Positions 1-64,000 of a DNA stretch of 64,000 nucleotides are shown here, piece by piece. The notes under the pieces were generated by a model, which was given only the letters and a program-made list of their open reading frames with translations, was not told the origin of the DNA and did no database searches. Both the position numbers and the translations under genes were made by a program. The DNA comes from a virus. Lineage: Duplodnaviria; Caudoviricetes. The stretch lies in IMG/VR virus record IMGVR_UViG_3300031998_000056, positions 1 through 64,000 of that record; one strand, 5' to 3'. The first letter of the stretch is position 1. Each line of letters starts with the position of its first letter.

Positions 1-148
1 CAAGATGCACAACATCCTTTACAATGCCTACAATCTTGTTTTTGCCGTTGTTTTCATCAATCTCAATCTTGTTACCGACCATAACATTGTTCATGTTGTT
101 TTTGGTGGTAATAGTTTTACCGCTTGTTATTCCTCTAAATTCTGTCAT
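1..148 (-). CDS. hypothetical protein, truncated by window edge
   Basis: ATG at 148, open to position 1 (MTEFRGITSGKT...), in line with the minus-strand operon. Confidence 0.55.
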   Translation of the reverse strand, partial: MTEFRGITSGKTITTKNNMNNVMVGNKIEIDENNGKNKIVGIVKDVVHL

Positions 149-151
149 AGT

Positions 152-421
152 CTAATATTTTACGAGTTTATACTTTCCAAAGTTATCTTCAAAGAACTTA
201 AAAGCCTTGTCAATAACTTCTTCTACTGTATTACCACTACAACGAAATGGATAGACGGCTTCTTCATAGTCTGTGAAAAGTTCTCCATCGTATATATATT
301 CCAAGAACCAAGTCCCATCGCTTACACTTATCCTTAAAGCGTAATTTCCAGTCAGTCTCCCACTTGCTTTAATAACCTCGCAAGGGAGTTGCTTTAATTT
401 TTCAAAGTAGTCCATAATCAC
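152..421 (-). CDS. hypothetical phage protein
   Basis: 89-aa ORF tightly packed in operon. Confidence 0.75.
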   Translation of the reverse strand: MIMDYFEKLKQLPCEVIKASGRLTGNYALRISVSDGTWFLEYIYDGELFTDYEEAVYPFRCSGNTVEEVIDKAFKFFEDNFGKYKLVKY

Positions 422-786
422 AAAAGTTTTTGTTCGTGCAAAAGTTCAATCATAGCCACACAAGCATCAACAAGGTCGTAATAACAGTCAGTTTCAATGT
501 CATCTACTGCCCCCCACCTGTCATGATAGTTAATATAATACAGTCCTTCTTCTTTATATATTGTTAAAGAATATTCATTGCCTTCATCATCTACCATTAT
601 GTCATCTAATATGTCCAACAAAGCAGAAAGACTCCAAGCAGGAATATCACCTTCCTCATCTTGTGCCTTATATCCACCTATTCTGAGGTCGCTGCCACAC
701 CAGTAGTACATATCAGATGTTTTTCTATCCAGTCCTAACTCTATGAGTTTCTTGGATTGTTCTATTGAGGTGCAAATCTTAGGCAT
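418..786 (-). CDS. hypothetical protein (Bacteroidales phage family, TSIEQSKKLIELG...PAWSLSALL)
   Basis: 122-aa ORF overlapping the next gene; motifs recurrent in Prevotella phages (recalled). Confidence 0.8.
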   Translation of the reverse strand: MPKICTSIEQSKKLIELGLDRKTSDMYYWCGSDLRIGGYKAQDEEGDIPAWSLSALLDILDDIMVDDEGNEYSLTIYKEEGLYYINYHDRWGAVDDIETDCYYDLVDACVAMIELLHEQKLL

Positions 787-790
787 AATT

Positions 791-1012
791 CTAAGGTTTA
801 ATAGTTATCTGTATATCAGCCTTTTGTTCTGGTAAAAATCCAAAACTTATAACATGATACTCTTTATAGTACTTGGCTATATCATCATCAGTTGTATAAT
901 CGCTAAACCAAAAGGAATAATATTGATAATCATCCTTATCGGGTTCATCAATTTCAAGTTCTATTCTTGCTTCCTCATCGTGGATGAGTTTTAAAAATTC
1001 TTGTAGTGTCAT
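791..1012 (-). CDS. small acidic hypothetical protein
   Basis: 73-aa ORF in operon. Confidence 0.7.
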   Translation of the reverse strand: MTLQEFLKLIHDEEARIELEIDEPDKDDYQYYSFWFSDYTTDDDIAKYYKEYHVISFGFLPEQKADIQITIKP

Positions 1013-1016
1013 ATCT

Positions 1017-1331
1017 TTACTCTCCTTTCATGTAGGTTTTTAAATCTTCAATAGTTTTATCATTGACAATACCTGCAATATAACCCGTGCCGTCATATGT
1101 GTCTTGACGATAAGATTTTAAGAACTGACAAGCCTTCTCAATAAAGGCATCATTAGAGTCCACCTCTTTCACTTCAAGGGTGTTGATTTTATGCAAGGCA
1201 TCTTTATAGCCAATCAATCTCCCTTCTTTTAATCCTTCTTCATAAGAGTTATGAGTTGGACATTTCTTGTATATATTCTCCCAATTCTCTATCTCCGCTA
1301 CTAAAGCGGATTTATCTATTAACTGTGTCAT
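1017..1331 (-). CDS. hypothetical protein, mosaic module family
   Basis: Shares DKxALxAEIE, TLEVKE and AFIEKA modules with neighbours. Confidence 0.8.
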   Translation of the reverse strand: MTQLIDKSALVAEIENWENIYKKCPTHNSYEEGLKEGRLIGYKDALHKINTLEVKEVDSNDAFIEKACQFLKSYRQDTYDGTGYIAGIVNDKTIEDLKTYMKGE

Positions 1332-1333
1332 AA

Positions 1334-1504
1334 CTATATTTGATTATCATTATATTCACTTATGCCACCATATTCATTAGAGTTATATACCCTTATTTCG
1401 CCAGAGTTACCATCCTTAACTACAATAGACGCTGAGAGCAACTTGCTATTTTCATCCATTTCCTTGTAGCAGATGTCTGCTAAAGTATTAAGTGTCATTT
1501 CCAT
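1334..1504 (-). CDS. small hypothetical protein (56 aa)
   Basis: Hand-translated MEMTLNTLADICYKEMDENSK...; fills the gap in the operon. Confidence 0.55.
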   Translation of the reverse strand: MEMTLNTLADICYKEMDENSKLLSASIVVKDGNSGEIRVYNSNEYGGISEYNDNQI

Positions 1505-1557
1505 ACCTTTATCCTTTCATATAGTTTTTGAAGTCCTCAATAAACATACATCACACT

Positions 1558-1779
1558 TCATTCCTCCATTGCTTTTTTGAAACTTGCTATAAGTTCAGGA
1601 TTGATTGCTGCCATTGAACCATTGTATAAGTATTCCTTTTCAAGCCATTGTGTAGCCTTCTCTATAAAGGCATCTGTGCGGGTGTACTCAACATCGGTAC
1701 TATCATTGTTCTCTGCCAATACATTACCTATTTCTTTGAGGTCAATCAATGGCATATAAATCTTCTCTGGTGCTTTCAT
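1558..1779 (-). CDS. hypothetical protein, mosaic module family
   Basis: MKAPEKIY...DAFIEKATQWL...FKKAMEE. Confidence 0.8.
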   Translation of the reverse strand: MKAPEKIYMPLIDLKEIGNVLAENNDSTDVEYTRTDAFIEKATQWLEKEYLYNGSMAAINPELIASFKKAMEE

Positions 1780-1802
1780 AATTTTATTCTCCTTTCTGTA
1801 CT

Positions 1803-2078
1803 TTAAAAATCACATATACCACAAACATAATGGTCTATCTCACTAATACTCTTACCTTCGCTTATCATAACATGGACTTTCCAAGCCATATCACGCATTG
1901 CCTCGTCTTTAGTCTCGTCTATAATATCCTCCAAGTCCACCTCTTTCATTTCAATACTATTTTCTAAGTGCCTTTTAGCAGCTGCTATAGCAACCCAATC
2001 ACATTCTGTCATATTTGGAAAGTTTATAGCCCTGTCTTCTATACTTTGAAGTACTTGTATTGTTTCTTGTTTTGTCAT
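1803..2078 (-). CDS. hypothetical protein
   Basis: 91-aa ORF with KEVDLE module. Confidence 0.75.
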   Translation of the reverse strand: MTKQETIQVLQSIEDRAINFPNMTECDWVAIAAAKRHLENSIEMKEVDLEDIIDETKDEAMRDMAWKVHVMISEGKSISEIDHYVCGICDF

Positions 2079-2380
2079 ACCTTACTTTCCTTTCCTTCTT
2101 TAAACCGTTTTAATACTTCTTGATAATAACCAATAGTCTCTGACTTGATATCAACCTTGCAGAGTTCTATTTCAGTGTCAACTTCCGCAAAGATGATGTA
2201 TATTTCTCTTATGTCTTCCCAAGTAAGACCCTCTTTCACTTCAAGGGTGTCAAGGAAATTCATCAGTTCCTTACAAATAGACAATCTACCACAAACAAAA
2301 TCTGATGGATGTATCTTTGCTTCATCTTTTAATTTCTCTATCTCCGCTATTAAAGCATCTTTGTTAATGTACTGTGCCAT
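2075..2380 (-). CDS. hypothetical protein, mosaic module family
   Basis: YINKDALIAEIE and TLEVKE modules. Confidence 0.8.
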   Translation of the reverse strand: MAQYINKDALIAEIEKLKDEAKIHPSDFVCGRLSICKELMNFLDTLEVKEGLTWEDIREIYIIFAEVDTEIELCKVDIKSETIGYYQEVLKRFKEGKESKV

Positions 2381-2383
2381 AAT

Positions 2384-2896
2384 TTATTCCTCCATTGCTT
2401 TACGAAAATTCTTAATAAATTGTTCGGTATCATTGGCATTTATCTGTCCATAGTAGTTGGCAAATAACTGTCCCCAATAGTTGATGAGATTTTCTTCAAG
2501 CCATTCACAAGCCTTGTCTACCATTATCTTCTTTCCTTCATCCCCGCCTCTAAGGTACGTTACGGTGAGCATATCAGAGGTGTCTTTCTCGTCTTGCTGT
2601 TCTTGCCAGTTGGCACCAAGTTCAAAACCATCTTCAAAACAATTTCGGTATAGCCTTCCATTGGAATCTCTATACTCATAGTTGAACCACGCTTGTTCCT
2701 TGGCTTCCTCCAAGTCCTTGTTTACAGGCTCTTCTGGCAGTGAGTCGATGAAGGCTAACAACATTTGTAACCTTGTATATACCATAGGAGAACTGGAAAT
2801 TTCTTCATCACCGTCTTTGCAGGCAGTTTGGAAGAACTTCATTTCTTCCTCCATCATCCTTTCAATCTCGGCTTTTATTTTTTCTTTGTCGGTCAT
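2384..2896 (-). CDS. hypothetical protein, mosaic module family
   Basis: KIKAEIER, KDLEE, KACEWL and FRKAMEE modules. Confidence 0.8.
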   Translation of the reverse strand: MTDKEKIKAEIERMMEEEMKFFQTACKDGDEEISSSPMVYTRLQMLLAFIDSLPEEPVNKDLEEAKEQAWFNYEYRDSNGRLYRNCFEDGFELGANWQEQQDEKDTSDMLTVTYLRGGDEGKKIMVDKACEWLEENLINYWGQLFANYYGQINANDTEQFIKNFRKAMEE

Positions 2897-2899
2897 ACT

Positions 2900-3283
2900 C
2901 TAAAAAGGCAAATCGTCCGATGCTTGTGGGATTGGTGGCTCTGCGAACAGCGTGGGCTGTGGAGGGATGAGAGAGGGTGCTGGCTGCGGTTGTAATGCAG
3001 GGGCTGGCGCTTTGATGGGCATGACGTTAAAGGCGGTGATGGAGTTGTACCAACGGCCATTGTACTCATGTGCGTCAATGTCGAACTGAACTACGCAGTC
3101 GTAGCCTTCGTGGAGTGCGTAACGCTTGATGTTCTCCTCGCCAAAGACGGTGAAGAGCATCTTCTTCTGAAACTTTCCCTGTGTCTCAAGCACGTAGTCT
3201 TGCGACATCCATTTCTTTCCTGTGGTTTTTGAATCCCCTGTGCGAGGCTCCATTAAATGAATAATTCGTCCTGTAATTTCCAT
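2900..3283 (-). CDS. DUF3127-family single-stranded DNA-binding protein
   Basis: MEITGRII...W..QDYVLET...FDIDAHEYNGRWYNSI with acidic DDLPF tail typical of SSBs. Confidence 0.85.
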   Translation of the reverse strand: MEITGRIIHLMEPRTGDSKTTGKKWMSQDYVLETQGKFQKKMLFTVFGEENIKRYALHEGYDCVVQFDIDAHEYNGRWYNSITAFNVMPIKAPAPALQPQPAPSLIPPQPTLFAEPPIPQASDDLPF

Positions 3284-3285
3284 AA

Positions 3286-3528
3286 TTATAATTCTTGAAA
3301 TTTTAGTTCTAATTCTTTTGCTTTGTCGTTGTAGTATTTCTCCAAGATGTCGAGCAGTTCTTGGAAAACTTCTTCGGGTATTCGCCCAAAAAGATGGGTA
3401 TCATCAATGCTAATATTGTACACTTCTTTATGCTCTTTTCTTAATCTATTGACAAATCCGATTGCATAATTGAGTCCATCAAGTTCATTGATTATTTTGT
3501 CTGCTTCATGAAATTTATCAAGTTCCAT
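3286..3528 (-). CDS. hypothetical protein
   Basis: Likely start MELDKF at 3528, overlapping the upstream gene end. Confidence 0.65.
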   Translation of the reverse strand: MELDKFHEADKIINELDGLNYAIGFVNRLRKEHKEVYNISIDDTHLFGRIPEEVFQELLDILEKYYNDKAKELELKFQEL

Positions 3529-3958
3529 AACATTTTGTCTTTTCGATTTCTCTTTCACATAAACGTATTCCGATGTCATCGGATGGGAGGGGCACTTCAA
3601 TTCCGTTGCATGAGGCGTAGGCAATGAAGTTGTTGATAGCGTTTGACATCTCTACGGTGTCGAGGTCGGCTGTGGAGCGAAGATATTGGGCTGGGTTGCC
3701 GTTCTTATCCTCTGTTTCGATGAGGAAGATGTCGCGGCAAGCGTATTGCTTAAAATACAATTCTTTAGCTTCAGCCAACGTGCATCCATAACAATGCGCA
3801 AAGTAACTCAAAGCCAAGTGTAAATACCTGTTCTGCGGATTTGACCTCTTGTAATAGTATTTCTTTAGTTCTATTTCGAAGCCTTTCTCCCTTGCTTTGT
3901 TGATGAAGTCGAGGGCTTCAAGGTAGTCTGTGGGGTCGGATGGTTTGTAACGTGCCAT
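3518..3958 (-). CDS. NinB/Orf-like recombination protein
   Basis: KRSNPQNRYLH and RSTADLDTVEMSNAI motifs of the NinB family. Confidence 0.7.
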   Translation of the reverse strand: MARYKPSDPTDYLEALDFINKAREKGFEIELKKYYYKRSNPQNRYLHLALSYFAHCYGCTLAEAKELYFKQYACRDIFLIETEDKNGNPAQYLRSTADLDTVEMSNAINNFIAYASCNGIEVPLPSDDIGIRLCEREIEKTKCYGT

Positions 3959-4078
3959 AGTTATTCTCCTTTATGTCTTTTACTTTCTTCAAACATGGCC
4001 TCCCATATCTCGTCCTGTGTGACTTGGTTTTCCCTTGCGAGATGGGCCACACAACGGGCGATGGAGGATTGAATGAGT

Positions 4079-4306
4079 TTATCCATTGTCGTTTTTCTTT
4101 TCTTCTATTGTGAATACCAGTTCGAAGTCGTCACTATGCAGCTTCAACTTCTCAAATCGCATGAAGATTGTTTGGTATACAAGGCTGGCGATAATGGTTT
4201 CATCCATCATTCTGGGGCCTTGTACGCCGAAATCCCAATTCACATGGCCGTTACTCGCGAGTGTCTTCCCATCCTTGTGAGAAAATTTTAATGTTACTTT
4301 TTCCAT
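4079..4306 (-). CDS. hypothetical protein
   Basis: 75-aa ORF in operon. Confidence 0.65.
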   Translation of the reverse strand: MEKVTLKFSHKDGKTLASNGHVNWDFGVQGPRMMDETIIASLVYQTIFMRFEKLKLHSDDFELVFTIEEKKNDNG

Positions 4307-4309
4307 AAT

Positions 4310-4549
4310 TTATTCCTCCTTATAATCCGCATCAAATAATTCAAATATTTTTTCTTTCAACCGAAAAAGAATGTAGTCGGCATCGCCAAGGGCTTTGTAT
4401 CTATATTCAAGAGCATTAAACTCCATCTCATAGTTGTGCTGCCGCATATAGGCTTGCTCTTGGGCAACTTTAATACGCATTTCATTAAGCTCTCTTTCAG
4501 CATTTTCACATAATTCGTGAACCTTGCTACCAATCTCTTGCTTTGTCAT
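4310..4549 (-). CDS. hypothetical protein
   Basis: 79-aa ORF overlapping the upstream gene. Confidence 0.7.
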   Translation of the reverse strand: MTKQEIGSKVHELCENAERELNEMRIKVAQEQAYMRQHNYEMEFNALEYRYKALGDADYILFRLKEKIFELFDADYKEE

Positions 4550-4776
4550 AGTTCTTCCTCGTAATTTCTACACGCTATATCAGTTACTTTAATCGTTTTA
4601 AGTCCGCTGTTGCTCCGCTTCGATGGTTGTAGCTCACAGCATTGTACGACTTTCGTGGAATACTCGTTGAGAGCGTACCTCTTGCGGTGCGTGCAGGTGC
4701 GACAGCGTTTGAGTTTCTTCTCGTCATAGTCCGCAGCGGCTTTGAATAGTTCGTCAAGTGTAAGTAGGTGGCTCAT
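4546..4776 (-). CDS. small Cys-rich (putative Zn-binding) protein, intact paralog
   Basis: CxxCxH...CC...C pattern; DNA-level paralog at 7314-7592. Confidence 0.8.
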   Translation of the reverse strand: MSHLLTLDELFKAAADYDEKKLKRCRTCTHRKRYALNEYSTKVVQCCELQPSKRSNSGLKTIKVTDIACRNYEEEL

Positions 4777-4789
4777 ATCGTTTACGTTT

Positions 4790-5098
4790 CTATTTGGTTC
4801 GTTTTTTCTTCTGAACGGGCTGTTTATCCCATTTTAGCGTGTAGTGTCGGATAGCTCTAATGGTTGCCATTTCGTTTATTAGCATTTCGTATAGCTCCCT
4901 GTTCGTGGTCTGCAATTCTTTATCAATACTTTCTTGAAGCTCTTTTTCCTCGCGCTTTAATAAGTATAGAATGTAGAAGTACATCCATGCTGCGCCAGAA
5001 GAGAAAGCGTAACGGGTTTCAAATTCTCTGCTAAAATCAAAACCTTTAACGAATTTAAGGAAGCGGTTTTCAGCCCTCAATAATGCTGCCTGTTTCAT
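4790..5098 (-). CDS. hypothetical protein
   Basis: Likely start MKQAALL. Confidence 0.65.
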   Translation of the reverse strand: MKQAALLRAENRFLKFVKGFDFSREFETRYAFSSGAAWMYFYILYLLKREEKELQESIDKELQTTNRELYEMLINEMATIRAIRHYTLKWDKQPVQKKKRTK

Positions 5099-5318
5099 TG
5101 TTGTTAGTATTACGTTCAACAAACTTCTTTCTTAACTCGTCTATCCTTGTCACTATATCTCCGTTAATCATGGATGCAGGCAATACTGGATAGCCGTTAT
5201 AGGTGAGCCAGAGTTCTTTGTTAAGCTCTTTGATTTGGTATGTGTCGCACGATTGCAGTTGTAGGCGTTGCCGTCTGCGCTCGTTCATGCGGTTGTTGTA
5301 GTGTTCGATGATGTTCAT
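5070..5318 (-). CDS. hypothetical protein
   Basis: Likely start MNIIEHY, overlapping the MBL gene stop. Confidence 0.65.
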   Translation of the reverse strand: MNIIEHYNNRMNERRRQRLQLQSCDTYQIKELNKELWLTYNGYPVLPASMINGDIVTRIDELRKKFVERNTNNNETGSIIEG

Positions 5319-6049
5319 ATTGTTTCTTTGTTTAGGTTTACAATAGTTCCTTTCGTTGCCCAAAAAGTAGGAACTGCAAAAGCAGATGCTACGGTGCGGC
5401 AGAAGAGGTCGGGGTCGGAGTTTCGTTCTGACAGATGGCAGAGCGTGATGGTCTTGGCGTTCTCTGCCTTGCAGTCCTGTAGGTATTTAATGCAATACTC
5501 AAGGCTCATGTGTGAGAGCATGATTCTGTCTGCCTGTGCCTTATCTACCTTGCCGTTCCAAACATTCTGCTTTAAGAGTTCGTCAGAGTAGTTCGCCTCG
5601 ATTAAGAAGTGGTCGATGCCTCGGATGGTCTTGCCAATCTTGTAGCTATCGGTACTAAAGAGGAGAGTGCCCATATCCTTATGCCGGATGAGGTAGCCAT
5701 ATATCTCAACATCGTGGTTGTTGTGGAAGGGAACTACGGAGAACGAGCCTATACGTGCAGTCTTTTCGGGTTGTAAAACCTTATAACCTTCGTAGGCGAA
5801 TTGCTTGTTGTCTGCAAGGTCTTGGCATCCGTAGACCTTCACACCGAAACGGGAATATTCTGTGGCGTACTTGGCGTGATCGGCGTGCCTATGGCTCGTC
5901 AAGCATCCTACGACCTTGTTCAGACGGAAGTCGATGGCCCGTTTCACATCAGGCATCTTGATACCAGCCTCAAGAAGTAATATCTCGGAGCCAGTATCAA
6001 GTGCATAAGCGTTCCCAGCGGAGTTGCTGTTGATTACTATGAGTTTCAT
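5315..6049 (-). CDS. MBL-fold metallo-hydrolase (YycJ-like, probable exonuclease partner of RecT)
   Basis: SNSAGN, TSHRHADH (HxHxDH-like), HDV, TDS, EANY and HLSE motifs; adjacent to recT. Confidence 0.88.
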   Translation of the reverse strand: MKLIVINSNSAGNAYALDTGSEILLLEAGIKMPDVKRAIDFRLNKVVGCLTSHRHADHAKYATEYSRFGVKVYGCQDLADNKQFAYEGYKVLQPEKTARIGSFSVVPFHNNHDVEIYGYLIRHKDMGTLLFSTDSYKIGKTIRGIDHFLIEANYSDELLKQNVWNGKVDKAQADRIMLSHMSLEYCIKYLQDCKAENAKTITLCHLSERNSDPDLFCRTVASAFAVPTFWATKGTIVNLNKETI

Positions 6050-6942
6050 TAGAAGTTGGGTTTATCTTCTTCCTGTGTCTCTTCGGGAGTTTCTTCTGCT
6101 ACCTCCTCTGCTTCGGCAAAGGCTTGGTCTGAGGTGATGACGGTGCGAGGCTCCATGTTCTCCTGGTCGCGTTGTTCTTCTGCGGACTGATAATCTTCGT
6201 CCTGAGCAATAGCCTGTTGAATTTCAATAGACATCGGGCCTCTCTTTAAGAGTTGGCGAAGAACGGTTTTCTTGGCCATATTATTAAAATCGCCAAACCA
6301 ACCTATTGCGCCAGCTTTAGGGCCGTTCTCGGCTTGCTCCTGTGCCATCTTATACAAATCTTCCTCAGTAAGCTTGCTGAATTTCAGAGTGGGTGCATAC
6401 ATCTTTGCATAATGACACATCTGTTTAACGTCCATATAGATAATCTGCTTGCGACCAGATGTCAACTTGAAGTAGGCAAAATAACCCACGACCTCGTTAG
6501 ATTCCTTCTGCCCGCTTAGGTCGATAAGACCAGAGAGTTTGTCTTTACTAAGAAGTTCCCCCTTATACACAACGTCAGCGTTGATAATCTCATATTGTCC
6601 GCTTCTGTCTGCAAGGTCTAATAATCCAAGGTAGCCGATAAGGAACTGCGGCTTGGGTACTCCGTGTTCCTTGAAAACTACTACATACGCTCTTGACAAA
6701 GCTTTAGAAAGCGGCAAGTGAAGTGCTGCTGCACGCATAGCTTCGGCTGCAACCAACTTTGGGTCACACTGTTGTAGGTCTGCATTCGATGTATAGAGTT
6801 CCATCATAGAGGTTGCAAACGTTCCAGCATTTTTGCCGAAGAGCTTCTGTAACTGATTCTGATAATACGCTCCGTTCACGATGTTGTTGAAAGCGGAGAT
6901 TTGCTGTTTCTTGTTAACAGCTTGGATTTGATTTTCTGACAT
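6049..6942 (-). CDS. recT: RecT-family single-strand annealing recombinase
   Basis: AALHLPLSKALSRAYVV...QFLIGYLGLLDLADRSGQY...MAKKTVLRQLL. Confidence 0.88.
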   Translation of the reverse strand: MSENQIQAVNKKQQISAFNNIVNGAYYQNQLQKLFGKNAGTFATSMMELYTSNADLQQCDPKLVAAEAMRAAALHLPLSKALSRAYVVVFKEHGVPKPQFLIGYLGLLDLADRSGQYEIINADVVYKGELLSKDKLSGLIDLSGQKESNEVVGYFAYFKLTSGRKQIIYMDVKQMCHYAKMYAPTLKFSKLTEEDLYKMAQEQAENGPKAGAIGWFGDFNNMAKKTVLRQLLKRGPMSIEIQQAIAQDEDYQSAEEQRDQENMEPRTVITSDQAFAEAEEVAEETPEETQEEDKPNF

Positions 6943-6954
6943 AATTATGAATGT

Positions 6955-7317
6955 TTATAAGATAATTTCTTTCTTAATTCCACAGAGGTTTAGCGCGTTC
7001 TGTAACTGATGGACGTAATTAAACTTGAATATCATGTACTCTGCAAGATTTATTGACCACCATATTCCATTTGGCGCGACAAAGATTTCTATAACAAGAT
7101 TTTCATCTTCATCAAAATATGTAGGAGTATGTTTGGGGTCAATGCCGTTCTTTTCCAAGATTTCTGCGGTGAGTGGGATTGGCTGAAGTTTGTCCGCTTT
7201 GTTCCAATATTGCTTGTCGATTTTTACACTCTTGCCTTGTACGGCATACACTTGGTGGCATAGGTCTGAGTTTTCGAATCTAACCCAGTCGCCTAACATA
7301 AGTTCTTCTGCTTTCAT
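6955..7317 (-). CDS. hypothetical protein (YopX-like Bacteroidales phage family)
   Basis: ELMLGDWV...PIPLTAEILEKNG...YVHQLQN. Confidence 0.7.
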   Translation of the reverse strand: MKAEELMLGDWVRFENSDLCHQVYAVQGKSVKIDKQYWNKADKLQPIPLTAEILEKNGIDPKHTPTYFDEDENLVIEIFVAPNGIWWSINLAEYMIFKFNYVHQLQNALNLCGIKKEIIL

Positions 7318-7592
7318 GATTCTTTCTCCTCGTAATTTATACAGGCAACATCAGTTACCTTGATTGTCTTATACCCGCTGTTGCTACGCTTCGATGGCTG
7401 CAGCTCACAGCATTAAAGCTTTGTCTTGCTGGTAACGCTGACGTGCTTCTAATGTACAACTTTCGGCGAATACTCGTTGAGTGCGTACCTCTTGCGGTGT
7501 ATACACTTACGGCAGCGTAAGAGATTCTTCTCGTCGTAGTCTGAAGCGGCTTTGAACAGCTCGTCAAGTGTCATGGTTTCAAATTTGCTCAT
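7314..7592 (-). pseudogene. paralog of 4546-4776 disrupted by a 39-bp insertion
   Basis: Removing 7414-7452 restores a 79-aa ORF (MSKFETMTLDELFKAASDYDEK...VVQCCELQPSKRSN...NYEEKES) whose stop overlaps the next ATG (ATGA). The insert adds in-frame TAG and TAA. Confidence 0.85.
7414..7452 (-). repeat. 39-bp insert, copy of 32345-32383
   Basis: Reverse complement TTAGAAGCACGTCAGCGTTACCAGCAAGACAAAGCTTTA matches 32345-32383 at 38/39. Confidence 0.95.
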
Positions 7593-7598
7593 TTTATT

Positions 7599-9575
7599 TC
7601 ATGTTAAATTTAAATCTGTATCTGCGACTTGTAATCTGAGTTGCTGACCCGCTGTTTCAAGGATGTTGATGGTGCTTTCGGCATTGTCGAGGACGATGGG
7701 CGCTGAAACGTTGTAGAACGTGCATAGGGCGTTGATTATATCCAGCCCAGCGTTCAGCCTTGCAGCTTGGTTCAGCCCTGTGTGATAGGGTATTCCGTCC
7801 ACGTAACACTCACAGAAGGGTTCTTCGAAGGAATCTCCACTATTGTTGACGGTGCGGAAGAGACGCCATTGAACGATGTTGAACTTCTCGTTAATCTTGT
7901 CCTCAAGAATTTCGTTCTGTCGGAACTGATAGTCACGGGCGATGTCCTCCTGTCGTTCCATCTCGGAGAGTTGAGTGATTAAACTCTTCTGCTCCTCGTT
8001 GATACCGGCTATGAGAGCTTGAATCCTATCGTACTGAAACTTGGTGGAGCGTTGAGCGTTAAGGGCTGCGAGGTGTTCCTGCGCCTCCTGTTTCTGCTTT
8101 TCAAGTTCGGATAATTTCTCCTTGTCATCATCGGAGTTAGTGAGTGAGTAGAGTTGCTGTTGGAGGCTTTCGGCTCTCGCTTTCTGCTCTTGGAAGTGAG
8201 TATCCTCGGAAAGAATCTCTTCGTAGGTTTTGACGTGCTGCTTCTCCAATTTAGCTTTCTCTGCGAAGATGACATTGATGTTGTCCTTGAGGATGATGAG
8301 CTGGCGGTTATCTTCAAGTAATTTATCCTCCAAGCGTTTCTTCTCCTCGGCAGCATCTGCTTGCATCTGCTTTATCTTCGCTGCCTGTGCGTTGAGGTCT
8401 TTCTTCTTCGCCTCTACGGAGAGATTGAACTTCTCACGCATTTCATTAACTTTCTCTTGGTATTGCTCTTGTGGGATGGGCTGGCCACAGGTTGGGCAAT
8501 AAGCAGACTGAGGGTCGATGGAGAACTTCTGCGTAGGCCATTGGTCGCGTAAATCCTGTAACAGCTCCTCATAATCTATCGTAGAGCATTGAGAAATCAG
8601 ACGTTCATCGGCTGCGATGGTCTGCTCCATCAGCCTTTGATTGTTAAGTTCTTCGTTGAACTTGGCTGTGTACTTTGCAACGAGGTCTCGGTGTTCGTTC
8701 ATAAGAAACTGCGTATCGCCTTTGGCTTGCTCAATGGTCTGGTCGAGATACTTCTCTACGCTATCGAGTTCTTTCCGTAACTCTTCACGTTCTATGTCTA
8801 CGCCATTACCCTGCTTGAGTGCAAGAATCTGCTTTTCCAGATTTGAGATTTCAGATTGAGAGAGAACAATGTCTTTCTCTATGGCATCCCAATCCAGCTT
8901 CTCTGGCAGGGCTTTGTTCTGCTCCTCAAGACGGACGGGAATTTTGTCGAGTTTCTTCTTTATCTCCTTAATTTGGTAGGATAGGTGCTTGAGGAAATCT
9001 TCTAATGATTGGTCGGGAGCAATCAGAGAGAGTGCGCCAGCGAGGTCATCGTAGGAGAGCTTCGGCATATCCACAAGACTTGTAAGGAAAGCCCTTTGGT
9101 CTTGCCACTTGAGAGAAGGGAAGTAAGTAGGATTTGTGATGGCCTTGAAAACGTTCTCGTTGATAAGCGAAGAAACGTACTTTTCAAAGTCTCCCTTGGT
9201 CAAGCTTTCGCCGTCTACGAAATATTCAACGGTGTTGTTTTTGAATACCGATTCATCAGAACCGCGCTTCTTTACCCACACCTCTTTGATAGAGCGTTTG
9301 AGAGTGGTTTCGATACCATCGTGCGTGATAACCATTTCTACCGAATGGTCGAGGTTAGGGATTACCTTTCCATCTTCGCGCGTCTTGAATAATTCAAGGT
9401 CGCTTTGCCCTTGTGTGTTCTTACCAAACAGACAGAACAGGATGGCATCGGCAATGGTAGTCTTGCCCGAACCATTCCTTCCAGAGATGGTCGTTACTTT
9501 TTCTGAAAAGGAGAACTCCTTATTCTTGAAACACTTGAAATTCTCCAGTCGGAGGTTAGTTATAAGAATGTTCAT
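7599..9575 (-). CDS. SbcC/Rad50-like AAA ATPase with long coiled coil
   Basis: Walker A GRNGSGKTT, central CPTC zinc hook, signature-like GLNQA, Walker B-like IVLDNAES. Confidence 0.88.
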   Translation of the reverse strand: MNILITNLRLENFKCFKNKEFSFSEKVTTISGRNGSGKTTIADAILFCLFGKNTQGQSDLELFKTREDGKVIPNLDHSVEMVITHDGIETTLKRSIKEVWVKKRGSDESVFKNNTVEYFVDGESLTKGDFEKYVSSLINENVFKAITNPTYFPSLKWQDQRAFLTSLVDMPKLSYDDLAGALSLIAPDQSLEDFLKHLSYQIKEIKKKLDKIPVRLEEQNKALPEKLDWDAIEKDIVLSQSEISNLEKQILALKQGNGVDIEREELRKELDSVEKYLDQTIEQAKGDTQFLMNEHRDLVAKYTAKFNEELNNQRLMEQTIAADERLISQCSTIDYEELLQDLRDQWPTQKFSIDPQSAYCPTCGQPIPQEQYQEKVNEMREKFNLSVEAKKKDLNAQAAKIKQMQADAAEEKKRLEDKLLEDNRQLIILKDNINVIFAEKAKLEKQHVKTYEEILSEDTHFQEQKARAESLQQQLYSLTNSDDDKEKLSELEKQKQEAQEHLAALNAQRSTKFQYDRIQALIAGINEEQKSLITQLSEMERQEDIARDYQFRQNEILEDKINEKFNIVQWRLFRTVNNSGDSFEEPFCECYVDGIPYHTGLNQAARLNAGLDIINALCTFYNVSAPIVLDNAESTINILETAGQQLRLQVADTDLNLT

Positions 9576-9578
9576 AAT

Positions 9579-9803
9579 TTACCCGTTTAAAGGTTCAAGT
9601 GGAGAGTGAGAAGAGAGGCAGATGGTGCGGTCTTTTAGATGCAATTTAAAGCACCTGTCATCATTGACCGGACATCGCTTACATGGATAACTGTCTGACC
9701 GGAGAAGGTAGAGTTCGTGAAACTGCGGCAGGGAAGTCTTTTCTTCGATGCACTTTGCCTCTGGCTTGCGCCAAGAGTGGTTCAAAAGATGTCTAAAGTT
9801 CAT
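9579..9803 (-). CDS. hypothetical Cys-containing protein
   Basis: 74-aa ORF in operon. Confidence 0.55.
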   Translation of the reverse strand: MNFRHLLNHSWRKPEAKCIEEKTSLPQFHELYLLRSDSYPCKRCPVNDDRCFKLHLKDRTICLSSHSPLEPLNG

Positions 9804-10003
9804 AATACACGTTGATTTGTTGGTAATATTTTAATGTTCTTTCCCTTCAATGAAGGTCGTTTTTCAAATACAAATGCCTCAAGGTCTTCGGGATGGTAGA
9901 TTTCTATCCACTTCCCATCAACAAACTTGGGAAATCCACGCTTGGGATAGCGGAGCTGGCCGATGAAGCGGTTGTCGAGCATGATGTCTAATAGGATACT
10001 CAT
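9800..10003 (-). CDS. hypothetical protein
   Basis: 67-aa ORF overlapping both neighbours. Confidence 0.7.
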   Translation of the reverse strand: MSILLDIMLDNRFIGQLRYPKRGFPKFVDGKWIEIYHPEDLEAFVFEKRPSLKGKNIKILPTNQRVL

Positions 10004-10440
10004 CGTATTTGGTATTTGAATTTCTTCGTTTCTGCTCTGTAGTGCTTGGCTATAAACTCAAGGTCGGATGCTGAGAGCTTGTTGGGCGTATGCTTTAAAG
10101 CCTCAAGTAGTTCTACACGCTGTTGCCCTATCTTCTCTATCAGTCCTTTCCTGTAACCCGAAGTGTTCCCTTCGTCAAAACGATTACAGGAGATACATTG
10201 TGCGTTACAATTAAGTTCTGAATAGCGTAGTGACATGTGCTGCCTGTTAACGTAATGACCGCAGTCGGCTTTCTCTATCGGTAAGACCTTACCACAGGAG
10301 ATACACCGAAAGGCTCGTCCTTCGTATTGCTGCGCATCGCGTGTACGTATAAATAATGAGAACGCTTCGTCTGCCTTTCTCATGGAGGAGGCCCTTGACG
10401 GGTTCTTGGATTTACTTATTGTCTTTTTCTTCTTCCACAT
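10000..10440 (-). CDS. ninG: NinG/Rap-family structure-specific endonuclease
   Basis: DEAFSLFIRTRD, CISCG, DCGHY, NCNAQCISCN motifs. Confidence 0.85.
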   Translation of the reverse strand: MWKKKKTISKSKNPSRASSMRKADEAFSLFIRTRDAQQYEGRAFRCISCGKVLPIEKADCGHYVNRQHMSLRYSELNCNAQCISCNRFDEGNTSGYRKGLIEKIGQQRVELLEALKHTPNKLSASDLEFIAKHYRAETKKFKYQIR

Positions 10441-11188
10441 CTGTTGCGATATTAAATAAGTGTCGTTCTGCTTCTTTCGCGTACTTGCTCATCATAGGGT
10501 TTAACCTCAAAGCTTCGCCAGCAGAATCATTTAAGAAGTCGTGATTAGTAAAGCGGTTGATGATAATCTTCATGGCCAGCTCACATTGTGGGTCGGTGTT
10601 GAGGTTTATATCAACCTCGCGTTTACCTGTGTATTCCATGAACTTGGAAATGTACGCCCAGGCACGTTGTGCTTTTATCAGTCGGGCATGACGAAAGTCG
10701 CAGTCTATCTTCCATAGGGTTTGCTTTTGGAACGCACCTACAAGATGGTCGTAAGAACTTACAGCGGTTTGGATCAACGCATCTGCTGTGAATACATCTG
10801 CACGAAGTCCGCTTCGGTCGATATTATTCTTATCCAAAACACTCTTGATAGAATACTTTAGTTTCAGCACATCGGGTTCGATGGAATCCGCAGCGAGGCG
10901 TGTCATGTCTTGCCAAAGGTAGTTTCTATCTCCCAGCATACGGCAATGCTTCTTCTTGTAATGTGAGAAGTCCTCATATACCTTATTGATGTACATCTTA
11001 ATGGCAAAGTTGTTCAGCCCTGCCTCGATGATGGCATCTACGGCTGTGTCGATGGCATTTTCCGCTATCTGATTGATTGTGCCGATAGTGACAGAGAAAG
11101 TCTTTCCAAGCCCTTCGATAAGGTGGTCGGCATAGTCGCCCGATAGCTGGGGTAGGAGATTAGTTGTCAAAGATTTCTTCTGGTTCAT
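10412..11188 (-). CDS. hypothetical protein
   Basis: 258-aa ORF in operon. Confidence 0.8.
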   Translation of the reverse strand: MNQKKSLTTNLLPQLSGDYADHLIEGLGKTFSVTIGTINQIAENAIDTAVDAIIEAGLNNFAIKMYINKVYEDFSHYKKKHCRMLGDRNYLWQDMTRLAADSIEPDVLKLKYSIKSVLDKNNIDRSGLRADVFTADALIQTAVSSYDHLVGAFQKQTLWKIDCDFRHARLIKAQRAWAYISKFMEYTGKREVDINLNTDPQCELAMKIIINRFTNHDFLNDSAGEALRLNPMMSKYAKEAERHLFNIATDVEEEKDNK

Positions 11189-11351
11189 GGTCGCGCTTGA
11201 AGTAGGAACGTAATTTGAAATTTATCATGTGAATCCGCCTCATGATACTCTCCACTTGGTGTACGGAGGCATGTTGGATGATAGAATCAAGGTGCGCTCT
11301 CAGTTCATCGCGCCGTTGCTCGAGACGTCTACGGGTGGGTAGTATTATCAT
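11160..11351 (-). CDS. hypothetical protein
   Basis: 63-aa ORF. Confidence 0.6.
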   Translation of the reverse strand: MIILPTRRRLEQRRDELRAHLDSIIQHASVHQVESIMRRIHMINFKLRSYFKRDHEPEEIFDN

Positions 11352-11534
11352 AGCGTTTTTAATTTAGTCCGGCCTCTGCATTTATTTTACATATCGGAAT
11401 TCCGATGTTTAAAATCAACACGGCTTGGCGACGTGCTTTGGCTGCATTACGGATAGGGGCGGCAAGCGTTACCTTGCTCTCTCATAAATGATAGTGCCAT
11501 ACACACCCCCAATTGGTCTCGCTTTGTTTCAAGT

Positions 11535-11544
11535 TGTCAAAGAA
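11535..11544 (-). promoter_or_regulatory. boxA-like antitermination element
   Basis: TTCTTTGACA on the minus strand; identical element at 23200-23209. Confidence 0.5.
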
Positions 11545-11550
11545 CGATTG

Positions 11551-11631
11551 TTGTGGACGCAAGGGGATTCGAACCCCTTCTTTTCATCTTGTAACATGCC
11601 CTTTTCCCTGCTGGCGGCGTGACCTGCGTCC
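11551..11631 (-). ncRNA. tRNA-like element (canonical acceptor stem and T-arm, non-canonical D/anticodon region)
   Basis: GGACGCA/TGCGTCC 7-bp stem, AGGGG-TTCGAAT-CCCCT T-arm, 3' A-CAA; G at position 8 and no clear anticodon arm. Confidence 0.65.
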
Positions 11632-11810
11632 TCTCTAAAACCAGCGGCCTGTCACAGGAGGCTGGTGGATTCCAAATTTAAGATTGTTTTCCTGTCTACT
11701 TTCACAAGCAGATTAAAAAGATAATGAGTTTCCCCACGCTTGGGGCGAATAGTAATTAACAATAACTAAATAACCTAAAACTACAAAACAGCGAATATAT
11801 GATAGAAAAC

Positions 11811-11990
11811 CTAAGCATTCAGATAATCTTCGAAGAGAGTGGATTCTAAAAAGAACACCCTTGCCTTCTTGCTGCCTCCCTTCCTGTGGGTGAGAGAGTT
11901 CTTGAGGTGGTACACTCTTGATGTACTTATCCCCAACCTGTCGGCTGCTTCTTTCGGGGTGAGCCAAACCTCATTCCTGTTCTTTATCAT
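11811..11990 (-). CDS. excisionase-like HTH DNA-binding protein
   Basis: WLTPKEAADRLGISTSRVYHL is an HTH_17/Xis-type motif; likely start MIKNRN. Confidence 0.75.
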   Translation of the reverse strand: MIKNRNEVWLTPKEAADRLGISTSRVYHLKNSLTHRKGGSKKARVFFLESTLFEDYLNA

Positions 11991-12187
11991 TGTTAAATGG
12001 TTTTGGAAAACCAGCGGCTTTCGCAAGAGGCTGGGAAAATGAATTACTAACACAAAAACAATAAAATTGTAAATTTCACAAATACTAAAAAATGAACATG
12101 AGAACCGCCTCTCGGCGTGGCCACTCGCCTGTGACCGAAAAATCCGTCAATTGAAAATGAATTACACATATAGACATTAAGAGAGTA

Positions 12188-12304
12188 TTACGTTGCTCCA
12201 AATAACCAGCCCACGAATCCTAACAGGAGTATGTAGGCGACAGGGTAGACAATGCCGTACTTGACAATCTCCCTACGTGTGATGGGTTTATAGTTGTTTG
12301 TCAT
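12188..12304 (-). CDS. small membrane peptide
   Basis: MTNNYKPITRREIVKYGIVYPVAYILLLGFVGWLFGAT has one hydrophobic helix. Confidence 0.55.
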   Translation of the reverse strand: MTNNYKPITRREIVKYGIVYPVAYILLLGFVGWLFGAT

Positions 12305-12305
12305 A

Positions 12306-12980
12306 TCAGTTAAAGACTTTAGGGTTATACTTGTTGTTGTAACGCTTGCGGAGGAAGCGGATGACATCATCGTAAGTGCGGATAAGACCATCGTTGATGT
12401 TCTCGGCCACCCTGCGCTCAAGTTCGAACAGCTCTCTCATGGATTCCTCGCTGCCGTTCTTGTTACGCAACATCTTTTCGTGCTGATTGAACACCACCCA
12501 ATTCAAAGCCTCGCCTATCTTTCTCATGGCCTGTGGCATAAAAGTCGAAGATACGATGGTGTTCACAGAAGAAGAGAGTTCCTTGTAGGCATCGCCAGCA
12601 TCGTTGCGGTACTTAATCATCTGGTCGTAGACGAACTTGATGACCTTGACCTTAAATGCTGGGTTGAGCCACATGGCAAAGTCGATGAACATAATCGGGT
12701 GCATCCAAGTACCGCCTCCTCTGTCTGCTCTGGCCTTGGATTTTACATATACGGAATTCCGACATGTAAAACCTTCCTCTGCCATAAGAGCGTTCATAAA
12801 CTCCTCTGTAGCAGAGTTTTCAAAGTAATGAGCTATTGTTTTCTGTTTTACATCCCCAGAATTTTGGGTTTGTAGATTCCACTGCTTTAGAAGGTCGGTC
12901 GCATTAAAGAAACCATCCTTCGTGCGCTGCTCTACGTGGAAGTGGCCCATCGGGCGCGTCATGATTTGGTTAGTTTTCAT
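12306..12980 (-). CDS. KilA-N domain protein (putative antirepressor)
   Basis: QRTKDGFFNATDLLKQWN...GTWMHPIMFIDFAMWLNPAFKVKV. Confidence 0.9.
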   Translation of the reverse strand: MKTNQIMTRPMGHFHVEQRTKDGFFNATDLLKQWNLQTQNSGDVKQKTIAHYFENSATEEFMNALMAEEGFTCRNSVYVKSKARADRGGGTWMHPIMFIDFAMWLNPAFKVKVIKFVYDQMIKYRNDAGDAYKELSSSVNTIVSSTFMPQAMRKIGEALNWVVFNQHEKMLRNKNGSEESMRELFELERRVAENINDGLIRTYDDVIRFLRKRYNNKYNPKVFN

Positions 12981-12986
12981 AGTTGT

Positions 12987-13193
12987 TCACTTTGAGATGG
13001 CTTGGATCGTTAGGATGCTCCCGTTAATGGAGGTTTGGTAATCTTCAACGTCAGCTGGCATGAGGTCTCGGCAAAACTTCTTCACATAAGACACTTGGCT
13101 CTGACCAGAACGCGCCTGCTTGGGTGTGTCGCAAGCGAAAGACTTGGCTTTCCCTGCTCTAATCTGCGTGATGTCGGTTACTGATACTTTCAT
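12987..13193 (-). CDS. first gene of lytic operon, hypothetical (Cro position)
   Basis: 68-aa ORF divergent from the repressor. Confidence 0.7.
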   Translation of the reverse strand: MKVSVTDITQIRAGKAKSFACDTPKQARSGQSQVSYVKKFCRDLMPADVEDYQTSINGSILTIQAISK

Positions 13194-13341
13194 TACGTTT
13201 GTTTATTTGAGTTAAACTTTCTAAACAAAAGAAGCAGGTTTGAAATAAATTGCCTATATTTGCAACGACCAAATTGAAATAAGTGCGTTTTAAATCGCAC
13301 CTGCTCTTTATGTGCTTGCGTGTATGTACTGAAACACGCTA

Positions 13342-13373
13342 CAAAGGTAAGGCAAATGTATTGTATATGCAAA
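13342..13373 (-). promoter_or_regulatory. Bacteroidota sigma-A promoter for the leftward lytic operon
   Basis: TTTG-N20-TACCTTTG on the minus strand (consensus TTTG-N19-21-TAnnTTTG). Confidence 0.7.
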
Positions 13374-13413
13374 CATTTTGTCATTTTTTTAGGTTTATTA
13401 AAAAATTTTTGTA

Positions 13414-14322
13414 ATGATGAATAGGAAAGAACGTCTTAACGAGGCCGTCAATTACCTTAAATTTAAAGGAATTGTCAAGACACATGAAGACATCGCCAAC
13501 AAAATGGGCGCATCAAGACCTAATGTGTCGAGTGCGTTGTCAGGTAAGGAAGGTGTACTTACCGACAACTTTATTTCAAGATTCTGTGCTGCGTTCCCGG
13601 GCATCTCATACTCATGGTTACTCTTGGGTGTAGGAGATATGCTGTCGAACAAGGAGAAATCCGTAGACGACAGAATAAGGGATATATTGAAGATGGAATC
13701 CGTATCGCTCCAAACTTTATCAGATAAGACAGGTAATGACTTTCAAGACCTTCAAAGCTGTCTTGATGACGACATGACACCATCCGATGAGGTTTTAGAG
13801 AAGTTCTCGTCTGCTCTTCACATCAACGAGGATTGGCTAAAGACAGGCGATGGAGAGATTTATGACAGCGACCAGCGCCTTGTAAACTCTGCTGCCTTGA
13901 AGAAGCACATGTCAATGCTCCCAACGAAGCCACGCTTGCCTAAATTCATGTCAGAGCCACACATCGAGCAATACTATGGCGGTGGAAAGAAGAGAATGCT
14001 TTGTCAAGAGAAGCCTGTAATCGCACAATTCTCTGACTACGACTTTTCTTTAATCATTAAGAACAACAGAATGTCGCCTAAATACGATAGAGGGGATGAG
14101 GTGTTTTTCAAGCTGGCTAAATTTCCCGAATGGGGTAATGATTTCCTGTTAGACACAGATGATGGGCCTAAACTGAAACGAATCTACCCAGCCAAAGATA
14201 AAGACGGAGATGACTGCGTTAGATGCGTGTCATATAACAAAGAGGAGTTCCCAGACTTCACAATCAAGGAGAAATACATTCATGGATATTACAGGGTGGT
14301 CGGAGTTTTGAGAATATTATAA
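13414..14322 (+). CDS. CI-like repressor: two HTH domains plus S24-like C-terminal domain
   Basis: Two HTH units each ending WLxxGxGxM/I; C-terminal MSPKYDRGD...LKRI. Confidence 0.85.
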   Translation: MMNRKERLNEAVNYLKFKGIVKTHEDIANKMGASRPNVSSALSGKEGVLTDNFISRFCAAFPGISYSWLLLGVGDMLSNKEKSVDDRIRDILKMESVSLQTLSDKTGNDFQDLQSCLDDDMTPSDEVLEKFSSALHINEDWLKTGDGEIYDSDQRLVNSAALKKHMSMLPTKPRLPKFMSEPHIEQYYGGGKKRMLCQEKPVIAQFSDYDFSLIIKNNRMSPKYDRGDEVFFKLAKFPEWGNDFLLDTDDGPKLKRIYPAKDKDGDDCVRCVSYNKEEFPDFTIKEKYIHGYYRVVGVLRIL

Positions 14323-14326
14323 GGCT

Positions 14327-14533
14327 ATGGAAGAAGAGAAAGATAAAATCGGTATCAGAATACTAAAGTATGTGGGCATGTTTGTTGTCGCAGCCTTGAT
14401 TATATGGGCTGGCAGACACATATTGTTCACATCGGTAGACGAGCAGAACGAGTTGGCGAATCAACCAGCATGGATGCAACACCTTCCTGATTGGGTTAGA
14501 TTCATGATTTTGGATGTTCAGAGGTTATTTTAA
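14327..14533 (+). CDS. small membrane protein cotranscribed with repressor
   Basis: One TM helix (YVGMFVVAALIIWAG). Confidence 0.65.
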   Translation: MEEEKDKIGIRILKYVGMFVVAALIIWAGRHILFTSVDEQNELANQPAWMQHLPDWVRFMILDVQRLF

Positions 14534-14644
14534 CGCATCTTTGTCGAACAAATAGACCAAATCTTGCCAACTTTCGGGGTTTTTCTTCTTAATGAAGTCA
14601 AGTACCTTCTTAAAGTCTGTAACCTCAACTTGAATCTTACTCAT
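14525..14644 (-). CDS. 39-aa small ORF downstream of structured leader
   Basis: MSKIQVEVTDFKKVLDFIKKKNPESWQDLVYLFDKDALK, preceded by an AT-rich initiation region. Confidence 0.5.
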   Translation of the reverse strand: MSKIQVEVTDFKKVLDFIKKKNPESWQDLVYLFDKDALK

Positions 14645-14654
14645 ACATTATTAT

Positions 14655-14935
14655 ATTATATATATTGTGTACAACCATATACTACTGGAAGAGCCTTCGG
14701 GTGAGTGCATAGTTCCTCCTTATAGCGGAGGAACATTGCTTGAGCATACTGACCGTTTTCGCCTTGGTATGATTCAGCAGCCTTGCGTCAGTCCAACAAC
14801 GTGTCGGCTATCGGGTATTTCAGAGTTGGCTCTGCTTCGCTGGCATCCCGAATTGTTCCTGCCATTGCCCATGTGCGTTACCCCCTTGGGCTGACTTTGA
14901 GTGCGGGGTGGTCGGTGTGCGTCTCTTACTCAAAC
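14655..14935 (-). ncRNA. candidate structured RNA / long 5' leader
   Basis: Downstream of a TATCTTTG -7 box (14941-14948); several stems: TTTGAGT/ACTCAAA, GCCCA/TGGGC, TCGGG/CCCGA, CTGAC/GTCAG, GTTCCTCC/GGAGGAAC. Confidence 0.5.
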
Positions 14936-15037
14936 GTGTGCAAAGATAATACAAAACAAAATAAAGTGCAATAGCCGTTAAGTTTCATTAAAACAGGAAA
15001 GGAGAGGATATGTAAAGAAAACGAAAAAATGGGGCTG

Positions 15038-15358
15038 TGTTACCATTTTGTTACCAGCCATGCAAATCGAACCTAATGAGAGAATACTAACGAACTGAAT
15101 TACACCAAGATAATAGTGAAAAGGTTTTGATACCAACGGAATCACAAGGTGGTCAAAGAGAGGAGCAAATCTAAACTCCTCTCGACCACAACAAAAAATA
15201 GAATTTCGATTGAAATTCAGCAAGTTAGAACTTCTCTAATAAAAAAAATCCCTGTTGCTAAAGTTGGTTAAGTATAGCTATCATTTGCTATTATTTGCCA
15301 AATTTATGTTACCATTTTGTTACCACCTGCTTGTAAGTTTTGTTACCAATTTGTTAAA
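15038..15358. mobile_element. attP region: arm-type repeats flanking a tRNA-3'-end-like core
   Basis: 19-bp direct repeat TGTTACCATTTTGTTACCA at 15038-15056 and 15307-15325, variant at 15341-15358; core CCAACGGAATCAC at 15133-15145. Confidence 0.7.
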
Positions 15359-15387
15359 GTAGTATAATTAAACATTTTTAAGTACCT

Positions 15388-16536
15388 ATGATACCGAAAG
15401 TTAGCTTCATTTTCGACAGGAAAGGAAAAGCAAGTAAAAATAGAGCGTCCGTAATCGAGTTATTGATATACTACGGAGGCCAGCGAAAGTACATATCCAC
15501 AGGGGTTTCCGTACTCCCAAGTGAATGGAAGAACGGCTCTGTGGTGAGTAGGAAAGATTGGCGAGAGTTGAACGAGCAATTGCAAATCATGAAGCAGAAA
15601 TGCTCGGACATCGTTTCTAACATGATGCGTGAGGGTAGCCTAAACATCAAGGCCATCCCCAGCTTGCTCAATGGGAGCATGGTACAGGAGAAAACATTCC
15701 TGGACTATGCAAAAGAGTTGGCTGAATTAAGATACAAGACGATTAGGAAAGGCACAAAGGCGCACTACAAAACCTTCTTCACGTTCATGGATGAGTGGAA
15801 AGGTATCGTGATGTTCGCTGATTGTACGGAGATGAACGTGCGTAGGTTCGATGACGAACTGACGGAAAGAGGTCTGATGGTGTCTACAAGGTGGAACTAC
15901 CACAAGATTTTGAAGCAATTCATACTCCAAGCGATAGATGATGGGTTGGTCAAACAGAATCCGTATTCCAGACTGAACATAAAGAGAGGGTCAGAAGATG
16001 GTTTAAAGCGGTTTCTGACGCCTTCCGAGTTCAAGATGGTAGAGAAGTCCAAGATGCCATCAGAATGTCTTCAGAAGGTCAGAGATTTATTTGTATTTCA
16101 AACGTACACCTTGTTAAGTTATTCCGACTTGGCTCTGTTTGATTACAAACGCTGTGAGAAGATGGGGAAGGAGATAGTCTACAAGGCTAAAAGGGTAAAG
16201 ACAGGACAGGAGTTTGTCGTAGTCCTATTAAAGCCAGCTTTGGAAATCTTAAAACGATACCAATACCGGCTACCAATCATTTCTAATGTTAAGTATAACT
16301 TGTATCTGAAAGCTGTGGCTCAACACGCAAAGGTAGACAAGCCATTGACCACACACTTCGCCAGACATACGGGAGCCACGCTGCTTCTAAATGAGGGAAA
16401 GCTACCCATGCACATAGTCCAGCACATACTTGGTCACGCATCTATTAGGGAAACCGAAAAGACCTACGCAAAAGTGATGGACGAAACGATAGTCGGTGCA
16501 ATGGCAGGGTACAAAACAAAAAAGGGGAAGCATTAA
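15388..16536 (+). CDS. int: tyrosine integrase (Bacteroidota type, with Arm-DNA-binding and SAM-like domains)
   Basis: RDLFVFQTYT..SYSD, HFARHT, LGHASI, Tyr in KTYAKV. Confidence 0.93.
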   Translation: MIPKVSFIFDRKGKASKNRASVIELLIYYGGQRKYISTGVSVLPSEWKNGSVVSRKDWRELNEQLQIMKQKCSDIVSNMMREGSLNIKAIPSLLNGSMVQEKTFLDYAKELAELRYKTIRKGTKAHYKTFFTFMDEWKGIVMFADCTEMNVRRFDDELTERGLMVSTRWNYHKILKQFILQAIDDGLVKQNPYSRLNIKRGSEDGLKRFLTPSEFKMVEKSKMPSECLQKVRDLFVFQTYTLLSYSDLALFDYKRCEKMGKEIVYKAKRVKTGQEFVVVLLKPALEILKRYQYRLPIISNVKYNLYLKAVAQHAKVDKPLTTHFARHTGATLLLNEGKLPMHIVQHILGHASIRETEKTYAKVMDETIVGAMAGYKTKKGKH

Positions 16537-16546
16537 GCCTCCCCTT
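16522..16546. terminator. hairpin at the integrase 3' end, between convergent units
   Basis: AAGGGGAAGC-ATTAA-GCCTCCCCTT. Confidence 0.5.
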
Positions 16547-16682
16547 CTATATATCAAAACCCTTGACTATCTTCACAGACCGCCAAGGGGGAAAGAGGAG
16601 GAAAATTTATCAAAAACCTCCTCTTATCCGAATAGTCCGATAAGGAACATAATGATAAAGATGATTGTATAGATAAGTCGTT

Positions 16683-17887
16683 TCATACTGCAATCTTGAT
16701 TTTGTTGGTTTTCTTACGTGATGTATAGTACTCTCTGATAATATCCATATCCCTCTTTACAAGGTCTACGATACGTTGGTGGTGCATGGTGAGTTGGTCA
16801 TGTCTGCCAAAGGATTGTCTAATCGTGAACGAGGTCAAATCAACCTCTATGGTTTCTATCCTCTTGCCTCCAATGGTTGCCGACATAATCAGCGAGTAAG
16901 GCTTCTTGTAATACTCGTTGGTATAGACGCAATGTTTCATCTCCTCTGCCTCTGCTCTGAATGCTGCGACATCGGGTAGTACTCGGCACTCTATCAGTCC
17001 ATCGGTTAGAACCATATCGTAAAAACGTTTCCTCCGCTTGATGTACGCATCGTTGGTGCGCTTCTCTTGCATCAGCTTCTTGTCGGTTGCGGACATCTTC
17101 AAGGCTATTGCTGCTGCCCTGCGCTCTTGCTCTTGCTTTCGTTCCCATCTGCGCACGAACAAATCGTGTGTGGATTGTAGGTCTTTCGGTGCGACATACA
17201 CAGGGTTGCGGAAATCCGCATTTACACGAACCATTGCACGAACCATATCGAACCAAACGCTTGAATTTCCTTGTGTGAACGTGAACCCATGCCTCTTGGC
17301 AATAGTGATAGCCCTGCATATTTGCTTGCTGTAAGTCTGATACATCAGATGAACGAACAATGGGCTGCGCTCTTTGTAAAGGTTCTCGGCTACGGGATTG
17401 TCCTTTATGATGCGGCCTAACTCCTTCGGGTCTATGCGGTCGCAAGGAACACGCTTTCCTCTGCTCTGCGGATGCTCTCCCCATGATATATCGAACAAGT
17501 CGGCAATACAATTGCCAGCATAGTTGCGATAGTTCTGTCTTAACTCCATATCAGAGCCATAGAGAAAGCAATCGAAATAACACCCCATCGTCTTTTGCTT
17601 GCCGAAATAGAGCGCGTTGCATCCATCCTCTGAAAACTCTCGCATTATCTCCACGAAGAAATAGTGTTCGTAGTGCTTATCGGGGAACTTATAGCCACGA
17701 TACAGGCGTTTCACTTGGAACTCTGCCACTTGAGTAGTGAGCGTGAAATAGAACGTTGTGTTCTTTCCGTATTCGTGGTGTCCGTAGTCCTGTTTCTTAC
17801 CCATTCAATATCACGAAGGGCAATATCTTCTTTGAGGGTAGCGTTCAGTTCCGCCACCCTCTGTTCGTACTTGTTTCTCGGTTTCAT
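16683..17887 (-). pseudogene. PcfJ-like protein with apparent 1-bp frameshift near the N-terminus
   Basis: C-terminal EAEEMKHCV...YY...SLIMSA...RIETIEV is PcfJ-like. The natural start MKPRNKYE at 17887 (ATGA-coupled) is out of frame with 16683-17804. Confidence 0.7.
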
Positions 17888-18015
17888 AATTCTTTCTCTT
17901 TAAAATCTTCATCACAATGGTCTGTTGTACGGATAACGTCATGATAAAGTCTACAACTTGAATACGTATATCCGTCTTTTTGCCAATACTGGCAATTCTT
18001 ACACATCTTTTCCAT
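17884..18015 (-). CDS. 43-aa Cys-rich peptide
   Basis: MEKMCKNCQYW...C...C; stop overlaps the pcfJ ATG. Confidence 0.6.
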   Translation of the reverse strand: MEKMCKNCQYWQKDGYTYSSCRLYHDVIRTTDHCDEDFKEKEL

Positions 18016-18016
18016 A

Positions 18017-18379
18017 TTAGAATCCTCCAAATAAATCAAGTTCAACGCATTTGTTCTTGTTCTTCCTGTCTTTCACAATAGCCTTGATGGGCTTTATATC
18101 GGCCTTTGGTGTTTCCGCCTTTGGTGTAACGACCTTGACCTTCTCCTTTACAGGGTTGGCCTTTACCTTGTCCTCCATGTAGTAGTGTACAGCCCAGCCA
18201 TACACTACCGCATCCTCGATTGCAGCACAATTACCACTCTTTTCCTTTTGAGCCTGTGAAATGATGTACTTAACGCAATCGTCAATGTTCTTTGTCTTTA
18301 ACTTGTATCGCTCTGCGAAAGCAAAGTCCTGTGAAGCCATCTTGTCGAGATGGGCTTTGATGATGTCCTTGAAATCCAT
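18017..18379 (-). CDS. PcfK-like / AcrIIA9-family protein
   Basis: FKDIIKAHLDKMASQDFAFAERY..K.IDDCVKYI...VYGWAVHYYMED...LDLF. Confidence 0.8.
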   Translation of the reverse strand: MDFKDIIKAHLDKMASQDFAFAERYKLKTKNIDDCVKYIISQAQKEKSGNCAAIEDAVVYGWAVHYYMEDKVKANPVKEKVKVVTPKAETPKADIKPIKAIVKDRKNKNKCVELDLFGGF

Positions 18380-18383
18380 AATC

Positions 18384-18650
18384 TTATAAGTTAATGTATT
18401 TGTCGAAATGTAGGTTTGTTTTCTCTCCGCTCATCCGTTTCAGTACATCAAGTACCATTTTCTCGATTGTATCTTCCTCATCAGAGTTGGTTTCTTCCTT
18501 TCCATGTGCTGAAAGAACGAGCGTGGCCATAGTAAACGCATCAATGATGGTCAATATGGATTCGACAGGGGCTTTGTCGAAAGGTTCTAAAAGTTGCTTG
18601 CAAATCTTTGCAGATGCTTCCCTGTCTAACTTAATCGTAATCTGTTCCAT
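18384..18650 (-). CDS. hypothetical protein
   Basis: 88-aa ORF. Confidence 0.7.
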   Translation of the reverse strand: MEQITIKLDREASAKICKQLLEPFDKAPVESILTIIDAFTMATLVLSAHGKEETNSDEEDTIEKMVLDVLKRMSGEKTNLHFDKYINL

Positions 18651-18652
18651 GA

Positions 18653-18982
18653 TTAAAAGTCTTGAAATAGTTTGAACTCTTTTGAATAAAACGTAGCTGT
18701 GAGCATAGTGTTGTCATCATTGATGTCGCACTTGACCATGATAGAGTTGGTCTTGTTGTAGTGGTTGCGCTCAAGGAAACCCATAAGCATCGCAATAGGG
18801 CCATTGAACGGAAGGGCGAAGAGAATCTGATTCCCGTCTACCTTTGCAGCCAGCATCTGACCTTGAAAGAATCCCATCTTGGCGGTGTCTGTGCCGTAAC
18901 TCTTACCGCCATCGAAAATCTTCTTGAAAACATGGGTGACTTCATCCATGTTCTCTACGGGTTGAAATTGTGAATAATCCAT
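18653..18982 (-). CDS. hypothetical protein
   Basis: 109-aa ORF with conserved AAATTTATC..ATTATG leader. Confidence 0.75.
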   Translation of the reverse strand: MDYSQFQPVENMDEVTHVFKKIFDGGKSYGTDTAKMGFFQGQMLAAKVDGNQILFALPFNGPIAMLMGFLERNHYNKTNSIMVKCDINDDNTMLTATFYSKEFKLFQDF

Positions 18983-19014
18983 AATTTGATAAATTTTAAT
19001 GAAACAATAAATAC

Positions 19015-19060
19015 TTGTACCCTGCCTGTGAATCGAACACAGGCAAGCACCATGCAGGGT
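19015..19060 (-). ncRNA. tRNA minihelix-like hairpin
   Basis: ACCCTG/CAGGGT plus CCTGTG-TTCGATT-CACAGG (12 bp stacked), followed by A-CAA. Confidence 0.6.
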
Positions 19061-19212
19061 TATCTAACGTGAATGTAATAACAATCGAACAGGCCGTTTG
19101 AATGATAGGTATTGCAAACGTTATAGTTCGGGTCGTTCAGATAAGGCAAAGCCTCCTCATAATCAGAGGAGGTTGCCCATAGTTGGTTGTGGAGTTGTTC
19201 TTTGATGGTCAT
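19060..19212 (-). CDS. small hypothetical protein
   Basis: Likely start MTIKEQ. Confidence 0.55.
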   Translation of the reverse strand: MTIKEQLHNQLWATSSDYEEALPYLNDPNYNVCNTYHSNGLFDCYYIHVR

Positions 19213-19223
19213 AACGTGATAGT

Positions 19224-19433
19224 TTAAAATTCCACATCGTAAACACAATCGTTATCCGTAACCATCCAAGACGAACTATCGGGGTTAATCCCAAACTCGT
19301 CTGAATACATGAAGATGAAATCGTATGCGTCACACTTCCGTCCCAACATCTGTTTCAATTCCTCTTCCCTCTCTTTCGAAAGGTTTACCTTCGTCACGCA
19401 GCCGTTGCCGCAATCCAAAAACCAAATAGTCAT
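19224..19433 (-). CDS. small acidic hypothetical protein
   Basis: 69-aa ORF. Confidence 0.7.
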   Translation of the reverse strand: MTIWFLDCGNGCVTKVNLSKEREEELKQMLGRKCDAYDFIFMYSDEFGINPDSSSWMVTDNDCVYDVEF

Positions 19434-19453
19434 AATTGTAAGTGTTTAATGTG

Positions 19454-19645
19454 TTAATCTTCGTTTGCCATTCCCTCATCGAAGGCTTCCCAAATGTAAC
19501 CAAAGATGGTTTCGGTCAAAACCTCCCACTCTTTGCTCATCTGCTCATCTTCGGAGATGTCGGTGGTCAAATCGAAATCGGGATACTTAATTCTCATTAC
19601 CTCACAAGCCAATTCGTTGGCAAGTTCATTTAGTTTCTCTTCCAT
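19454..19645 (-). CDS. small, highly acidic protein
   Basis: 63 aa, D/E-rich. Confidence 0.7.
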   Translation of the reverse strand: MEEKLNELANELACEVMRIKYPDFDLTTDISEDEQMSKEWEVLTETIFGYIWEAFDEGMANED

Positions 19646-19676
19646 ATTGTTTTTTAGTTTTAAGGGTTAGTACTTC

Positions 19677-19877
19677 TTACCGGATATACCAAATACTTTC
19701 GTGGTCTGCTGTTTCCACTTTTAGAAGCCTTACACCATCCTCAATGCTTATTGAAGGGTTTATGGTCATACAGGCTGCGGTCGTGTCTACAAAACTTTGG
19801 CAAAAGTAATGTGGGTGTTCATCGTCATACTCATAGGTAATCTCGATGGTTTCTGTAATTGTTCTTTTGTGTTTCAT
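19677..19877 (-). CDS. hypothetical protein
   Basis: ATGA-coupled start MKHKR. Confidence 0.65.
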   Translation of the reverse strand: MKHKRTITETIEITYEYDDEHPHYFCQSFVDTTAACMTINPSISIEDGVRLLKVETADHESIWYIR

Positions 19878-20110
19878 AGCATCCAAAATATATCTTCTGC
19901 ATCACCTTCTTCTAACCACCATCCTTCGGGAAGGTCGTTTTCTTCTCCGAACTCCTCTAACAAGTCACAGATACCTTGTTCTATCTGTTCCCCGTCATGT
20001 GTCATGCTCAAAGGGCATCTCATGCGGTCAATCTCATACAATGCCCTCGTTTCCTGTTCATCAGTCCACGTTCTATTGTCGCGGATGTAGTCTAATACTT
20101 CTTCGTTCAT
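19874..20110 (-). CDS. small, highly acidic protein (DNA-mimic-like)
   Basis: 78 aa, very D/E-rich with Trp residues. Confidence 0.75.
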   Translation of the reverse strand: MNEEVLDYIRDNRTWTDEQETRALYEIDRMRCPLSMTHDGEQIEQGICDLLEEFGEENDLPEGWWLEEGDAEDIFWML

Positions 20111-20142
20111 AATGTGATAAATTTATTAGGGTTAAACAAAAA

Positions 20143-20181
20143 TTGTAGGCAGGGGTGCATCGAACACCCCTTGCGAGCCTT
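20143..20181 (-). ncRNA. tRNA minihelix-like hairpin
   Basis: AGGC/GCCT plus AGGGGTG-TTCGATG-CACCCCT, followed by A-CAA. Confidence 0.55.
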
Positions 20182-20197
20182 GGAACACTCAGTTACC

Positions 20198-20323
20198 TTA
20201 ATACTTGATGTGTGTGTGCTTAATCATCATGTATACTGAAAAAACAAGGAATAAGCAATCAAGAATCATTAAAAGCCACAGCAGGGCTTTGATGTAGGTC
20301 GGTTGTTGGTCGTAGGTTTTCAT
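20198..20323 (-). CDS. 41-aa membrane peptide
   Basis: MKTYDQQPTYIKALLWLLMILDCLFLVFSVYMMIKHTHIKY; ATGA-coupled. Confidence 0.55.
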   Translation of the reverse strand: MKTYDQQPTYIKALLWLLMILDCLFLVFSVYMMIKHTHIKY

Positions 20324-20574
20324 GTCAATTCGGTTTTATATAACTCACTCCATGCGTAAATCGTTCTTGGGAACTTCTCATACGCCCACTCCGAAAATGG
20401 TTTGGCGTATTTATCTCTGTTCCATACAAAAAGGGAAATGTTCGATGTATAGATGTCGGAAATCCTGTACGCTGATTGCAACAGGCTACCTTCATAATCT
20501 CGGTTAGGTATGTATTCGGGATAACACCTTCGTATCCTTTCCATCTGCTTGATAATGTCTATAAACGATTTCAT
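20320..20574 (-). CDS. hypothetical protein
   Basis: Likely start MKSFID. Confidence 0.65.
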   Translation of the reverse strand: MKSFIDIIKQMERIRRCYPEYIPNRDYEGSLLQSAYRISDIYTSNISLFVWNRDKYAKPFSEWAYEKFPRTIYAWSELYKTELT

Positions 20575-20576
20575 AA

Positions 20577-20945
20577 TCAATCCTCCTTGTTGATTTGATA
20601 CCATGCTTCGTTAATCATTTGAGCGAGATTTAACCACGCTCCAAATATATCCTCATCATCTGTGGGAAAAGGCTTGTACAGGGTTTCACTCACGCCTGTT
20701 TCGTAGTCATTAGAAACGCTTACCGAACCATACAGGCAATTGCGCACCTTGATACGATAACCTTTGTACGAATCCTCCACAAATGGGTTAATACGCAATA
20801 CCTTTGAAAGGTACATCACATAATTTGCGAAATCAAATGCAGTAATGTTCTCGCCATCAATGATGTCTAAACAATCATCCTGTAAGATTTCCGCTAACTC
20901 GGCCTCCATGCAGATGCCACATTGGTTCATAACTTCTGTACTCAT
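20577..20945 (-). CDS. acidic hypothetical protein
   Basis: Likely start MSTEV. Confidence 0.7.
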   Translation of the reverse strand: MSTEVMNQCGICMEAELAEILQDDCLDIIDGENITAFDFANYVMYLSKVLRINPFVEDSYKGYRIKVRNCLYGSVSVSNDYETGVSETLYKPFPTDDEDIFGAWLNLAQMINEAWYQINKED

Positions 20946-20949
20946 AATC

Positions 20950-21213
20950 TTACTCAAAATAATAGATAAACACTTCATTCTCTTCCGAATCCCATACCTT
21001 TGCATTGTGTTTCCATCCGTCTAACTCTTCGTGCGAGAGAAGCGCATGGTGTGGCATCGGGAATTGGTAACTCTTGTTAAAGTCAAGCACAGAACACAAG
21101 TTCCAGCCTTTGTACACAACTTTCAAGCCATCATTCTCGGCAAGAGCCGCAATAGCCCACATTTTGTCATACACGCATTGTGCAAGTTCATCTGAACAAA
21201 AATCATTTCTCAT
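20950..21213 (-). CDS. hypothetical protein
   Basis: Likely start MRNDF with conserved leader. Confidence 0.7.
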   Translation of the reverse strand: MRNDFCSDELAQCVYDKMWAIAALAENDGLKVVYKGWNLCSVLDFNKSYQFPMPHHALLSHEELDGWKHNAKVWDSEENEVFIYYFE

Positions 21214-21244
21214 AATAGATAAATTTTTAAGTGAAACAATAAAT

Positions 21245-21300
21245 GTGTGGGCAGGGTGTACCTTGAAGCACCCTGTACCGCCAAATCGGATTTGCCCTAC
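21245..21300 (-). ncRNA. tRNA-like three-way hairpin
   Basis: GGGC/GCCC outer stem, AAAT-CCG-ATTT side hairpin, AGGGTG-CTTCAAGGTA-CACCCT arm, then ACACATTTATTG. Confidence 0.45.
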
Positions 21301-21358
21301 AAAAGAAAGCAGCCACCCCGTAAGGTGACTGCAATCAAATAGCATAAATGTGCGCGTG

Positions 21359-21604
21359 TTAGTGTTCGGCTGAATATCTCATACACCAACTCTCAAAAGA
21401 TGAGATGTTCTTGAAACGCGGGTGTTTTGAAATAGTTTCTCCGTTGAGGGTTAATTTGCCAACAGATTCCCCGATAAACACATACTCATAAATGGTTGTA
21501 TTGTTTGGTTTCCACAGGCCAACAACATCACCATTCTCTTTCCTGTCTAATTGCGCGTGTTTCATCCGAAAGATTGTGCCACGCGAATGTTTGTGTATGC
21601 CCAT
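21359..21604 (-). CDS. hypothetical protein
   Basis: Likely start MGIHKH, just downstream of an internal promoter. Confidence 0.6.
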   Translation of the reverse strand: MGIHKHSRGTIFRMKHAQLDRKENGDVVGLWKPNNTTIYEYVFIGESVGKLTLNGETISKHPRFKNISSFESWCMRYSAEH

Positions 21605-21622
21605 AACAGATAAATTTGGATG

Positions 21623-21653
21623 CAAAGGTACAAAATATAAATGAAATGCCAAA
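21623..21653 (-). promoter_or_regulatory. internal Bacteroidota sigma-A promoter
   Basis: TTTG-N19-TACCTTTG on the minus strand. Confidence 0.65.
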
Positions 21654-22009
21654 TAATTGGTATTATTTAACTCTGTTACTTTAGAACCTTCTTGCTGTCG
21701 CAGTGATAAGAATCCCCCGTTCCTGTTTCGGTGGTTCTGAAAACCTCATATACGTACTTCATAACCTATCTCTTAATCTAAACCATACATAACAAGCATC
21801 GCAATCGGGATTGATAGCTTTGTAACGGCAATCGCTACAAGTGCATTTCTGTTCTTTAATCATAGCCTTTAGAAAATTATGTGTAACACTCTTAATACTT
21901 CTCTATCTGACGGGATGAACTTAACTCGCCCCATCCTGTAAAGTTTGTAACCAGCAGAGCGCAGGGTAATCTCCCCACGCTCCACCATGCGTTTAAGTTC
22001 GTTCATAAC

Positions 22010-22285
22010 TCATCTGTCTATGTACAACAGGATTCTAACCAAATGGCCGTTTGTAAATTGGCTCTCTCCTTTGGATTCTCTGCGTAATAGTTTCGCGTAG
22101 TCGTAATAACGCCAACTTTCATAGATGGCCGTTATACCATTGCTATATGTCACGTTCAGCCTGTGAAAATCCTTTGGAGGGCGAATAGAAGCGAACTCCC
22201 TGCCGTCCATAGTCCTAACTACGTGTTCCGTCTGCCCTTGTTCGAAATACTCGATAGCCCTTTTAATTGATGTAATGCGCTTCAT
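22010..22285 (-). CDS. hypothetical protein
   Basis: 91-aa ORF. Confidence 0.7.
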   Translation of the reverse strand: MKRITSIKRAIEYFEQGQTEHVVRTMDGREFASIRPPKDFHRLNVTYSNGITAIYESWRYYDYAKLLRRESKGESQFTNGHLVRILLYIDR

Positions 22286-22382
22286 AACTCAAACCTCCTT
22301 AATAAAGTGATACAAACCCTTGAAATAATAGATTGTGCCGATTATAACCAGCACAACCTCAAATGTAGTCAAACGTTCCATG

Positions 22383-22721
22383 TTATTTCTCCTCTCCTAA
22401 ATTACGCTGTGCAGTTTCTAAATTCGTGTACCAATTAACGTAATCCCATGCAGTTCCGTAGTGGTCTACGCAAAGGATATACAAATCCAGCATATCGGAG
22501 TAAGAGAATTTCAGTTCGAAATGTTCCTCCAAGAACTCCACATCACTCTGTGAGCAATCTGTTAAGTACCATTGATAGATTTCTGTGTAACTATCGCTCA
22601 CCTCATCATAGAGGTTAAAACGACAATTTTCGTAAACACTTGAATCTTTCTCCACGATGTCATTGCAGAGAATCAACGAATTGTTCAGCCAATTGACGGC
22701 TACCTTGTAATTTGTGTACAT
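22383..22721 (-). CDS. acidic hypothetical protein (EIYQWY...LDLYILCVDHYGTAWDYV family)
   Basis: 112-aa ORF with conserved leader; motif recurrent in MGE early regions (recalled). Confidence 0.8.
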   Translation of the reverse strand: MYTNYKVAVNWLNNSLILCNDIVEKDSSVYENCRFNLYDEVSDSYTEIYQWYLTDCSQSDVEFLEEHFELKFSYSDMLDLYILCVDHYGTAWDYVNWYTNLETAQRNLGEEK

Positions 22722-22754
22722 AATGATAAATTTTTGATGGTTAATAAATAAATG

Positions 22755-22804
22755 TGTTCCCCCATCCCAATTCGATTGCAGTCACTAAATGACAGATGGG
22801 GGAG
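22755..22804 (-). ncRNA. tRNA-like three-way hairpin
   Basis: TCCCCCATC/GATGGGGGA stem, GTCA/TGAC arm, CAA-TCGAA-TTG arm; CCCAATTCGATTG is identical at 23069-23081. Confidence 0.5.
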
Positions 22805-22872
22805 AAATGATAAATATTGGTGGTTCTATACCTGCTATCTTCACAGACCACAGGCTGCGGTGTTACCAAATG

Positions 22873-23025
22873 TTATTTGTCCCTTTCGTATGTGTCAATG
22901 TAGCCGTTTATAACGTTCACGAAATCAACGCCACATCGTTCATCGCGTAACATGATGAATAATGTATCTAACTCAGTCCTGTTTACGTTTAGGGAAATAA
23001 TGTTCCCGTTCTTTGTGATTGTCAT
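22873..23025 (-). CDS. first gene of early operon, hypothetical
   Basis: Start MTITKNG with GGAGG upstream. Confidence 0.6.
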   Translation of the reverse strand: MTITKNGNIISLNVNRTELDTLFIMLRDERCGVDFVNVINGYIDTYERDK

Positions 23026-23308
23026 ATTAAAACCTCCTATAATTAAGTGAAACAAAATAGCAGGTTCGCCCAATTCGATTGTAGCACCCTTATATATAAT
23101 AATGTGCAGCGAACCTTGTAAACTATGTGTAGAGCCTAACAACGCTTTCGCCTCTCTCTACTACGTTGCCTCTCTCTTTCCATCTCTCTTGTGTCAGCCT
23201 GTCAAAGAATCGCTCTTAGAGCCTCACGAAAACCTTTCACTTCCGTTCCCCTCGTTTAGCAATCCATTCAGCGGTGTATCCTTCGGGTGGGTTTCCGTTG
23301 GCAAAATT

Positions 23309-23424
23309 ATAGATTTTATTCTATACCTCCAAATATTTTGATAGAATTTATTCGATATTTAATATTATTTCACAAATATAGAGCAAGTTTTAAATAATGC
23401 TAACAAAAATAGAATAGTTTCTAT
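23309..23424. promoter_or_regulatory. three palindromic operators ATAGA-N6-TCTAT between divergent promoters
   Basis: 23309-23324, 23341-23356 (one mismatch) and 23409-23424; leftward -7 box TATATTTG at 23373-23380; rightward TTTG-N20-TACCTTTG at 23429-23460. Confidence 0.7.
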
Positions 23425-23480
23425 AAAATTTGGTGGTTTGTGGAATTGTTCTTACCTTTGCGCCATAAAACCAAATCTAT

Positions 23481-23738
23481 ATGGATTTAAAGAAAACAAT
23501 AAAAGCAAAGGGGTGGACTTACGCTGAGTTAGCGGAGAAGATGGGAATCACGCAGCCCTCTTTAACATCCCTTGTTAATGGAAACCCTACGTTGGCTAAA
23601 TTAAAGTCAATGGCGGATGCGATGGGCATAACGTTATCGGAGTTACTCGCGGATGATGGAGAGGCGATAATAACTTGCCCACATTGCGGAAAAGAGATAC
23701 CTATAAAGGTAACTCCTGTATCAAATGAGGAAGGGTGA
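23481..23738 (+). CDS. XRE-family HTH regulator with C-terminal zinc ribbon
   Basis: KGWTYAELAEKMGITQPSLT..NGNPTL..L..MA.A.G; ITCPHCG. Confidence 0.88.
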   Translation: MDLKKTIKAKGWTYAELAEKMGITQPSLTSLVNGNPTLAKLKSMADAMGITLSELLADDGEAIITCPHCGKEIPIKVTPVSNEEG

Positions 23739-23763
23739 ATTAAAATTTCTCCCTTCTTTTTTT
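23730..23763 (+). terminator. intrinsic terminator
   Basis: GAAGGG...CCCTTC hairpin followed by a T-run. Confidence 0.6.
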
Positions 23764-23820
23764 GTCTATTCAGATTATATTCGTAAATTTGCAGCCTGTA
23801 AAAACCTAAAACTAAATGAC

Positions 23821-23994
23821 ATGAAGAAACTAACGTTTAAAAGAATTTACGCAATTATCCTCCTAATTGTGTTCATCGTCTATGGATGGCTGTATCTAAA
23901 GGAAAACCGATACAAACAAATAAATGACAGTTATGCCATGTTTGATACCTGGACTTCAACATTTCAATCGGCAGAAAATTTCTTAGAAGAATAA
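23821..23994 (+). CDS. small membrane protein (moron-like)
   Basis: One TM helix; own TAAATTTG -7 box. Confidence 0.65.
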   Translation: MKKLTFKRIYAIILLIVFIVYGWLYLKENRYKQINDSYAMFDTWTSTFQSAENFLEE

Positions 23995-23998
23995 CCAA

Positions 23999-24598
23999 AT
24001 GGCGTACAAAGAAAATAATCGGAGCTGTCTGTGGACATTTTTGTTGATGGCAGTTGTTGTTGCTGGTTGCGTGTTCCTCAATTTACAATGTGAAAAATGG
24101 GGTAAAGAGTACCTTGTTATAGAAACAGGGTTTATACATTCAACAGGCAATAAAGACAAATGCAGATTCATCGCTCAGGCAAAAGAGAAAGGCTACGTAA
24201 TTGGCCGTATAGATAAGAGCGAGGCAGCATCGCAGGGCATGAAAATATGTCAATGGTGTTATACGGCTGAAGAGGTAGAAAAGTATAACGAAGATGTGTT
24301 CAAGAGGAAAATGAGGAAAATGCACTTAGATGATTGGTTAGAGTGGTTCCACTTTGCGCGTGATAAGAATCTGAAGGAACACGAATTATATGTATATTTA
24401 GAAGAATCAGGAAAGATGCATATAGATGGGAGTTGCTATCACATGAAAGGCAGCCCAACAAGAGTGCGATTTGATAATGTTACACAGATGGAAACAGCCT
24501 GTGAGTATTGTGTGAGCAGAAGGTATGTTGATTTCATATACAAAGCCGTCTATGAAGGAATACTCGACCCAGCACAGATAAAAGAAGAGGACTACTAA
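23999..24598 (+). CDS. membrane-anchored protein with two H..C..CxxC metal-binding motifs (moron-like)
   Basis: N-terminal TM; FIHS...KC...CQWC and MHID.SC...CEYC. Confidence 0.75.
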   Translation: MAYKENNRSCLWTFLLMAVVVAGCVFLNLQCEKWGKEYLVIETGFIHSTGNKDKCRFIAQAKEKGYVIGRIDKSEAASQGMKICQWCYTAEEVEKYNEDVFKRKMRKMHLDDWLEWFHFARDKNLKEHELYVYLEESGKMHIDGSCYHMKGSPTRVRFDNVTQMETACEYCVSRRYVDFIYKAVYEGILDPAQIKEEDY

Positions 24599-24622
24599 AG
24601 AGAAAATAATTCTACTGAACAG

Positions 24623-24651
24623 GAGGATGGCAGAACGTTATCCTCTTTTTT
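24623..24651 (+). terminator. intrinsic terminator
   Basis: GAGGAT...ATCCTC followed by T6. Confidence 0.55.
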
Positions 24652-25247
24652 GTACATATATGTAGATAATCATACTAAATTCATCGACTTTTTTACAAAT
24701 CTTCACAAATTAGCCCCAAACAGGCCGAAAAACACACCCAAAATAGCCCCAAATGAAAAATCCCGACAAAATGACTTTATACGCCCTAACGGACAAATGA
24801 AACTAAAAGATTGATAATTAAAGGCTTCCGAAATATTGACAAAAGTAAAAGAATAGGACAAGAGGAAAGACGATAAAGGAGAAATAGAACATAAGGGGAG
24901 AAATGGAACATTTTTGGCCATCTCGCACCTCAAAGGGGCGTTAAAGTTTGTTAAGCGCTCCGACACAAGGAAAAAGCATTTCAAAACGCCCTTATCTTTG
25001 TGCGCAAATAAAGGCGGCAAGAGGCGAAATAAAGGCCGTAGGGCGCGATACAGGATGCAAGCTGATTAGTTGCCCGATGAAGCCAAAAAAGCCCGTCAAA
25101 ACGCCTGTGAATGAAACTTAATGGAAGGTGTATGATTGTCAAAAGTTTTCTGAAAATATGCAGATTTAACGTTTCGGGCGTATAAATATGCAAGAAGGCG
25201 TGATTGTACAGCTATTATGATAAATAGAAGGTTAAAATGTCAAATAT

Positions 25248-25994
25248 ATGGAAAAGTTCTTTAACATTCACGATTTAGGTCTTGGGCGAGGTACAGGAAG
25301 CCCAAGGGAGTTACTTGGTGCAGGGTTGATTTCAGAGCCAAAGGGATGGCTAAATTACGCTCTCGCTGGTGTCGGCTTGGCATCATCCATCATTGGAGGG
25401 ATAAAGGCTTCAGAGGCAGCGAAAAAGGCCGAGAGGAGGCAAAGACAGAGAGAAGCCGAAGAGAATGCGTGGTACACTCGCAGATACAATGAAGATTACA
25501 TCGACACCGCAGCAGGGCAGAACCTTGTTAGACGGGCAAAAGAGTTCGCCAAGAGCAATTGGAAGAAGGCACAGGGCGCACAGGCCGTTGCAGGGGGCAC
25601 AGATGCGGCCACAGCGATGGCAAAGGATGCAGGGAACAAGATGGTTGGCGAAACCTTGGCAAATGTAGCCGCAACCGACCAAAGCCGCAAAGCCCAAGTG
25701 GACGCGATGCACCGCCAAGCACAGGAGCAGTACGCACAGATGGATATGAACAGGGAAGTACAGAGGGCTAACGCTATTACACAGGCCGCACAGGGAGCAT
25801 CTAACGCTATGATGACGGGTGCTGTGCTGTTGGATGATGGTTCTAACCTCGTTGGTGGGAGTAATAAAGGTACGGAAACGACCACAACAGCCTCCACGAC
25901 AGGCAATCCTAACGCCACGACAACGCCCGTTGGTGCGCCAGCGTACTATCGAGCAGACGGAACGCCTGTGTTCACGAACAGGGGAACGACTTGA
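25248..25994 (+). CDS. probable internal virion / DNA ejection protein
   Basis: Gly/Ala/Gln-rich; LAGVGLASSIIGG hydrophobic patch followed by coiled coil, typical of podovirus ejection proteins. Confidence 0.6.
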   Translation: MEKFFNIHDLGLGRGTGSPRELLGAGLISEPKGWLNYALAGVGLASSIIGGIKASEAAKKAERRQRQREAEENAWYTRRYNEDYIDTAAGQNLVRRAKEFAKSNWKKAQGAQAVAGGTDAATAMAKDAGNKMVGETLANVAATDQSRKAQVDAMHRQAQEQYAQMDMNREVQRANAITQAAQGASNAMMTGAVLLDDGSNLVGGSNKGTETTTTASTTGNPNATTTPVGAPAYYRADGTPVFTNRGTT

Positions 25995-26146
25995 TGGGTG
26001 CGTGTGGGGTGTGTCCGAGGGGGTGGGGGTATTTACCACCCGAACAAGGTACAGCAGAAAAGGACACAGATAGATTTCTCGACCCCCCGGGGCTATAGTT
26101 ACCCTCTTAGTAACATGGGTTAAGTATATGAAAAAGTTTTTCAGTT

Positions 26147-26635
26147 ATGTTAGAGCAGATTAAGAACGTGATTGTAGGTATAATTTTGAGTGTTATCGCC
26201 TACTTAAAGCCGATTGAGGGGGAGTTATGGAGTTTATTCTTGATATTCTTCCTAAATTTCCTGTTTGGTTACTTATCAGGTATGATTGCCAATGGTGAGG
26301 AGTGGAACAACAGAAAAGCTTTAAGGTGTGTGGGTGAGGCCACGGTGTTTTTCGTGTTGTGTACTGCCATTTATGCTATAGGTAAGTTGAAGGGCCAGAT
26401 GGGAGGTGCGGTTCAGTGTGTGAGTTTTGTGACTTACGTAGTTATTTATTTTTATGGGATAAATATACTCAGGAACTGCAAGAAGATTTTCAAGGAGCAG
26501 ACGGCTCCCTGGCATGTAGTCAGTTGGTTGTATTATGTTTTGAGGTTCAAGTTCATTGAGAAGATACCTTTCTTGAGTGATTATTTGAACTTGAAGCAAA
26601 GTGACGAAAAGGTTTCAGCAAAGGAAGAAGAGTAG
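26147..26635 (+). CDS. holin-like membrane protein
   Basis: Multiple TM helices, directly upstream of the amidase. Confidence 0.75.
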   Translation: MLEQIKNVIVGIILSVIAYLKPIEGELWSLFLIFFLNFLFGYLSGMIANGEEWNNRKALRCVGEATVFFVLCTAIYAIGKLKGQMGGAVQCVSFVTYVVIYFYGINILRNCKKIFKEQTAPWHVVSWLYYVLRFKFIEKIPFLSDYLNLKQSDEKVSAKEEE

Positions 26636-26761
26636 TATGGTTTTCTTTTCATATAGTTTTTTGGTTAATAGTAAGTTTATTGGATCATGCGCCCGTTGTG
26701 GCTGTGAAGTTATGACGGGCCGTTTCTAAATGTAAAAATGTAGAAATGTAAGAATGTAAAA

Positions 26762-27406
26762 ATGGATAGGAGGGATAAATTAGTTATCTTAGGTACTGCT
26801 CACAGGTTAAGGGAATCTGGGAAGCAGAGTCCTGATGGTCTTTTAAGGGAGTGTGTGTACTCAAGGGAGATAATCTCTGAGTTGAAACCTAAACTTGAGA
26901 GTTATGGGCTTGAGGTTTTAATTGATTTGGAGGATTTGGACTTGCCGAAGAGTATGCAGACGCCGAGTGCTAAGTTAGAGAGACAGAGGGAGCTTGGTTT
27001 GAGAGTTAACGTAGTGAATAGTCTATGTAAGGACTATGGTAAGGATAACTGTTTATACGTTTCTATTCATTGTAACGCCTCTTCTGGGGATGGGAACTGG
27101 CACAACCCACATGGCTGGGGGGTGTATGTCTCTCCTCAAGCAGGGAGGAAGAGTAGGATATTAGCCAATTGTTTAGCTGAAGAAGCTTATAAGCATAACT
27201 TATATGTCAGACAACCTTTGAGAGAACAACTTTATTGGGAGCAGTCTATTTATGTTTTAAATAGAACGTATTGTCCGGCTGTTTTGACTGAGAATCTTTT
27301 TCAAGATAATAAGAAAGACGTTGAGTATCTTTTAAGTGATGAGGGGAGGCACAATATTACTCGACTTCACGTAGAAGGGATACTTCGATATGTCGAGGGA
27401 CTTTAA
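26762..27406 (+). CDS. endolysin, N-acetylmuramoyl-L-alanine amidase (Amidase_3)
   Basis: GTAH, RECVYS, SIHCNA, PAVLTENLFQDN zinc-amidase motifs. Confidence 0.92.
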   Translation: MDRRDKLVILGTAHRLRESGKQSPDGLLRECVYSREIISELKPKLESYGLEVLIDLEDLDLPKSMQTPSAKLERQRELGLRVNVVNSLCKDYGKDNCLYVSIHCNASSGDGNWHNPHGWGVYVSPQAGRKSRILANCLAEEAYKHNLYVRQPLREQLYWEQSIYVLNRTYCPAVLTENLFQDNKKDVEYLLSDEGRHNITRLHVEGILRYVEGL

Positions 27407-27432
27407 ACTTTAACCTTTGAACTTTGAACTTT

Positions 27433-27633
27433 ATGAAGAAAGACGAAGAACTGATCGAGCATTGGATGTTACTTGCGAGTGCGGTTTTTACCGCAGAGGA
27501 CAGGTTAAGGGAAGAGTGGAGACCGAAACTCTTGGCCGCTGTAGATGGTGGAGAGGAGTTAAAGACCTTCACCGCACAAGCTTATTTAAGGGCAATAGCA
27601 AAAGAAATAATATCTATTGGAGATGGAAAATGA
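27433..27633 (+). CDS. hypothetical protein
   Basis: Start MKKDEE. Confidence 0.6.
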   Translation: MKKDEELIEHWMLLASAVFTAEDRLREEWRPKLLAAVDGGEELKTFTAQAYLRAIAKEIISIGDGK

Positions 27634-28075
27634 AGAGATATTTGAGCGGAGCTTCGACAGGCTTCTCTATGTAGGGATAGCGGTAGTTATCGGGATTGTC
27701 TTTTGTATCTTATTGAGTTCGTGTAAGACCCAATACGTACCCGTAGAGACGATTAAAACCGAGTATATCACTAATACCGTTCATGATTCAGTCTACTTTG
27801 AGACGATAAAGAACGATTCCATAGTCATTAGGGAAAAGGGAGATACCATCTTTGTAGATAGGTGGCACACTTTATATCAAGACCGATGGAGGGAGAGATT
27901 AGTGACCGATACTCTGATTAAGGTAGATTCCATACAGGTTCCCTATCCTGTGGAGAAGAAATTATCCTTTTGGGAGAAAGCGAGATATACATCATTAGGG
28001 ATGGTGTGTTCTGTGATTCTTTTAGGGATTGTAGGAATAGCTTTATGGATTAGACGAAGATATAAGAGACTATGA
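27617..28075 (+). CDS. putative unimolecular spanin
   Basis: Lipobox LLSSC after a hydrophobic signal, plus C-terminal TM helix, in the lysis cassette. Confidence 0.6.
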   Translation: MEMENEEIFERSFDRLLYVGIAVVIGIVFCILLSSCKTQYVPVETIKTEYITNTVHDSVYFETIKNDSIVIREKGDTIFVDRWHTLYQDRWRERLVTDTLIKVDSIQVPYPVEKKLSFWEKARYTSLGMVCSVILLGIVGIALWIRRRYKRL

Positions 28076-28473
28076 GAGACGCCGGAAGAGATATAAGAAG
28101 GAACTCCCGTCAGGCTGTAGCTTTGGCTGACGTGGCTAAGAGAGGGTTCTTAGATGGTTGGTTATTAGACAACCAGACCAACTTCATTGAGACGATGGAC
28201 TTGGTTAGGGATGGCGCACCCGTTCAGTGGGCCAAACTCTATTTAGAGGCGTATAAGATGGGGTTGGTGAAGGAGCAGAATATCAATATCAATATAAACA
28301 GACAGCAAGACAGAGAGAATCTACAGGCTCTTGTTCATGCACGGATCACTCCACAATTGGAAGCCTATACACCTTTTGAGGAAGTTACACCAACTCCTGT
28401 CTTAGACGATGGAGAGTTAGCGAAGGAAGAGGATTTGAAGAAACGAACCTTAGAGATATTAAAGAAGAAATGA
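28072..28473 (+). CDS. hypothetical protein (possibly terminase small subunit-like)
   Basis: 133-aa ORF; function guessed only from size and context. Confidence 0.55.
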   Translation: MRDAGRDIRRNSRQAVALADVAKRGFLDGWLLDNQTNFIETMDLVRDGAPVQWAKLYLEAYKMGLVKEQNINININRQQDRENLQALVHARITPQLEAYTPFEEVTPTPVLDDGELAKEEDLKKRTLEILKKK

Positions 28474-31193
28474 AGCAGCAGCAGTTGACCTTTGAAAAGG
28501 GAATAACGAATATCCCGAGTGACCTTATCTGTTCCGACCATTGCTTGGAGAAGTCCGAAGGGATGATATACAGAGATGGGGAGCATCATGTGGTGCAGAA
28601 GCCGAAAGTTACTACTATTCCAAATGGGAAGAAACTTATATTCGTCCACAAGACGGCTGATGGCGAAAAGTATATCTATGAAACAACGGCAAGTAATGTG
28701 ACGACCATATCATATTATAATGGCAGCGGTTATGTGACAATAGGTAGCGGAAGTGCATACGAAACAATAAATAGCATCGTAGCCATAGGTAATACTCTTA
28801 TTGTGTCATTTGGCAGCACAATCAAATACTACCTATATTCGCCGACGCTTGTCAACAACAGCAACTACACAGACCTTGGGGATATTCCAGAACCTAAAGT
28901 AAAGTTCCGCATGGGAATGGAGCAGGGTATGGATGATGACGCTAACAGGTATAAACGTGGTTATTCATTAGTGAAAAGCACCGGAGACCCAAATGATATC
29001 ATTGGATATCAAGGAGATAACCCAGCTACAGCGCAATACTATTACATAAAGACTGATAATGAAGGGGCGCAAACAAAGTACGACAACCTCGTTGTAGGTC
29101 TTTATGCAAAGAATCAGAAAAGCATTAAACAGAAGAAAGGCTTCTGCGAACCGTTCTGCGCGAGGGTTGCTTTGGAGATGTATGACGGAAGTTATACCAA
29201 GATAACAAACCCTGTTGTCCTTCTCCCGACCATCAGAAGAAGCTCCCACGCATACAATACACATGGGGAGTTTTCCTTGCGCACACGCTACAGCTTCCTG
29301 TACTGCCATCTTGATTCAAGTGTTGATTATACAAAGTGGAGTGATATAGTAAAAGATGTGGTAGTCTTTATATCAGACGGTGTGAATATATATGATACGG
29401 CCGTAGAGCAGCCGTATAATATGGACAATAACATAAAGAAGCTGATAGAAGCGGCGTTTTATTCGACACCGACAGCTTCCGACCCAGACTTTCTGACAGA
29501 CGGAGTAGCATACAATACGGAAACATCTGGAGACCAAAGGAACAAGCTGTATAAGACTTGGGTAGATAGTTCGGCATCAGGGGATAGACGTTGGTTTGTT
29601 TTACAGGAGCGTCCTGAGAACAAGATTCAAGAGGATATTGCCAGCCTTTCGATATATTACAGGCTGTGTTCTTTGGGAAGGATAGGCACAAGTGGCTTTG
29701 TTGGGTTATCTGAAAAGATAGACACTCACACATTAGAGAATCTTACTACTCAAGAGACGCTTCCGAATGACGACTATTATTCCCACTGCAAGCTGAAAGC
29801 CTCTTTCTTGAATACGTACAACTCCCGTCTGAACATGGCTGGGGTTGAACGAGGATTCTTTGAGGGGTTTGAGGACTTCCTTCCTTACGACAACGCATCA
29901 CCAGCCTTGCAGTACACGTCTTATGTAACCATAAAGACACCATCGGGAGATAAGATAATCAGCCATACATATACAACACAACAAAAACAGGAGCTGTATT
30001 TCTATTATCCAGACCCAAGGGCTACGCACGTAACCATTATGCAAGGCACAACATGTATGATGGACTTACCATTAAAGGAGCATCAGGGCTTGAATGGGGC
30101 ATACGCACTTCGATACCTACCCGGAGGACTTTTGGATGACCCACAATACCGCCCGTCAGCATCTGCTCCTTCAACCACCAACAACAACGACACGGAGAAG
30201 CTTGGCAACTACTTATTAAATTCTGAGGTGAACAACCCGTTTGTGTTCCAAAAAAGCGGTTATCACAAGGTGGGAGACGGGAAGATAGTCGGTATGGCCT
30301 CGCAGACACAGGCATTGAGCCAAGGTCAGTTCGGTCAATACCCGTTGATGGTGTTCACGACAGAGGGAATATGGGCATTGAGCCTTGACAACACAGGTCA
30401 GTTCGTGGCTATACACCCCATGAGCCGAGAGGTGGCGCTTGAGAACAATCCTTGCATCCTTCCTGTGGATGGTGCGGTGTTCTTCGTGTCGAAGAAAGGA
30501 CTGATGGTAGTAAGTGGAAGCACGGTTAAGTGTGTGAGTGAGCAGTTAAGCGGAAAGACTAATGGAACGATGGGTAACTTCTGCGACTATCTTGCGAGTG
30601 CTTTCATGGCGTATGACTACAGGGATTCGCTGATATGGATATTTGACGGGAGAAGCACAACGAGTGGAGGAACGACAACGTTTGGCAGCAGATATTGTTA
30701 TATCTATAGCATCAAGAGTGGCACGTTTGGTTCGTATGACTTTGGCCAAGTATCAAGCCAAGATGTTATCATCGAGAATGCGGTCAACAACTATCCCGAC
30801 TATCTGATTCAGAGGAATACCACCTCCAGCACGAAGCCTATCTTTACCTTACTTGGCAGGGATGACATCAACGTGGAGGCGGCTGCCGTTACTCCTGTGA
30901 CATACAGCCCGAAGCTCATTACCCGTCCTTTGAAGTTAGAGAACGGCTTGGCTTTGAAGAGTTTGGTTCAGATTAAACACATCTGTTCATTGACAAGTGC
31001 GGCCACGCAGCCTCTAACGTTAGTGATAAAGGCTTCTAACGATGCAAAGTCGTGGGTAACTCTGAGTTCGTTAAGAGGCTTGCCTTGGAAATACTACAAG
31101 TTTGAATACACGTTCACGAGAATTAGGTCGGTAGACACCTTTGCCGGAACGATCGTGGTGACGGAAGAGAGAAGGACGAACAAATTGAGATAA
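28470..31193 (+). CDS. tail nozzle / stabilization protein (P22 gp10 / T7 gp12-like)
   Basis: 907 aa, beta-rich; SEVNNPFVF, GQFGQYPLMVFTTEGIWAL, LITRPLKL motifs. Confidence 0.7.
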   Translation: MKQQQLTFEKGITNIPSDLICSDHCLEKSEGMIYRDGEHHVVQKPKVTTIPNGKKLIFVHKTADGEKYIYETTASNVTTISYYNGSGYVTIGSGSAYETINSIVAIGNTLIVSFGSTIKYYLYSPTLVNNSNYTDLGDIPEPKVKFRMGMEQGMDDDANRYKRGYSLVKSTGDPNDIIGYQGDNPATAQYYYIKTDNEGAQTKYDNLVVGLYAKNQKSIKQKKGFCEPFCARVALEMYDGSYTKITNPVVLLPTIRRSSHAYNTHGEFSLRTRYSFLYCHLDSSVDYTKWSDIVKDVVVFISDGVNIYDTAVEQPYNMDNNIKKLIEAAFYSTPTASDPDFLTDGVAYNTETSGDQRNKLYKTWVDSSASGDRRWFVLQERPENKIQEDIASLSIYYRLCSLGRIGTSGFVGLSEKIDTHTLENLTTQETLPNDDYYSHCKLKASFLNTYNSRLNMAGVERGFFEGFEDFLPYDNASPALQYTSYVTIKTPSGDKIISHTYTTQQKQELYFYYPDPRATHVTIMQGTTCMMDLPLKEHQGLNGAYALRYLPGGLLDDPQYRPSASAPSTTNNNDTEKLGNYLLNSEVNNPFVFQKSGYHKVGDGKIVGMASQTQALSQGQFGQYPLMVFTTEGIWALSLDNTGQFVAIHPMSREVALENNPCILPVDGAVFFVSKKGLMVVSGSTVKCVSEQLSGKTNGTMGNFCDYLASAFMAYDYRDSLIWIFDGRSTTSGGTTTFGSRYCYIYSIKSGTFGSYDFGQVSSQDVIIENAVNNYPDYLIQRNTTSSTKPIFTLLGRDDINVEAAAVTPVTYSPKLITRPLKLENGLALKSLVQIKHICSLTSAATQPLTLVIKASNDAKSWVTLSSLRGLPWKYYKFEYTFTRIRSVDTFAGTIVVTEERRTNKLR

Positions 31194-31227
31194 GCCCATC
31201 CCCATCCCTTCCCCAAGGGAGGGGGGA

Positions 31228-31764
31228 TTAAACGCCCGCCTGTTCTTCTTTCTGTTGTCGTTTAAGAGCCTGCAATTCTTTGCGGGCTTTTATCTTTGCG
31301 CGTTTCGCTTTCAGCCTTTCGTAGTTGCGGATGGTGCGTTTGGTGGGAATAGTCCTTCCGTCATCATCAATGAGATGTCGTTTGATTCCCATTCGCGTGT
31401 CTGCGAGTATTCGTGGAGTGACGAAGAACTCTGGGGCTGGACGAAGGACTGCGAAGCGGAGGATATAATACAGCTTCTTCCCAGCGAACTCCCTCTTTTC
31501 CGACATCTCAAGGACTTGGTTATAGAGAGAGTAGTACATACGTTTTCTATAAGGGAGCATCTTGTTTACATGGGTAAAGTCTCCTTTTACCATTGGGGAT
31601 ATTACTTGCAAGGCTTGCTTTGGTGTGATGTAATAACGTGGTGCAGGGAGAAGGATGGCTTTCCTGTAGGCTTGCTGTTGAGACCAGCACTTGTCGGCGA
31701 CCTGCGAGTAAGCTTTGATGAGGTCGTCCTGTCGTTGTTTGGTGATGTCGTAATCTACTTTCAT
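31228..31764 (-). CDS. conserved basic hypothetical protein (PAPRYY/PAPEFF repeat)
   Basis: Lone minus-strand gene with its own TATATTTG -7 box at 31808-31815. Confidence 0.75.
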   Translation of the reverse strand: MKVDYDITKQRQDDLIKAYSQVADKCWSQQQAYRKAILLPAPRYYITPKQALQVISPMVKGDFTHVNKMLPYRKRMYYSLYNQVLEMSEKREFAGKKLYYILRFAVLRPAPEFFVTPRILADTRMGIKRHLIDDDGRTIPTKRTIRNYERLKAKRAKIKARKELQALKRQQKEEQAGV

Positions 31765-31972
31765 TGCCTTTGAACTTTGAACTTTGAACATTGAACTTTA
31801 GGTGTTGCAAATATAAATCATTTCCTTGTTCTGTGCAACGTTTTTGTTGCGCGTAGCAAATGATAACAAATGTTTGGTGGGTGTGTTAAGAAATTATAAC
31901 ATTTATAACTCAAAACAAGGAAAGACGAATGTCTTTATCTCCTATTTTTGTGCGCAGAAATATTGTAAACTT

Positions 31973-33136
31973 ATGGCAAATTTATTCGCAAAGAAACCCC
32001 TTGACTTTGGCGTGAAGCCATTGGAACAGCCCGTTCCTGTGTACAGACCACAAGAACCAGGGAGTATTGCTGCGGCATATAAAGCAGCAGAGGAGAATGG
32101 TACGTGGAAGCCTACGGTTCAGCCACAGACTGTAAAGGCCATGCCAGCCGTCAATCCAAACAGCGACACAAGCGGTATGGATGCTCTTTTGTCTATGTAC
32201 ACCAGCCCCGAGGATGAGCTGAAGATGAAACGTGCAAGCATGAACAACCAACGGATATTGGCTGTTGCAGATGCTTTACGGCACATCGGGAACATCTATA
32301 ACACCACGAACTACGCTCCAGCCCAGCAGTTCAACAACCCTGTGTTAGAGGCACGTCAGCGTTACCAGCAAGACAAAGCTTTACGTGATGCGGCCAATGC
32401 AAGATACATGACCTATCAACAGGCAAAGGCAGCGCAAGACCAGAAACAGAGACAATGGGAGGCCACGTTTAACTATAACTTGGCGAAGGACGCAGCAGAC
32501 TATGAGTTGAAGAAACAGCAAGCAGACGCTAATGTAGCCCGTCAGAATGCACTTGCAGAGCTTGACAAGGCAAGACAAGAGGGTGTGATTTCCGAGAACG
32601 AGTACAAGAGGATACGCAACGAATGGTATCCCAAACAACAGGAGGCCGCGCTTGAGAAAACAAAGGCGCAAACGCAGTCTGCAAAGACAACCGCATGGAA
32701 CAGCACCCGATGGACGAATGAGCGCATCAGGAAGTCACAAGAAGGTGGTGGCGGTGGAGGCGGAAGCAAGAGTTTCGGAGACCCGTTGGAAACTCCCAAT
32801 GGAAAGATACGGCCTATCAGCAGAAACTACCCAGACCAAATCCGACAGATGTATGATTATGCGAAAGAGAACAACATGATACAATCTGAATCTGGCAATG
32901 ATGCTTTGTCGAGAATCCAAGCGAGATTTCGTAACACCAAAGAACCGACTGACGCACAGAAACGACAGGTAGTTATGGGCTTGCTTCGTAACAATCCAGC
33001 AATGGCCAATTACGCCCATGAGATGTTTGGCTGGGAATATGTGAACGGTGGTACTACAAGCGGAAGAGGCACTATGCCCGGCGTTCAAGTTAGTGGGAAT
33101 GATAATAGCAGAGGTACAATGCCCGGTGTTCAATAA
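31973..33136 (+). CDS. probable internal virion / ejection protein
   Basis: Start MANLF after a TATTTTTG box; Ala/Gln coiled coil; C-terminal RGTMPGVQ twice; directly upstream of the giant gene. Confidence 0.7.
   Translation: MANLFAKKPLDFGVKPLEQPVPVYRPQEPGSIAAAYKAAEENGTWKPTVQPQTVKAMPAVNPNSDTSGMDALLSMYTSPEDELKMKRASMNNQRILAVADALRHIGNIYNTTNYAPAQQFNNPVLEARQRYQQDKALRDAANARYMTYQQAKAAQDQKQRQWEATFNYNLAKDAADYELKKQQADANVARQNALAELDKARQEGVISENEYKRIRNEWYPKQQEAALEKTKAQTQSAKTTAWNSTRWTNERIRKSQEGGGGGGGSKSFGDPLETPNGKIRPISRNYPDQIRQMYDYAKENNMIQSESGNDALSRIQARFRNTKEPTDAQKRQVVMGLLRNNPAMANYAHEMFGWEYVNGGTTSGRGTMPGVQVSGNDNSRGTMPGVQ
32345..32383 (+). repeat. donor of the 39-bp insert at 7414-7452
   Basis: Encodes LEARQRYQQDKAL; 38/39 identity. 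Confidence 0.95.
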
Positions 33137-33141
33137 ATAAA

Positions 33142-36100
33142 TTGATATTTATGAAAAACGAAAGCAGAGAGTGGTTGTACAAAACCCTTAGTGGGAACGG
33201 ATATAACGTAGGTAAAGACTATGCTCAGTTCGATTCTTTGATGACGAACAACGCCGATAGCCGCAAGTGGGTGTATGAAACCATGCGCAGCAACGGATAT
33301 AATGTTGGTAAGGACTATAACGAGTTTGAAGGTCTTGTCAATCCCGTACAAGCTACAGAGCAACCAACGGGTGTTGTAAATCGCTTCAAGGATAAGGTAA
33401 GCGCCATTAAGGACAAAGCCGAACAGGTAGCCAACCAGCCTACGGTACATGTAGGCGGTGACGGGATGACCTTTACTGAATCCCAGCTTGATTCCATAGA
33501 TAATGGTGCGAAGCCTGTTTATGTAGGAAACCAACCCGTTCAGCAACCTAAACAGGCCGTTCAGCAGACTGAACCACGTAGAACACTCAGAACTCCACAA
33601 GAGTTGAAAGAGGAACTGCGTCAGATTAACCCTGATGTGGCAGACAAGGCAGAGGCATTGGAGCGCACAGAACGTGAGACACGCGCCTTTGCTCCTACAC
33701 ATCTTGTAGAGGATTACAACCGCACAGCCGAAGAAACAAACAAGGAACTGACGGAAGCATTTAAGCGTGGCGCATTCAGACGGCCTACACTTGATGACGA
33801 GTTGGAGGCAGCGTACAGAGACAAAGCACGTTTAGAGGAAGAGATTTCTGCAAATGCTGGCCCTGGTGGAGCATCAAAGGGGTGGGCTACAAAGATGTCA
33901 CAGGCAAGTAACGGCTCACCTATTGATGTAAACACAGCAGACGAGGACAGACGCGCAGCACTCAGACAGGTTGAAAACAGGATACAAACCCTTGAGGATG
34001 AGAAGAACAATGCAGGTTTCTGGAGAGGATTGAGCGGCGATCTGTTCAAACCACAGAATTGGAGCTTCGGAATCGTAGACTTGGCCGATGCCACAAGGTT
34101 GCGTAATGCTGTTGGTGCTGGAGACAAAGTGACAGACACCCAGAAGGAGTTGTTGCGTAACACGCTTTTGGCTAATGATGCAGAATCAAGATACGGTCGT
34201 AATCGCAACGCTTGGTACAGAGCAGGTAAGATGGGCGCACTCAGCATTCAGATGATGCCCGACTTTATGCTTGGTATGGGTGGCATGAAATCCGCAGCAA
34301 GAACGGGTATAAACCTTGCAACGAAAGCTGGCGTTAAGGCTCTTGGCGAGAAAGCCATGCAGAAGGGGCTTATCAAGTACACCACGAAAGCTCTTGGCTT
34401 GGCTGGCGGTTCACTTGCTGGCGGTGCGAGAATGGTCAATACCATACAGCTTCCGCGTTTAGGCGCAGAGGCCATGAAGAACTATAACGGCAACCTCGTT
34501 CAAGACGAGAACGGAAAGTATAAGTTCGAAGATGGAGAAGAAAACTTCTTGGATGCCGTATTAAAGGCCGAACAGACACTTATCCCCGAAGCCGCAAGCG
34601 AGGTTGGTGGTGAGTTTACGCCCGGCGTAGGAAGAATCCTTGGCGGTTTAGGCATGAAGAAGATAGCTAAGGGCCTTTCTGCGGTGCAAGGTACAAAATT
34701 GTACAAGAACGTAAGCAAGGCCTTGGCAAAGACAGGATTCAACGGCGCACCAAGTGAAGCATTTGAAGAATATGCCAATGATGTGTATTCAATGATGCTT
34801 GGCGATAAGAGTGGTATCTTTGGTGAGAACGGACAAGGCGGATGGGGAGAAGGCCAAAAGCATTTGGATATTTGGCTTGGCACAGGAACGCTTGGTGCTT
34901 TGCTTCACGCCCCCACGATAGCAGGTACTGGCTTTGGTGCTGCTCAATATTATAGATATAAGCACAAGACGAACACAGCCGACAAGAATGCGAAAGAGCT
35001 TCTTGGTGCGATGACGTGGGATAATATCAAGAAAAGCATTGATAATTCCACAAACGACAACATTTCCGATGTTGTAACAGCAATCTTTAAAGCAGGCGGT
35101 CTTGACAGAGAAGGAAAGAAAGCTGTCATCGACTACGCAGGTAACTTGCAGAAACAACGTGGTTTCAGCCTTGGACTGACCGCTGCAAAGAATGAAGAGG
35201 GAAGAGGCAAGGAAGGTGCTACTGCCGATGTACTCGACAACAGTTATGGTGCAGGTTATGAAGCAGAAGGAAGGGAGCAGAAGGAAGGTATAAAAGCCAC
35301 CTTTGACGCTGCCACGCAGAACCTTGATGCTATGGGCGAGGATATTGCCTCGATGGTGAAGGATGAAGAGAATCCTCCAATGGCTGTACTCAGTTATATG
35401 ATGGGCCACAGGGATTCCTATAGCGATGAGCAGATTTCAGCCGCAGCCGACTACTATCAGGCAAAGATGCAGCTTCAAGGTATGGAGCAAGCAGAAGCAG
35501 ACAATGCCGAGATAGAAGGTGAGCAGACACCGAAACCATTATATACTACCGTAGAGCAGAGCGATGGCAAGTTCAACGTGAGTTCGTTTGACAAGAACGG
35601 CAACCTATTAGGACAGCAGAGCTTCGACACAGAGGACGAAGCCAATGCCTATCGTGGAGAGGTGAAGATGCAGAAAGAGCATCAAGACCTACAGGACTAT
35701 ATTGGTAGGATGGGGGCGCAAGGTGCTAATACCATCGCTCAGTTTGAACAGGAGAACGGCTGGGAACCAGGTACTATACAAAAGCTGACCGAAGCAGACC
35801 CGATGCAGATGAGTGACGAGGAGTTGCAGATGGCCGACCAAGCAAGAGCATTCCTCCAAGAACAGGCTTATCCTCCTACGGAAGTTCACATCGGACATAG
35901 CGAGGAGCAGGGTGCAGAGGCAGCAGACGATGCAGACATCGACACCGACACGCCAAATGCAGAGGTGGTTGCGTCTGTTGTCGTTCCTTATGTGGAGTCA
36001 AGAGACAAACTTTCCGACCTATTCAAGCGTAATGAAGAATTAGCCGAAGAGGTGCAGCTTTATGAGCAGATGGGCAAGAGCGAACAGGAGATTGTGTCTA

Positions 36101-39100
36101 TGCTCGACACCTTTAAGCCAGAAGATGTGCAGACCGTCATCGACTACTATAACGCCCAAGCCCGTCTCGATGGTTTCATGAACCGCAGTAAAGAGAAGAT
36201 TGAGGAGCGCGTGAGGCTTGAGAGAGGACGCAGAACGTTCAAGGGTGTGATTAACGGACAGCCAGACGTGCGTGATTTGGTGGAGATTACAGACGGGGAG
36301 AATACCTATACGCTTGTAAACGGGAACATCCGCACCAATGAGCAAGGACAGGTGACGGGTTCTGACGGTGTTATTATCGCACTCGACCAGAACGGGAACT
36401 TTGTGAGCCTTGGCGGAAACAGCACATTAAGCGTACTGCCAAGTGAGACTACCCTTGACAATTGGGAGGAAGCGTATCGTAACCAAGTACAGGAGAACGC
36501 AACCGCATCTATTGACCCGAATGGGGTATTACAAGAGACAACCGACAACGGACAACCGACAACGGAAGAGCCGATAGAGAATGGAGAGCAAGCCGGTGGT
36601 GAGGCAGGTCAAACGACGACCGGAGCAAACGAGCCATCGGCGCCTCCAGCTCCACAGGAGAATCAGCCTATTACCATTGAGAGCGTAACAGGCGAGGATG
36701 GTGTGAAGCGTTATGAGCAGGGAGTAGATGTTGATACGGCCATAAAGGACATGGAGGCTGACGGCTTGGACGTGAACGAGTGGTCAGACCTTGCCATCAA
36801 CGAGGCACAGGAAGAGCTGAACAAGATGAAAGCTCCCAAGACCCGTGCGGAGTATGTGAAGAACGCCCAGCGTAAGAATGAGCTGCAAGCCACTATAGAT
36901 TATTATAATAATGTTAAGAACCGCTATACTGAGTTGCATCCCGTCTATGCCGATGCAGCACCGTTTGTAGAACGACTTAACAAGGCTACAAGCAAGAAGA
37001 ACGCAGACGACATACTGAACGAAGCTTTACAGGCTGGCGTGAATCCTTCCGAGATACAGGCTGCACACACGCAGAAGGTTTCTGATATTATCACGAAGGA
37101 AGAGGAAGCACGACAGAGAGCAGAGGAAATTACTGATACTGACAAGAAGAATATTGCTCAATACGGAGGAACGCCCGAGGGCAGGGCTTCGCTACTCGAC
37201 AAGAAACGTGGCAGCGCAGAGAAACGCCGCAAGCTTGCAAAGGAGATTTACGGAGAGTACTTTGATGACGACTTTGAGGCCATCAGAGACCTCCGAGAAC
37301 TTATCTCCTCATGGTTAGGAAAGGGTAGGGCATTAGACCCCGACACCTTCGGACAGGAGCTTGGCTGGGATATGGGCGTAGGCAAGGATGCCGCGAAAGT
37401 ATCCACTATGTTCACGAAACGTAGGGAGAACGGTGGTGACGGCATGACGTTCAATGACTTCGTACACATGGTGTGGGAAGCCAGCGGAGGCAGGTTTGAC
37501 ACCGATGAGATACGGAACGAGCTTTTAGACATGTTCCAAGGCGCACAGGACAAGACCGACCTCACGGAGTATCAGTTGCAGTCGAGAATTGCCGAGGCCG
37601 AGATGAGGATGCAAGGCGAGCTGGAGAGAGCAGAACAGGCAGCACAAGAGGGAGAGACCGAGCAAGCGCCAATTGGTGACGGTATGTTGCCGTTTGCACC
37701 GATGGAAGGCGAAGAAGCTCCTGTCGCACCGTCCGAACAGTTGAAGCCTACAGACTTGAGGGATAATGTAAAACCCGAATCAGCAAAGATTGGCGAAAGC
37801 AAGAAGGAACTACAAGAAAAAATAAAAGGTTGGCTGACAGACGAAAACGTAGAATGGGCCGAGGGGAAAGACCTTAACGAAGTCATTGAGCGTTTCGGAA
37901 ACGAACCAGAACCCATTGCTGTCATGCCAGAGATTGTGAGGAAGAATATTCCTTCACTCGACACAGATTACCTTTACTGCGGAAAGGCTTACTTTATTGA
38001 CCACCATGCGAATCATCATCCCGAACTCGACATTGATGAGTACGACAACATTCAAGAAATACTTGATTCTTATGATGACATAAAAGACCTTTCGGATGGA
38101 GGAAATCTCAGAATAGCCTTTGTTAAAAAATTAGACAAGGGATATGCCGTAGTAGCTGAATTGTCAAAGGAGAATGATAAGATTGTTCTTCACAAGACGT
38201 TCTTCTATCGAGACGCCGCAGGTAAGCGCATACCTTATAAGAACAAGCCGAGTATTTTAGAAAAGTGGTCTGTGGACGGTAGTACCACAATCAGTCCTGT
38301 TGAAAGCCAACAGCCGGCAGACACCGAGAATATTTCTGCTCTTGACCAATCTTCTGAGGGCAAAGATACAAATGAATCGGAAGAAAAGCAAGAAAAAGTC
38401 GAAAAATCTTCAAGTAAACAAGATTATTTAACATCTCACCCCCTTACTGAGGAGCAGATCATGGCCGATGCAGAATCCACAGAGGATGAAAAGCTTGCGG
38501 CTGTGGACTATCTGAAAGGTGAGGACGACAGCGCCATCTCGCAGTTCTACTATGATGAGATTTACAGAAGGGCTACCCAGACAGAAGAACAGAAGGACAA
38601 AGAAGTTGAGGATAAATCCGAGCGAACAGGAAAGACGTTTAACCTCGATGATGTAGAAGCCCTAAAGAGCGCTCCAAGCGGAGTAAGAGGTGCGATAAAG
38701 GACTATGCTGTTTCGGCATACAATAGTGCATACCTCAAAGTTCCATCGTTCCAATTCGGCATTCCCGAAGAACAGCAGGAGAACATGACGTATGAGAAGT
38801 TCTTGGACGAGTTCAAGGAACAGGCTGGTGTGCTTGCAAGAGGATGCGAGAAATATCTCCCAGCAGTCTATGAATACATAGAAAGCAAGCTTGACAAACG
38901 GGGATTGAATCATCAGAAATATGCGCAGCCTATTGAAACGGAAAATCCGACAGAGGCCATTGAACAGGCTGCAAAGAGCTTCCGCCAACAGCAGAAGGCA
39001 CAGGATAGAGCCGACATTGATGCCGCATTGAAGGAGTTCAACGACTTCTTGGATGGTGCGAAAGGAAACACGCTTCTTGGCAAGCTGATGTATAAAGGTC

Positions 39101-42100
39101 TTGAAGGCAACGACAAGGCAAAACTTGACCTTACCGTGCTGAATGCCGCACAACGTGCGTTCATGAAAGACCTGCTGAGACTGGCTTCAAAGGTGGGTTA
39201 CGCTTATATCAAGAGTGGCGTTCACAACGTACAGGCATGGAGCAAGCAGATGTCGGAGAGCATTGGCAAGAAGCTAAAGGAAGTGCTTGGCTGGGATGAG
39301 GCTACCATTGACGACTTTATCGGAGAGGTTTGGGAACAGAAATACACGGTCGATGGGGAGCGAATGAAGCTCCGCGAACACGCTGAAAAGTTAAATAAAA
39401 ATAAGGAGGCCGACCAGACTGTTAACGTTAACAAACAGAAGAACAATGGTACGGAAAATGTTGTATCTTTGCAGCAAGAAGCCGAGGCAGAGCCTCAGCC
39501 TGCGGAGAAGGGTTTGCAGGTAGACTTTGATGAGATAGAGTCTTTGAAGAAAGCTCCGTTCTCTGTGCGTGAGACCATTAAGGATAATGCAATTTGGGCT
39601 TATCAGGATGCTGTAATAAGCAATTTGGGAAGCATCTTCGGTTTTACACACGAGGAAAGAGAGGAGAAGAAGTACAACAGCTTCGTTGAGAACTTCAATA
39701 GAAGAGCTGGCGACTTGTTATCCAAAGGCTGCGAGCCATATCTTCGCGATGTGTACGACTATATCTCCAAGAAGATTGGAGAGCAATTAGAGCGGAGGAA
39801 GGCTGAGAAGGAGGCTGAGGTTGCGACTGAGTCGCAACAGACGGGAAAGCTGGAGGGTGACTCAGCGGAGTTCGCCAAGGAACAAAAGAAGAAGAGTGAG
39901 CTTGGTGTTGCGATTTTTTCTGCATTGAGAGCCGCCGTATTCGATGGCGATGTTCAGTTAAAGACGATGCAGAACGTTAAGGCACTCGCAAAGGAATACG
40001 GGCTTGAGAACCTGAGTTCCACCGACCTTCAAGAGATGGTTGAGGCAGAAGTGGTACAACTCGCCCGTAGGATTGCAGAACATAAGAAGTGGACGCCAGA
40101 ACAGAAGTATGAGAACATTGTACGCCTGTATCAGACGCAGCCGAGCTTGAACGCGAGAGACAACGACAGGATTAACCTCCAGCAATACTCAACGCCAGCT
40201 CCTATGGCTTATCTCATGGGAAGGTTTGTAGACCCGAATGATGAGGCACAGAGCGGACTTGAGCCGAGCGCTGGAAACGGTATGCTTACGATAGGGTTGC
40301 CGAAGGACATCATGCACGTCAACGATATTGACGAGATGCGTCTCTCCAACCTTGCCAAGCAGGGCTTCAAGGAGGTGACAAGTCAAGACGGAACGCTGCC
40401 GTTTGGAGATAAGAAGTACGATGTAATCGTGACCAATCCTCCGTTTGGCAGCACAGAGCCGAAGGTGTACGACCTATACTCTATCAGTGGATTGGAGCAT
40501 CAGATGGCTATCAACGCCTTGGATGCGATGAAGGACGATGGCAGGGCCGCGATTATCATTGGAGGCAACACCGAGTACACCAATACGGGTGTCATCAAGG
40601 GAAAGGACAGGTCGTTCTTGAACTACCTCTATTCGCACTACAATGTGGTAGATGTGATTAACATGGATGGCAAGAGCCTGTATTCAAGACAGGGAACGGG
40701 CTTCCCTGTAAGGATGATTCTTATCAACGGAAGAAAGGAGTTCGAACCTAACACCTTCGCCCCCGTACAGAGCAAGGCAAGAGCCGAGCAGATAAAGACA
40801 TACGATGAATTATATAAACGAGTAAACGATGACATACTATCTGACAACAACAAGCCCGCTGGTGTTCACGACACAGAAAGCGGAGAGGGTGGAAGAGTGG
40901 ATGATACCAGACATGCTGGAGCTTCTGCTCAAACGGGAGTACGAAATGTACGAACCGAAGGAGGCGAAGGCCAACCTTCAGTACGTGCTGAACTCAGACC
41001 AAGTGTTCAGGGAGGTGATAACGCCACCGAGCGAACTGACGCCGCAGAGCAGCAAGAAGTGGATAGGGGACTTCCTGATGTCGGAGGCAGGTCGGGAGCT
41101 AATGAGCCAAGTGGGTCAGCCCCTGCACCAGCAAACGGAGAAGGAGGAAACGTTTCTGAACGAGGAAACGACACTGAGCGACCTGCTGCCGAGTCTGGCG
41201 AACCCAGCGGAGGCGGACGTAGCCCAAGGGTGGACGACACACACCGTGTATTAGGAGCGGAGAAAGTTCCCTATAGACCACAAAGTAACAACCCATATTC
41301 TTTGCAGTCGCAGATGCCTGCAGAACAGGCTGACGTTGTAAAGAAAGCACTTGAAGATTTGGGCGATGTTGACGAGTTCTTGGTTAGAGAACTTGGTTAT
41401 TCTTCCGTTGAAGATTTGTATCATGGCTCACAATCTCCCGAAAAACACGGAGGCTTGGCAGCAGAGCAGATTGATTCTGTCGCAATGGCCATCCACCAAA
41501 TGAACCAAGGAAATGCCTTTATCATTGGCGACCAAACGGGTATCGGTAAAGGCAGACAGGCAGCAGCACTCATACGCTACGGAGTTAAAAAGGGAGGATT
41601 CCCCGTATTTATCACGGTGAAGAAAGCCCTGTTCTCTGATATGTACCGCGACCTTTGCGACATCGGAAGCCCGAAGCTGAAGCCGTTCATTTGGAGTGCA
41701 GATGATAGCGAGCATTCGGGTAATGTTACCGACAAGGACGGTAAGGTTATTTATGAGATGCCGAGCAAGAGCGAACAGAAGCGTGTCGTAGACTACATCA
41801 ATAAATATGGCAAGCTTCCAAAAGAATACGACTACGTTCTCACCACCTATGACGCATTCAAGAGTGGTACGATGGACTATGAGAACGGGCAGAAGAAAGC
41901 ACGTAAGTTCGCAAAAGGCAAAACGGCTGGCCCCGTTCATATAAACGGACAGGCCAAACGCGATGCTCTGGAGAGGTTGGCAGAGAACAGCTACGTGATT
42001 ATGGACGAGAGCCATAACGCAGGTGGCGAGGGAAGTAACATCAGCAATTACTTGCAGTATATCACTACAAGGGCAAAGGGCATCACATTCCTGTCGGCTA

Positions 42101-45100
42101 CGTTTGCTAAGCGTCCGGGCAACATGCCTATCTATTCGCTAAAGACCGCTATCGCTAAAGCTGGAGTTGAGGTTGCCGACCTTATTGATGCCGTTAAGCG
42201 AGGCGGTGCTACCTTCCAAGAGATTATGTCGAAAGCTCTCACCGAGGCAGGTCAGATGATCCGCCGCGAGAGAGACATGACGGGTGTTACTATCGACTGG
42301 CGAGGCATAGAAGATGAGCAGGTCATTGAGAAACAGCGCCAGCAGTACGATGAGATAATCGGTCTTTTTAACGATATTATAGATTTCCAGCGTACTTACG
42401 TAGACCCCATCATCGACAAATTGAATGATGATGCGGCAGATGCGCAGGGGGCAGTAGACCACACGCCCGGTACGCGCGACATGGGCATCAACAACACGCC
42501 GTTTGCTTCACGTACCTATAATATGGTACAACAGGTACTCCTTTCACTGAAAGCCGAGGAAGCCGCCAAGCGTGCTATTGAACATTTGAAAGAAGAACGC
42601 AAGGCTGTTATTACCGTTGCCAACACCAACGAGGGAGCAGCCGATGAGGTTTCTGCGGCCAATGGTGAGTCGATGGAGATGCCTGACTTGAGCGTGAACT
42701 TGAAGAAAGGATTGCGCGGAACGCTTCGTATCACAAGAAAAGACGGGTACGGAGATTCTAAAAACAGCGAGATACCTTTCGGTAGTCTCAGCCCAGAAGG
42801 ACAAGCAAGGTATCAAGAGATAATGGATGCCATTGACAATGCTTCTACGGGATTAAGCCTCAGTCCTATTGATGTCATCAAGAACGAATTGAAGAAAGCT
42901 GGCTATAAGGTTGGAGAGCTGACAGGCCGAAAAGCCGAGTTCGTCTATAACGAGGACGGAAGCGTGAAGCGAGTAAACCGCAAGGACACCGACAAGAAGA
43001 AGGTCGCAGCAGACTTTAATAATGGTAAGCTTGATGCTCTTATATTGAATAAGAGTGCAGGTACGGGTATATCGCTACACGCCTCTACCACATTCAAAGA
43101 CCAGCACCAGCGCATCATGATTGTCGCACAGGCACAGGGTGACGTGAACGATGAGGTGCAGATTCGTGGTCGTATCGACAGAACGGGGCAAGTGCAACGT
43201 GGTGCTTATGAATACGTTGTCTCTCAGATTCCGTCAGAGCAAAGGCTGTTGATGATGCTGAAAGCAAAATTGCGTTCGCTGGATGCCAACACCACAAGCT
43301 CGCAGAAGTCGAAGTTCAATGAGATGCAAGTACAGGACATCATCAATAAGTATGGTGACCAGATAGTCATTCAGTATCTCGCAGAGCATGTAGACCTTGC
43401 CGAGAAGATGCAGAATCCTCTCAAATGGGATGGAGATTGGCAGACAAATACGCCAGAGCAGCTTGTGAACACCGCATCAAAAGCAGATACCGATGGCGGA
43501 ACGGCCAGCAAGGTTCTTGGACGAATGGCGCTCTTGAAAGTGAAGGAACAGGAGCAGATGCTCGATGACATATCTTCACTTTACCAAGCCGAGATTGACC
43601 GTCTGAACGATATGGGCGAGAACGACTTGGAGATTACCGAGATGCCGTTGAAAGCCAAGACACTCAGCAAACAAGTATGGGAGCAGGGTATTGAACCAGG
43701 AGGAAAGAATCCGTTTGCCGACAACAGTTATGTTGAGAAGGTGAACATGGACGTTCTCAGAAAGCCCATGAAGGGTAGTGAGGTCAAGGCCGCACAAGAA
43801 AGATTACTTGGCGGAAAGACGTGGGACGAATACAAGCAGTCTGTACTTGACAAGCTTGACAAGTGGGCTGAGGACAAGAAATCCGACACCACAGAGACCA
43901 TCACTGCAAGGGCCGAGAAGAAAGCCGAGGCAGAGAAGGAGAAGTATATTAAGGGTGCGAAGAAAGCACAGGAGAAGAACGGCATGACAGATGCCGAGAT
44001 AGAGAAGAACGGCCAGCTTCAATATGACACCTTCTACAAACAGGAGATGGAGAAGCTGAACAACGCTCTTGCAGCTATCGAGAAACAGAAGGATGTGTTC
44101 GTTGATGCCTTGGAGACCTTCACAACTGACGGAGTATATGCTTTGCCGAGCAACATCTACGACCTTGGAAGGATGACCTTTGAGCCGGGCTTCGGTAAGC
44201 TGATAGATATGAAGATTGCCGATAACTTCTCCACGTCTGCCAGCACCATCAGCTTCGCAACCCTTGACGGACGAAGGAAGATTACCATCCCCATCAGTGG
44301 CATGGTGAAGCAGCAGAACAACGAGAAGCGAGGGATATTCCCCATCATCAATACTCTGACGGCACAGACGAGGCATGGTATGTTCGGACAGAATATGTCG
44401 AACACCTTGAAAGTGTTAGGACAGAACCTTGACAATTGGGATAAGCTCACATCCACCGCAGCCCGTAAGGATGGATATATCATCACAGGAAACCTTCTGA
44501 AAGCCCTTGTATCCACGCGAGAGCAGCATGTAGGAGGAAAGCTGATTTCCTATACTGCCGACACAGGCGAGGTGCGCCAAGGCATTCTGATGCCCGACAA
44601 CTTCGAACCTGCCGGACTGACAAGCAAGACACCCATCTCTGCAAAGAAAGACGAGTTGAGGTATTCAAGAGACAAGGTGGAGAGTGCCGATGGTGATGTG
44701 AGCATCCGCGTGACGAATGATTACGATTGGCGTGAACACGCTTATAACACTTTAGAGCTGACAGTACCCAAGTCAGTGAAGAAGGGTGCGAAGTATTTCA
44801 ACGACCAAACCTTGTTAGACCTTATGCAAGGTCAGTTCGAAGGCTCAAGCAGAATGAAGGCCGAGTTCAAACGTGAGAACCTCGATGCCGTGATGAAGCG
44901 TTTGGATGAGCTGGGCGTGACCGTACAGGAGCAGAATAACAACGACACCGACAGAAGGTTTGATGAGGATATAGAAGATGCTTACACAGCAGAAGAGCAG
45001 TCCATCATTGACGAAGCCAAGAAGAACGGCACGTACATGAAGGCTCCAAACGGGAAGAAGAGTAATCTTACACCGAAGCAGTGGGTCAGAGTCCGTACCA

Positions 45101-48100
45101 AGGCATTCAAAGATTGGTTTGGAGATTGGCTAAAAGGCGCTCAGGCTGTGACTGTTGTCAATACCTCATTAGAACACGGATTCAAGAACTTCGCAGATGC
45201 ACGTCAGTGGGCAAAGAAAAATATTGCAAGGGTTTATACAAACGAAGAAACTGGCGGAAAAGGCGAGATTCGTATAAGTGGAAATGCGATAGAGAAATTT
45301 ACATCAGAGGATGCAGTAAAGAAGAGCGACAACAAAGATGTCCACATGGCCGTTCTCAAAGTATTGCCATCAGTTATTAAAGAAGGCGTTGATGCTGATA
45401 CTCACCCAGACTACATCAAGATAGACGGCGTGCGTAAACCCGAAAACGGAGTAAACCCGGGCGTTACCATACATCGCGTATATGGTGGAGTTGAAATAGA
45501 TGGAAAGATTTATCGTGTTAAAGTAACTCTTAAAGAAGATAGAACGCAAGAAATTAAGAAGAGGGCATACAGCTACGAGGCAACAAAAATAGAGTTGATG
45601 GACGGTCAAAGTGCAACCCCCGTAGGAGTTCCCCGCAATTCCAACAACTCTATTCTGCTTGCAAATTTACTAAAAAATATTGATAAGTCGTATACAAACG
45701 GTGAAAAAATTATAGATTCTTCACAAATCATAGATGAAAATGGTGAACCGAAGGTGGTTTATCATGGAAGTAGAAGCAACAACATTAGTGTTTTTGATAA
45801 TTCCAAAGCTGAGGCAAGACATTCTGGTTCAACTTTATCAAAGCATTCTGATAGGACTCATTTCTTTACAGACTCAGAAGATGCAGCAGACGCCTCCTAT
45901 GCAAAAGGCATAACCGGAACGGTGTATCCAGTTTTCCTAAATATTCGAAACCCAAAAGTTGTCGACAATAAAGGGGCAAGATGGGATGGCACAGGCTACG
46001 TTTTACAAAAGAAATCAAGGATTACTAATGGATGGAGAAGAGTTTATCCAAAGAACGGGAATCTCGACTATTTTACTAATGGTGACCATATAAACAAGGA
46101 TGGCCATACAAACTATAGGGACGATTCTGAATACAAATACGAACTTGTTAATGTCACAGAACCAACAGATGTTATAGTAGAAAAAGCTATCTTAGATGAA
46201 CAGCAGTATGATGGTGTCATAATAAAGAATGTGGTAGACGCATCTTCAAATTATGATGAACCTGTTATCGCCGACGATTTTGTTACATTTGTGTCTCCCA
46301 ACCAAATCAAGTCCGCCACCGAGAACAACGGAGATTATTCTAACGAGAATCCCGGCATTCGTTTCGACCAAGGCGTTGCCGAGGCACGACAGCAGAGCGA
46401 CAGCAAGCAGCGTATCGCCCAGCACATTGACAGCTTAGTCAAGAAGCTTGGCACGAAAGCAAAGACCACCGTCTATCACTCTTTAAGTGAGCTGCCAGCA
46501 GATGCGCGTAGGCATGTTGAGGATGCTCACAAGAGAGGTAGGAAGGTACGTGGATGGTATGAGAACGGGCGCGTGTACCTGTTCCTTCCCGACATTGATT
46601 CCACCTATCAGGCAGAAAAGACCATTTGGCATGAGACCGTAGCCCATCACGGACTGCGTGAGCTTATTGGCGCAAAGAACTACAACGAGCTATTGAAGCG
46701 GTTGTGGCTTGAGCATAAGGATGGCGACATGGGCGAGTGGGTGACGAAACGAATGGAGCAGAACGGCTGGAGCCTTGCAGAGGCCATTGACGAATACTTA
46801 GCAAGGGAAGCAGAGAAAGAGCCGTTCAAAGAGCCGAGCCTGTGGAAGCGTCTGCAATGGATGCTCACCGAGATTCTGCACAAGATGGGCTTCACTTCCG
46901 ACCCGACCATCACGGACATTCAGTATTTGTTCTGGGTAAGTCAGAACCAGATACGCGAGAACGACCCGATGACGAAGATGAAACAGGCAGCGTTCCTGTT
47001 CAGACTTGAAAGGGAAGTTCCCGATACGCCGTATGTGAACATGATGGCGAGGAAGGTGGAGGATATTTACAACCCCGAGGCTCTTGATGCTTATGACGAT
47101 GGCAGACGTCACTCAGAAGAGACAGACGAAGAAGTTATCGAGAGGCTGGAGAAAGAGCCGAAAGTGAAAGCCTATCGCGCCATGCAGTTGATAGACGGAA
47201 AGCTGTATCCTCCGATGGCCGCAAAGCAAGGTGGAAAGCTGGTAGCTCCTATCGAGTTGGGAAAGTGGGAGAGAGCAGATGAGCATCCCGAGATGGCTGA
47301 CGAGAACGGAAAGTTCAAGTTGGATAAGGGTAACGGCAAGACCTTGAAAGCTGCGTATAATCCTTATATCCACACTTCCACAACCATGCTGAACGACCAA
47401 TTCAGCGAGGCACAAAGCCGTCCTAATCTTGTAGTTGTTGAGGTTGAGGTTCCCGAAAGCGAACTGACATCGGGCTACAAGGCAGAGAAAGCGAAAGATT
47501 CTGTCGGAAAGGTAGATTGGAAAGCTGGCGTCATACAAGGTCAGTTAAGTGGAACGCGAGAGGTAATTCTTAGTCGTTGGGATAAGCCCGTAAGAATTGT
47601 TCCTGTTGAGGAAGTTGCCAAACACATTGCTGATATGGTAAAAGACAGGGTGGAGGTTATGCCTACCAATGTCGTAACACCTCAGCAGCGAGAAGAGATG
47701 GAGAAGCTTGGCGTTAAGTTCGTAGAGACCGACAACCGGGGAATGCTCGTTGACGGTGAGAACAAGGGCAAGAGCTATTCTTCTGTGTACGGCAAGAAAG
47801 CAGAGCGCAGGTACGATGAGGACATTGACGACCCGATGGAGGAGAGCGTGAAGGACATGTACAACGAGCGCACAGACACCGCGCAGTTCGTGATGACCGA
47901 GGCTTACCAAGATTCGATGCTGGCATTAAAGACCGCACAGAACGCCATCGTGAAGGACGGGGATATTCCCGATTCGCAAAATGCTTACCAAGCCGAGAAC
48001 CTGATGCACGGCAAGAGCAAGAACGAACAGGACTTGTTCAACGTGAACTTCCGCGACCCGTTGGTAAAGACCACGAACAAGATTCTGAACAAGATGGGCT

Positions 48101-51100
48101 GGACGATGCGTAGGATGAATCAGTATCTTATCACGAAGAGTGGTCTTGAGAGAAACAGGGAGCTGTTTGTGAGGGATTGGCTGGAGAAGGAGCGCAAGCG
48201 TAGAGTAACTAAAGAAGAAAACCTCAATGACGCAGAGCATGCAATCTACGAGCGTATCGTACGGGCTATCGAAGACGACTTTGAGGATGGAAATATCACA
48301 GAAGAGCAGAAGAACGCCAGACTTGCATCAGCCGTCAACGATGCACACCTTGAACACATAGAAAATGTGGAGATTGGCTGGCAAGCGATGAAGAGCAGAT
48401 GGAACAATCCTAATTACACCTTCGCCGAGTACATGAATGACCTCACTCAGTATATCCAAGGCACTATTGACGAGGATTACGACCCATCGAAGAATGACTA
48501 TTCTGGCTTGACGGAGATTTATGGCGGTCAGTTTGATGACGTAGAGGCCACCAACGATGTGATGAACGATGAGACCGCTATGGAGGCGGACGCAGAAATG
48601 CTCTGGCGTCAGATTAACGAAGCTAACAAGTACGGCTTGGAGCGCTACAGGGAGGCTGGCATGAGAAGCGATGAGGAGATAGACAGGATAGAACGCATGT
48701 TCCATTGGTACGTTCCATTGAGAGGATTCGACAAGGAAACCGCCGAGGACGTGTATCAGTATTTCACCTCCAAACAAAAGGCCAATAGTTACGTAGGCGG
48801 TCTGATTAAACGTGCAAAGGGTCGTAAGAGCCAAGCCAAGTCGCCCATGGCCACGATGTTCGCTATGGCTTACAAGGCTATCGGAGACTGCAATCAGAAC
48901 CTTGTGAACCAGCATCTCTACAGATTGTGCCAGGCACACCCGAATGACTTGGTAATTATCAGCGATGCTTGGGCAAGACTGAACCAGACCACAGGCATGT
49001 GGGAAGAATCTTATCCGACCATTCCCGATAACGCCACCGATGAAGAGATTCGCCAGATCACCCTCGCATGGGAGCAAGAGAACAAGCGTCTTGAACTCCA
49101 AGGTGAGGCAAGGAGGATTAACGGCAAGGGTAAGTTCGACTATAAGTTTGCTGACAAGAAGAGCCGTGACGAGCATATCGTGGAGGTGATGATAAACGGC
49201 AAGAAGAAGCTGATGACCGTAGTTGGTAATCCTCGCATGGCACAGGCTTTGAACGGACAGACACGATTCTCCAATGCAAAGAACTTCTTGAGTAGTTGGA
49301 ACAGCAGAATCAAGCACATGATGTCGAGCGCATACACCTCATATAACCCGACCTTCGCTATGAGAAACCTCATGCGCGACTGGACGCACTTCAGAATGAT
49401 GCTTGGTGTGAGAGAAGGACAGGGATATGCCCGTGCCGCGAATAAGTATTACAGAGAGACCTTCCCACGTCCTATCCACACAAGAGGCAAGGAAGGAATG
49501 AAAACCCTGTTCAAAAAATATCGCGATGGAACGTTGGATATGAACAAGGAGGTCGAGAAGGACTTCAAGGACTTCATGGATAACGGAGGTATCACAGGTT
49601 TCGTTCAGATGCAGAAGCTTGAGGACATCGAGAAGCACATGAACAATCTGAACAAGCAGTTGAAGGCTGGCAAGACCATCAAGCTCAACAACAAGATTTG
49701 GGATATGACGCTTGGTGTGGTAGAGGCATACAACGAGGCTATTGAGAACAACGCCCGTTTTGCCACGTACAGAGCCTCAAGACACTATGCTGGCAGGACG
49801 AAAGCCCGTAGTGCTTACGATGCCAAAGAGGTTACCGTGAACTTCAACAGAAAGGGAGCGGGCGCAAAGACGGCTGGATTCAAGAGCAAGCGCGACAGGG
49901 TGACACATGCCGCACAGGTGGCAGGTGTGACAAGTCAGGTGCTTGGCGAAGGAAGAATCTTCAACAACGCCACCATACAGGCTATTGCCACCACGTTCAA
50001 GAACTTCCAGAACCCCGATGGTAGCATCAACAAGGGTTATGTAGCAAGATGGGCAAAGGGCTATGCCATTCCTCCATTCGTTTTGGGCTTTGTGATGCCT
50101 TATATAAATGGAGCATTGTTTGCGATGCTCGGAGGTAGTGGCGATGACGACCCGTATGCAAACCTTCCCGATTGGGTGAGAAGAAAGAATCTATGTTTCT
50201 ATCTCGGTTTCGACAGCTTCCTCACAACGCCTGTGGCACAGGAGCTTGCGGCATTCCTTACTTTGGGAGACATCGCAGCAGGCGTAACCTACGCTCCAGA
50301 GCTGAAGCCTATCGACAGAGGATGGGAAGAGGAGCTGGCCGATGTGCTGAATACCTTCTCTCCTGTGGATATTGACAAGAAGATAACCAATGGCGGTCTG
50401 TTCTCAAAGGATTGGATGCTTGAAATCATGGGCAAGACCTTCTCCGTACTGACACCAGCTATCTCCGTAGCAGAGAACAGGAGTTGGACGGGAAGGCCAA
50501 TATTCCGCGAGGACAGATATGAAAATGACATCTATACGCCAGAGTATCAGATGGTGTACAGAGATACGAACCCCATCTTGGTTGAGGCTTCAAAGTGGCT
50601 GAATGATATTTCGGGAGGAGACGAGGATAAACGTGGATGGATACAGGTAAACCCGGCTATTGTTCAGTATCTATTTGAGCAGTTCACGGGCGGCCCGGGT
50701 AAGACACTCTCTAATTTCATCTCTATTGGACGAGACATCAAAGACCTCCTCAAGGAGGGCAGTGCAGGTGACTTCAATGCGAGAAAGGTGGAAGGACTGA
50801 AAGCATTCGTTCAACAGGGAGACGACAGAACTCAATACTACAGGACTTTGGCAAAGTATCGCAAGTATGGCGAGGATGCGAAGGAACTGAAGGACGAGGT
50901 GTCGCGTAAGATGAAACGTGCAGAGGATGGTGACGTGGATGCCCTGCTGAAACTGCAAGAGATTGACAAGTCTGTGGAGGCTGAGCGGATGCGGATATAC
51001 TACGACTACGAAAAGGATTTGAGGAAGCTTTATAGCATGATGCTCTCCACCGAGGACAAGGCTTTGAAGAAGGAGCTTCAAAAGGATTACAACGAAGCCG

Positions 51101-51147
51101 TGAAGGAAGTAGTAGACCTGCTGGACGATGTGAAAGCAATGGAATAA
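33142..51147 (+). CDS. ~6000-aa large polyvalent protein (DarB-like): N6-adenine MTase, Strawberry-notch SF2 helicase, PBECR-like, LPD3-like, ART-like, zincin-like and LPD38-like domains
   Basis: LEPSAGNG/VTNPPFG (~40.2-40.5 kb); GDQTGIGKGR and DESH (41.5-42.0 kb); QIRGRIDRTGQ; YHGS..FD; HETVAHHG (46.63 kb). Likely start 33151. Confidence 0.88.
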   Translation: MIFMKNESREWLYKTLSGNGYNVGKDYAQFDSLMTNNADSRKWVYETMRSNGYNVGKDYNEFEGLVNPVQATEQPTGVVNRFKDKVSAIKDKAEQVANQPTVHVGGDGMTFTESQLDSIDNGAKPVYVGNQPVQQPKQAVQQTEPRRTLRTPQELKEELRQINPDVADKAEALERTERETRAFAPTHLVEDYNRTAEETNKELTEAFKRGAFRRPTLDDELEAAYRDKARLEEEISANAGPGGASKGWATKMSQASNGSPIDVNTADEDRRAALRQVENRIQTLEDEKNNAGFWRGLSGDLFKPQNWSFGIVDLADATRLRNAVGAGDKVTDTQKELLRNTLLANDAESRYGRNRNAWYRAGKMGALSIQMMPDFMLGMGGMKSAARTGINLATKAGVKALGEKAMQKGLIKYTTKALGLAGGSLAGGARMVNTIQLPRLGAEAMKNYNGNLVQDENGKYKFEDGEENFLDAVLKAEQTLIPEAASEVGGEFTPGVGRILGGLGMKKIAKGLSAVQGTKLYKNVSKALAKTGFNGAPSEAFEEYANDVYSMMLGDKSGIFGENGQGGWGEGQKHLDIWLGTGTLGALLHAPTIAGTGFGAAQYYRYKHKTNTADKNAKELLGAMTWDNIKKSIDNSTNDNISDVVTAIFKAGGLDREGKKAVIDYAGNLQKQRGFSLGLTAAKNEEGRGKEGATADVLDNSYGAGYEAEGREQKEGIKATFDAATQNLDAMGEDIASMVKDEENPPMAVLSYMMGHRDSYSDEQISAAADYYQAKMQLQGMEQAEADNAEIEGEQTPKPLYTTVEQSDGKFNVSSFDKNGNLLGQQSFDTEDEANAYRGEVKMQKEHQDLQDYIGRMGAQGANTIAQFEQENGWEPGTIQKLTEADPMQMSDEELQMADQARAFLQEQAYPPTEVHIGHSEEQGAEAADDADIDTDTPNAEVVASVVVPYVESRDKLSDLFKRNEELAEEVQLYEQMGKSEQEIVSMLDTFKPEDVQTVIDYYNAQARLDGFMNRSKEKIEERVRLERGRRTFKGVINGQPDVRDLVEITDGENTYTLVNGNIRTNEQGQVTGSDGVIIALDQNGNFVSLGGNSTLSVLPSETTLDNWEEAYRNQVQENATASIDPNGVLQETTDNGQPTTEEPIENGEQAGGEAGQTTTGANEPSAPPAPQENQPITIESVTGEDGVKRYEQGVDVDTAIKDMEADGLDVNEWSDLAINEAQEELNKMKAPKTRAEYVKNAQRKNELQATIDYYNNVKNRYTELHPVYADAAPFVERLNKATSKKNADDILNEALQAGVNPSEIQAAHTQKVSDIITKEEEARQRAEEITDTDKKNIAQYGGTPEGRASLLDKKRGSAEKRRKLAKEIYGEYFDDDFEAIRDLRELISSWLGKGRALDPDTFGQELGWDMGVGKDAAKVSTMFTKRRENGGDGMTFNDFVHMVWEASGGRFDTDEIRNELLDMFQGAQDKTDLTEYQLQSRIAEAEMRMQGELERAEQAAQEGETEQAPIGDGMLPFAPMEGEEAPVAPSEQLKPTDLRDNVKPESAKIGESKKELQEKIKGWLTDENVEWAEGKDLNEVIERFGNEPEPIAVMPEIVRKNIPSLDTDYLYCGKAYFIDHHANHHPELDIDEYDNIQEILDSYDDIKDLSDGGNLRIAFVKKLDKGYAVVAELSKENDKIVLHKTFFYRDAAGKRIPYKNKPSILEKWSVDGSTTISPVESQQPADTENISALDQSSEGKDTNESEEKQEKVEKSSSKQDYLTSHPLTEEQIMADAESTEDEKLAAVDYLKGEDDSAISQFYYDEIYRRATQTEEQKDKEVEDKSERTGKTFNLDDVEALKSAPSGVRGAIKDYAVSAYNSAYLKVPSFQFGIPEEQQENMTYEKFLDEFKEQAGVLARGCEKYLPAVYEYIESKLDKRGLNHQKYAQPIETENPTEAIEQAAKSFRQQQKAQDRADIDAALKEFNDFLDGAKGNTLLGKLMYKGLEGNDKAKLDLTVLNAAQRAFMKDLLRLASKVGYAYIKSGVHNVQAWSKQMSESIGKKLKEVLGWDEATIDDFIGEVWEQKYTVDGERMKLREHAEKLNKNKEADQTVNVNKQKNNGTENVVSLQQEAEAEPQPAEKGLQVDFDEIESLKKAPFSVRETIKDNAIWAYQDAVISNLGSIFGFTHEEREEKKYNSFVENFNRRAGDLLSKGCEPYLRDVYDYISKKIGEQLERRKAEKEAEVATESQQTGKLEGDSAEFAKEQKKKSELGVAIFSALRAAVFDGDVQLKTMQNVKALAKEYGLENLSSTDLQEMVEAEVVQLARRIAEHKKWTPEQKYENIVRLYQTQPSLNARDNDRINLQQYSTPAPMAYLMGRFVDPNDEAQSGLEPSAGNGMLTIGLPKDIMHVNDIDEMRLSNLAKQGFKEVTSQDGTLPFGDKKYDVIVTNPPFGSTEPKVYDLYSISGLEHQMAINALDAMKDDGRAAIIIGGNTEYTNTGVIKGKDRSFLNYLYSHYNVVDVINMDGKSLYSRQGTGFPVRMILINGRKEFEPNTFAPVQSKARAEQIKTYDELYKRVNDDILSDNNKPAGVHDTESGEGGRVDDTRHAGASAQTGVRNVRTEGGEGQPSVRAELRPSVQGGDNATERTDAAEQQEVDRGLPDVGGRSGANEPSGSAPAPANGEGGNVSERGNDTERPAAESGEPSGGGRSPRVDDTHRVLGAEKVPYRPQSNNPYSLQSQMPAEQADVVKKALEDLGDVDEFLVRELGYSSVEDLYHGSQSPEKHGGLAAEQIDSVAMAIHQMNQGNAFIIGDQTGIGKGRQAAALIRYGVKKGGFPVFITVKKALFSDMYRDLCDIGSPKLKPFIWSADDSEHSGNVTDKDGKVIYEMPSKSEQKRVVDYINKYGKLPKEYDYVLTTYDAFKSGTMDYENGQKKARKFAKGKTAGPVHINGQAKRDALERLAENSYVIMDESHNAGGEGSNISNYLQYITTRAKGITFLSATFAKRPGNMPIYSLKTAIAKAGVEVADLIDAVKRGGATFQEIMSKALTEAGQMIRRERDMTGVTIDWRGIEDEQVIEKQRQQYDEIIGLFNDIIDFQRTYVDPIIDKLNDDAADAQGAVDHTPGTRDMGINNTPFASRTYNMVQQVLLSLKAEEAAKRAIEHLKEERKAVITVANTNEGAADEVSAANGESMEMPDLSVNLKKGLRGTLRITRKDGYGDSKNSEIPFGSLSPEGQARYQEIMDAIDNASTGLSLSPIDVIKNELKKAGYKVGELTGRKAEFVYNEDGSVKRVNRKDTDKKKVAADFNNGKLDALILNKSAGTGISLHASTTFKDQHQRIMIVAQAQGDVNDEVQIRGRIDRTGQVQRGAYEYVVSQIPSEQRLLMMLKAKLRSLDANTTSSQKSKFNEMQVQDIINKYGDQIVIQYLAEHVDLAEKMQNPLKWDGDWQTNTPEQLVNTASKADTDGGTASKVLGRMALLKVKEQEQMLDDISSLYQAEIDRLNDMGENDLEITEMPLKAKTLSKQVWEQGIEPGGKNPFADNSYVEKVNMDVLRKPMKGSEVKAAQERLLGGKTWDEYKQSVLDKLDKWAEDKKSDTTETITARAEKKAEAEKEKYIKGAKKAQEKNGMTDAEIEKNGQLQYDTFYKQEMEKLNNALAAIEKQKDVFVDALETFTTDGVYALPSNIYDLGRMTFEPGFGKLIDMKIADNFSTSASTISFATLDGRRKITIPISGMVKQQNNEKRGIFPIINTLTAQTRHGMFGQNMSNTLKVLGQNLDNWDKLTSTAARKDGYIITGNLLKALVSTREQHVGGKLISYTADTGEVRQGILMPDNFEPAGLTSKTPISAKKDELRYSRDKVESADGDVSIRVTNDYDWREHAYNTLELTVPKSVKKGAKYFNDQTLLDLMQGQFEGSSRMKAEFKRENLDAVMKRLDELGVTVQEQNNNDTDRRFDEDIEDAYTAEEQSIIDEAKKNGTYMKAPNGKKSNLTPKQWVRVRTKAFKDWFGDWLKGAQAVTVVNTSLEHGFKNFADARQWAKKNIARVYTNEETGGKGEIRISGNAIEKFTSEDAVKKSDNKDVHMAVLKVLPSVIKEGVDADTHPDYIKIDGVRKPENGVNPGVTIHRVYGGVEIDGKIYRVKVTLKEDRTQEIKKRAYSYEATKIELMDGQSATPVGVPRNSNNSILLANLLKNIDKSYTNGEKIIDSSQIIDENGEPKVVYHGSRSNNISVFDNSKAEARHSGSTLSKHSDRTHFFTDSEDAADASYAKGITGTVYPVFLNIRNPKVVDNKGARWDGTGYVLQKKSRITNGWRRVYPKNGNLDYFTNGDHINKDGHTNYRDDSEYKYELVNVTEPTDVIVEKAILDEQQYDGVIIKNVVDASSNYDEPVIADDFVTFVSPNQIKSATENNGDYSNENPGIRFDQGVAEARQQSDSKQRIAQHIDSLVKKLGTKAKTTVYHSLSELPADARRHVEDAHKRGRKVRGWYENGRVYLFLPDIDSTYQAEKTIWHETVAHHGLRELIGAKNYNELLKRLWLEHKDGDMGEWVTKRMEQNGWSLAEAIDEYLAREAEKEPFKEPSLWKRLQWMLTEILHKMGFTSDPTITDIQYLFWVSQNQIRENDPMTKMKQAAFLFRLEREVPDTPYVNMMARKVEDIYNPEALDAYDDGRRHSEETDEEVIERLEKEPKVKAYRAMQLIDGKLYPPMAAKQGGKLVAPIELGKWERADEHPEMADENGKFKLDKGNGKTLKAAYNPYIHTSTTMLNDQFSEAQSRPNLVVVEVEVPESELTSGYKAEKAKDSVGKVDWKAGVIQGQLSGTREVILSRWDKPVRIVPVEEVAKHIADMVKDRVEVMPTNVVTPQQREEMEKLGVKFVETDNRGMLVDGENKGKSYSSVYGKKAERRYDEDIDDPMEESVKDMYNERTDTAQFVMTEAYQDSMLALKTAQNAIVKDGDIPDSQNAYQAENLMHGKSKNEQDLFNVNFRDPLVKTTNKILNKMGWTMRRMNQYLITKSGLERNRELFVRDWLEKERKRRVTKEENLNDAEHAIYERIVRAIEDDFEDGNITEEQKNARLASAVNDAHLEHIENVEIGWQAMKSRWNNPNYTFAEYMNDLTQYIQGTIDEDYDPSKNDYSGLTEIYGGQFDDVEATNDVMNDETAMEADAEMLWRQINEANKYGLERYREAGMRSDEEIDRIERMFHWYVPLRGFDKETAEDVYQYFTSKQKANSYVGGLIKRAKGRKSQAKSPMATMFAMAYKAIGDCNQNLVNQHLYRLCQAHPNDLVIISDAWARLNQTTGMWEESYPTIPDNATDEEIRQITLAWEQENKRLELQGEARRINGKGKFDYKFADKKSRDEHIVEVMINGKKKLMTVVGNPRMAQALNGQTRFSNAKNFLSSWNSRIKHMMSSAYTSYNPTFAMRNLMRDWTHFRMMLGVREGQGYARAANKYYRETFPRPIHTRGKEGMKTLFKKYRDGTLDMNKEVEKDFKDFMDNGGITGFVQMQKLEDIEKHMNNLNKQLKAGKTIKLNNKIWDMTLGVVEAYNEAIENNARFATYRASRHYAGRTKARSAYDAKEVTVNFNRKGAGAKTAGFKSKRDRVTHAAQVAGVTSQVLGEGRIFNNATIQAIATTFKNFQNPDGSINKGYVARWAKGYAIPPFVLGFVMPYINGALFAMLGGSGDDDPYANLPDWVRRKNLCFYLGFDSFLTTPVAQELAAFLTLGDIAAGVTYAPELKPIDRGWEEELADVLNTFSPVDIDKKITNGGLFSKDWMLEIMGKTFSVLTPAISVAENRSWTGRPIFREDRYENDIYTPEYQMVYRDTNPILVEASKWLNDISGGDEDKRGWIQVNPAIVQYLFEQFTGGPGKTLSNFISIGRDIKDLLKEGSAGDFNARKVEGLKAFVQQGDDRTQYYRTLAKYRKYGEDAKELKDEVSRKMKRAEDGDVDALLKLQEIDKSVEAERMRIYYDYEKDLRKLYSMMLSTEDKALKKELQKDYNEAVKEVVDLLDDVKAME

Positions 51148-51264
51148 CACCTCCTACCAAAAGAACCACCCCACCATCTCGGCGGGGTGATTTCTTGTCA
51201 ATAACTAAATAACCTAAAACTATGAAATTGTTATAACCGTAAAATGTATCAGCTTGAAGAATTA

Positions 51265-52941
51265 TCACACCTCGCTGCCAGCGGTAAAGCTGCCCGTGCC
51301 AGAGTTTCCGATAAATGTATCTCCAACCAAGTCATACAGGCCAATGGCAGAGTCGGAGTCTCTCTTGGCTGGTATCAAATCCATCTCTTTCGTGTCGTCA
51401 TCCCATATCTCGCATCTGAAAATCTTGCCTTTTATCTTTTGATAGCTTGTGTCTGCCACGCCTCCGTTGTTTCTTGTACACAAAAAGATTGGGTATAGTG
51501 CAGTCCAAGTAGACGAAGGTAATGTGGTTACAACACTTCCGTTTATTGACACGACATTCTTGTTGAAATACACCTCATATTCTGTATCAGCGGCATTATG
51601 TCCAGAAACAATCGCAAGCGTGCCGTTGCCGTCACCGAATCCGACCTTTTCTGTCGTACCTGCCACTCTTACCAATCCGCTTTTCGCATCATTTGCATTT
51701 CCAGCAGACGTGCAACCGAAAACAAAATATTGTTTTGAAATGTCCGTCAGAGAATATTTTACACGTATCTTCGTGTCTTGGTCGGGCGTGAAGCCTGTGT
51801 TGATATATTGACTGCCAGTCGCCTCTATGTATGATAGTTCTGTATATCCTGCTGGCAATCGTCTTGAGTCTTCTTCATAGATGAGGTTACTGCCGACATA
51901 GACCTTCTTCACTTTCTGGGCAACACCGCTACCGTCTGTGATGTATCTGGAAACCATTGCGGAATCCATGTCAATATCGTATTCAATAGGAGTAGCAAGC
52001 TCATATATCAGTTTTGTTCCTGTATTCGCTGTTGTAAATGCAGGGGCTGTCGAATAGTCACTATCTTTACAATATATGTATGTATTATTTGCCAGCGCAA
52101 TGCTTTTTTCTTCAAGAGAAGCATAAGCCACTACTATATATTTTGAGCATTTGGCATCTAAAGCGTTAGTGGCAGAGTATTGTACTGCATCTGATGGAAG
52201 AGATGCGTAGAAAGACGCAGTTAATTTCGTCCAACTTAATGAGCCGAAATCTACTACGCCAAGTCTTTTTATGGCTTTTCCTAATGAAAAATCTATCTCG
52301 TCTCTTACGTCCCCCCTACACAACATTCCATCTGGGAAAATTGTTTCTTTTGTACTTGAACCGCTTTCTGTGCCTTTGATAGTTGTAACATTAAGCAATA
52401 TCTCTGAAATTATAGCATTACTGCTGCTTCTTGTCTTTATACCTGTCATCTTGCAAAACTTCGCGCTTCCAGCATCGTAAGGCAAATACGACAGGTTTTC
52501 ACCGAACCATTTGTAGTAGTCTGCTTCAAATGCTTCAACCGTTGAAGGCTCAGCACCCTTCCCGTAGATAAGAGTAAGGTCAATGCAGTTTCTTTCCGTG
52601 CTGTCCTGCGTGAATGTAATAGTCGAAGATATGGACTTTGCTATTGTGCTGCCATTTTTTTCTCTGATGAAGTATTTATGATTAGTCAAAGCTGTTGGCT
52701 CTGTACTATCATAAAGCTGATTCATCATTACGACATTCCCTTTTACATCAGTTATGATGGCAGTTCCTTCGCCGCTAATAGAGCCTCCTCCTGTGTTCCT
52801 TTTGGTAAACTCTTGGCCTGTCTGTGCTGTACCATTGTAACTAATAGACAGAACGGGTGCGACACCCCCTGTAGATGATGTTACCTCTTCTGTCCCACCA
52901 CCATCATATTGATACTTGTGTTTTATCGGATACTTTATCAT
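51265..52941 (-). CDS. tail fibre-like protein with C-terminal lectin-like domain
   Basis: RLPAGYTELSYIEATGSQYINTG...IPAKRDSD..IGLYDLV C-terminal module common in phage tail proteins. Confidence 0.65.
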   Translation of the reverse strand: MIKYPIKHKYQYDGGGTEEVTSSTGGVAPVLSISYNGTAQTGQEFTKRNTGGGSISGEGTAIITDVKGNVVMMNQLYDSTEPTALTNHKYFIREKNGSTIAKSISSTITFTQDSTERNCIDLTLIYGKGAEPSTVEAFEADYYKWFGENLSYLPYDAGSAKFCKMTGIKTRSSSNAIISEILLNVTTIKGTESGSSTKETIFPDGMLCRGDVRDEIDFSLGKAIKRLGVVDFGSLSWTKLTASFYASLPSDAVQYSATNALDAKCSKYIVVAYASLEEKSIALANNTYIYCKDSDYSTAPAFTTANTGTKLIYELATPIEYDIDMDSAMVSRYITDGSGVAQKVKKVYVGSNLIYEEDSRRLPAGYTELSYIEATGSQYINTGFTPDQDTKIRVKYSLTDISKQYFVFGCTSAGNANDAKSGLVRVAGTTEKVGFGDGNGTLAIVSGHNAADTEYEVYFNKNVVSINGSVVTTLPSSTWTALYPIFLCTRNNGGVADTSYQKIKGKIFRCEIWDDDTKEMDLIPAKRDSDSAIGLYDLVGDTFIGNSGTGSFTAGSEV

Positions 52942-55772
52942 GGCTCAATGATGTTATATTCAGTGTTAATATCTTTAGTAGTCAGTGCATCGTACTCTTG
53001 TTGTGTAAGTACGACCACCGTTCTTACATCTGTAGATGCTATCATTCCGTTCCACGTTGCCTTTTCAGTGTCAGTGACAAGTCTGTGTGTGGAGTCATCC
53101 GAAAGTTCAGACAGGGCTGTAGGAACATTTGACGGGCTTACTGATTCCCATGTCACCGTACCATTGTTTGCAATGGCTGTGGCATATACAGGGCTGTTCA
53201 GTGTTGTATCAAAATACTCAAATCCTATGTCGTTGGTAGGATCAAGGACACCTCCCGTTGCACCCTTTCCCTTCGGTCTGTCAGTTGTCGAACCCTTGGT
53301 CGGTGCTTGGGCTGTGAAGCCGTTGTCGTCTACCCACTTGCTGCCGTTCCAACTGATAGTCTTATTCAAGTCGGTTGCAAAGTAGGTGTAGTCTGTAGTG
53401 ATTCCCGTCAAGACAGGTGCATCTGCAAACGCCCCTCTCCCAGAGTGAGGATACATGTCGATGAAGTTGCATATCTTAGTATCGTTTTCACCGTCCACAA
53501 CATGCACATATTCTACATCGTAGTAGGAACCATCTGTCGGGTTAAGATTTTCAGAACCTGCTTGTGGAATAATCAAAACACAACCTCTTACTCCAGTTGT
53601 TTCAAAAGGCACACTTCCCTCAAGGACGAGAGCCGTTCCCTTAAATTCACTCGGACAAACCTGATAGCCATATGTACCTCTTGAAGCAAGGTAATAAAGA
53701 CCGTCTAAGTTGGAAGAGACATCTGCGTCATCCTTGAAGTTTATGCACAGATTCAACCCTGCCGATTTCTTGATTCTGTATCTGATAGAATACCTTCCAG
53801 GTTTCGGAACATGATAGGGTATTGCCAATCCGAAGAAGTTGGTTGTCGTTTTAGCCATTCTCACACAATAGCCACCCCTGTTATTTGATGTTTCCAAGCG
53901 AGTCATCTCACCTGCCTTGGTATAGCCAGCATAATAGGAGGTGTTCTGCATCGGAATACAGGGGTTGCAATAGCTTGTAATGTTTCCATTCAGCGTATAG
54001 GAAGGAACAGCCTCTATTTTTTCAATATTCGCGCTGTTTGCTATGTCACACGCAGCCAATCCATACGATCTGTCATCGCAGAACCTTACATTGTTGGTGG
54101 ATAATTTTGCAGTCGAACCCATAATAATAGACACTGCATTACTCTTCTGTCCGTTCACAGAATTTGATACGGTACAATCCGCCAATTCCAAATGACCAGA
54201 TATGACATTAACCGTACACCTTCTTGTGGTCTTGTCATCTGAACCATACGCTTGGGTGTAAGAGCCGCCGATTGCAGACGATGGGCTTGCAATCCTCAGT
54301 TTTGCATTGTTGAGAGTGACGGCTTCCTTTCCTTCGTCTGCGAAATAAACGTTAAGGAAATCCATATAACTCTTTGCGTCCGCAGATGCGTCACAATAGA
54401 CCTTATACTCATCTCCTTCAAGGAATCCCCCTCGCATGACTATTGATGAGAAATAGTCCGTCAGATAAACTCCGTAGGAACAGCCGTTAATCTTTGTGTT
54501 GATGATGTCAAGCGCACCTCTCCAGCCCGTTCCAGCAAGTTTAAATCCATAGTTGGCGTAATAGATATAACAATCACGAATATGATTGTAACATGCGCCG
54601 TTGCAATACTCTATGGCGATATTGAAGTAATAGATGTTGAGGTTTATAAGGGAAATACCTTGCGCACGGCCATTCAAAGATATGGCTGTTTGTGTCTTTG
54701 AGCCAGATATGCCTTTGAGAACCACGCCGTCCAAAGTAATCTCAGATTCCGAAAGATTCAGTAATGCGCCAGATGACACGTTATAATCGGCACTACACTT
54801 CAAACCGTAATATCCATTACCCTTGATAGTCTTTTTCCTTTGGGAACTTCCGATATTTACGTTGATACTTTTTGAGATGATTATCTCATTCTGAATGCCC
54901 TCCATTGAAAGGGTGTTATCCTTGATGAAAGATACGGCCCTTTGGAAATTGTCCGAATCATCTGTTGTTCCGTCAGCAACCACGCCAAACCATTGCACCT
55001 GTATGACGGGAACATTCCAAGAACCGCTGAGAGTCACATCCTCGCCGAATATCTTTGTCAAAGGTGCGTCTATCTTCGTGTTCTGACCTGTGATCGTGCC
55101 ATTATCAAAGCTACCTCCGTCAAACTCTAATACACAGCCTGTAGGGATGGTGATTGTCTCGCCATCCAAGTCATAATCATACTGGACTACAAAGACGGTA
55201 TTGGTGTTTGGCACTCTTGAGCCTTCTTCGTCCTTGTATAGCATGTCTTGGGCGAGAATGTTCACGTTGCTTACCAAGTTCTTTCGCAGATACACACGAC
55301 CAAGACCGCTATATACTGAAGGGACATAAGATTTGTCTTTGAGTTTAAGAACATCAGTACCACCGATATTTACAGATGTAAGGTCTTCCTCGTCTGGTGC
55401 GTTGTTAACATCTCCGAATATCTGTATTGGCTGGTATTGGCTAACAATCGCATTGACATCGCTCTCGATCTGCTCTTTAAAATCTTCAAACACTGACATG
55501 ACATCGTCTATTGCATGTTCAGCGATTTTATCTCTGGTTACTGCTTGATCAGCGATTTTTTCAGTCGTAACAGCACCGTCCGCAACCATCCTTTCTGTTA
55601 CCATGAATGTCGGGTCGAGCTTGTCGAGTGTAATTGTCGCGTCTGCGATTTTTGTATCGGTAACTGCGCCATCTGATATTTTGTCGGTCGTAACAGCGCC
55701 TTTGAGTATGTCATCGCTTTCTACAAGAGGCACCTTGTGCCCAAGATGTAGGTCGTCTCTAAATGTAGGCAT
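52938..55772 (-). CDS. tailspike / receptor-binding protein with pectate-lyase-like beta-helix
   Basis: AVTxxKIA repeats, APDEEDL module, YDLDGETITIPTGCVLEFDGG, VQWFGVVADGTTDDS; likely start MPTFRD. Confidence 0.75.
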   Translation of the reverse strand: MPTFRDDLHLGHKVPLVESDDILKGAVTTDKISDGAVTDTKIADATITLDKLDPTFMVTERMVADGAVTTEKIADQAVTRDKIAEHAIDDVMSVFEDFKEQIESDVNAIVSQYQPIQIFGDVNNAPDEEDLTSVNIGGTDVLKLKDKSYVPSVYSGLGRVYLRKNLVSNVNILAQDMLYKDEEGSRVPNTNTVFVVQYDYDLDGETITIPTGCVLEFDGGSFDNGTITGQNTKIDAPLTKIFGEDVTLSGSWNVPVIQVQWFGVVADGTTDDSDNFQRAVSFIKDNTLSMEGIQNEIIISKSINVNIGSSQRKKTIKGNGYYGLKCSADYNVSSGALLNLSESEITLDGVVLKGISGSKTQTAISLNGRAQGISLINLNIYYFNIAIEYCNGACYNHIRDCYIYYANYGFKLAGTGWRGALDIINTKINGCSYGVYLTDYFSSIVMRGGFLEGDEYKVYCDASADAKSYMDFLNVYFADEGKEAVTLNNAKLRIASPSSAIGGSYTQAYGSDDKTTRRCTVNVISGHLELADCTVSNSVNGQKSNAVSIIMGSTAKLSTNNVRFCDDRSYGLAACDIANSANIEKIEAVPSYTLNGNITSYCNPCIPMQNTSYYAGYTKAGEMTRLETSNNRGGYCVRMAKTTTNFFGLAIPYHVPKPGRYSIRYRIKKSAGLNLCINFKDDADVSSNLDGLYYLASRGTYGYQVCPSEFKGTALVLEGSVPFETTGVRGCVLIIPQAGSENLNPTDGSYYDVEYVHVVDGENDTKICNFIDMYPHSGRGAFADAPVLTGITTDYTYFATDLNKTISWNGSKWVDDNGFTAQAPTKGSTTDRPKGKGATGGVLDPTNDIGFEYFDTTLNSPVYATAIANNGTVTWESVSPSNVPTALSELSDDSTHRLVTDTEKATWNGMIASTDVRTVVVLTQQEYDALTTKDINTEYNIIEP

Positions 55773-55809
55773 ATATTTAACTTTGTGATTGAGGTTTGTG
55801 ATTTGAGGT

Positions 55810-56124
55810 TTATGCTGACTCGGTAATACAATACAGGGTGTTGGCATCTTTGTCAGTCAATTGTTCGTAGTCAGATTCTGATATGACAACGATAGTAGTG
55901 ACATCTTCCGATGTTATCATCCCTGTTGTTTCAGTACCGACATAAGACTTGTCGGCGAGCTTGTTTGAGGAAGAAGCCTCTTCCGGGATTTTTCCTTCGA
56001 TGGCAGAAACATCGTCTTGAAGTTCTTTTATCTCTCCATCTACGGGGTTCTCTGTAGTCTTTTTATGGTCTACCACGCTGACGGGGTAGATGAGTTGTCC
56101 GTTATGGTATCCTGATTGGCTCAT
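55810..56124 (-). CDS. tail-associated small protein
   Basis: C-terminal VVISESDYEQLTDKDANTLYCI motif shared with the tailspike C-terminus. Confidence 0.7.
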   Translation of the reverse strand: MSQSGYHNGQLIYPVSVVDHKKTTENPVDGEIKELQDDVSAIEGKIPEEASSSNKLADKSYVGTETTGMITSEDVTTIVVISESDYEQLTDKDANTLYCITESA

Positions 56125-56160
56125 TGTTTACTTTGAACTTTTAACTTTGAACTTGAAACT

Positions 56161-56493
56161 TTATATACTCGATTTCTGTATAGAGGATGGGATGGAGGTG
56201 GTGCAGATTCTGACGAAGCGGCCTGTGTCGTATACTCCGTTTGTCTTTTCGCCTCCATCAACGTATGTGCCGTGATAGACACGTATTCTAAAGTCCGGGC
56301 CAGCCCACTTGGTTATTAGTGCCTTGGGGTAGGCTCCGTATTCTGTTTCGCTTTTCTTGATGACCACTCTTCCCTTGTCGGGTAGTGTGATTTCCAGCCA
56401 GCAATCGCCTGTAAGCTCAAGTGTGTCGCTTACCCATGCGTTGGCTTCGTTGCTCCACGCGCCTCGGATGTCAGTTATTTCTCCGTTTCTCAT
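56161..56493 (-). CDS. hypothetical virion protein
   Basis: 110-aa ORF in structural operon. Confidence 0.7.
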   Translation of the reverse strand: MRNGEITDIRGAWSNEANAWVSDTLELTGDCWLEITLPDKGRVVIKKSETEYGAYPKALITKWAGPDFRIRVYHGTYVDGGEKTNGVYDTGRFVRICTTSIPSSIQKSSI

Positions 56494-57218
56494 TTTCCTA
56501 AGTTTTGTTTGGCTATGTCGAGCATACGTTCTGCGCGTGGGTCGCCGTATGCTGAACAGAGCAGGTAGGCAAGGTAATAGATAAAAGATGTTCTTACGCG
56601 AGGGGGTAGGGCGTAGGCAACTACGGTTTCAGCTTGCGCACCCGTGCCATTGATTCCCTTTGGCTCTACGGAAGCGACATAAGTATAATTGACATGCTGT
56701 GTACTCGTCCAAGGCCATACTTCTATTTGTCGTACACTCTTTTCGATGAGTGCTGCCTGTGGCCTGTCGGCTGTGGCTGTTGCCCCGTTCTCGTCATAGA
56801 GTTGCAAGTATTCGTCCGAATCTTCAGTAATAGGAACTCTGACAGCCCTGTGCCATCCATCGACCCTTACTCTTGCAAGTTTTATGAAGTTTCCGTCTAC
56901 GTTAAATCGGCCTGCTGTTTGGCCAGTAATTGTGGCAATCTTTGCAGTCTGACCCTCTTGGTTATAGAGGTCAACATCGACCATAATACCTGTATCAACA
57001 GGAGCTGTTGTGCCTCCAGATGTCTCTTCTTCGTCACTCCCTCCTAACAGGTCGGCAGGAGCATACAGGCACACCCATCTGAGTGCGTCTTTGATTTTGT
57101 CCTTGATGATGTTATCCATCAAAGGAACATCGTCTGAAGCGCTGTTAAAAGAGGTACTGTTGGTAGCCTCTTCGTCGATGCACCAACGTACCCCCTTTAT
57201 GATGTCTGCAATCTCCAT
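56490..57218 (-). CDS. probable head-tail adaptor protein
   Basis: 242 aa, downstream of capsid; helical termini (IIKGVRWCIDE...FIYYLAYLL). Confidence 0.55.
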   Translation of the reverse strand: MEIADIIKGVRWCIDEEATNSTSFNSASDDVPLMDNIIKDKIKDALRWVCLYAPADLLGGSDEEETSGGTTAPVDTGIMVDVDLYNQEGQTAKIATITGQTAGRFNVDGNFIKLARVRVDGWHRAVRVPITEDSDEYLQLYDENGATATADRPQAALIEKSVRQIEVWPWTSTQHVNYTYVASVEPKGINGTGAQAETVVAYALPPRVRTSFIYYLAYLLCSAYGDPRAERMLDIAKQNLGK

Positions 57219-57222
57219 AAGA

Positions 57223-57450
57223 TTACACGATAGCTACGGCCTTCACCTCCTTCCAATCAGTAGAAGCAGAAGTCCCGATTGAAACATACATCTTCTGTGT
57301 AGAAGTGGCAAAGTAGAGCAGGTTCTTTGCTTTCGGAGCTGTACTCGGAGCGTTTGTACCCTGCGTTAAGAGACCTTCCAAAGCGGTGATGGCGGCATCC
57401 TGTGCGGCCTCATGGGTCTTTTCTTCAATATTATCTGCGTAACGTCCCAT
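57223..57450 (-). CDS. small virion protein
   Basis: 75-aa ORF. Confidence 0.65.
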   Translation of the reverse strand: MGRYADNIEEKTHEAAQDAAITALEGLLTQGTNAPSTAPKAKNLLYFATSTQKMYVSIGTSASTDWKEVKAVAIV

Positions 57451-57469
57451 ATTTTTAAAAGTTAAGAGA

Positions 57470-57859
57470 TTAGAGATTTAAGTTGGGGAATGTGAAACCT
57501 TGCTTCTTGGCGAACTCCAATGCCGATTCTGGGCGGCGATAGGTCTTTTCAAGATTCGTTGCCACGAACTCAAGCAGTTGTTCGGGAGATGTAACATCCT
57601 CGATGACGTTGCTGGCAGGGGCTTTCCTTACTTTCTCACCACCTTCATCCTCCTTGACGAGGCGCACATATCCCTGCTTGAACATATCGCTATCCTCGAG
57701 CAAATCTTGGGAATACTGCGTTTTTAGTATGAGTGTGGCTGCCTTGCCCGTCAGCGGGTCGCCTCCAGCAAAGTTGTAACGCATGGCGTTACCCGTTTTT
57801 CCGCGAAGTACGAAACTGTTGTTGCGTAGCGGCTGGGTTAGTTTATAAGTCTTAATCAT
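57470..57859 (-). CDS. hypothetical virion protein
   Basis: 129-aa ORF following the capsid gene. Confidence 0.75.
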   Translation of the reverse strand: MIKTYKLTQPLRNNSFVLRGKTGNAMRYNFAGGDPLTGKAATLILKTQYSQDLLEDSDMFKQGYVRLVKEDEGGEKVRKAPASNVIEDVTSPEQLLEFVATNLEKTYRRPESALEFAKKQGFTFPNLNL

Positions 57860-57894
57860 GATTCAGTTCAGAGATTAGAGTTTAGAGTTGAGAG

Positions 57895-57928
57895 AAAGGT
57901 GGGGTGGAGAATTTCCACCCCATACCTT
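57895..57928 (-). terminator. strong hairpin after the capsid gene
   Basis: GGGGTGGA-GAATT-TCCACCCC stem extended by AAGGT/ACCTT. Confidence 0.55.
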
Positions 57929-57931
57929 CGT

Positions 57932-59605
57932 TTAGCCTGCGATGTCAGTACCAGTGTACTCTTCCCAAGAATCGCCGTCCCAAATGTAGACCTTGCCCTT
58001 TTCGAAGGTCTCATCGGGTGTCGGGGCTTCATGCTCAATCACGAAGTCGCTGGTCAAAGCAATCTTCATGTTGGTGGAAGGATTGGAAGGAAGCACGTTA
58101 GAGCTGACGATGTAGTTAATCACGCCCTGATCCATGAGGTTGAAGATACCGCCCTCGGGGCCTACCATGATGGAGTTGTAACCCTTCAATGCCACAGCAT
58201 CGGTGTCGTACTCCCAATGTGTCTTGGCCAGACGGATATCGCCAGCGCCCTTCGACATGTCGTTGGTGCGGCTGCGGCCCTTCTCCTTGATGTAGTGAAC
58301 GGCGTTATCCATGTCGAGGATGAACATGTAGTCGGCCATGCCCATGAAGTCGAGGGTCTGATCCCAGATGAAGTTGATTTCACCGAAGGTGTCCTTGAAC
58401 TTCTTGAAGGTGAGGTCGTACTCGCTCTCAACGGTCATGTGAATCTGACGATTCGTGCCGGGGTTGATGTTCTCCAAGCGCTCGATAGCGTTCTTACCGC
58501 AGAATGCGAATGCGCGGTTAGAGGTAGCGAAGTCAGTGAACTGAAGCTTCGACAGGGCGATAAGGTCGGACAGGGTGTACTCGTTGCCGATAGCATAGTG
58601 GTTGGGAATCTGTGTCATGATACCCTCTGAGTAGAACACATCCTCCACAGAGCCGTCATCGTTCATACGCTTACGCTTTGCCTTGACACCAAACCAATAG
58701 CCACGCTCAACACGCATGTCGTCCTTGATGGAAGCATCCTCCAAGAGGTTAGCCACCTTGACGGGGTACTTCTTCTTAGCCACCTCAAACTCCTCGGTGA
58801 AGGTAACGTTCCAGCCGTGCTTCTGGAGGTAGACCTCGCGCTCACGGGGCTGGAAGTTATCGGGAGTAACGAGAAGCTGCGATTCGCTCATGGCGTTCCA
58901 CATACCAACGAGGTACGTACCTACAGCAAGCTGAGGAACGGTCTGATAGTCGTATTCATCGCCCACCTGTGTAGAAACAGCAGCAGGGCCGTTGATGGCT
59001 ACCAAGGTTGCACCAGTCTTGTCGCGCTCAATCACCTCAAGAACGAGGAAGTTACCATCGTGTTCGCTCTGGCTGCCGGGCTTGTAGCCACCCATCGAGG
59101 GAACAGCGAGGAGGTCGTACTTGCGGAAAGCGAGGAGGTTGCCAGAGAAGTTGTCCTTCGTGAGCTTCACCTGTGCGCCAGCGCTGACCTGTGTAGTGAT
59201 AGTTCCATCAAGAGTCTCACCACCTACGCGAGCGTGCATGATAGAATAATTGGTAACACTCTGTGTCTTTGCCACACGGCTCAGAATGCGGAGGAACGGA
59301 ACCTTGTAAGGACGAATCTGTGTGATTTTATCCTCACGCTCTTGGTCTTCCAAACCACCCTCACGAATCTGAGTGGCGCTGGCCTGTGTACCTGTTAGCA
59401 CCTGACCTGCGTTGTCGCCACCAGGCATTACGCGGTCGTTAACGGTCGGGTCGACAGGCTCATGGTCGGCAGCAGGGTCGGCCTTCAACATGTCGTCCGT
59501 TCCGGGATTCTCAATAGTGCCGGGAGCCATGCAGCCACCGCCACTTACAACTGCGACAGCGGTGAGCATATAGCTCAGCAATCGCCAAAAGTTGACTTTT
59601 TTCAT
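57932..59605 (-). CDS. major capsid protein (DUF5309/SU10-like)
   Basis: Follows scaffold; strongly biased highly-expressed codon usage; REVYLQK, VERGYWFG, SEGIMTQI, KDTFGEI motifs. Confidence 0.75.
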   Translation of the reverse strand: MKKVNFWRLLSYMLTAVAVVSGGGCMAPGTIENPGTDDMLKADPAADHEPVDPTVNDRVMPGGDNAGQVLTGTQASATQIREGGLEDQEREDKITQIRPYKVPFLRILSRVAKTQSVTNYSIMHARVGGETLDGTITTQVSAGAQVKLTKDNFSGNLLAFRKYDLLAVPSMGGYKPGSQSEHDGNFLVLEVIERDKTGATLVAINGPAAVSTQVGDEYDYQTVPQLAVGTYLVGMWNAMSESQLLVTPDNFQPREREVYLQKHGWNVTFTEEFEVAKKKYPVKVANLLEDASIKDDMRVERGYWFGVKAKRKRMNDDGSVEDVFYSEGIMTQIPNHYAIGNEYTLSDLIALSKLQFTDFATSNRAFAFCGKNAIERLENINPGTNRQIHMTVESEYDLTFKKFKDTFGEINFIWDQTLDFMGMADYMFILDMDNAVHYIKEKGRSRTNDMSKGAGDIRLAKTHWEYDTDAVALKGYNSIMVGPEGGIFNLMDQGVINYIVSSNVLPSNPSTNMKIALTSDFVIEHEAPTPDETFEKGKVYIWDGDSWEEYTGTDIAG

Positions 59606-59638
59606 GTTACTTTGAATTAAAAATTTCGTTATTATGTT

Positions 59639-60406
59639 TTATTGAGTATACTTCCTTACGAAGTCCATCATAGATTCCTTCTTCTCGGCCTTGGGAAGGG
59701 CACGGCCACCACCTTGACTGAACGAGGGAGGTACGCGACCTTCGTCAAAAGTCTTTACCTTGTTGGTGTGCTTTTCGTTTCGGGCTTGGATAGCAGCCTC
59801 TTCACGGGCGTTCTTGATGTCGTTGTCGTAGTTCATCGCGTGTAATAGCGCAATCCACGTATCCTTTGCCACCTCACCTCGGAATGCAGGTGCGTAGACC
59901 TTATCCCAGAAATGCTCCCAAAGGCGGTCGAGCTGTTCGTCAGAAAGGCCGAACTCCTTCTGTACTCCGACCAATTCCTGTAGGCTCTTTTCAATGGCCT
60001 CGTCCTGTGCTTTCTGTGCGGCCTCACCTTCGGCTTGCTTCTGCTGCCACGAATTGAACGCATCTGTGACGCGGTTCATTACTTCGGGGTCGTCAAGTGC
60101 GGCCTTGATGTCGATTCCGTTCTTGCTCATCCAGACTAAAGGATTCTCTTCCTCGTCCATGAGCATTGCGCCAATCCAGCGGTGCTTGTCGAGAATACCA
60201 GAGAGCTTGCGTCCAGAGCTACGGAGGTTGCGATAGTTCTCGCGCTCCTCGGCCATACGCCCGTAACGTGCTTCCTTGTCCTCAAAGTCCACATCGGGAT
60301 TGTCCTCTCCGAACATGGCGGCATACTTGTCTCTGTTCGGACGTGCAGGCATCTCGGCTGGCTGCTCTAATGCCTGTTCCTGTAGTAACTTTTCGTCTTT
60401 TGCCAT
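59639..60406 (-). CDS. capsid scaffolding protein
   Basis: Acidic coiled-coil protein between portal and capsid genes. Confidence 0.65.
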   Translation of the reverse strand: MAKDEKLLQEQALEQPAEMPARPNRDKYAAMFGEDNPDVDFEDKEARYGRMAEERENYRNLRSSGRKLSGILDKHRWIGAMLMDEEENPLVWMSKNGIDIKAALDDPEVMNRVTDAFNSWQQKQAEGEAAQKAQDEAIEKSLQELVGVQKEFGLSDEQLDRLWEHFWDKVYAPAFRGEVAKDTWIALLHAMNYDNDIKNAREEAAIQARNEKHTNKVKTFDEGRVPPSFSQGGGRALPKAEKKESMMDFVRKYTQ

Positions 60407-60589
60407 AATAAATGAATTTACAAGCGCAAATATCCGAAAACTTCATTTTCTCTTTTCCTTGTTTCGGATTGAGTAAAAATTTGTGAAGTTAAATCTTGTT
60501 AAAGCGCCCTATGGGGAAATGTTCGCCGCGAAACAAGGAAAAGCAAAATGTTGCTTCCGCTACTTTTGCAGATATAAATAATTTTTTAA

Positions 60590-62548
60590 ATGGCAAAGAT
60601 ACGTACACGCTCACAGGTCGGCCTTCACGATTCGGTAAAGGCCCGAAAACGGAGCAGCGCATTGCCTATTCGCCGCAGCAGAAGGGAGGATAATGACCTA
60701 AAGATAAGGTGCGAACAGGCTTGGAACAACCTTGACGATGTACGACAGACCCGTGAGAGGGTGATGGAATACGTCTACGGAGACCAATGGGGCGACATCA
60801 TCCGCTATAAGAACGGGTTCGTCACAGAGCGCGAATACATCCAGAGGAAGGGCAATGTTCCTTTGCAGAACAACATCATGATAAGCATTCTCCAATCTAT
60901 CGTTGGTTTGTATGCCAAGCAGAGGGGAGAGCCTAATTGTTTTGCCGTAAGGAAAGACGGACAATGGCTGTCGGACATGATGAGCGCTACCATCCAATCG
61001 TGTTGGACTAAAACAAAGATGCCTGATGTGTTGAAGGTGGCGTTTGAGGATTTCGCCCTTGGCGGTGTGGCCGTATCGAGGGAAACCTACGAAGAAAGAG
61101 ACGGATGGAAGGACGCTTGGACTGACTTTATCAATCCAAATTATGTGTTCTGGGAGGCTGGCAACGATTCGCGCATGACCGACTTGAGAATGATTGGCGT
61201 GTTGCATGATGTTGCGCCCGGAGACCTTTACAATCGTTTCTGTACGAAAGAGTACGGATGGTCGGTGGAAGAACTTAATGAAGTGTTCCATATCGAGAAC
61301 GATGAGACCTTGCGTGGCTATCGCAAAGAATCTGGCTTACAGCAGAACGAGAAGGACAGCCTCAGTTCCGTCAGCTTCGACAAGCCCTCGGACGAATCCC
61401 TTTGCAGACTGATAGAGGTTTGGACGAAGGAGACCAAGCCGAGATACCAATGTTACGACCCATTGGCACAGAGTGCCGATGAGGTGGAGTACAGGGTGGA
61501 GATAAACGACCTTTGGCACGTTCAGCAAGAGAACGAGCTGAGGGTGAGACAATACCAAGAGGTGGGCGTTCCCGAAGAAGAGTGGGCGTTGATAGAGTAC
61601 GAACTTGTGGAGGACAGGTATTGGTATTATACCTTCATGGCTCCCGATGGTACAGTCATCGCAGAAGGGGAGACGCCCTATGAATCGCATTCGCACCCGT
61701 TCACGATTAAGCTTTATCCTTACGTGAACAGCGAGATACATCCTTTTATGGGGAATATTATCGACCAGCAGAGGTATATCAACCGCTTGATTATCATGCA
61801 CGATATGGCGGCACGTTCTGCGGCAAAGGGATTGACCATTTTCCCGATAGAGAATATTCCCGATGGAATGTCAAAGGCAGACGTGGCCGATGAGTTGACG
61901 GAGTATGACGGCCTGTTGTTCATTCAGACGAACAGGCTTAACCCGAACCTGCGGCCAGAGATTATCACTTCGAATGCCGTTCAGATCGGCACACAGGAGT
62001 TGTTGCAGATGGAGTTGAACCTTGCGCGAGACATTACGAATGTGTCGGGCGCATTACAGGGCAAGACACCTTCGGCTGGCACATCGGCAGCGAGATACAA
62101 CCAAGAGACGGAGAACGCCACGACCTCTCTGATGTCGATATTGCAAGACTTCACTTCGTTCATGGAGGATATTGCCACGAAGAAGTGCATGATGATTAAG
62201 CAATACTACAGGAAGGGCAGGTTGGTTACGAACAAGGACAAGACCTCGCTGATTGAGTATGATAACTTATCAGCAAGGGATGTATACTTTGAGACGACCA
62301 TCAAGGAGAGTGCCAAGACCGCCGCATTCCAGACGTATCTCAACGATACCGCACTACAACTTTTGCAGATGAACGCCATCAGCGTGAAGCAGTATCTTGA
62401 GGTTGTGAACCTTCCCTATGCTGACGAGTTGTTGCAGATTATCCAGCGTGACGAGGCACAACAGCTTGCCATGCAGCAGCAGCTTGCACAGGAGGGTGTG
62501 AACCAAGAGCAAGTACAGAACGCACAGAAAATGTTACAAGCAGCATAA
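60590..62548 (+). CDS. portal protein (P22-like)
   Basis: 652 aa; YVYGDQW, NNIMISILQSIVG, IIDQQRYINRL, VSGALQG, Gln-rich C-terminus. Confidence 0.8.
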   Translation: MAKIRTRSQVGLHDSVKARKRSSALPIRRSRREDNDLKIRCEQAWNNLDDVRQTRERVMEYVYGDQWGDIIRYKNGFVTEREYIQRKGNVPLQNNIMISILQSIVGLYAKQRGEPNCFAVRKDGQWLSDMMSATIQSCWTKTKMPDVLKVAFEDFALGGVAVSRETYEERDGWKDAWTDFINPNYVFWEAGNDSRMTDLRMIGVLHDVAPGDLYNRFCTKEYGWSVEELNEVFHIENDETLRGYRKESGLQQNEKDSLSSVSFDKPSDESLCRLIEVWTKETKPRYQCYDPLAQSADEVEYRVEINDLWHVQQENELRVRQYQEVGVPEEEWALIEYELVEDRYWYYTFMAPDGTVIAEGETPYESHSHPFTIKLYPYVNSEIHPFMGNIIDQQRYINRLIIMHDMAARSAAKGLTIFPIENIPDGMSKADVADELTEYDGLLFIQTNRLNPNLRPEIITSNAVQIGTQELLQMELNLARDITNVSGALQGKTPSAGTSAARYNQETENATTSLMSILQDFTSFMEDIATKKCMMIKQYYRKGRLVTNKDKTSLIEYDNLSARDVYFETTIKESAKTAAFQTYLNDTALQLLQMNAISVKQYLEVVNLPYADELLQIIQRDEAQQLAMQQQLAQEGVNQEQVQNAQKMLQAA

Positions 62549-62550
62549 GT

Positions 62551-63420
62551 ATGGAAACGATAATATCGACAGCATACGTTCCAACGGCAGAAGAGGCAGA
62601 CCCTACGGTTGTACTCATAGGGTTTACCATCTCTTCTCTTTATCCAGACATCAAGAGACACCTGTCTGTCATCGGGAAGCGGACTGCCAACAAGAACGGG
62701 GAGAATGTGTTCTCCCAGATAACCATTTCTTCTGCCGAAGAACCCATCTTCCTCCAATACATCCAACAGGCTTCACAGAATGTCGTTGCGGCCATCAATC
62801 AGTTCGTATCGAACTATGTTGATAATGGCTCGTTTATCTCGTTCAAGGTTACGAACACACGATGGAACGACCCGACAACTCCGAACTTCGTGGAAGCTTT
62901 CAGACCTGCGTTGAAGAAGTATCTTGTGATGTACACCGTAGCAGAATATCTCTCCATGAACTTCCCAGAACTTGCAAAGAAATACTTTGATGCAGTCCTT
63001 CAAGCCATGCAAGCCATCATACAGCTTGTATTCTTCAAGGCTCCGCCTCCATCACAAGAGGTTGTCGTTTACCCGACTTACTCGCCTGTTCCGCTTGGAA
63101 CGTCAAGCTATGAGTTCTATGTTCCCACAAGGACTATCATCAATCTCGCAAATAAACTGCAAAGCATAGACATTACATTGACGCGAGGCGGTTCGGAGGC
63201 TTCGACATCTTCGATTGTCCTTAGACGAAGTGATGGAACGACAGGGTTGTTCACGAACTCAAGTTACAATTCCTTCACAGGCGACACAACAATCACCGCA
63301 TACCAAGCGCGTGACCTGTCTACCAATCTGGCTGATATTGGAGAGTTTTCAAGATTCATGCCGGGCGCAGTTGATTCTATACATGATGGAGATATACTGA
63401 CCATCACTCCAACTCCCTAA
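62551..63420 (+). CDS. hypothetical virion protein
   Basis: 289-aa ORF following the portal. Confidence 0.75.
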   Translation: METIISTAYVPTAEEADPTVVLIGFTISSLYPDIKRHLSVIGKRTANKNGENVFSQITISSAEEPIFLQYIQQASQNVVAAINQFVSNYVDNGSFISFKVTNTRWNDPTTPNFVEAFRPALKKYLVMYTVAEYLSMNFPELAKKYFDAVLQAMQAIIQLVFFKAPPPSQEVVVYPTYSPVPLGTSSYEFYVPTRTIINLANKLQSIDITLTRGGSEASTSSIVLRRSDGTTGLFTNSSYNSFTGDTTITAYQARDLSTNLADIGEFSRFMPGAVDSIHDGDILTITPTP

Positions 63421-63450
63421 GTAAAATCATAAACGTAAAATAGTAAGATT

Positions 63451-64000
63451 ATGTCAAAGACACTAACCCTGAGCTTGAATAAGAAGCTCATTATTGAGGC
63501 CGTAAAAGCCGACACCTACATCACCGGAGCTATTGACAAGAGCGCCGATGCAGTGAAAAACTCAGCCCTTGCTTATAACGAGCAGGCTGGTGATGATACC
63601 TACCATGAGCGAAAGCTTACCCGTACACTTGCTGGCGCAGTAGGTTCTCTTGAGGCAAACTTCGCAGAGTTTATTGACACAAGCGTACTGAATGCTATTT
63701 CGGACACGCTGGCCGCTGCCGATTCAGACGGCAACTTCACGATTACGATTATCGTCAGCGACCGCTACAACAATGGTTTGGCTTATCCTATCGCCCAGCT
63801 CTCACAGGAGTACATCGTGAACAAGATGCTGTACTATTGGTGGCAGAGCATCCGTCCTACACTTGCCAAGGACTACCTTGCTTTCTCTGCTGAATCGCTG
63901 ACAAACATCCGCCTGTGCTTGGCCAAGACAGCCCCTCTCGCCAACAGCGCATCGTATGAGGACGTTTCGGGTGATGTAAATGGTTCTTCTTCTGAGACCA
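63451..64000 (+). CDS. hypothetical virion protein, truncated by window edge
   Basis: MSKTLTLSLNKKLIIEAVKADTY... open to the end of the window. Confidence 0.75.
   Translation, partial: MSKTLTLSLNKKLIIEAVKADTYITGAIDKSADAVKNSALAYNEQAGDDTYHERKLTRTLAGAVGSLEANFAEFIDTSVLNAISDTLAAADSDGNFTITIIVSDRYNNGLAYPIAQLSQEYIVNKMLYYWWQSIRPTLAKDYLAFSAESLTNIRLCLAKTAPLANSASYEDVSGDVNGSSSET

Follow-up and report, generated by a model that had tools for sequence, protein, structure and literature searches.

A 39-bp copy of a late gene within a duplicated early gene of a temperate Prevotella-type phage

What could place a short piece of one phage gene, cleanly and without repeats, inside another gene of the same genome? 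The question is raised by IMG/VR record IMGVR_UViG_3300031998_000056 (Caudoviricetes), which is 73,918 bp long, classed as linear and 100% complete, and of which positions 1 to 64,000 were analysed here (the window, to which all coordinates refer). Here, we propose that the piece probably stems from a one-off illegitimate insertion of the phage's own DNA, which left a filler or templated scar and truncated a redundant paralogue. We draw a distinction between this reading and the CRISPR-related, RecT-mediated and decoy mechanisms that were also entertained in the preliminary description of the locus.

The phage is temperate, as it encodes a tyrosine integrase (15388-16536) and a CI-like repressor (13414-14322). 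The interrupted gene belongs to a leftward early operon, for which the minus strand is the sense strand, and is accompanied there by recombination genes, the operon including a NinB/Orf-like protein (3518-3958), an MBL-fold hydrolase (5315-6049), RecT (6049-6942) and an SbcC/SMC-like ATPase (7599-9575). A related RecT (60% identity) occurs in a single cellular record, a contig assigned to a rumen Prevotella MAG, and Prevotella is the probable host. A perfect 24-nt AT-rich direct repeat, CAATAACTAAATAACCTAAAACTA, is found at the end of the early operon (11760-11783) and just past a giant late ORF (51199-51222; 29 nt at 93%), with a weaker copy at 23800, and may be a regulatory or terminator-associated motif.

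The insert and the gene it interrupts

The bases at 7414-7452 (plus strand) are the reverse complement of 32345-32383, 24.9 kb away, with an identity of 38/39. The lone mismatch is at window position 7447 (T in the insert, C in the donor); on the sense strand the insert reads GAA and the late gene GAG, both of which encode Glu. No second match arose in 100 dinucleotide-preserving shuffles, and the pair is both the top-ranking inverted repeat in the 64-kb window and, in a self-BLAST of the full 73,918-bp record, the strongest self-match after the pair of paralogues to which the interrupted gene belongs. The insert is inverted relative to the genome and reads, on the minus strand, in the donor's sense orientation on the early-operon sense strand.

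The acceptor is the second of two copies of a small Cys-rich early gene, both on the minus strand. Copy 1 (4546..4776) is intact and encodes 76 aa, whereas copy 2 (7318..7592) is broken, as seen from its alignment and translation; the two have 84% DNA identity on either side of the insert. Aligned with copy 1 and with five homologues from viral contigs, copy 2 has exactly 39 bases extra, with no other gain or loss, and the corresponding uninterrupted junction in copy 1 is at 4642|4643. The insertion falls within the Gln codon of the peptide KVVQCCELQ, producing the arrangement CA|T TAG ... CTT TA|A, and this peptide is unbroken in copy 1, in the five viral-contig homologues and in five database homologues. 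Since the paralogue and these ten intact homologues lack it, the insert is foreign to the early gene.

Two stop codons, a TAG (7449-7451) and a TAA, are brought into the acceptor frame by the insert, and of the 76 aa of the Cys-rich product only 47 remain. The N-terminal 47-aa ORF (7449-7592, minus strand) ends at the insert-borne stop, while the 96-nt C-terminal remnant (7318-7413, minus strand) has kept both an open frame and the conserved motif CCELQPSKRSNSGYKTIKVTDVAC. The truncation parts the CxxC half of the protein from its CC...C half. Truncated copy 2 is presumably dispensable, since copy 1 is intact. The event appears to be fairly recent, given the 38/39 identity to the donor and a C-terminal remnant that has lost neither its frame nor its motif.

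The borders of the insert are equally well delimited. Junction ambiguity is 1 nt, the sequence shared at the junctions does not exceed 1 nt, and there is no useful microhomology close to either of them. The insert is flanked neither by a duplication nor by a repeat, the number of target bases lost is 0, and the flanks are ordinary coding sequence in common with the paralogue. On these points the preliminary description was accurate: the alignment and the shuffles uphold a 39-bp insert with a 38/39 donor match and a synonymous GAG/GAA wobble, 13 whole donor codons did land out of phase and make TAG and TAA, and junction microhomology of at most 1 bp without target duplication is what we observe.

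In its pre-insertion form, copy 2 has an 8-bp palindrome, TTGTACAA, right at the break point (7453-7460, minus strand), where only GTAC or GTGC is present in copy 1 and in the homologues; the palindrome may reflect chance or may mark a nuclease site. An explanation by restriction-site logic was considered and rejected, as no motif is common to the TTGTACAA site and to the donor border at A|CGT.

The donor gene and the source allele

The donor segment (32345..32383, plus strand) consists of 13 whole codons, LEARQRYQQDKAL, of a late ORF. The gene encodes 387 aa from its ATG (31973..33136, plus strand), or 436 aa if the upstream TTG at 31826 is used, and the piece lies in phase with it (32345-31826 = 519 = 173x3). 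It belongs to a family with more than 250 members in phage contigs; when 120 homologues are aligned, the piece is found within the best-conserved protein block, and a 74.7-kb relative (G001) has NEEYARYQQGKAL at the equivalent position. As the piece is native to the donor by both of these observations, and foreign to the acceptor, the comparison of homologues shows the late gene to have been the source and the early gene the recipient, as had been claimed.

The same description had called the donor an ejection-protein gene, a label that is only a guess from gene position: the donor ORF has no family match in Pfam or PHROG, and merely adjoins a polyvalent protein of 6001 aa encoded just downstream (33142-51147, plus strand). 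The domains of this giant protein include AAA_34/Helicase_C_4 (a helicase of the Strawberry-notch/Sno type), ART-PolyVal, LPD3, and LPD38, with no Pfam match in its first 2500 aa. A tandem ACTTTGAAC-type motif is present at 27407-27431, 31774-31798, and 56130-56154; one of these sites is in the divergent intergenic region immediately upstream of the donor gene, and the motif may serve as a late promoter or bind a regulator.

Where did the inserted allele come from? A mosaic relative (L047, from Logan DRR452107) has a 353-nt block of the donor gene that is 92% identical to that of the window (32127-32479 against L047:311-663) and encodes the same residue at 114 of 115 positions. In the remaining protein the identity is about 50% or lower, and over the 150 nt spanning the donor-gene start (31833-31981) the DNA is 95% identical to the relative. 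This pattern suggests recombination between related phages inside the donor gene. The nearest other homologue of the donor gene has an identity of only 52%. The relative's version of the 39-mer has GAG, differs at its 3' end, and matches the insert at about 34/39. Two contigs of the same strain from JGI 3300028914 (L028 and L029) match the window with 100% identity along 6,059 nt, and GAG is also the donor codon in that assembly. The preliminary description had raised a co-infecting relative as a possible source, and had proposed a search for a GAA allele among phage relatives. No GAA donor allele was found in the window, in the same-strain JGI contig or in the mosaic relative from DRR452107, all of which have GAG, and the phage's own allele is the better match (38/39 as against about 34/39), so that the insert would have come from its own phage lineage or from a very close variant. 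The single mismatch could possibly be a later substitution, a variant donor allele, or the result of low-fidelity copying; a later substitution, if it occurred in the donor, would be synonymous and tolerated. In JGI 3300028914 the strain is assembled in pieces, and L028 ends at window position 7100, within a gene for 120 aa and 314 nt short of the insert, an end that could reflect low coverage or strain variation in this region.

The record was assembled from a metagenome, and all of the assemblies that carry the insert may stem from the same or sister samples, both of which leave room for a library or amplification chimera, or a mis-assembly, absent from the phage population. We consider this very improbable. 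The exact 47-aa product requires the CA|T TAG junction, and it is recorded in three further assemblies, two separate SRA runs among them: on a 74,365-bp contig, on which a homology search also places a copy of the 120-aa neighbour protein and which is most likely the ENA ERZ27257204 contig with the donor protein, and on Logan contigs from SRR9008936 (5274 bp) and SRR9008937 (1097 bp). A chimera formed within one sample should match at 39/39, whereas the insert matches at 38/39 and the donor has GAG in both assemblies seen, and the junctions have no k-mer in common that could mislead a graph assembler. The ends of the Logan contigs bear on the same point. With the graph setting, which we take to be k=31, a contig approaching from the acceptor side must break at insert position 36 if position 6 differs from the donor, the exact repeat then running over positions 7-39. 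The 1097-bp contig extends 32 nt beyond the stop codon, as far as insert position 36, and the gene layout of the 5274-bp contig, ending 31-33 nt past the stop, fits the same break. Judging from these coordinates, the contig end is what a real 33-nt exact repeat would produce, and it speaks against an assembly artefact. The 3' insert junction is supported by two long contigs only.

The origin of the insert

In light of these observations, how might the insert have arisen? The reading that we prefer is a single, fairly recent illegitimate (non-homologous) insertion, in which a break would arise in the second copy of the small Cys-rich early gene, 39 bp of a late gene from the same phage would be copied or captured at that break, and the piece would be joined bluntly in inverted genomic orientation, leaving a neutral or near-neutral scar that truncates a redundant paralogue. 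The general idea of a short fragment captured or copied at a break, already present in the preliminary description, thus stands as the best reading. As to the route, the blunt and conservative junctions incline us, tentatively and at somewhat less than even chances, towards a clean break, its ends unresected, into which a short duplex piece of phage DNA was ligated. Less likely, at perhaps one chance in four, is that a polymerase engaged in replication or repair switched templates twice with little homology, and what remains falls to other routes. As the phage is temperate, the event could date from the prophage state or from lytic replication.

None of the well-studied pathways finds its full set of hallmarks in the insert. 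Of 151 sampled genomes of Prevotella, itself only the probable host genus, none was found to carry Ku (PF02735), and neither an ATP-dependent ligase nor Mu Gam was found in the phage genome, which speaks against Ku/LigD end-joining as a source of filler. Capture of an oligonucleotide by RecT, one of the candidates put forward earlier, requires homology arms, and these are absent at the junctions. Template-switch models of the MMBIR type expect microhomology of 2-5 nt, and integration by Cas1-Cas2 duplicates its target. Typical of alternative end-joining of the E. coli type are resection and a heavy use of microhomology (PMC11297215), signs of which are absent at the insert.

Two further explanations have to be weighed against a one-off scar. 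One is that Cas proteins were involved, either through ectopic integration of a prespacer-sized fragment by Cas1-Cas2, or through repair after Cas cleavage that trapped a fragment made by Cas. The range of prespacer sizes takes in 39 bp, the inserted DNA is of phage origin, and Cas1, present in 63 of the 151 sampled Prevotella genomes in which Ku was sought and not found, is common in the genus. We give a Cas-related origin only a slim chance all the same, as it has no positive support. The target is not duplicated, nor is any repeat; the insertion site is inside a Gln codon (KVVQ|CCELQ), is neither a leader-repeat junction nor repeat-like, and is flanked by coding sequence that the paralogue also has. 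A single donor is known, too few for a PAM consensus. In 401 Prevotella genomes nothing resembling a spacer against the donor region was found, the only match within the 39-mer being one of 19 nt, at chance level, and the core 22-mer is not matched exactly in any of 185,579 GTDB species-representative genomes. The exact 33-mer is likewise absent from the viral contig collection and the exact 25-mer from the metagenome contig collection, in scans from which records very close to the window may have been left out, as they may from the 22-mer scan, and a blastn search of the phage collection for distant matches found none. The CRISPR link that had been suggested is therefore one of size alone, and the proposed check for a Prevotella spacer match came back negative.

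The other explanation is a selected functional element, acting either as a protospacer decoy in the early transcript or, from the opposite strand, as an antisense regulator, 39 nt long, that acts on the late gene. Its orientation in the early operon, which is sense, and its length, a multiple of three, are compatible with such a role, which we regard as extremely unlikely: the insert occurs once, in one phage lineage, destroys a conserved gene, matches no host spacer and has nothing similar in relatives, and no promoter motif of the Bacteroidetes type (TAnnTTTG) was seen by eye on the plus strand at 7300-7413. The earlier suggestion that the early transcript might sponge a crRNA met with no supporting evidence, and a second sense copy would in our judgement add a target for RNA-guided defence and not hide one. 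Counting against both explanations, self-BLAST found no other precise, spacer-sized self-copy in the 73.9-kb genome and no similar insert in four related phage records (G001, G003, G004, and G005; 236 kb), the search for self-inserts of the 30-45-bp type that had been recommended; the other short matches, in this genome and in the four records, are only intergenic motifs or longer, diverged paralogous stretches. A lone event, with no host spacer match and no inserts in relatives, is what the preliminary description itself had named as refuting it, and by that standard its more exotic readings fail.

A broader conjecture, and in our view a very doubtful one, is that phage genomes occasionally take up prespacer-sized pieces of phage DNA by a capture that uses neither homology nor repeats. 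Zero-stagger or half-site integration by Cas1-Cas2, or some other ligation of short fragments in Ku-less Bacteroidota, may be candidates for such a process. If it were true, scars of this sort would preserve, as a natural record, the fragments freed by defence or repair nucleases in the course of infection.

Comparison with known systems

Several kinds of element that can place foreign bases in a gene were considered and rejected. A transposable element or MITE does not fit a sequence with two copies only, one of them a conserved coding segment, and no target-site duplication. A diversity-generating retroelement is opposed by the lack of an RVT_1 domain in the phage genome, and by the differences, which over these 39 nt amount to a single A/G change among 14 adenines. 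Recoding of the stop codons is opposed by the lack of tRNAs in the phage, and by a late ORF of 6001 aa that stays open when read with code 11. With the inserts of translational bypass (the gap of T4 gene 60, and mitochondrial byp) there is a likeness, namely a multiple-of-three insert in a coding sequence with a stop right after the last sense codon. In contrast to the byp elements, the insert is a plain copy of another gene and not a member of an element family, and programmed bypass was rejected, as the take-off codon CAT is followed by TAG, a TAA precedes the resumption at TGC, and there is no in-frame CAT or CAC landing codon.

The likeness to spacer integration by Cas1-Cas2 consists in the 39-bp size and the phage-DNA source. 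It ends there: repeat, leader and target duplication are all missing, the DNA that received the piece is that of the phage, there is no sign of a PAM, and no spacer matches. Off-target integration by Cas1-Cas2 (Nivala et al. 2018) is cited in passages of two further papers (PMC7054753; PMC6698737).

Closer are the short template-switch mutations attributed to FoSTeS/MMBIR, which also yield inverted templated insertions, and whose low-fidelity copying the one mismatch would fit. Each such switch uses 2-5 nt of microhomology, usually with a template nearby, whereas here the microhomology is 0-1 nt and the template 24.9 kb away.

The closest known kind is the filler, or captured, DNA found at repaired double-strand breaks. 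Filler DNA is known from plant and yeast NHEJ, and in E. coli non-homologous DNA is reportedly captured by alternative end-joining (Chayot et al. 2010, cited in PMC11297215). Like filler DNA, the insert is a short piece of the same genome, present as a single copy, with a non-homologous junction, no target-site duplication, and no terminal repeats; in the broad sense of a filler or templated insertion, its bases are a copy from the same genome that was joined without homology. It differs from filler DNA in that no target was lost, the junctions have no microhomology, and the donor is 25 kb off, and from the filler of NHEJ in that the 151 sampled genomes of the likely host genus show no Ku.

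Thus, the finding is real but ordinary in kind, and matters little by itself. Its value is as an example: a temperate Prevotella-type phage with a clean and well-delimited illegitimate insertion of its own DNA, which inactivates a duplicated accessory gene. It is also a data point, as its blunt junctions, its intact target and the absence of Ku from the sampled genomes of the likely host genus make it a poor fit to Ku-dependent NHEJ, alternative end-joining, MMBIR, and Cas1-Cas2 integration alike.
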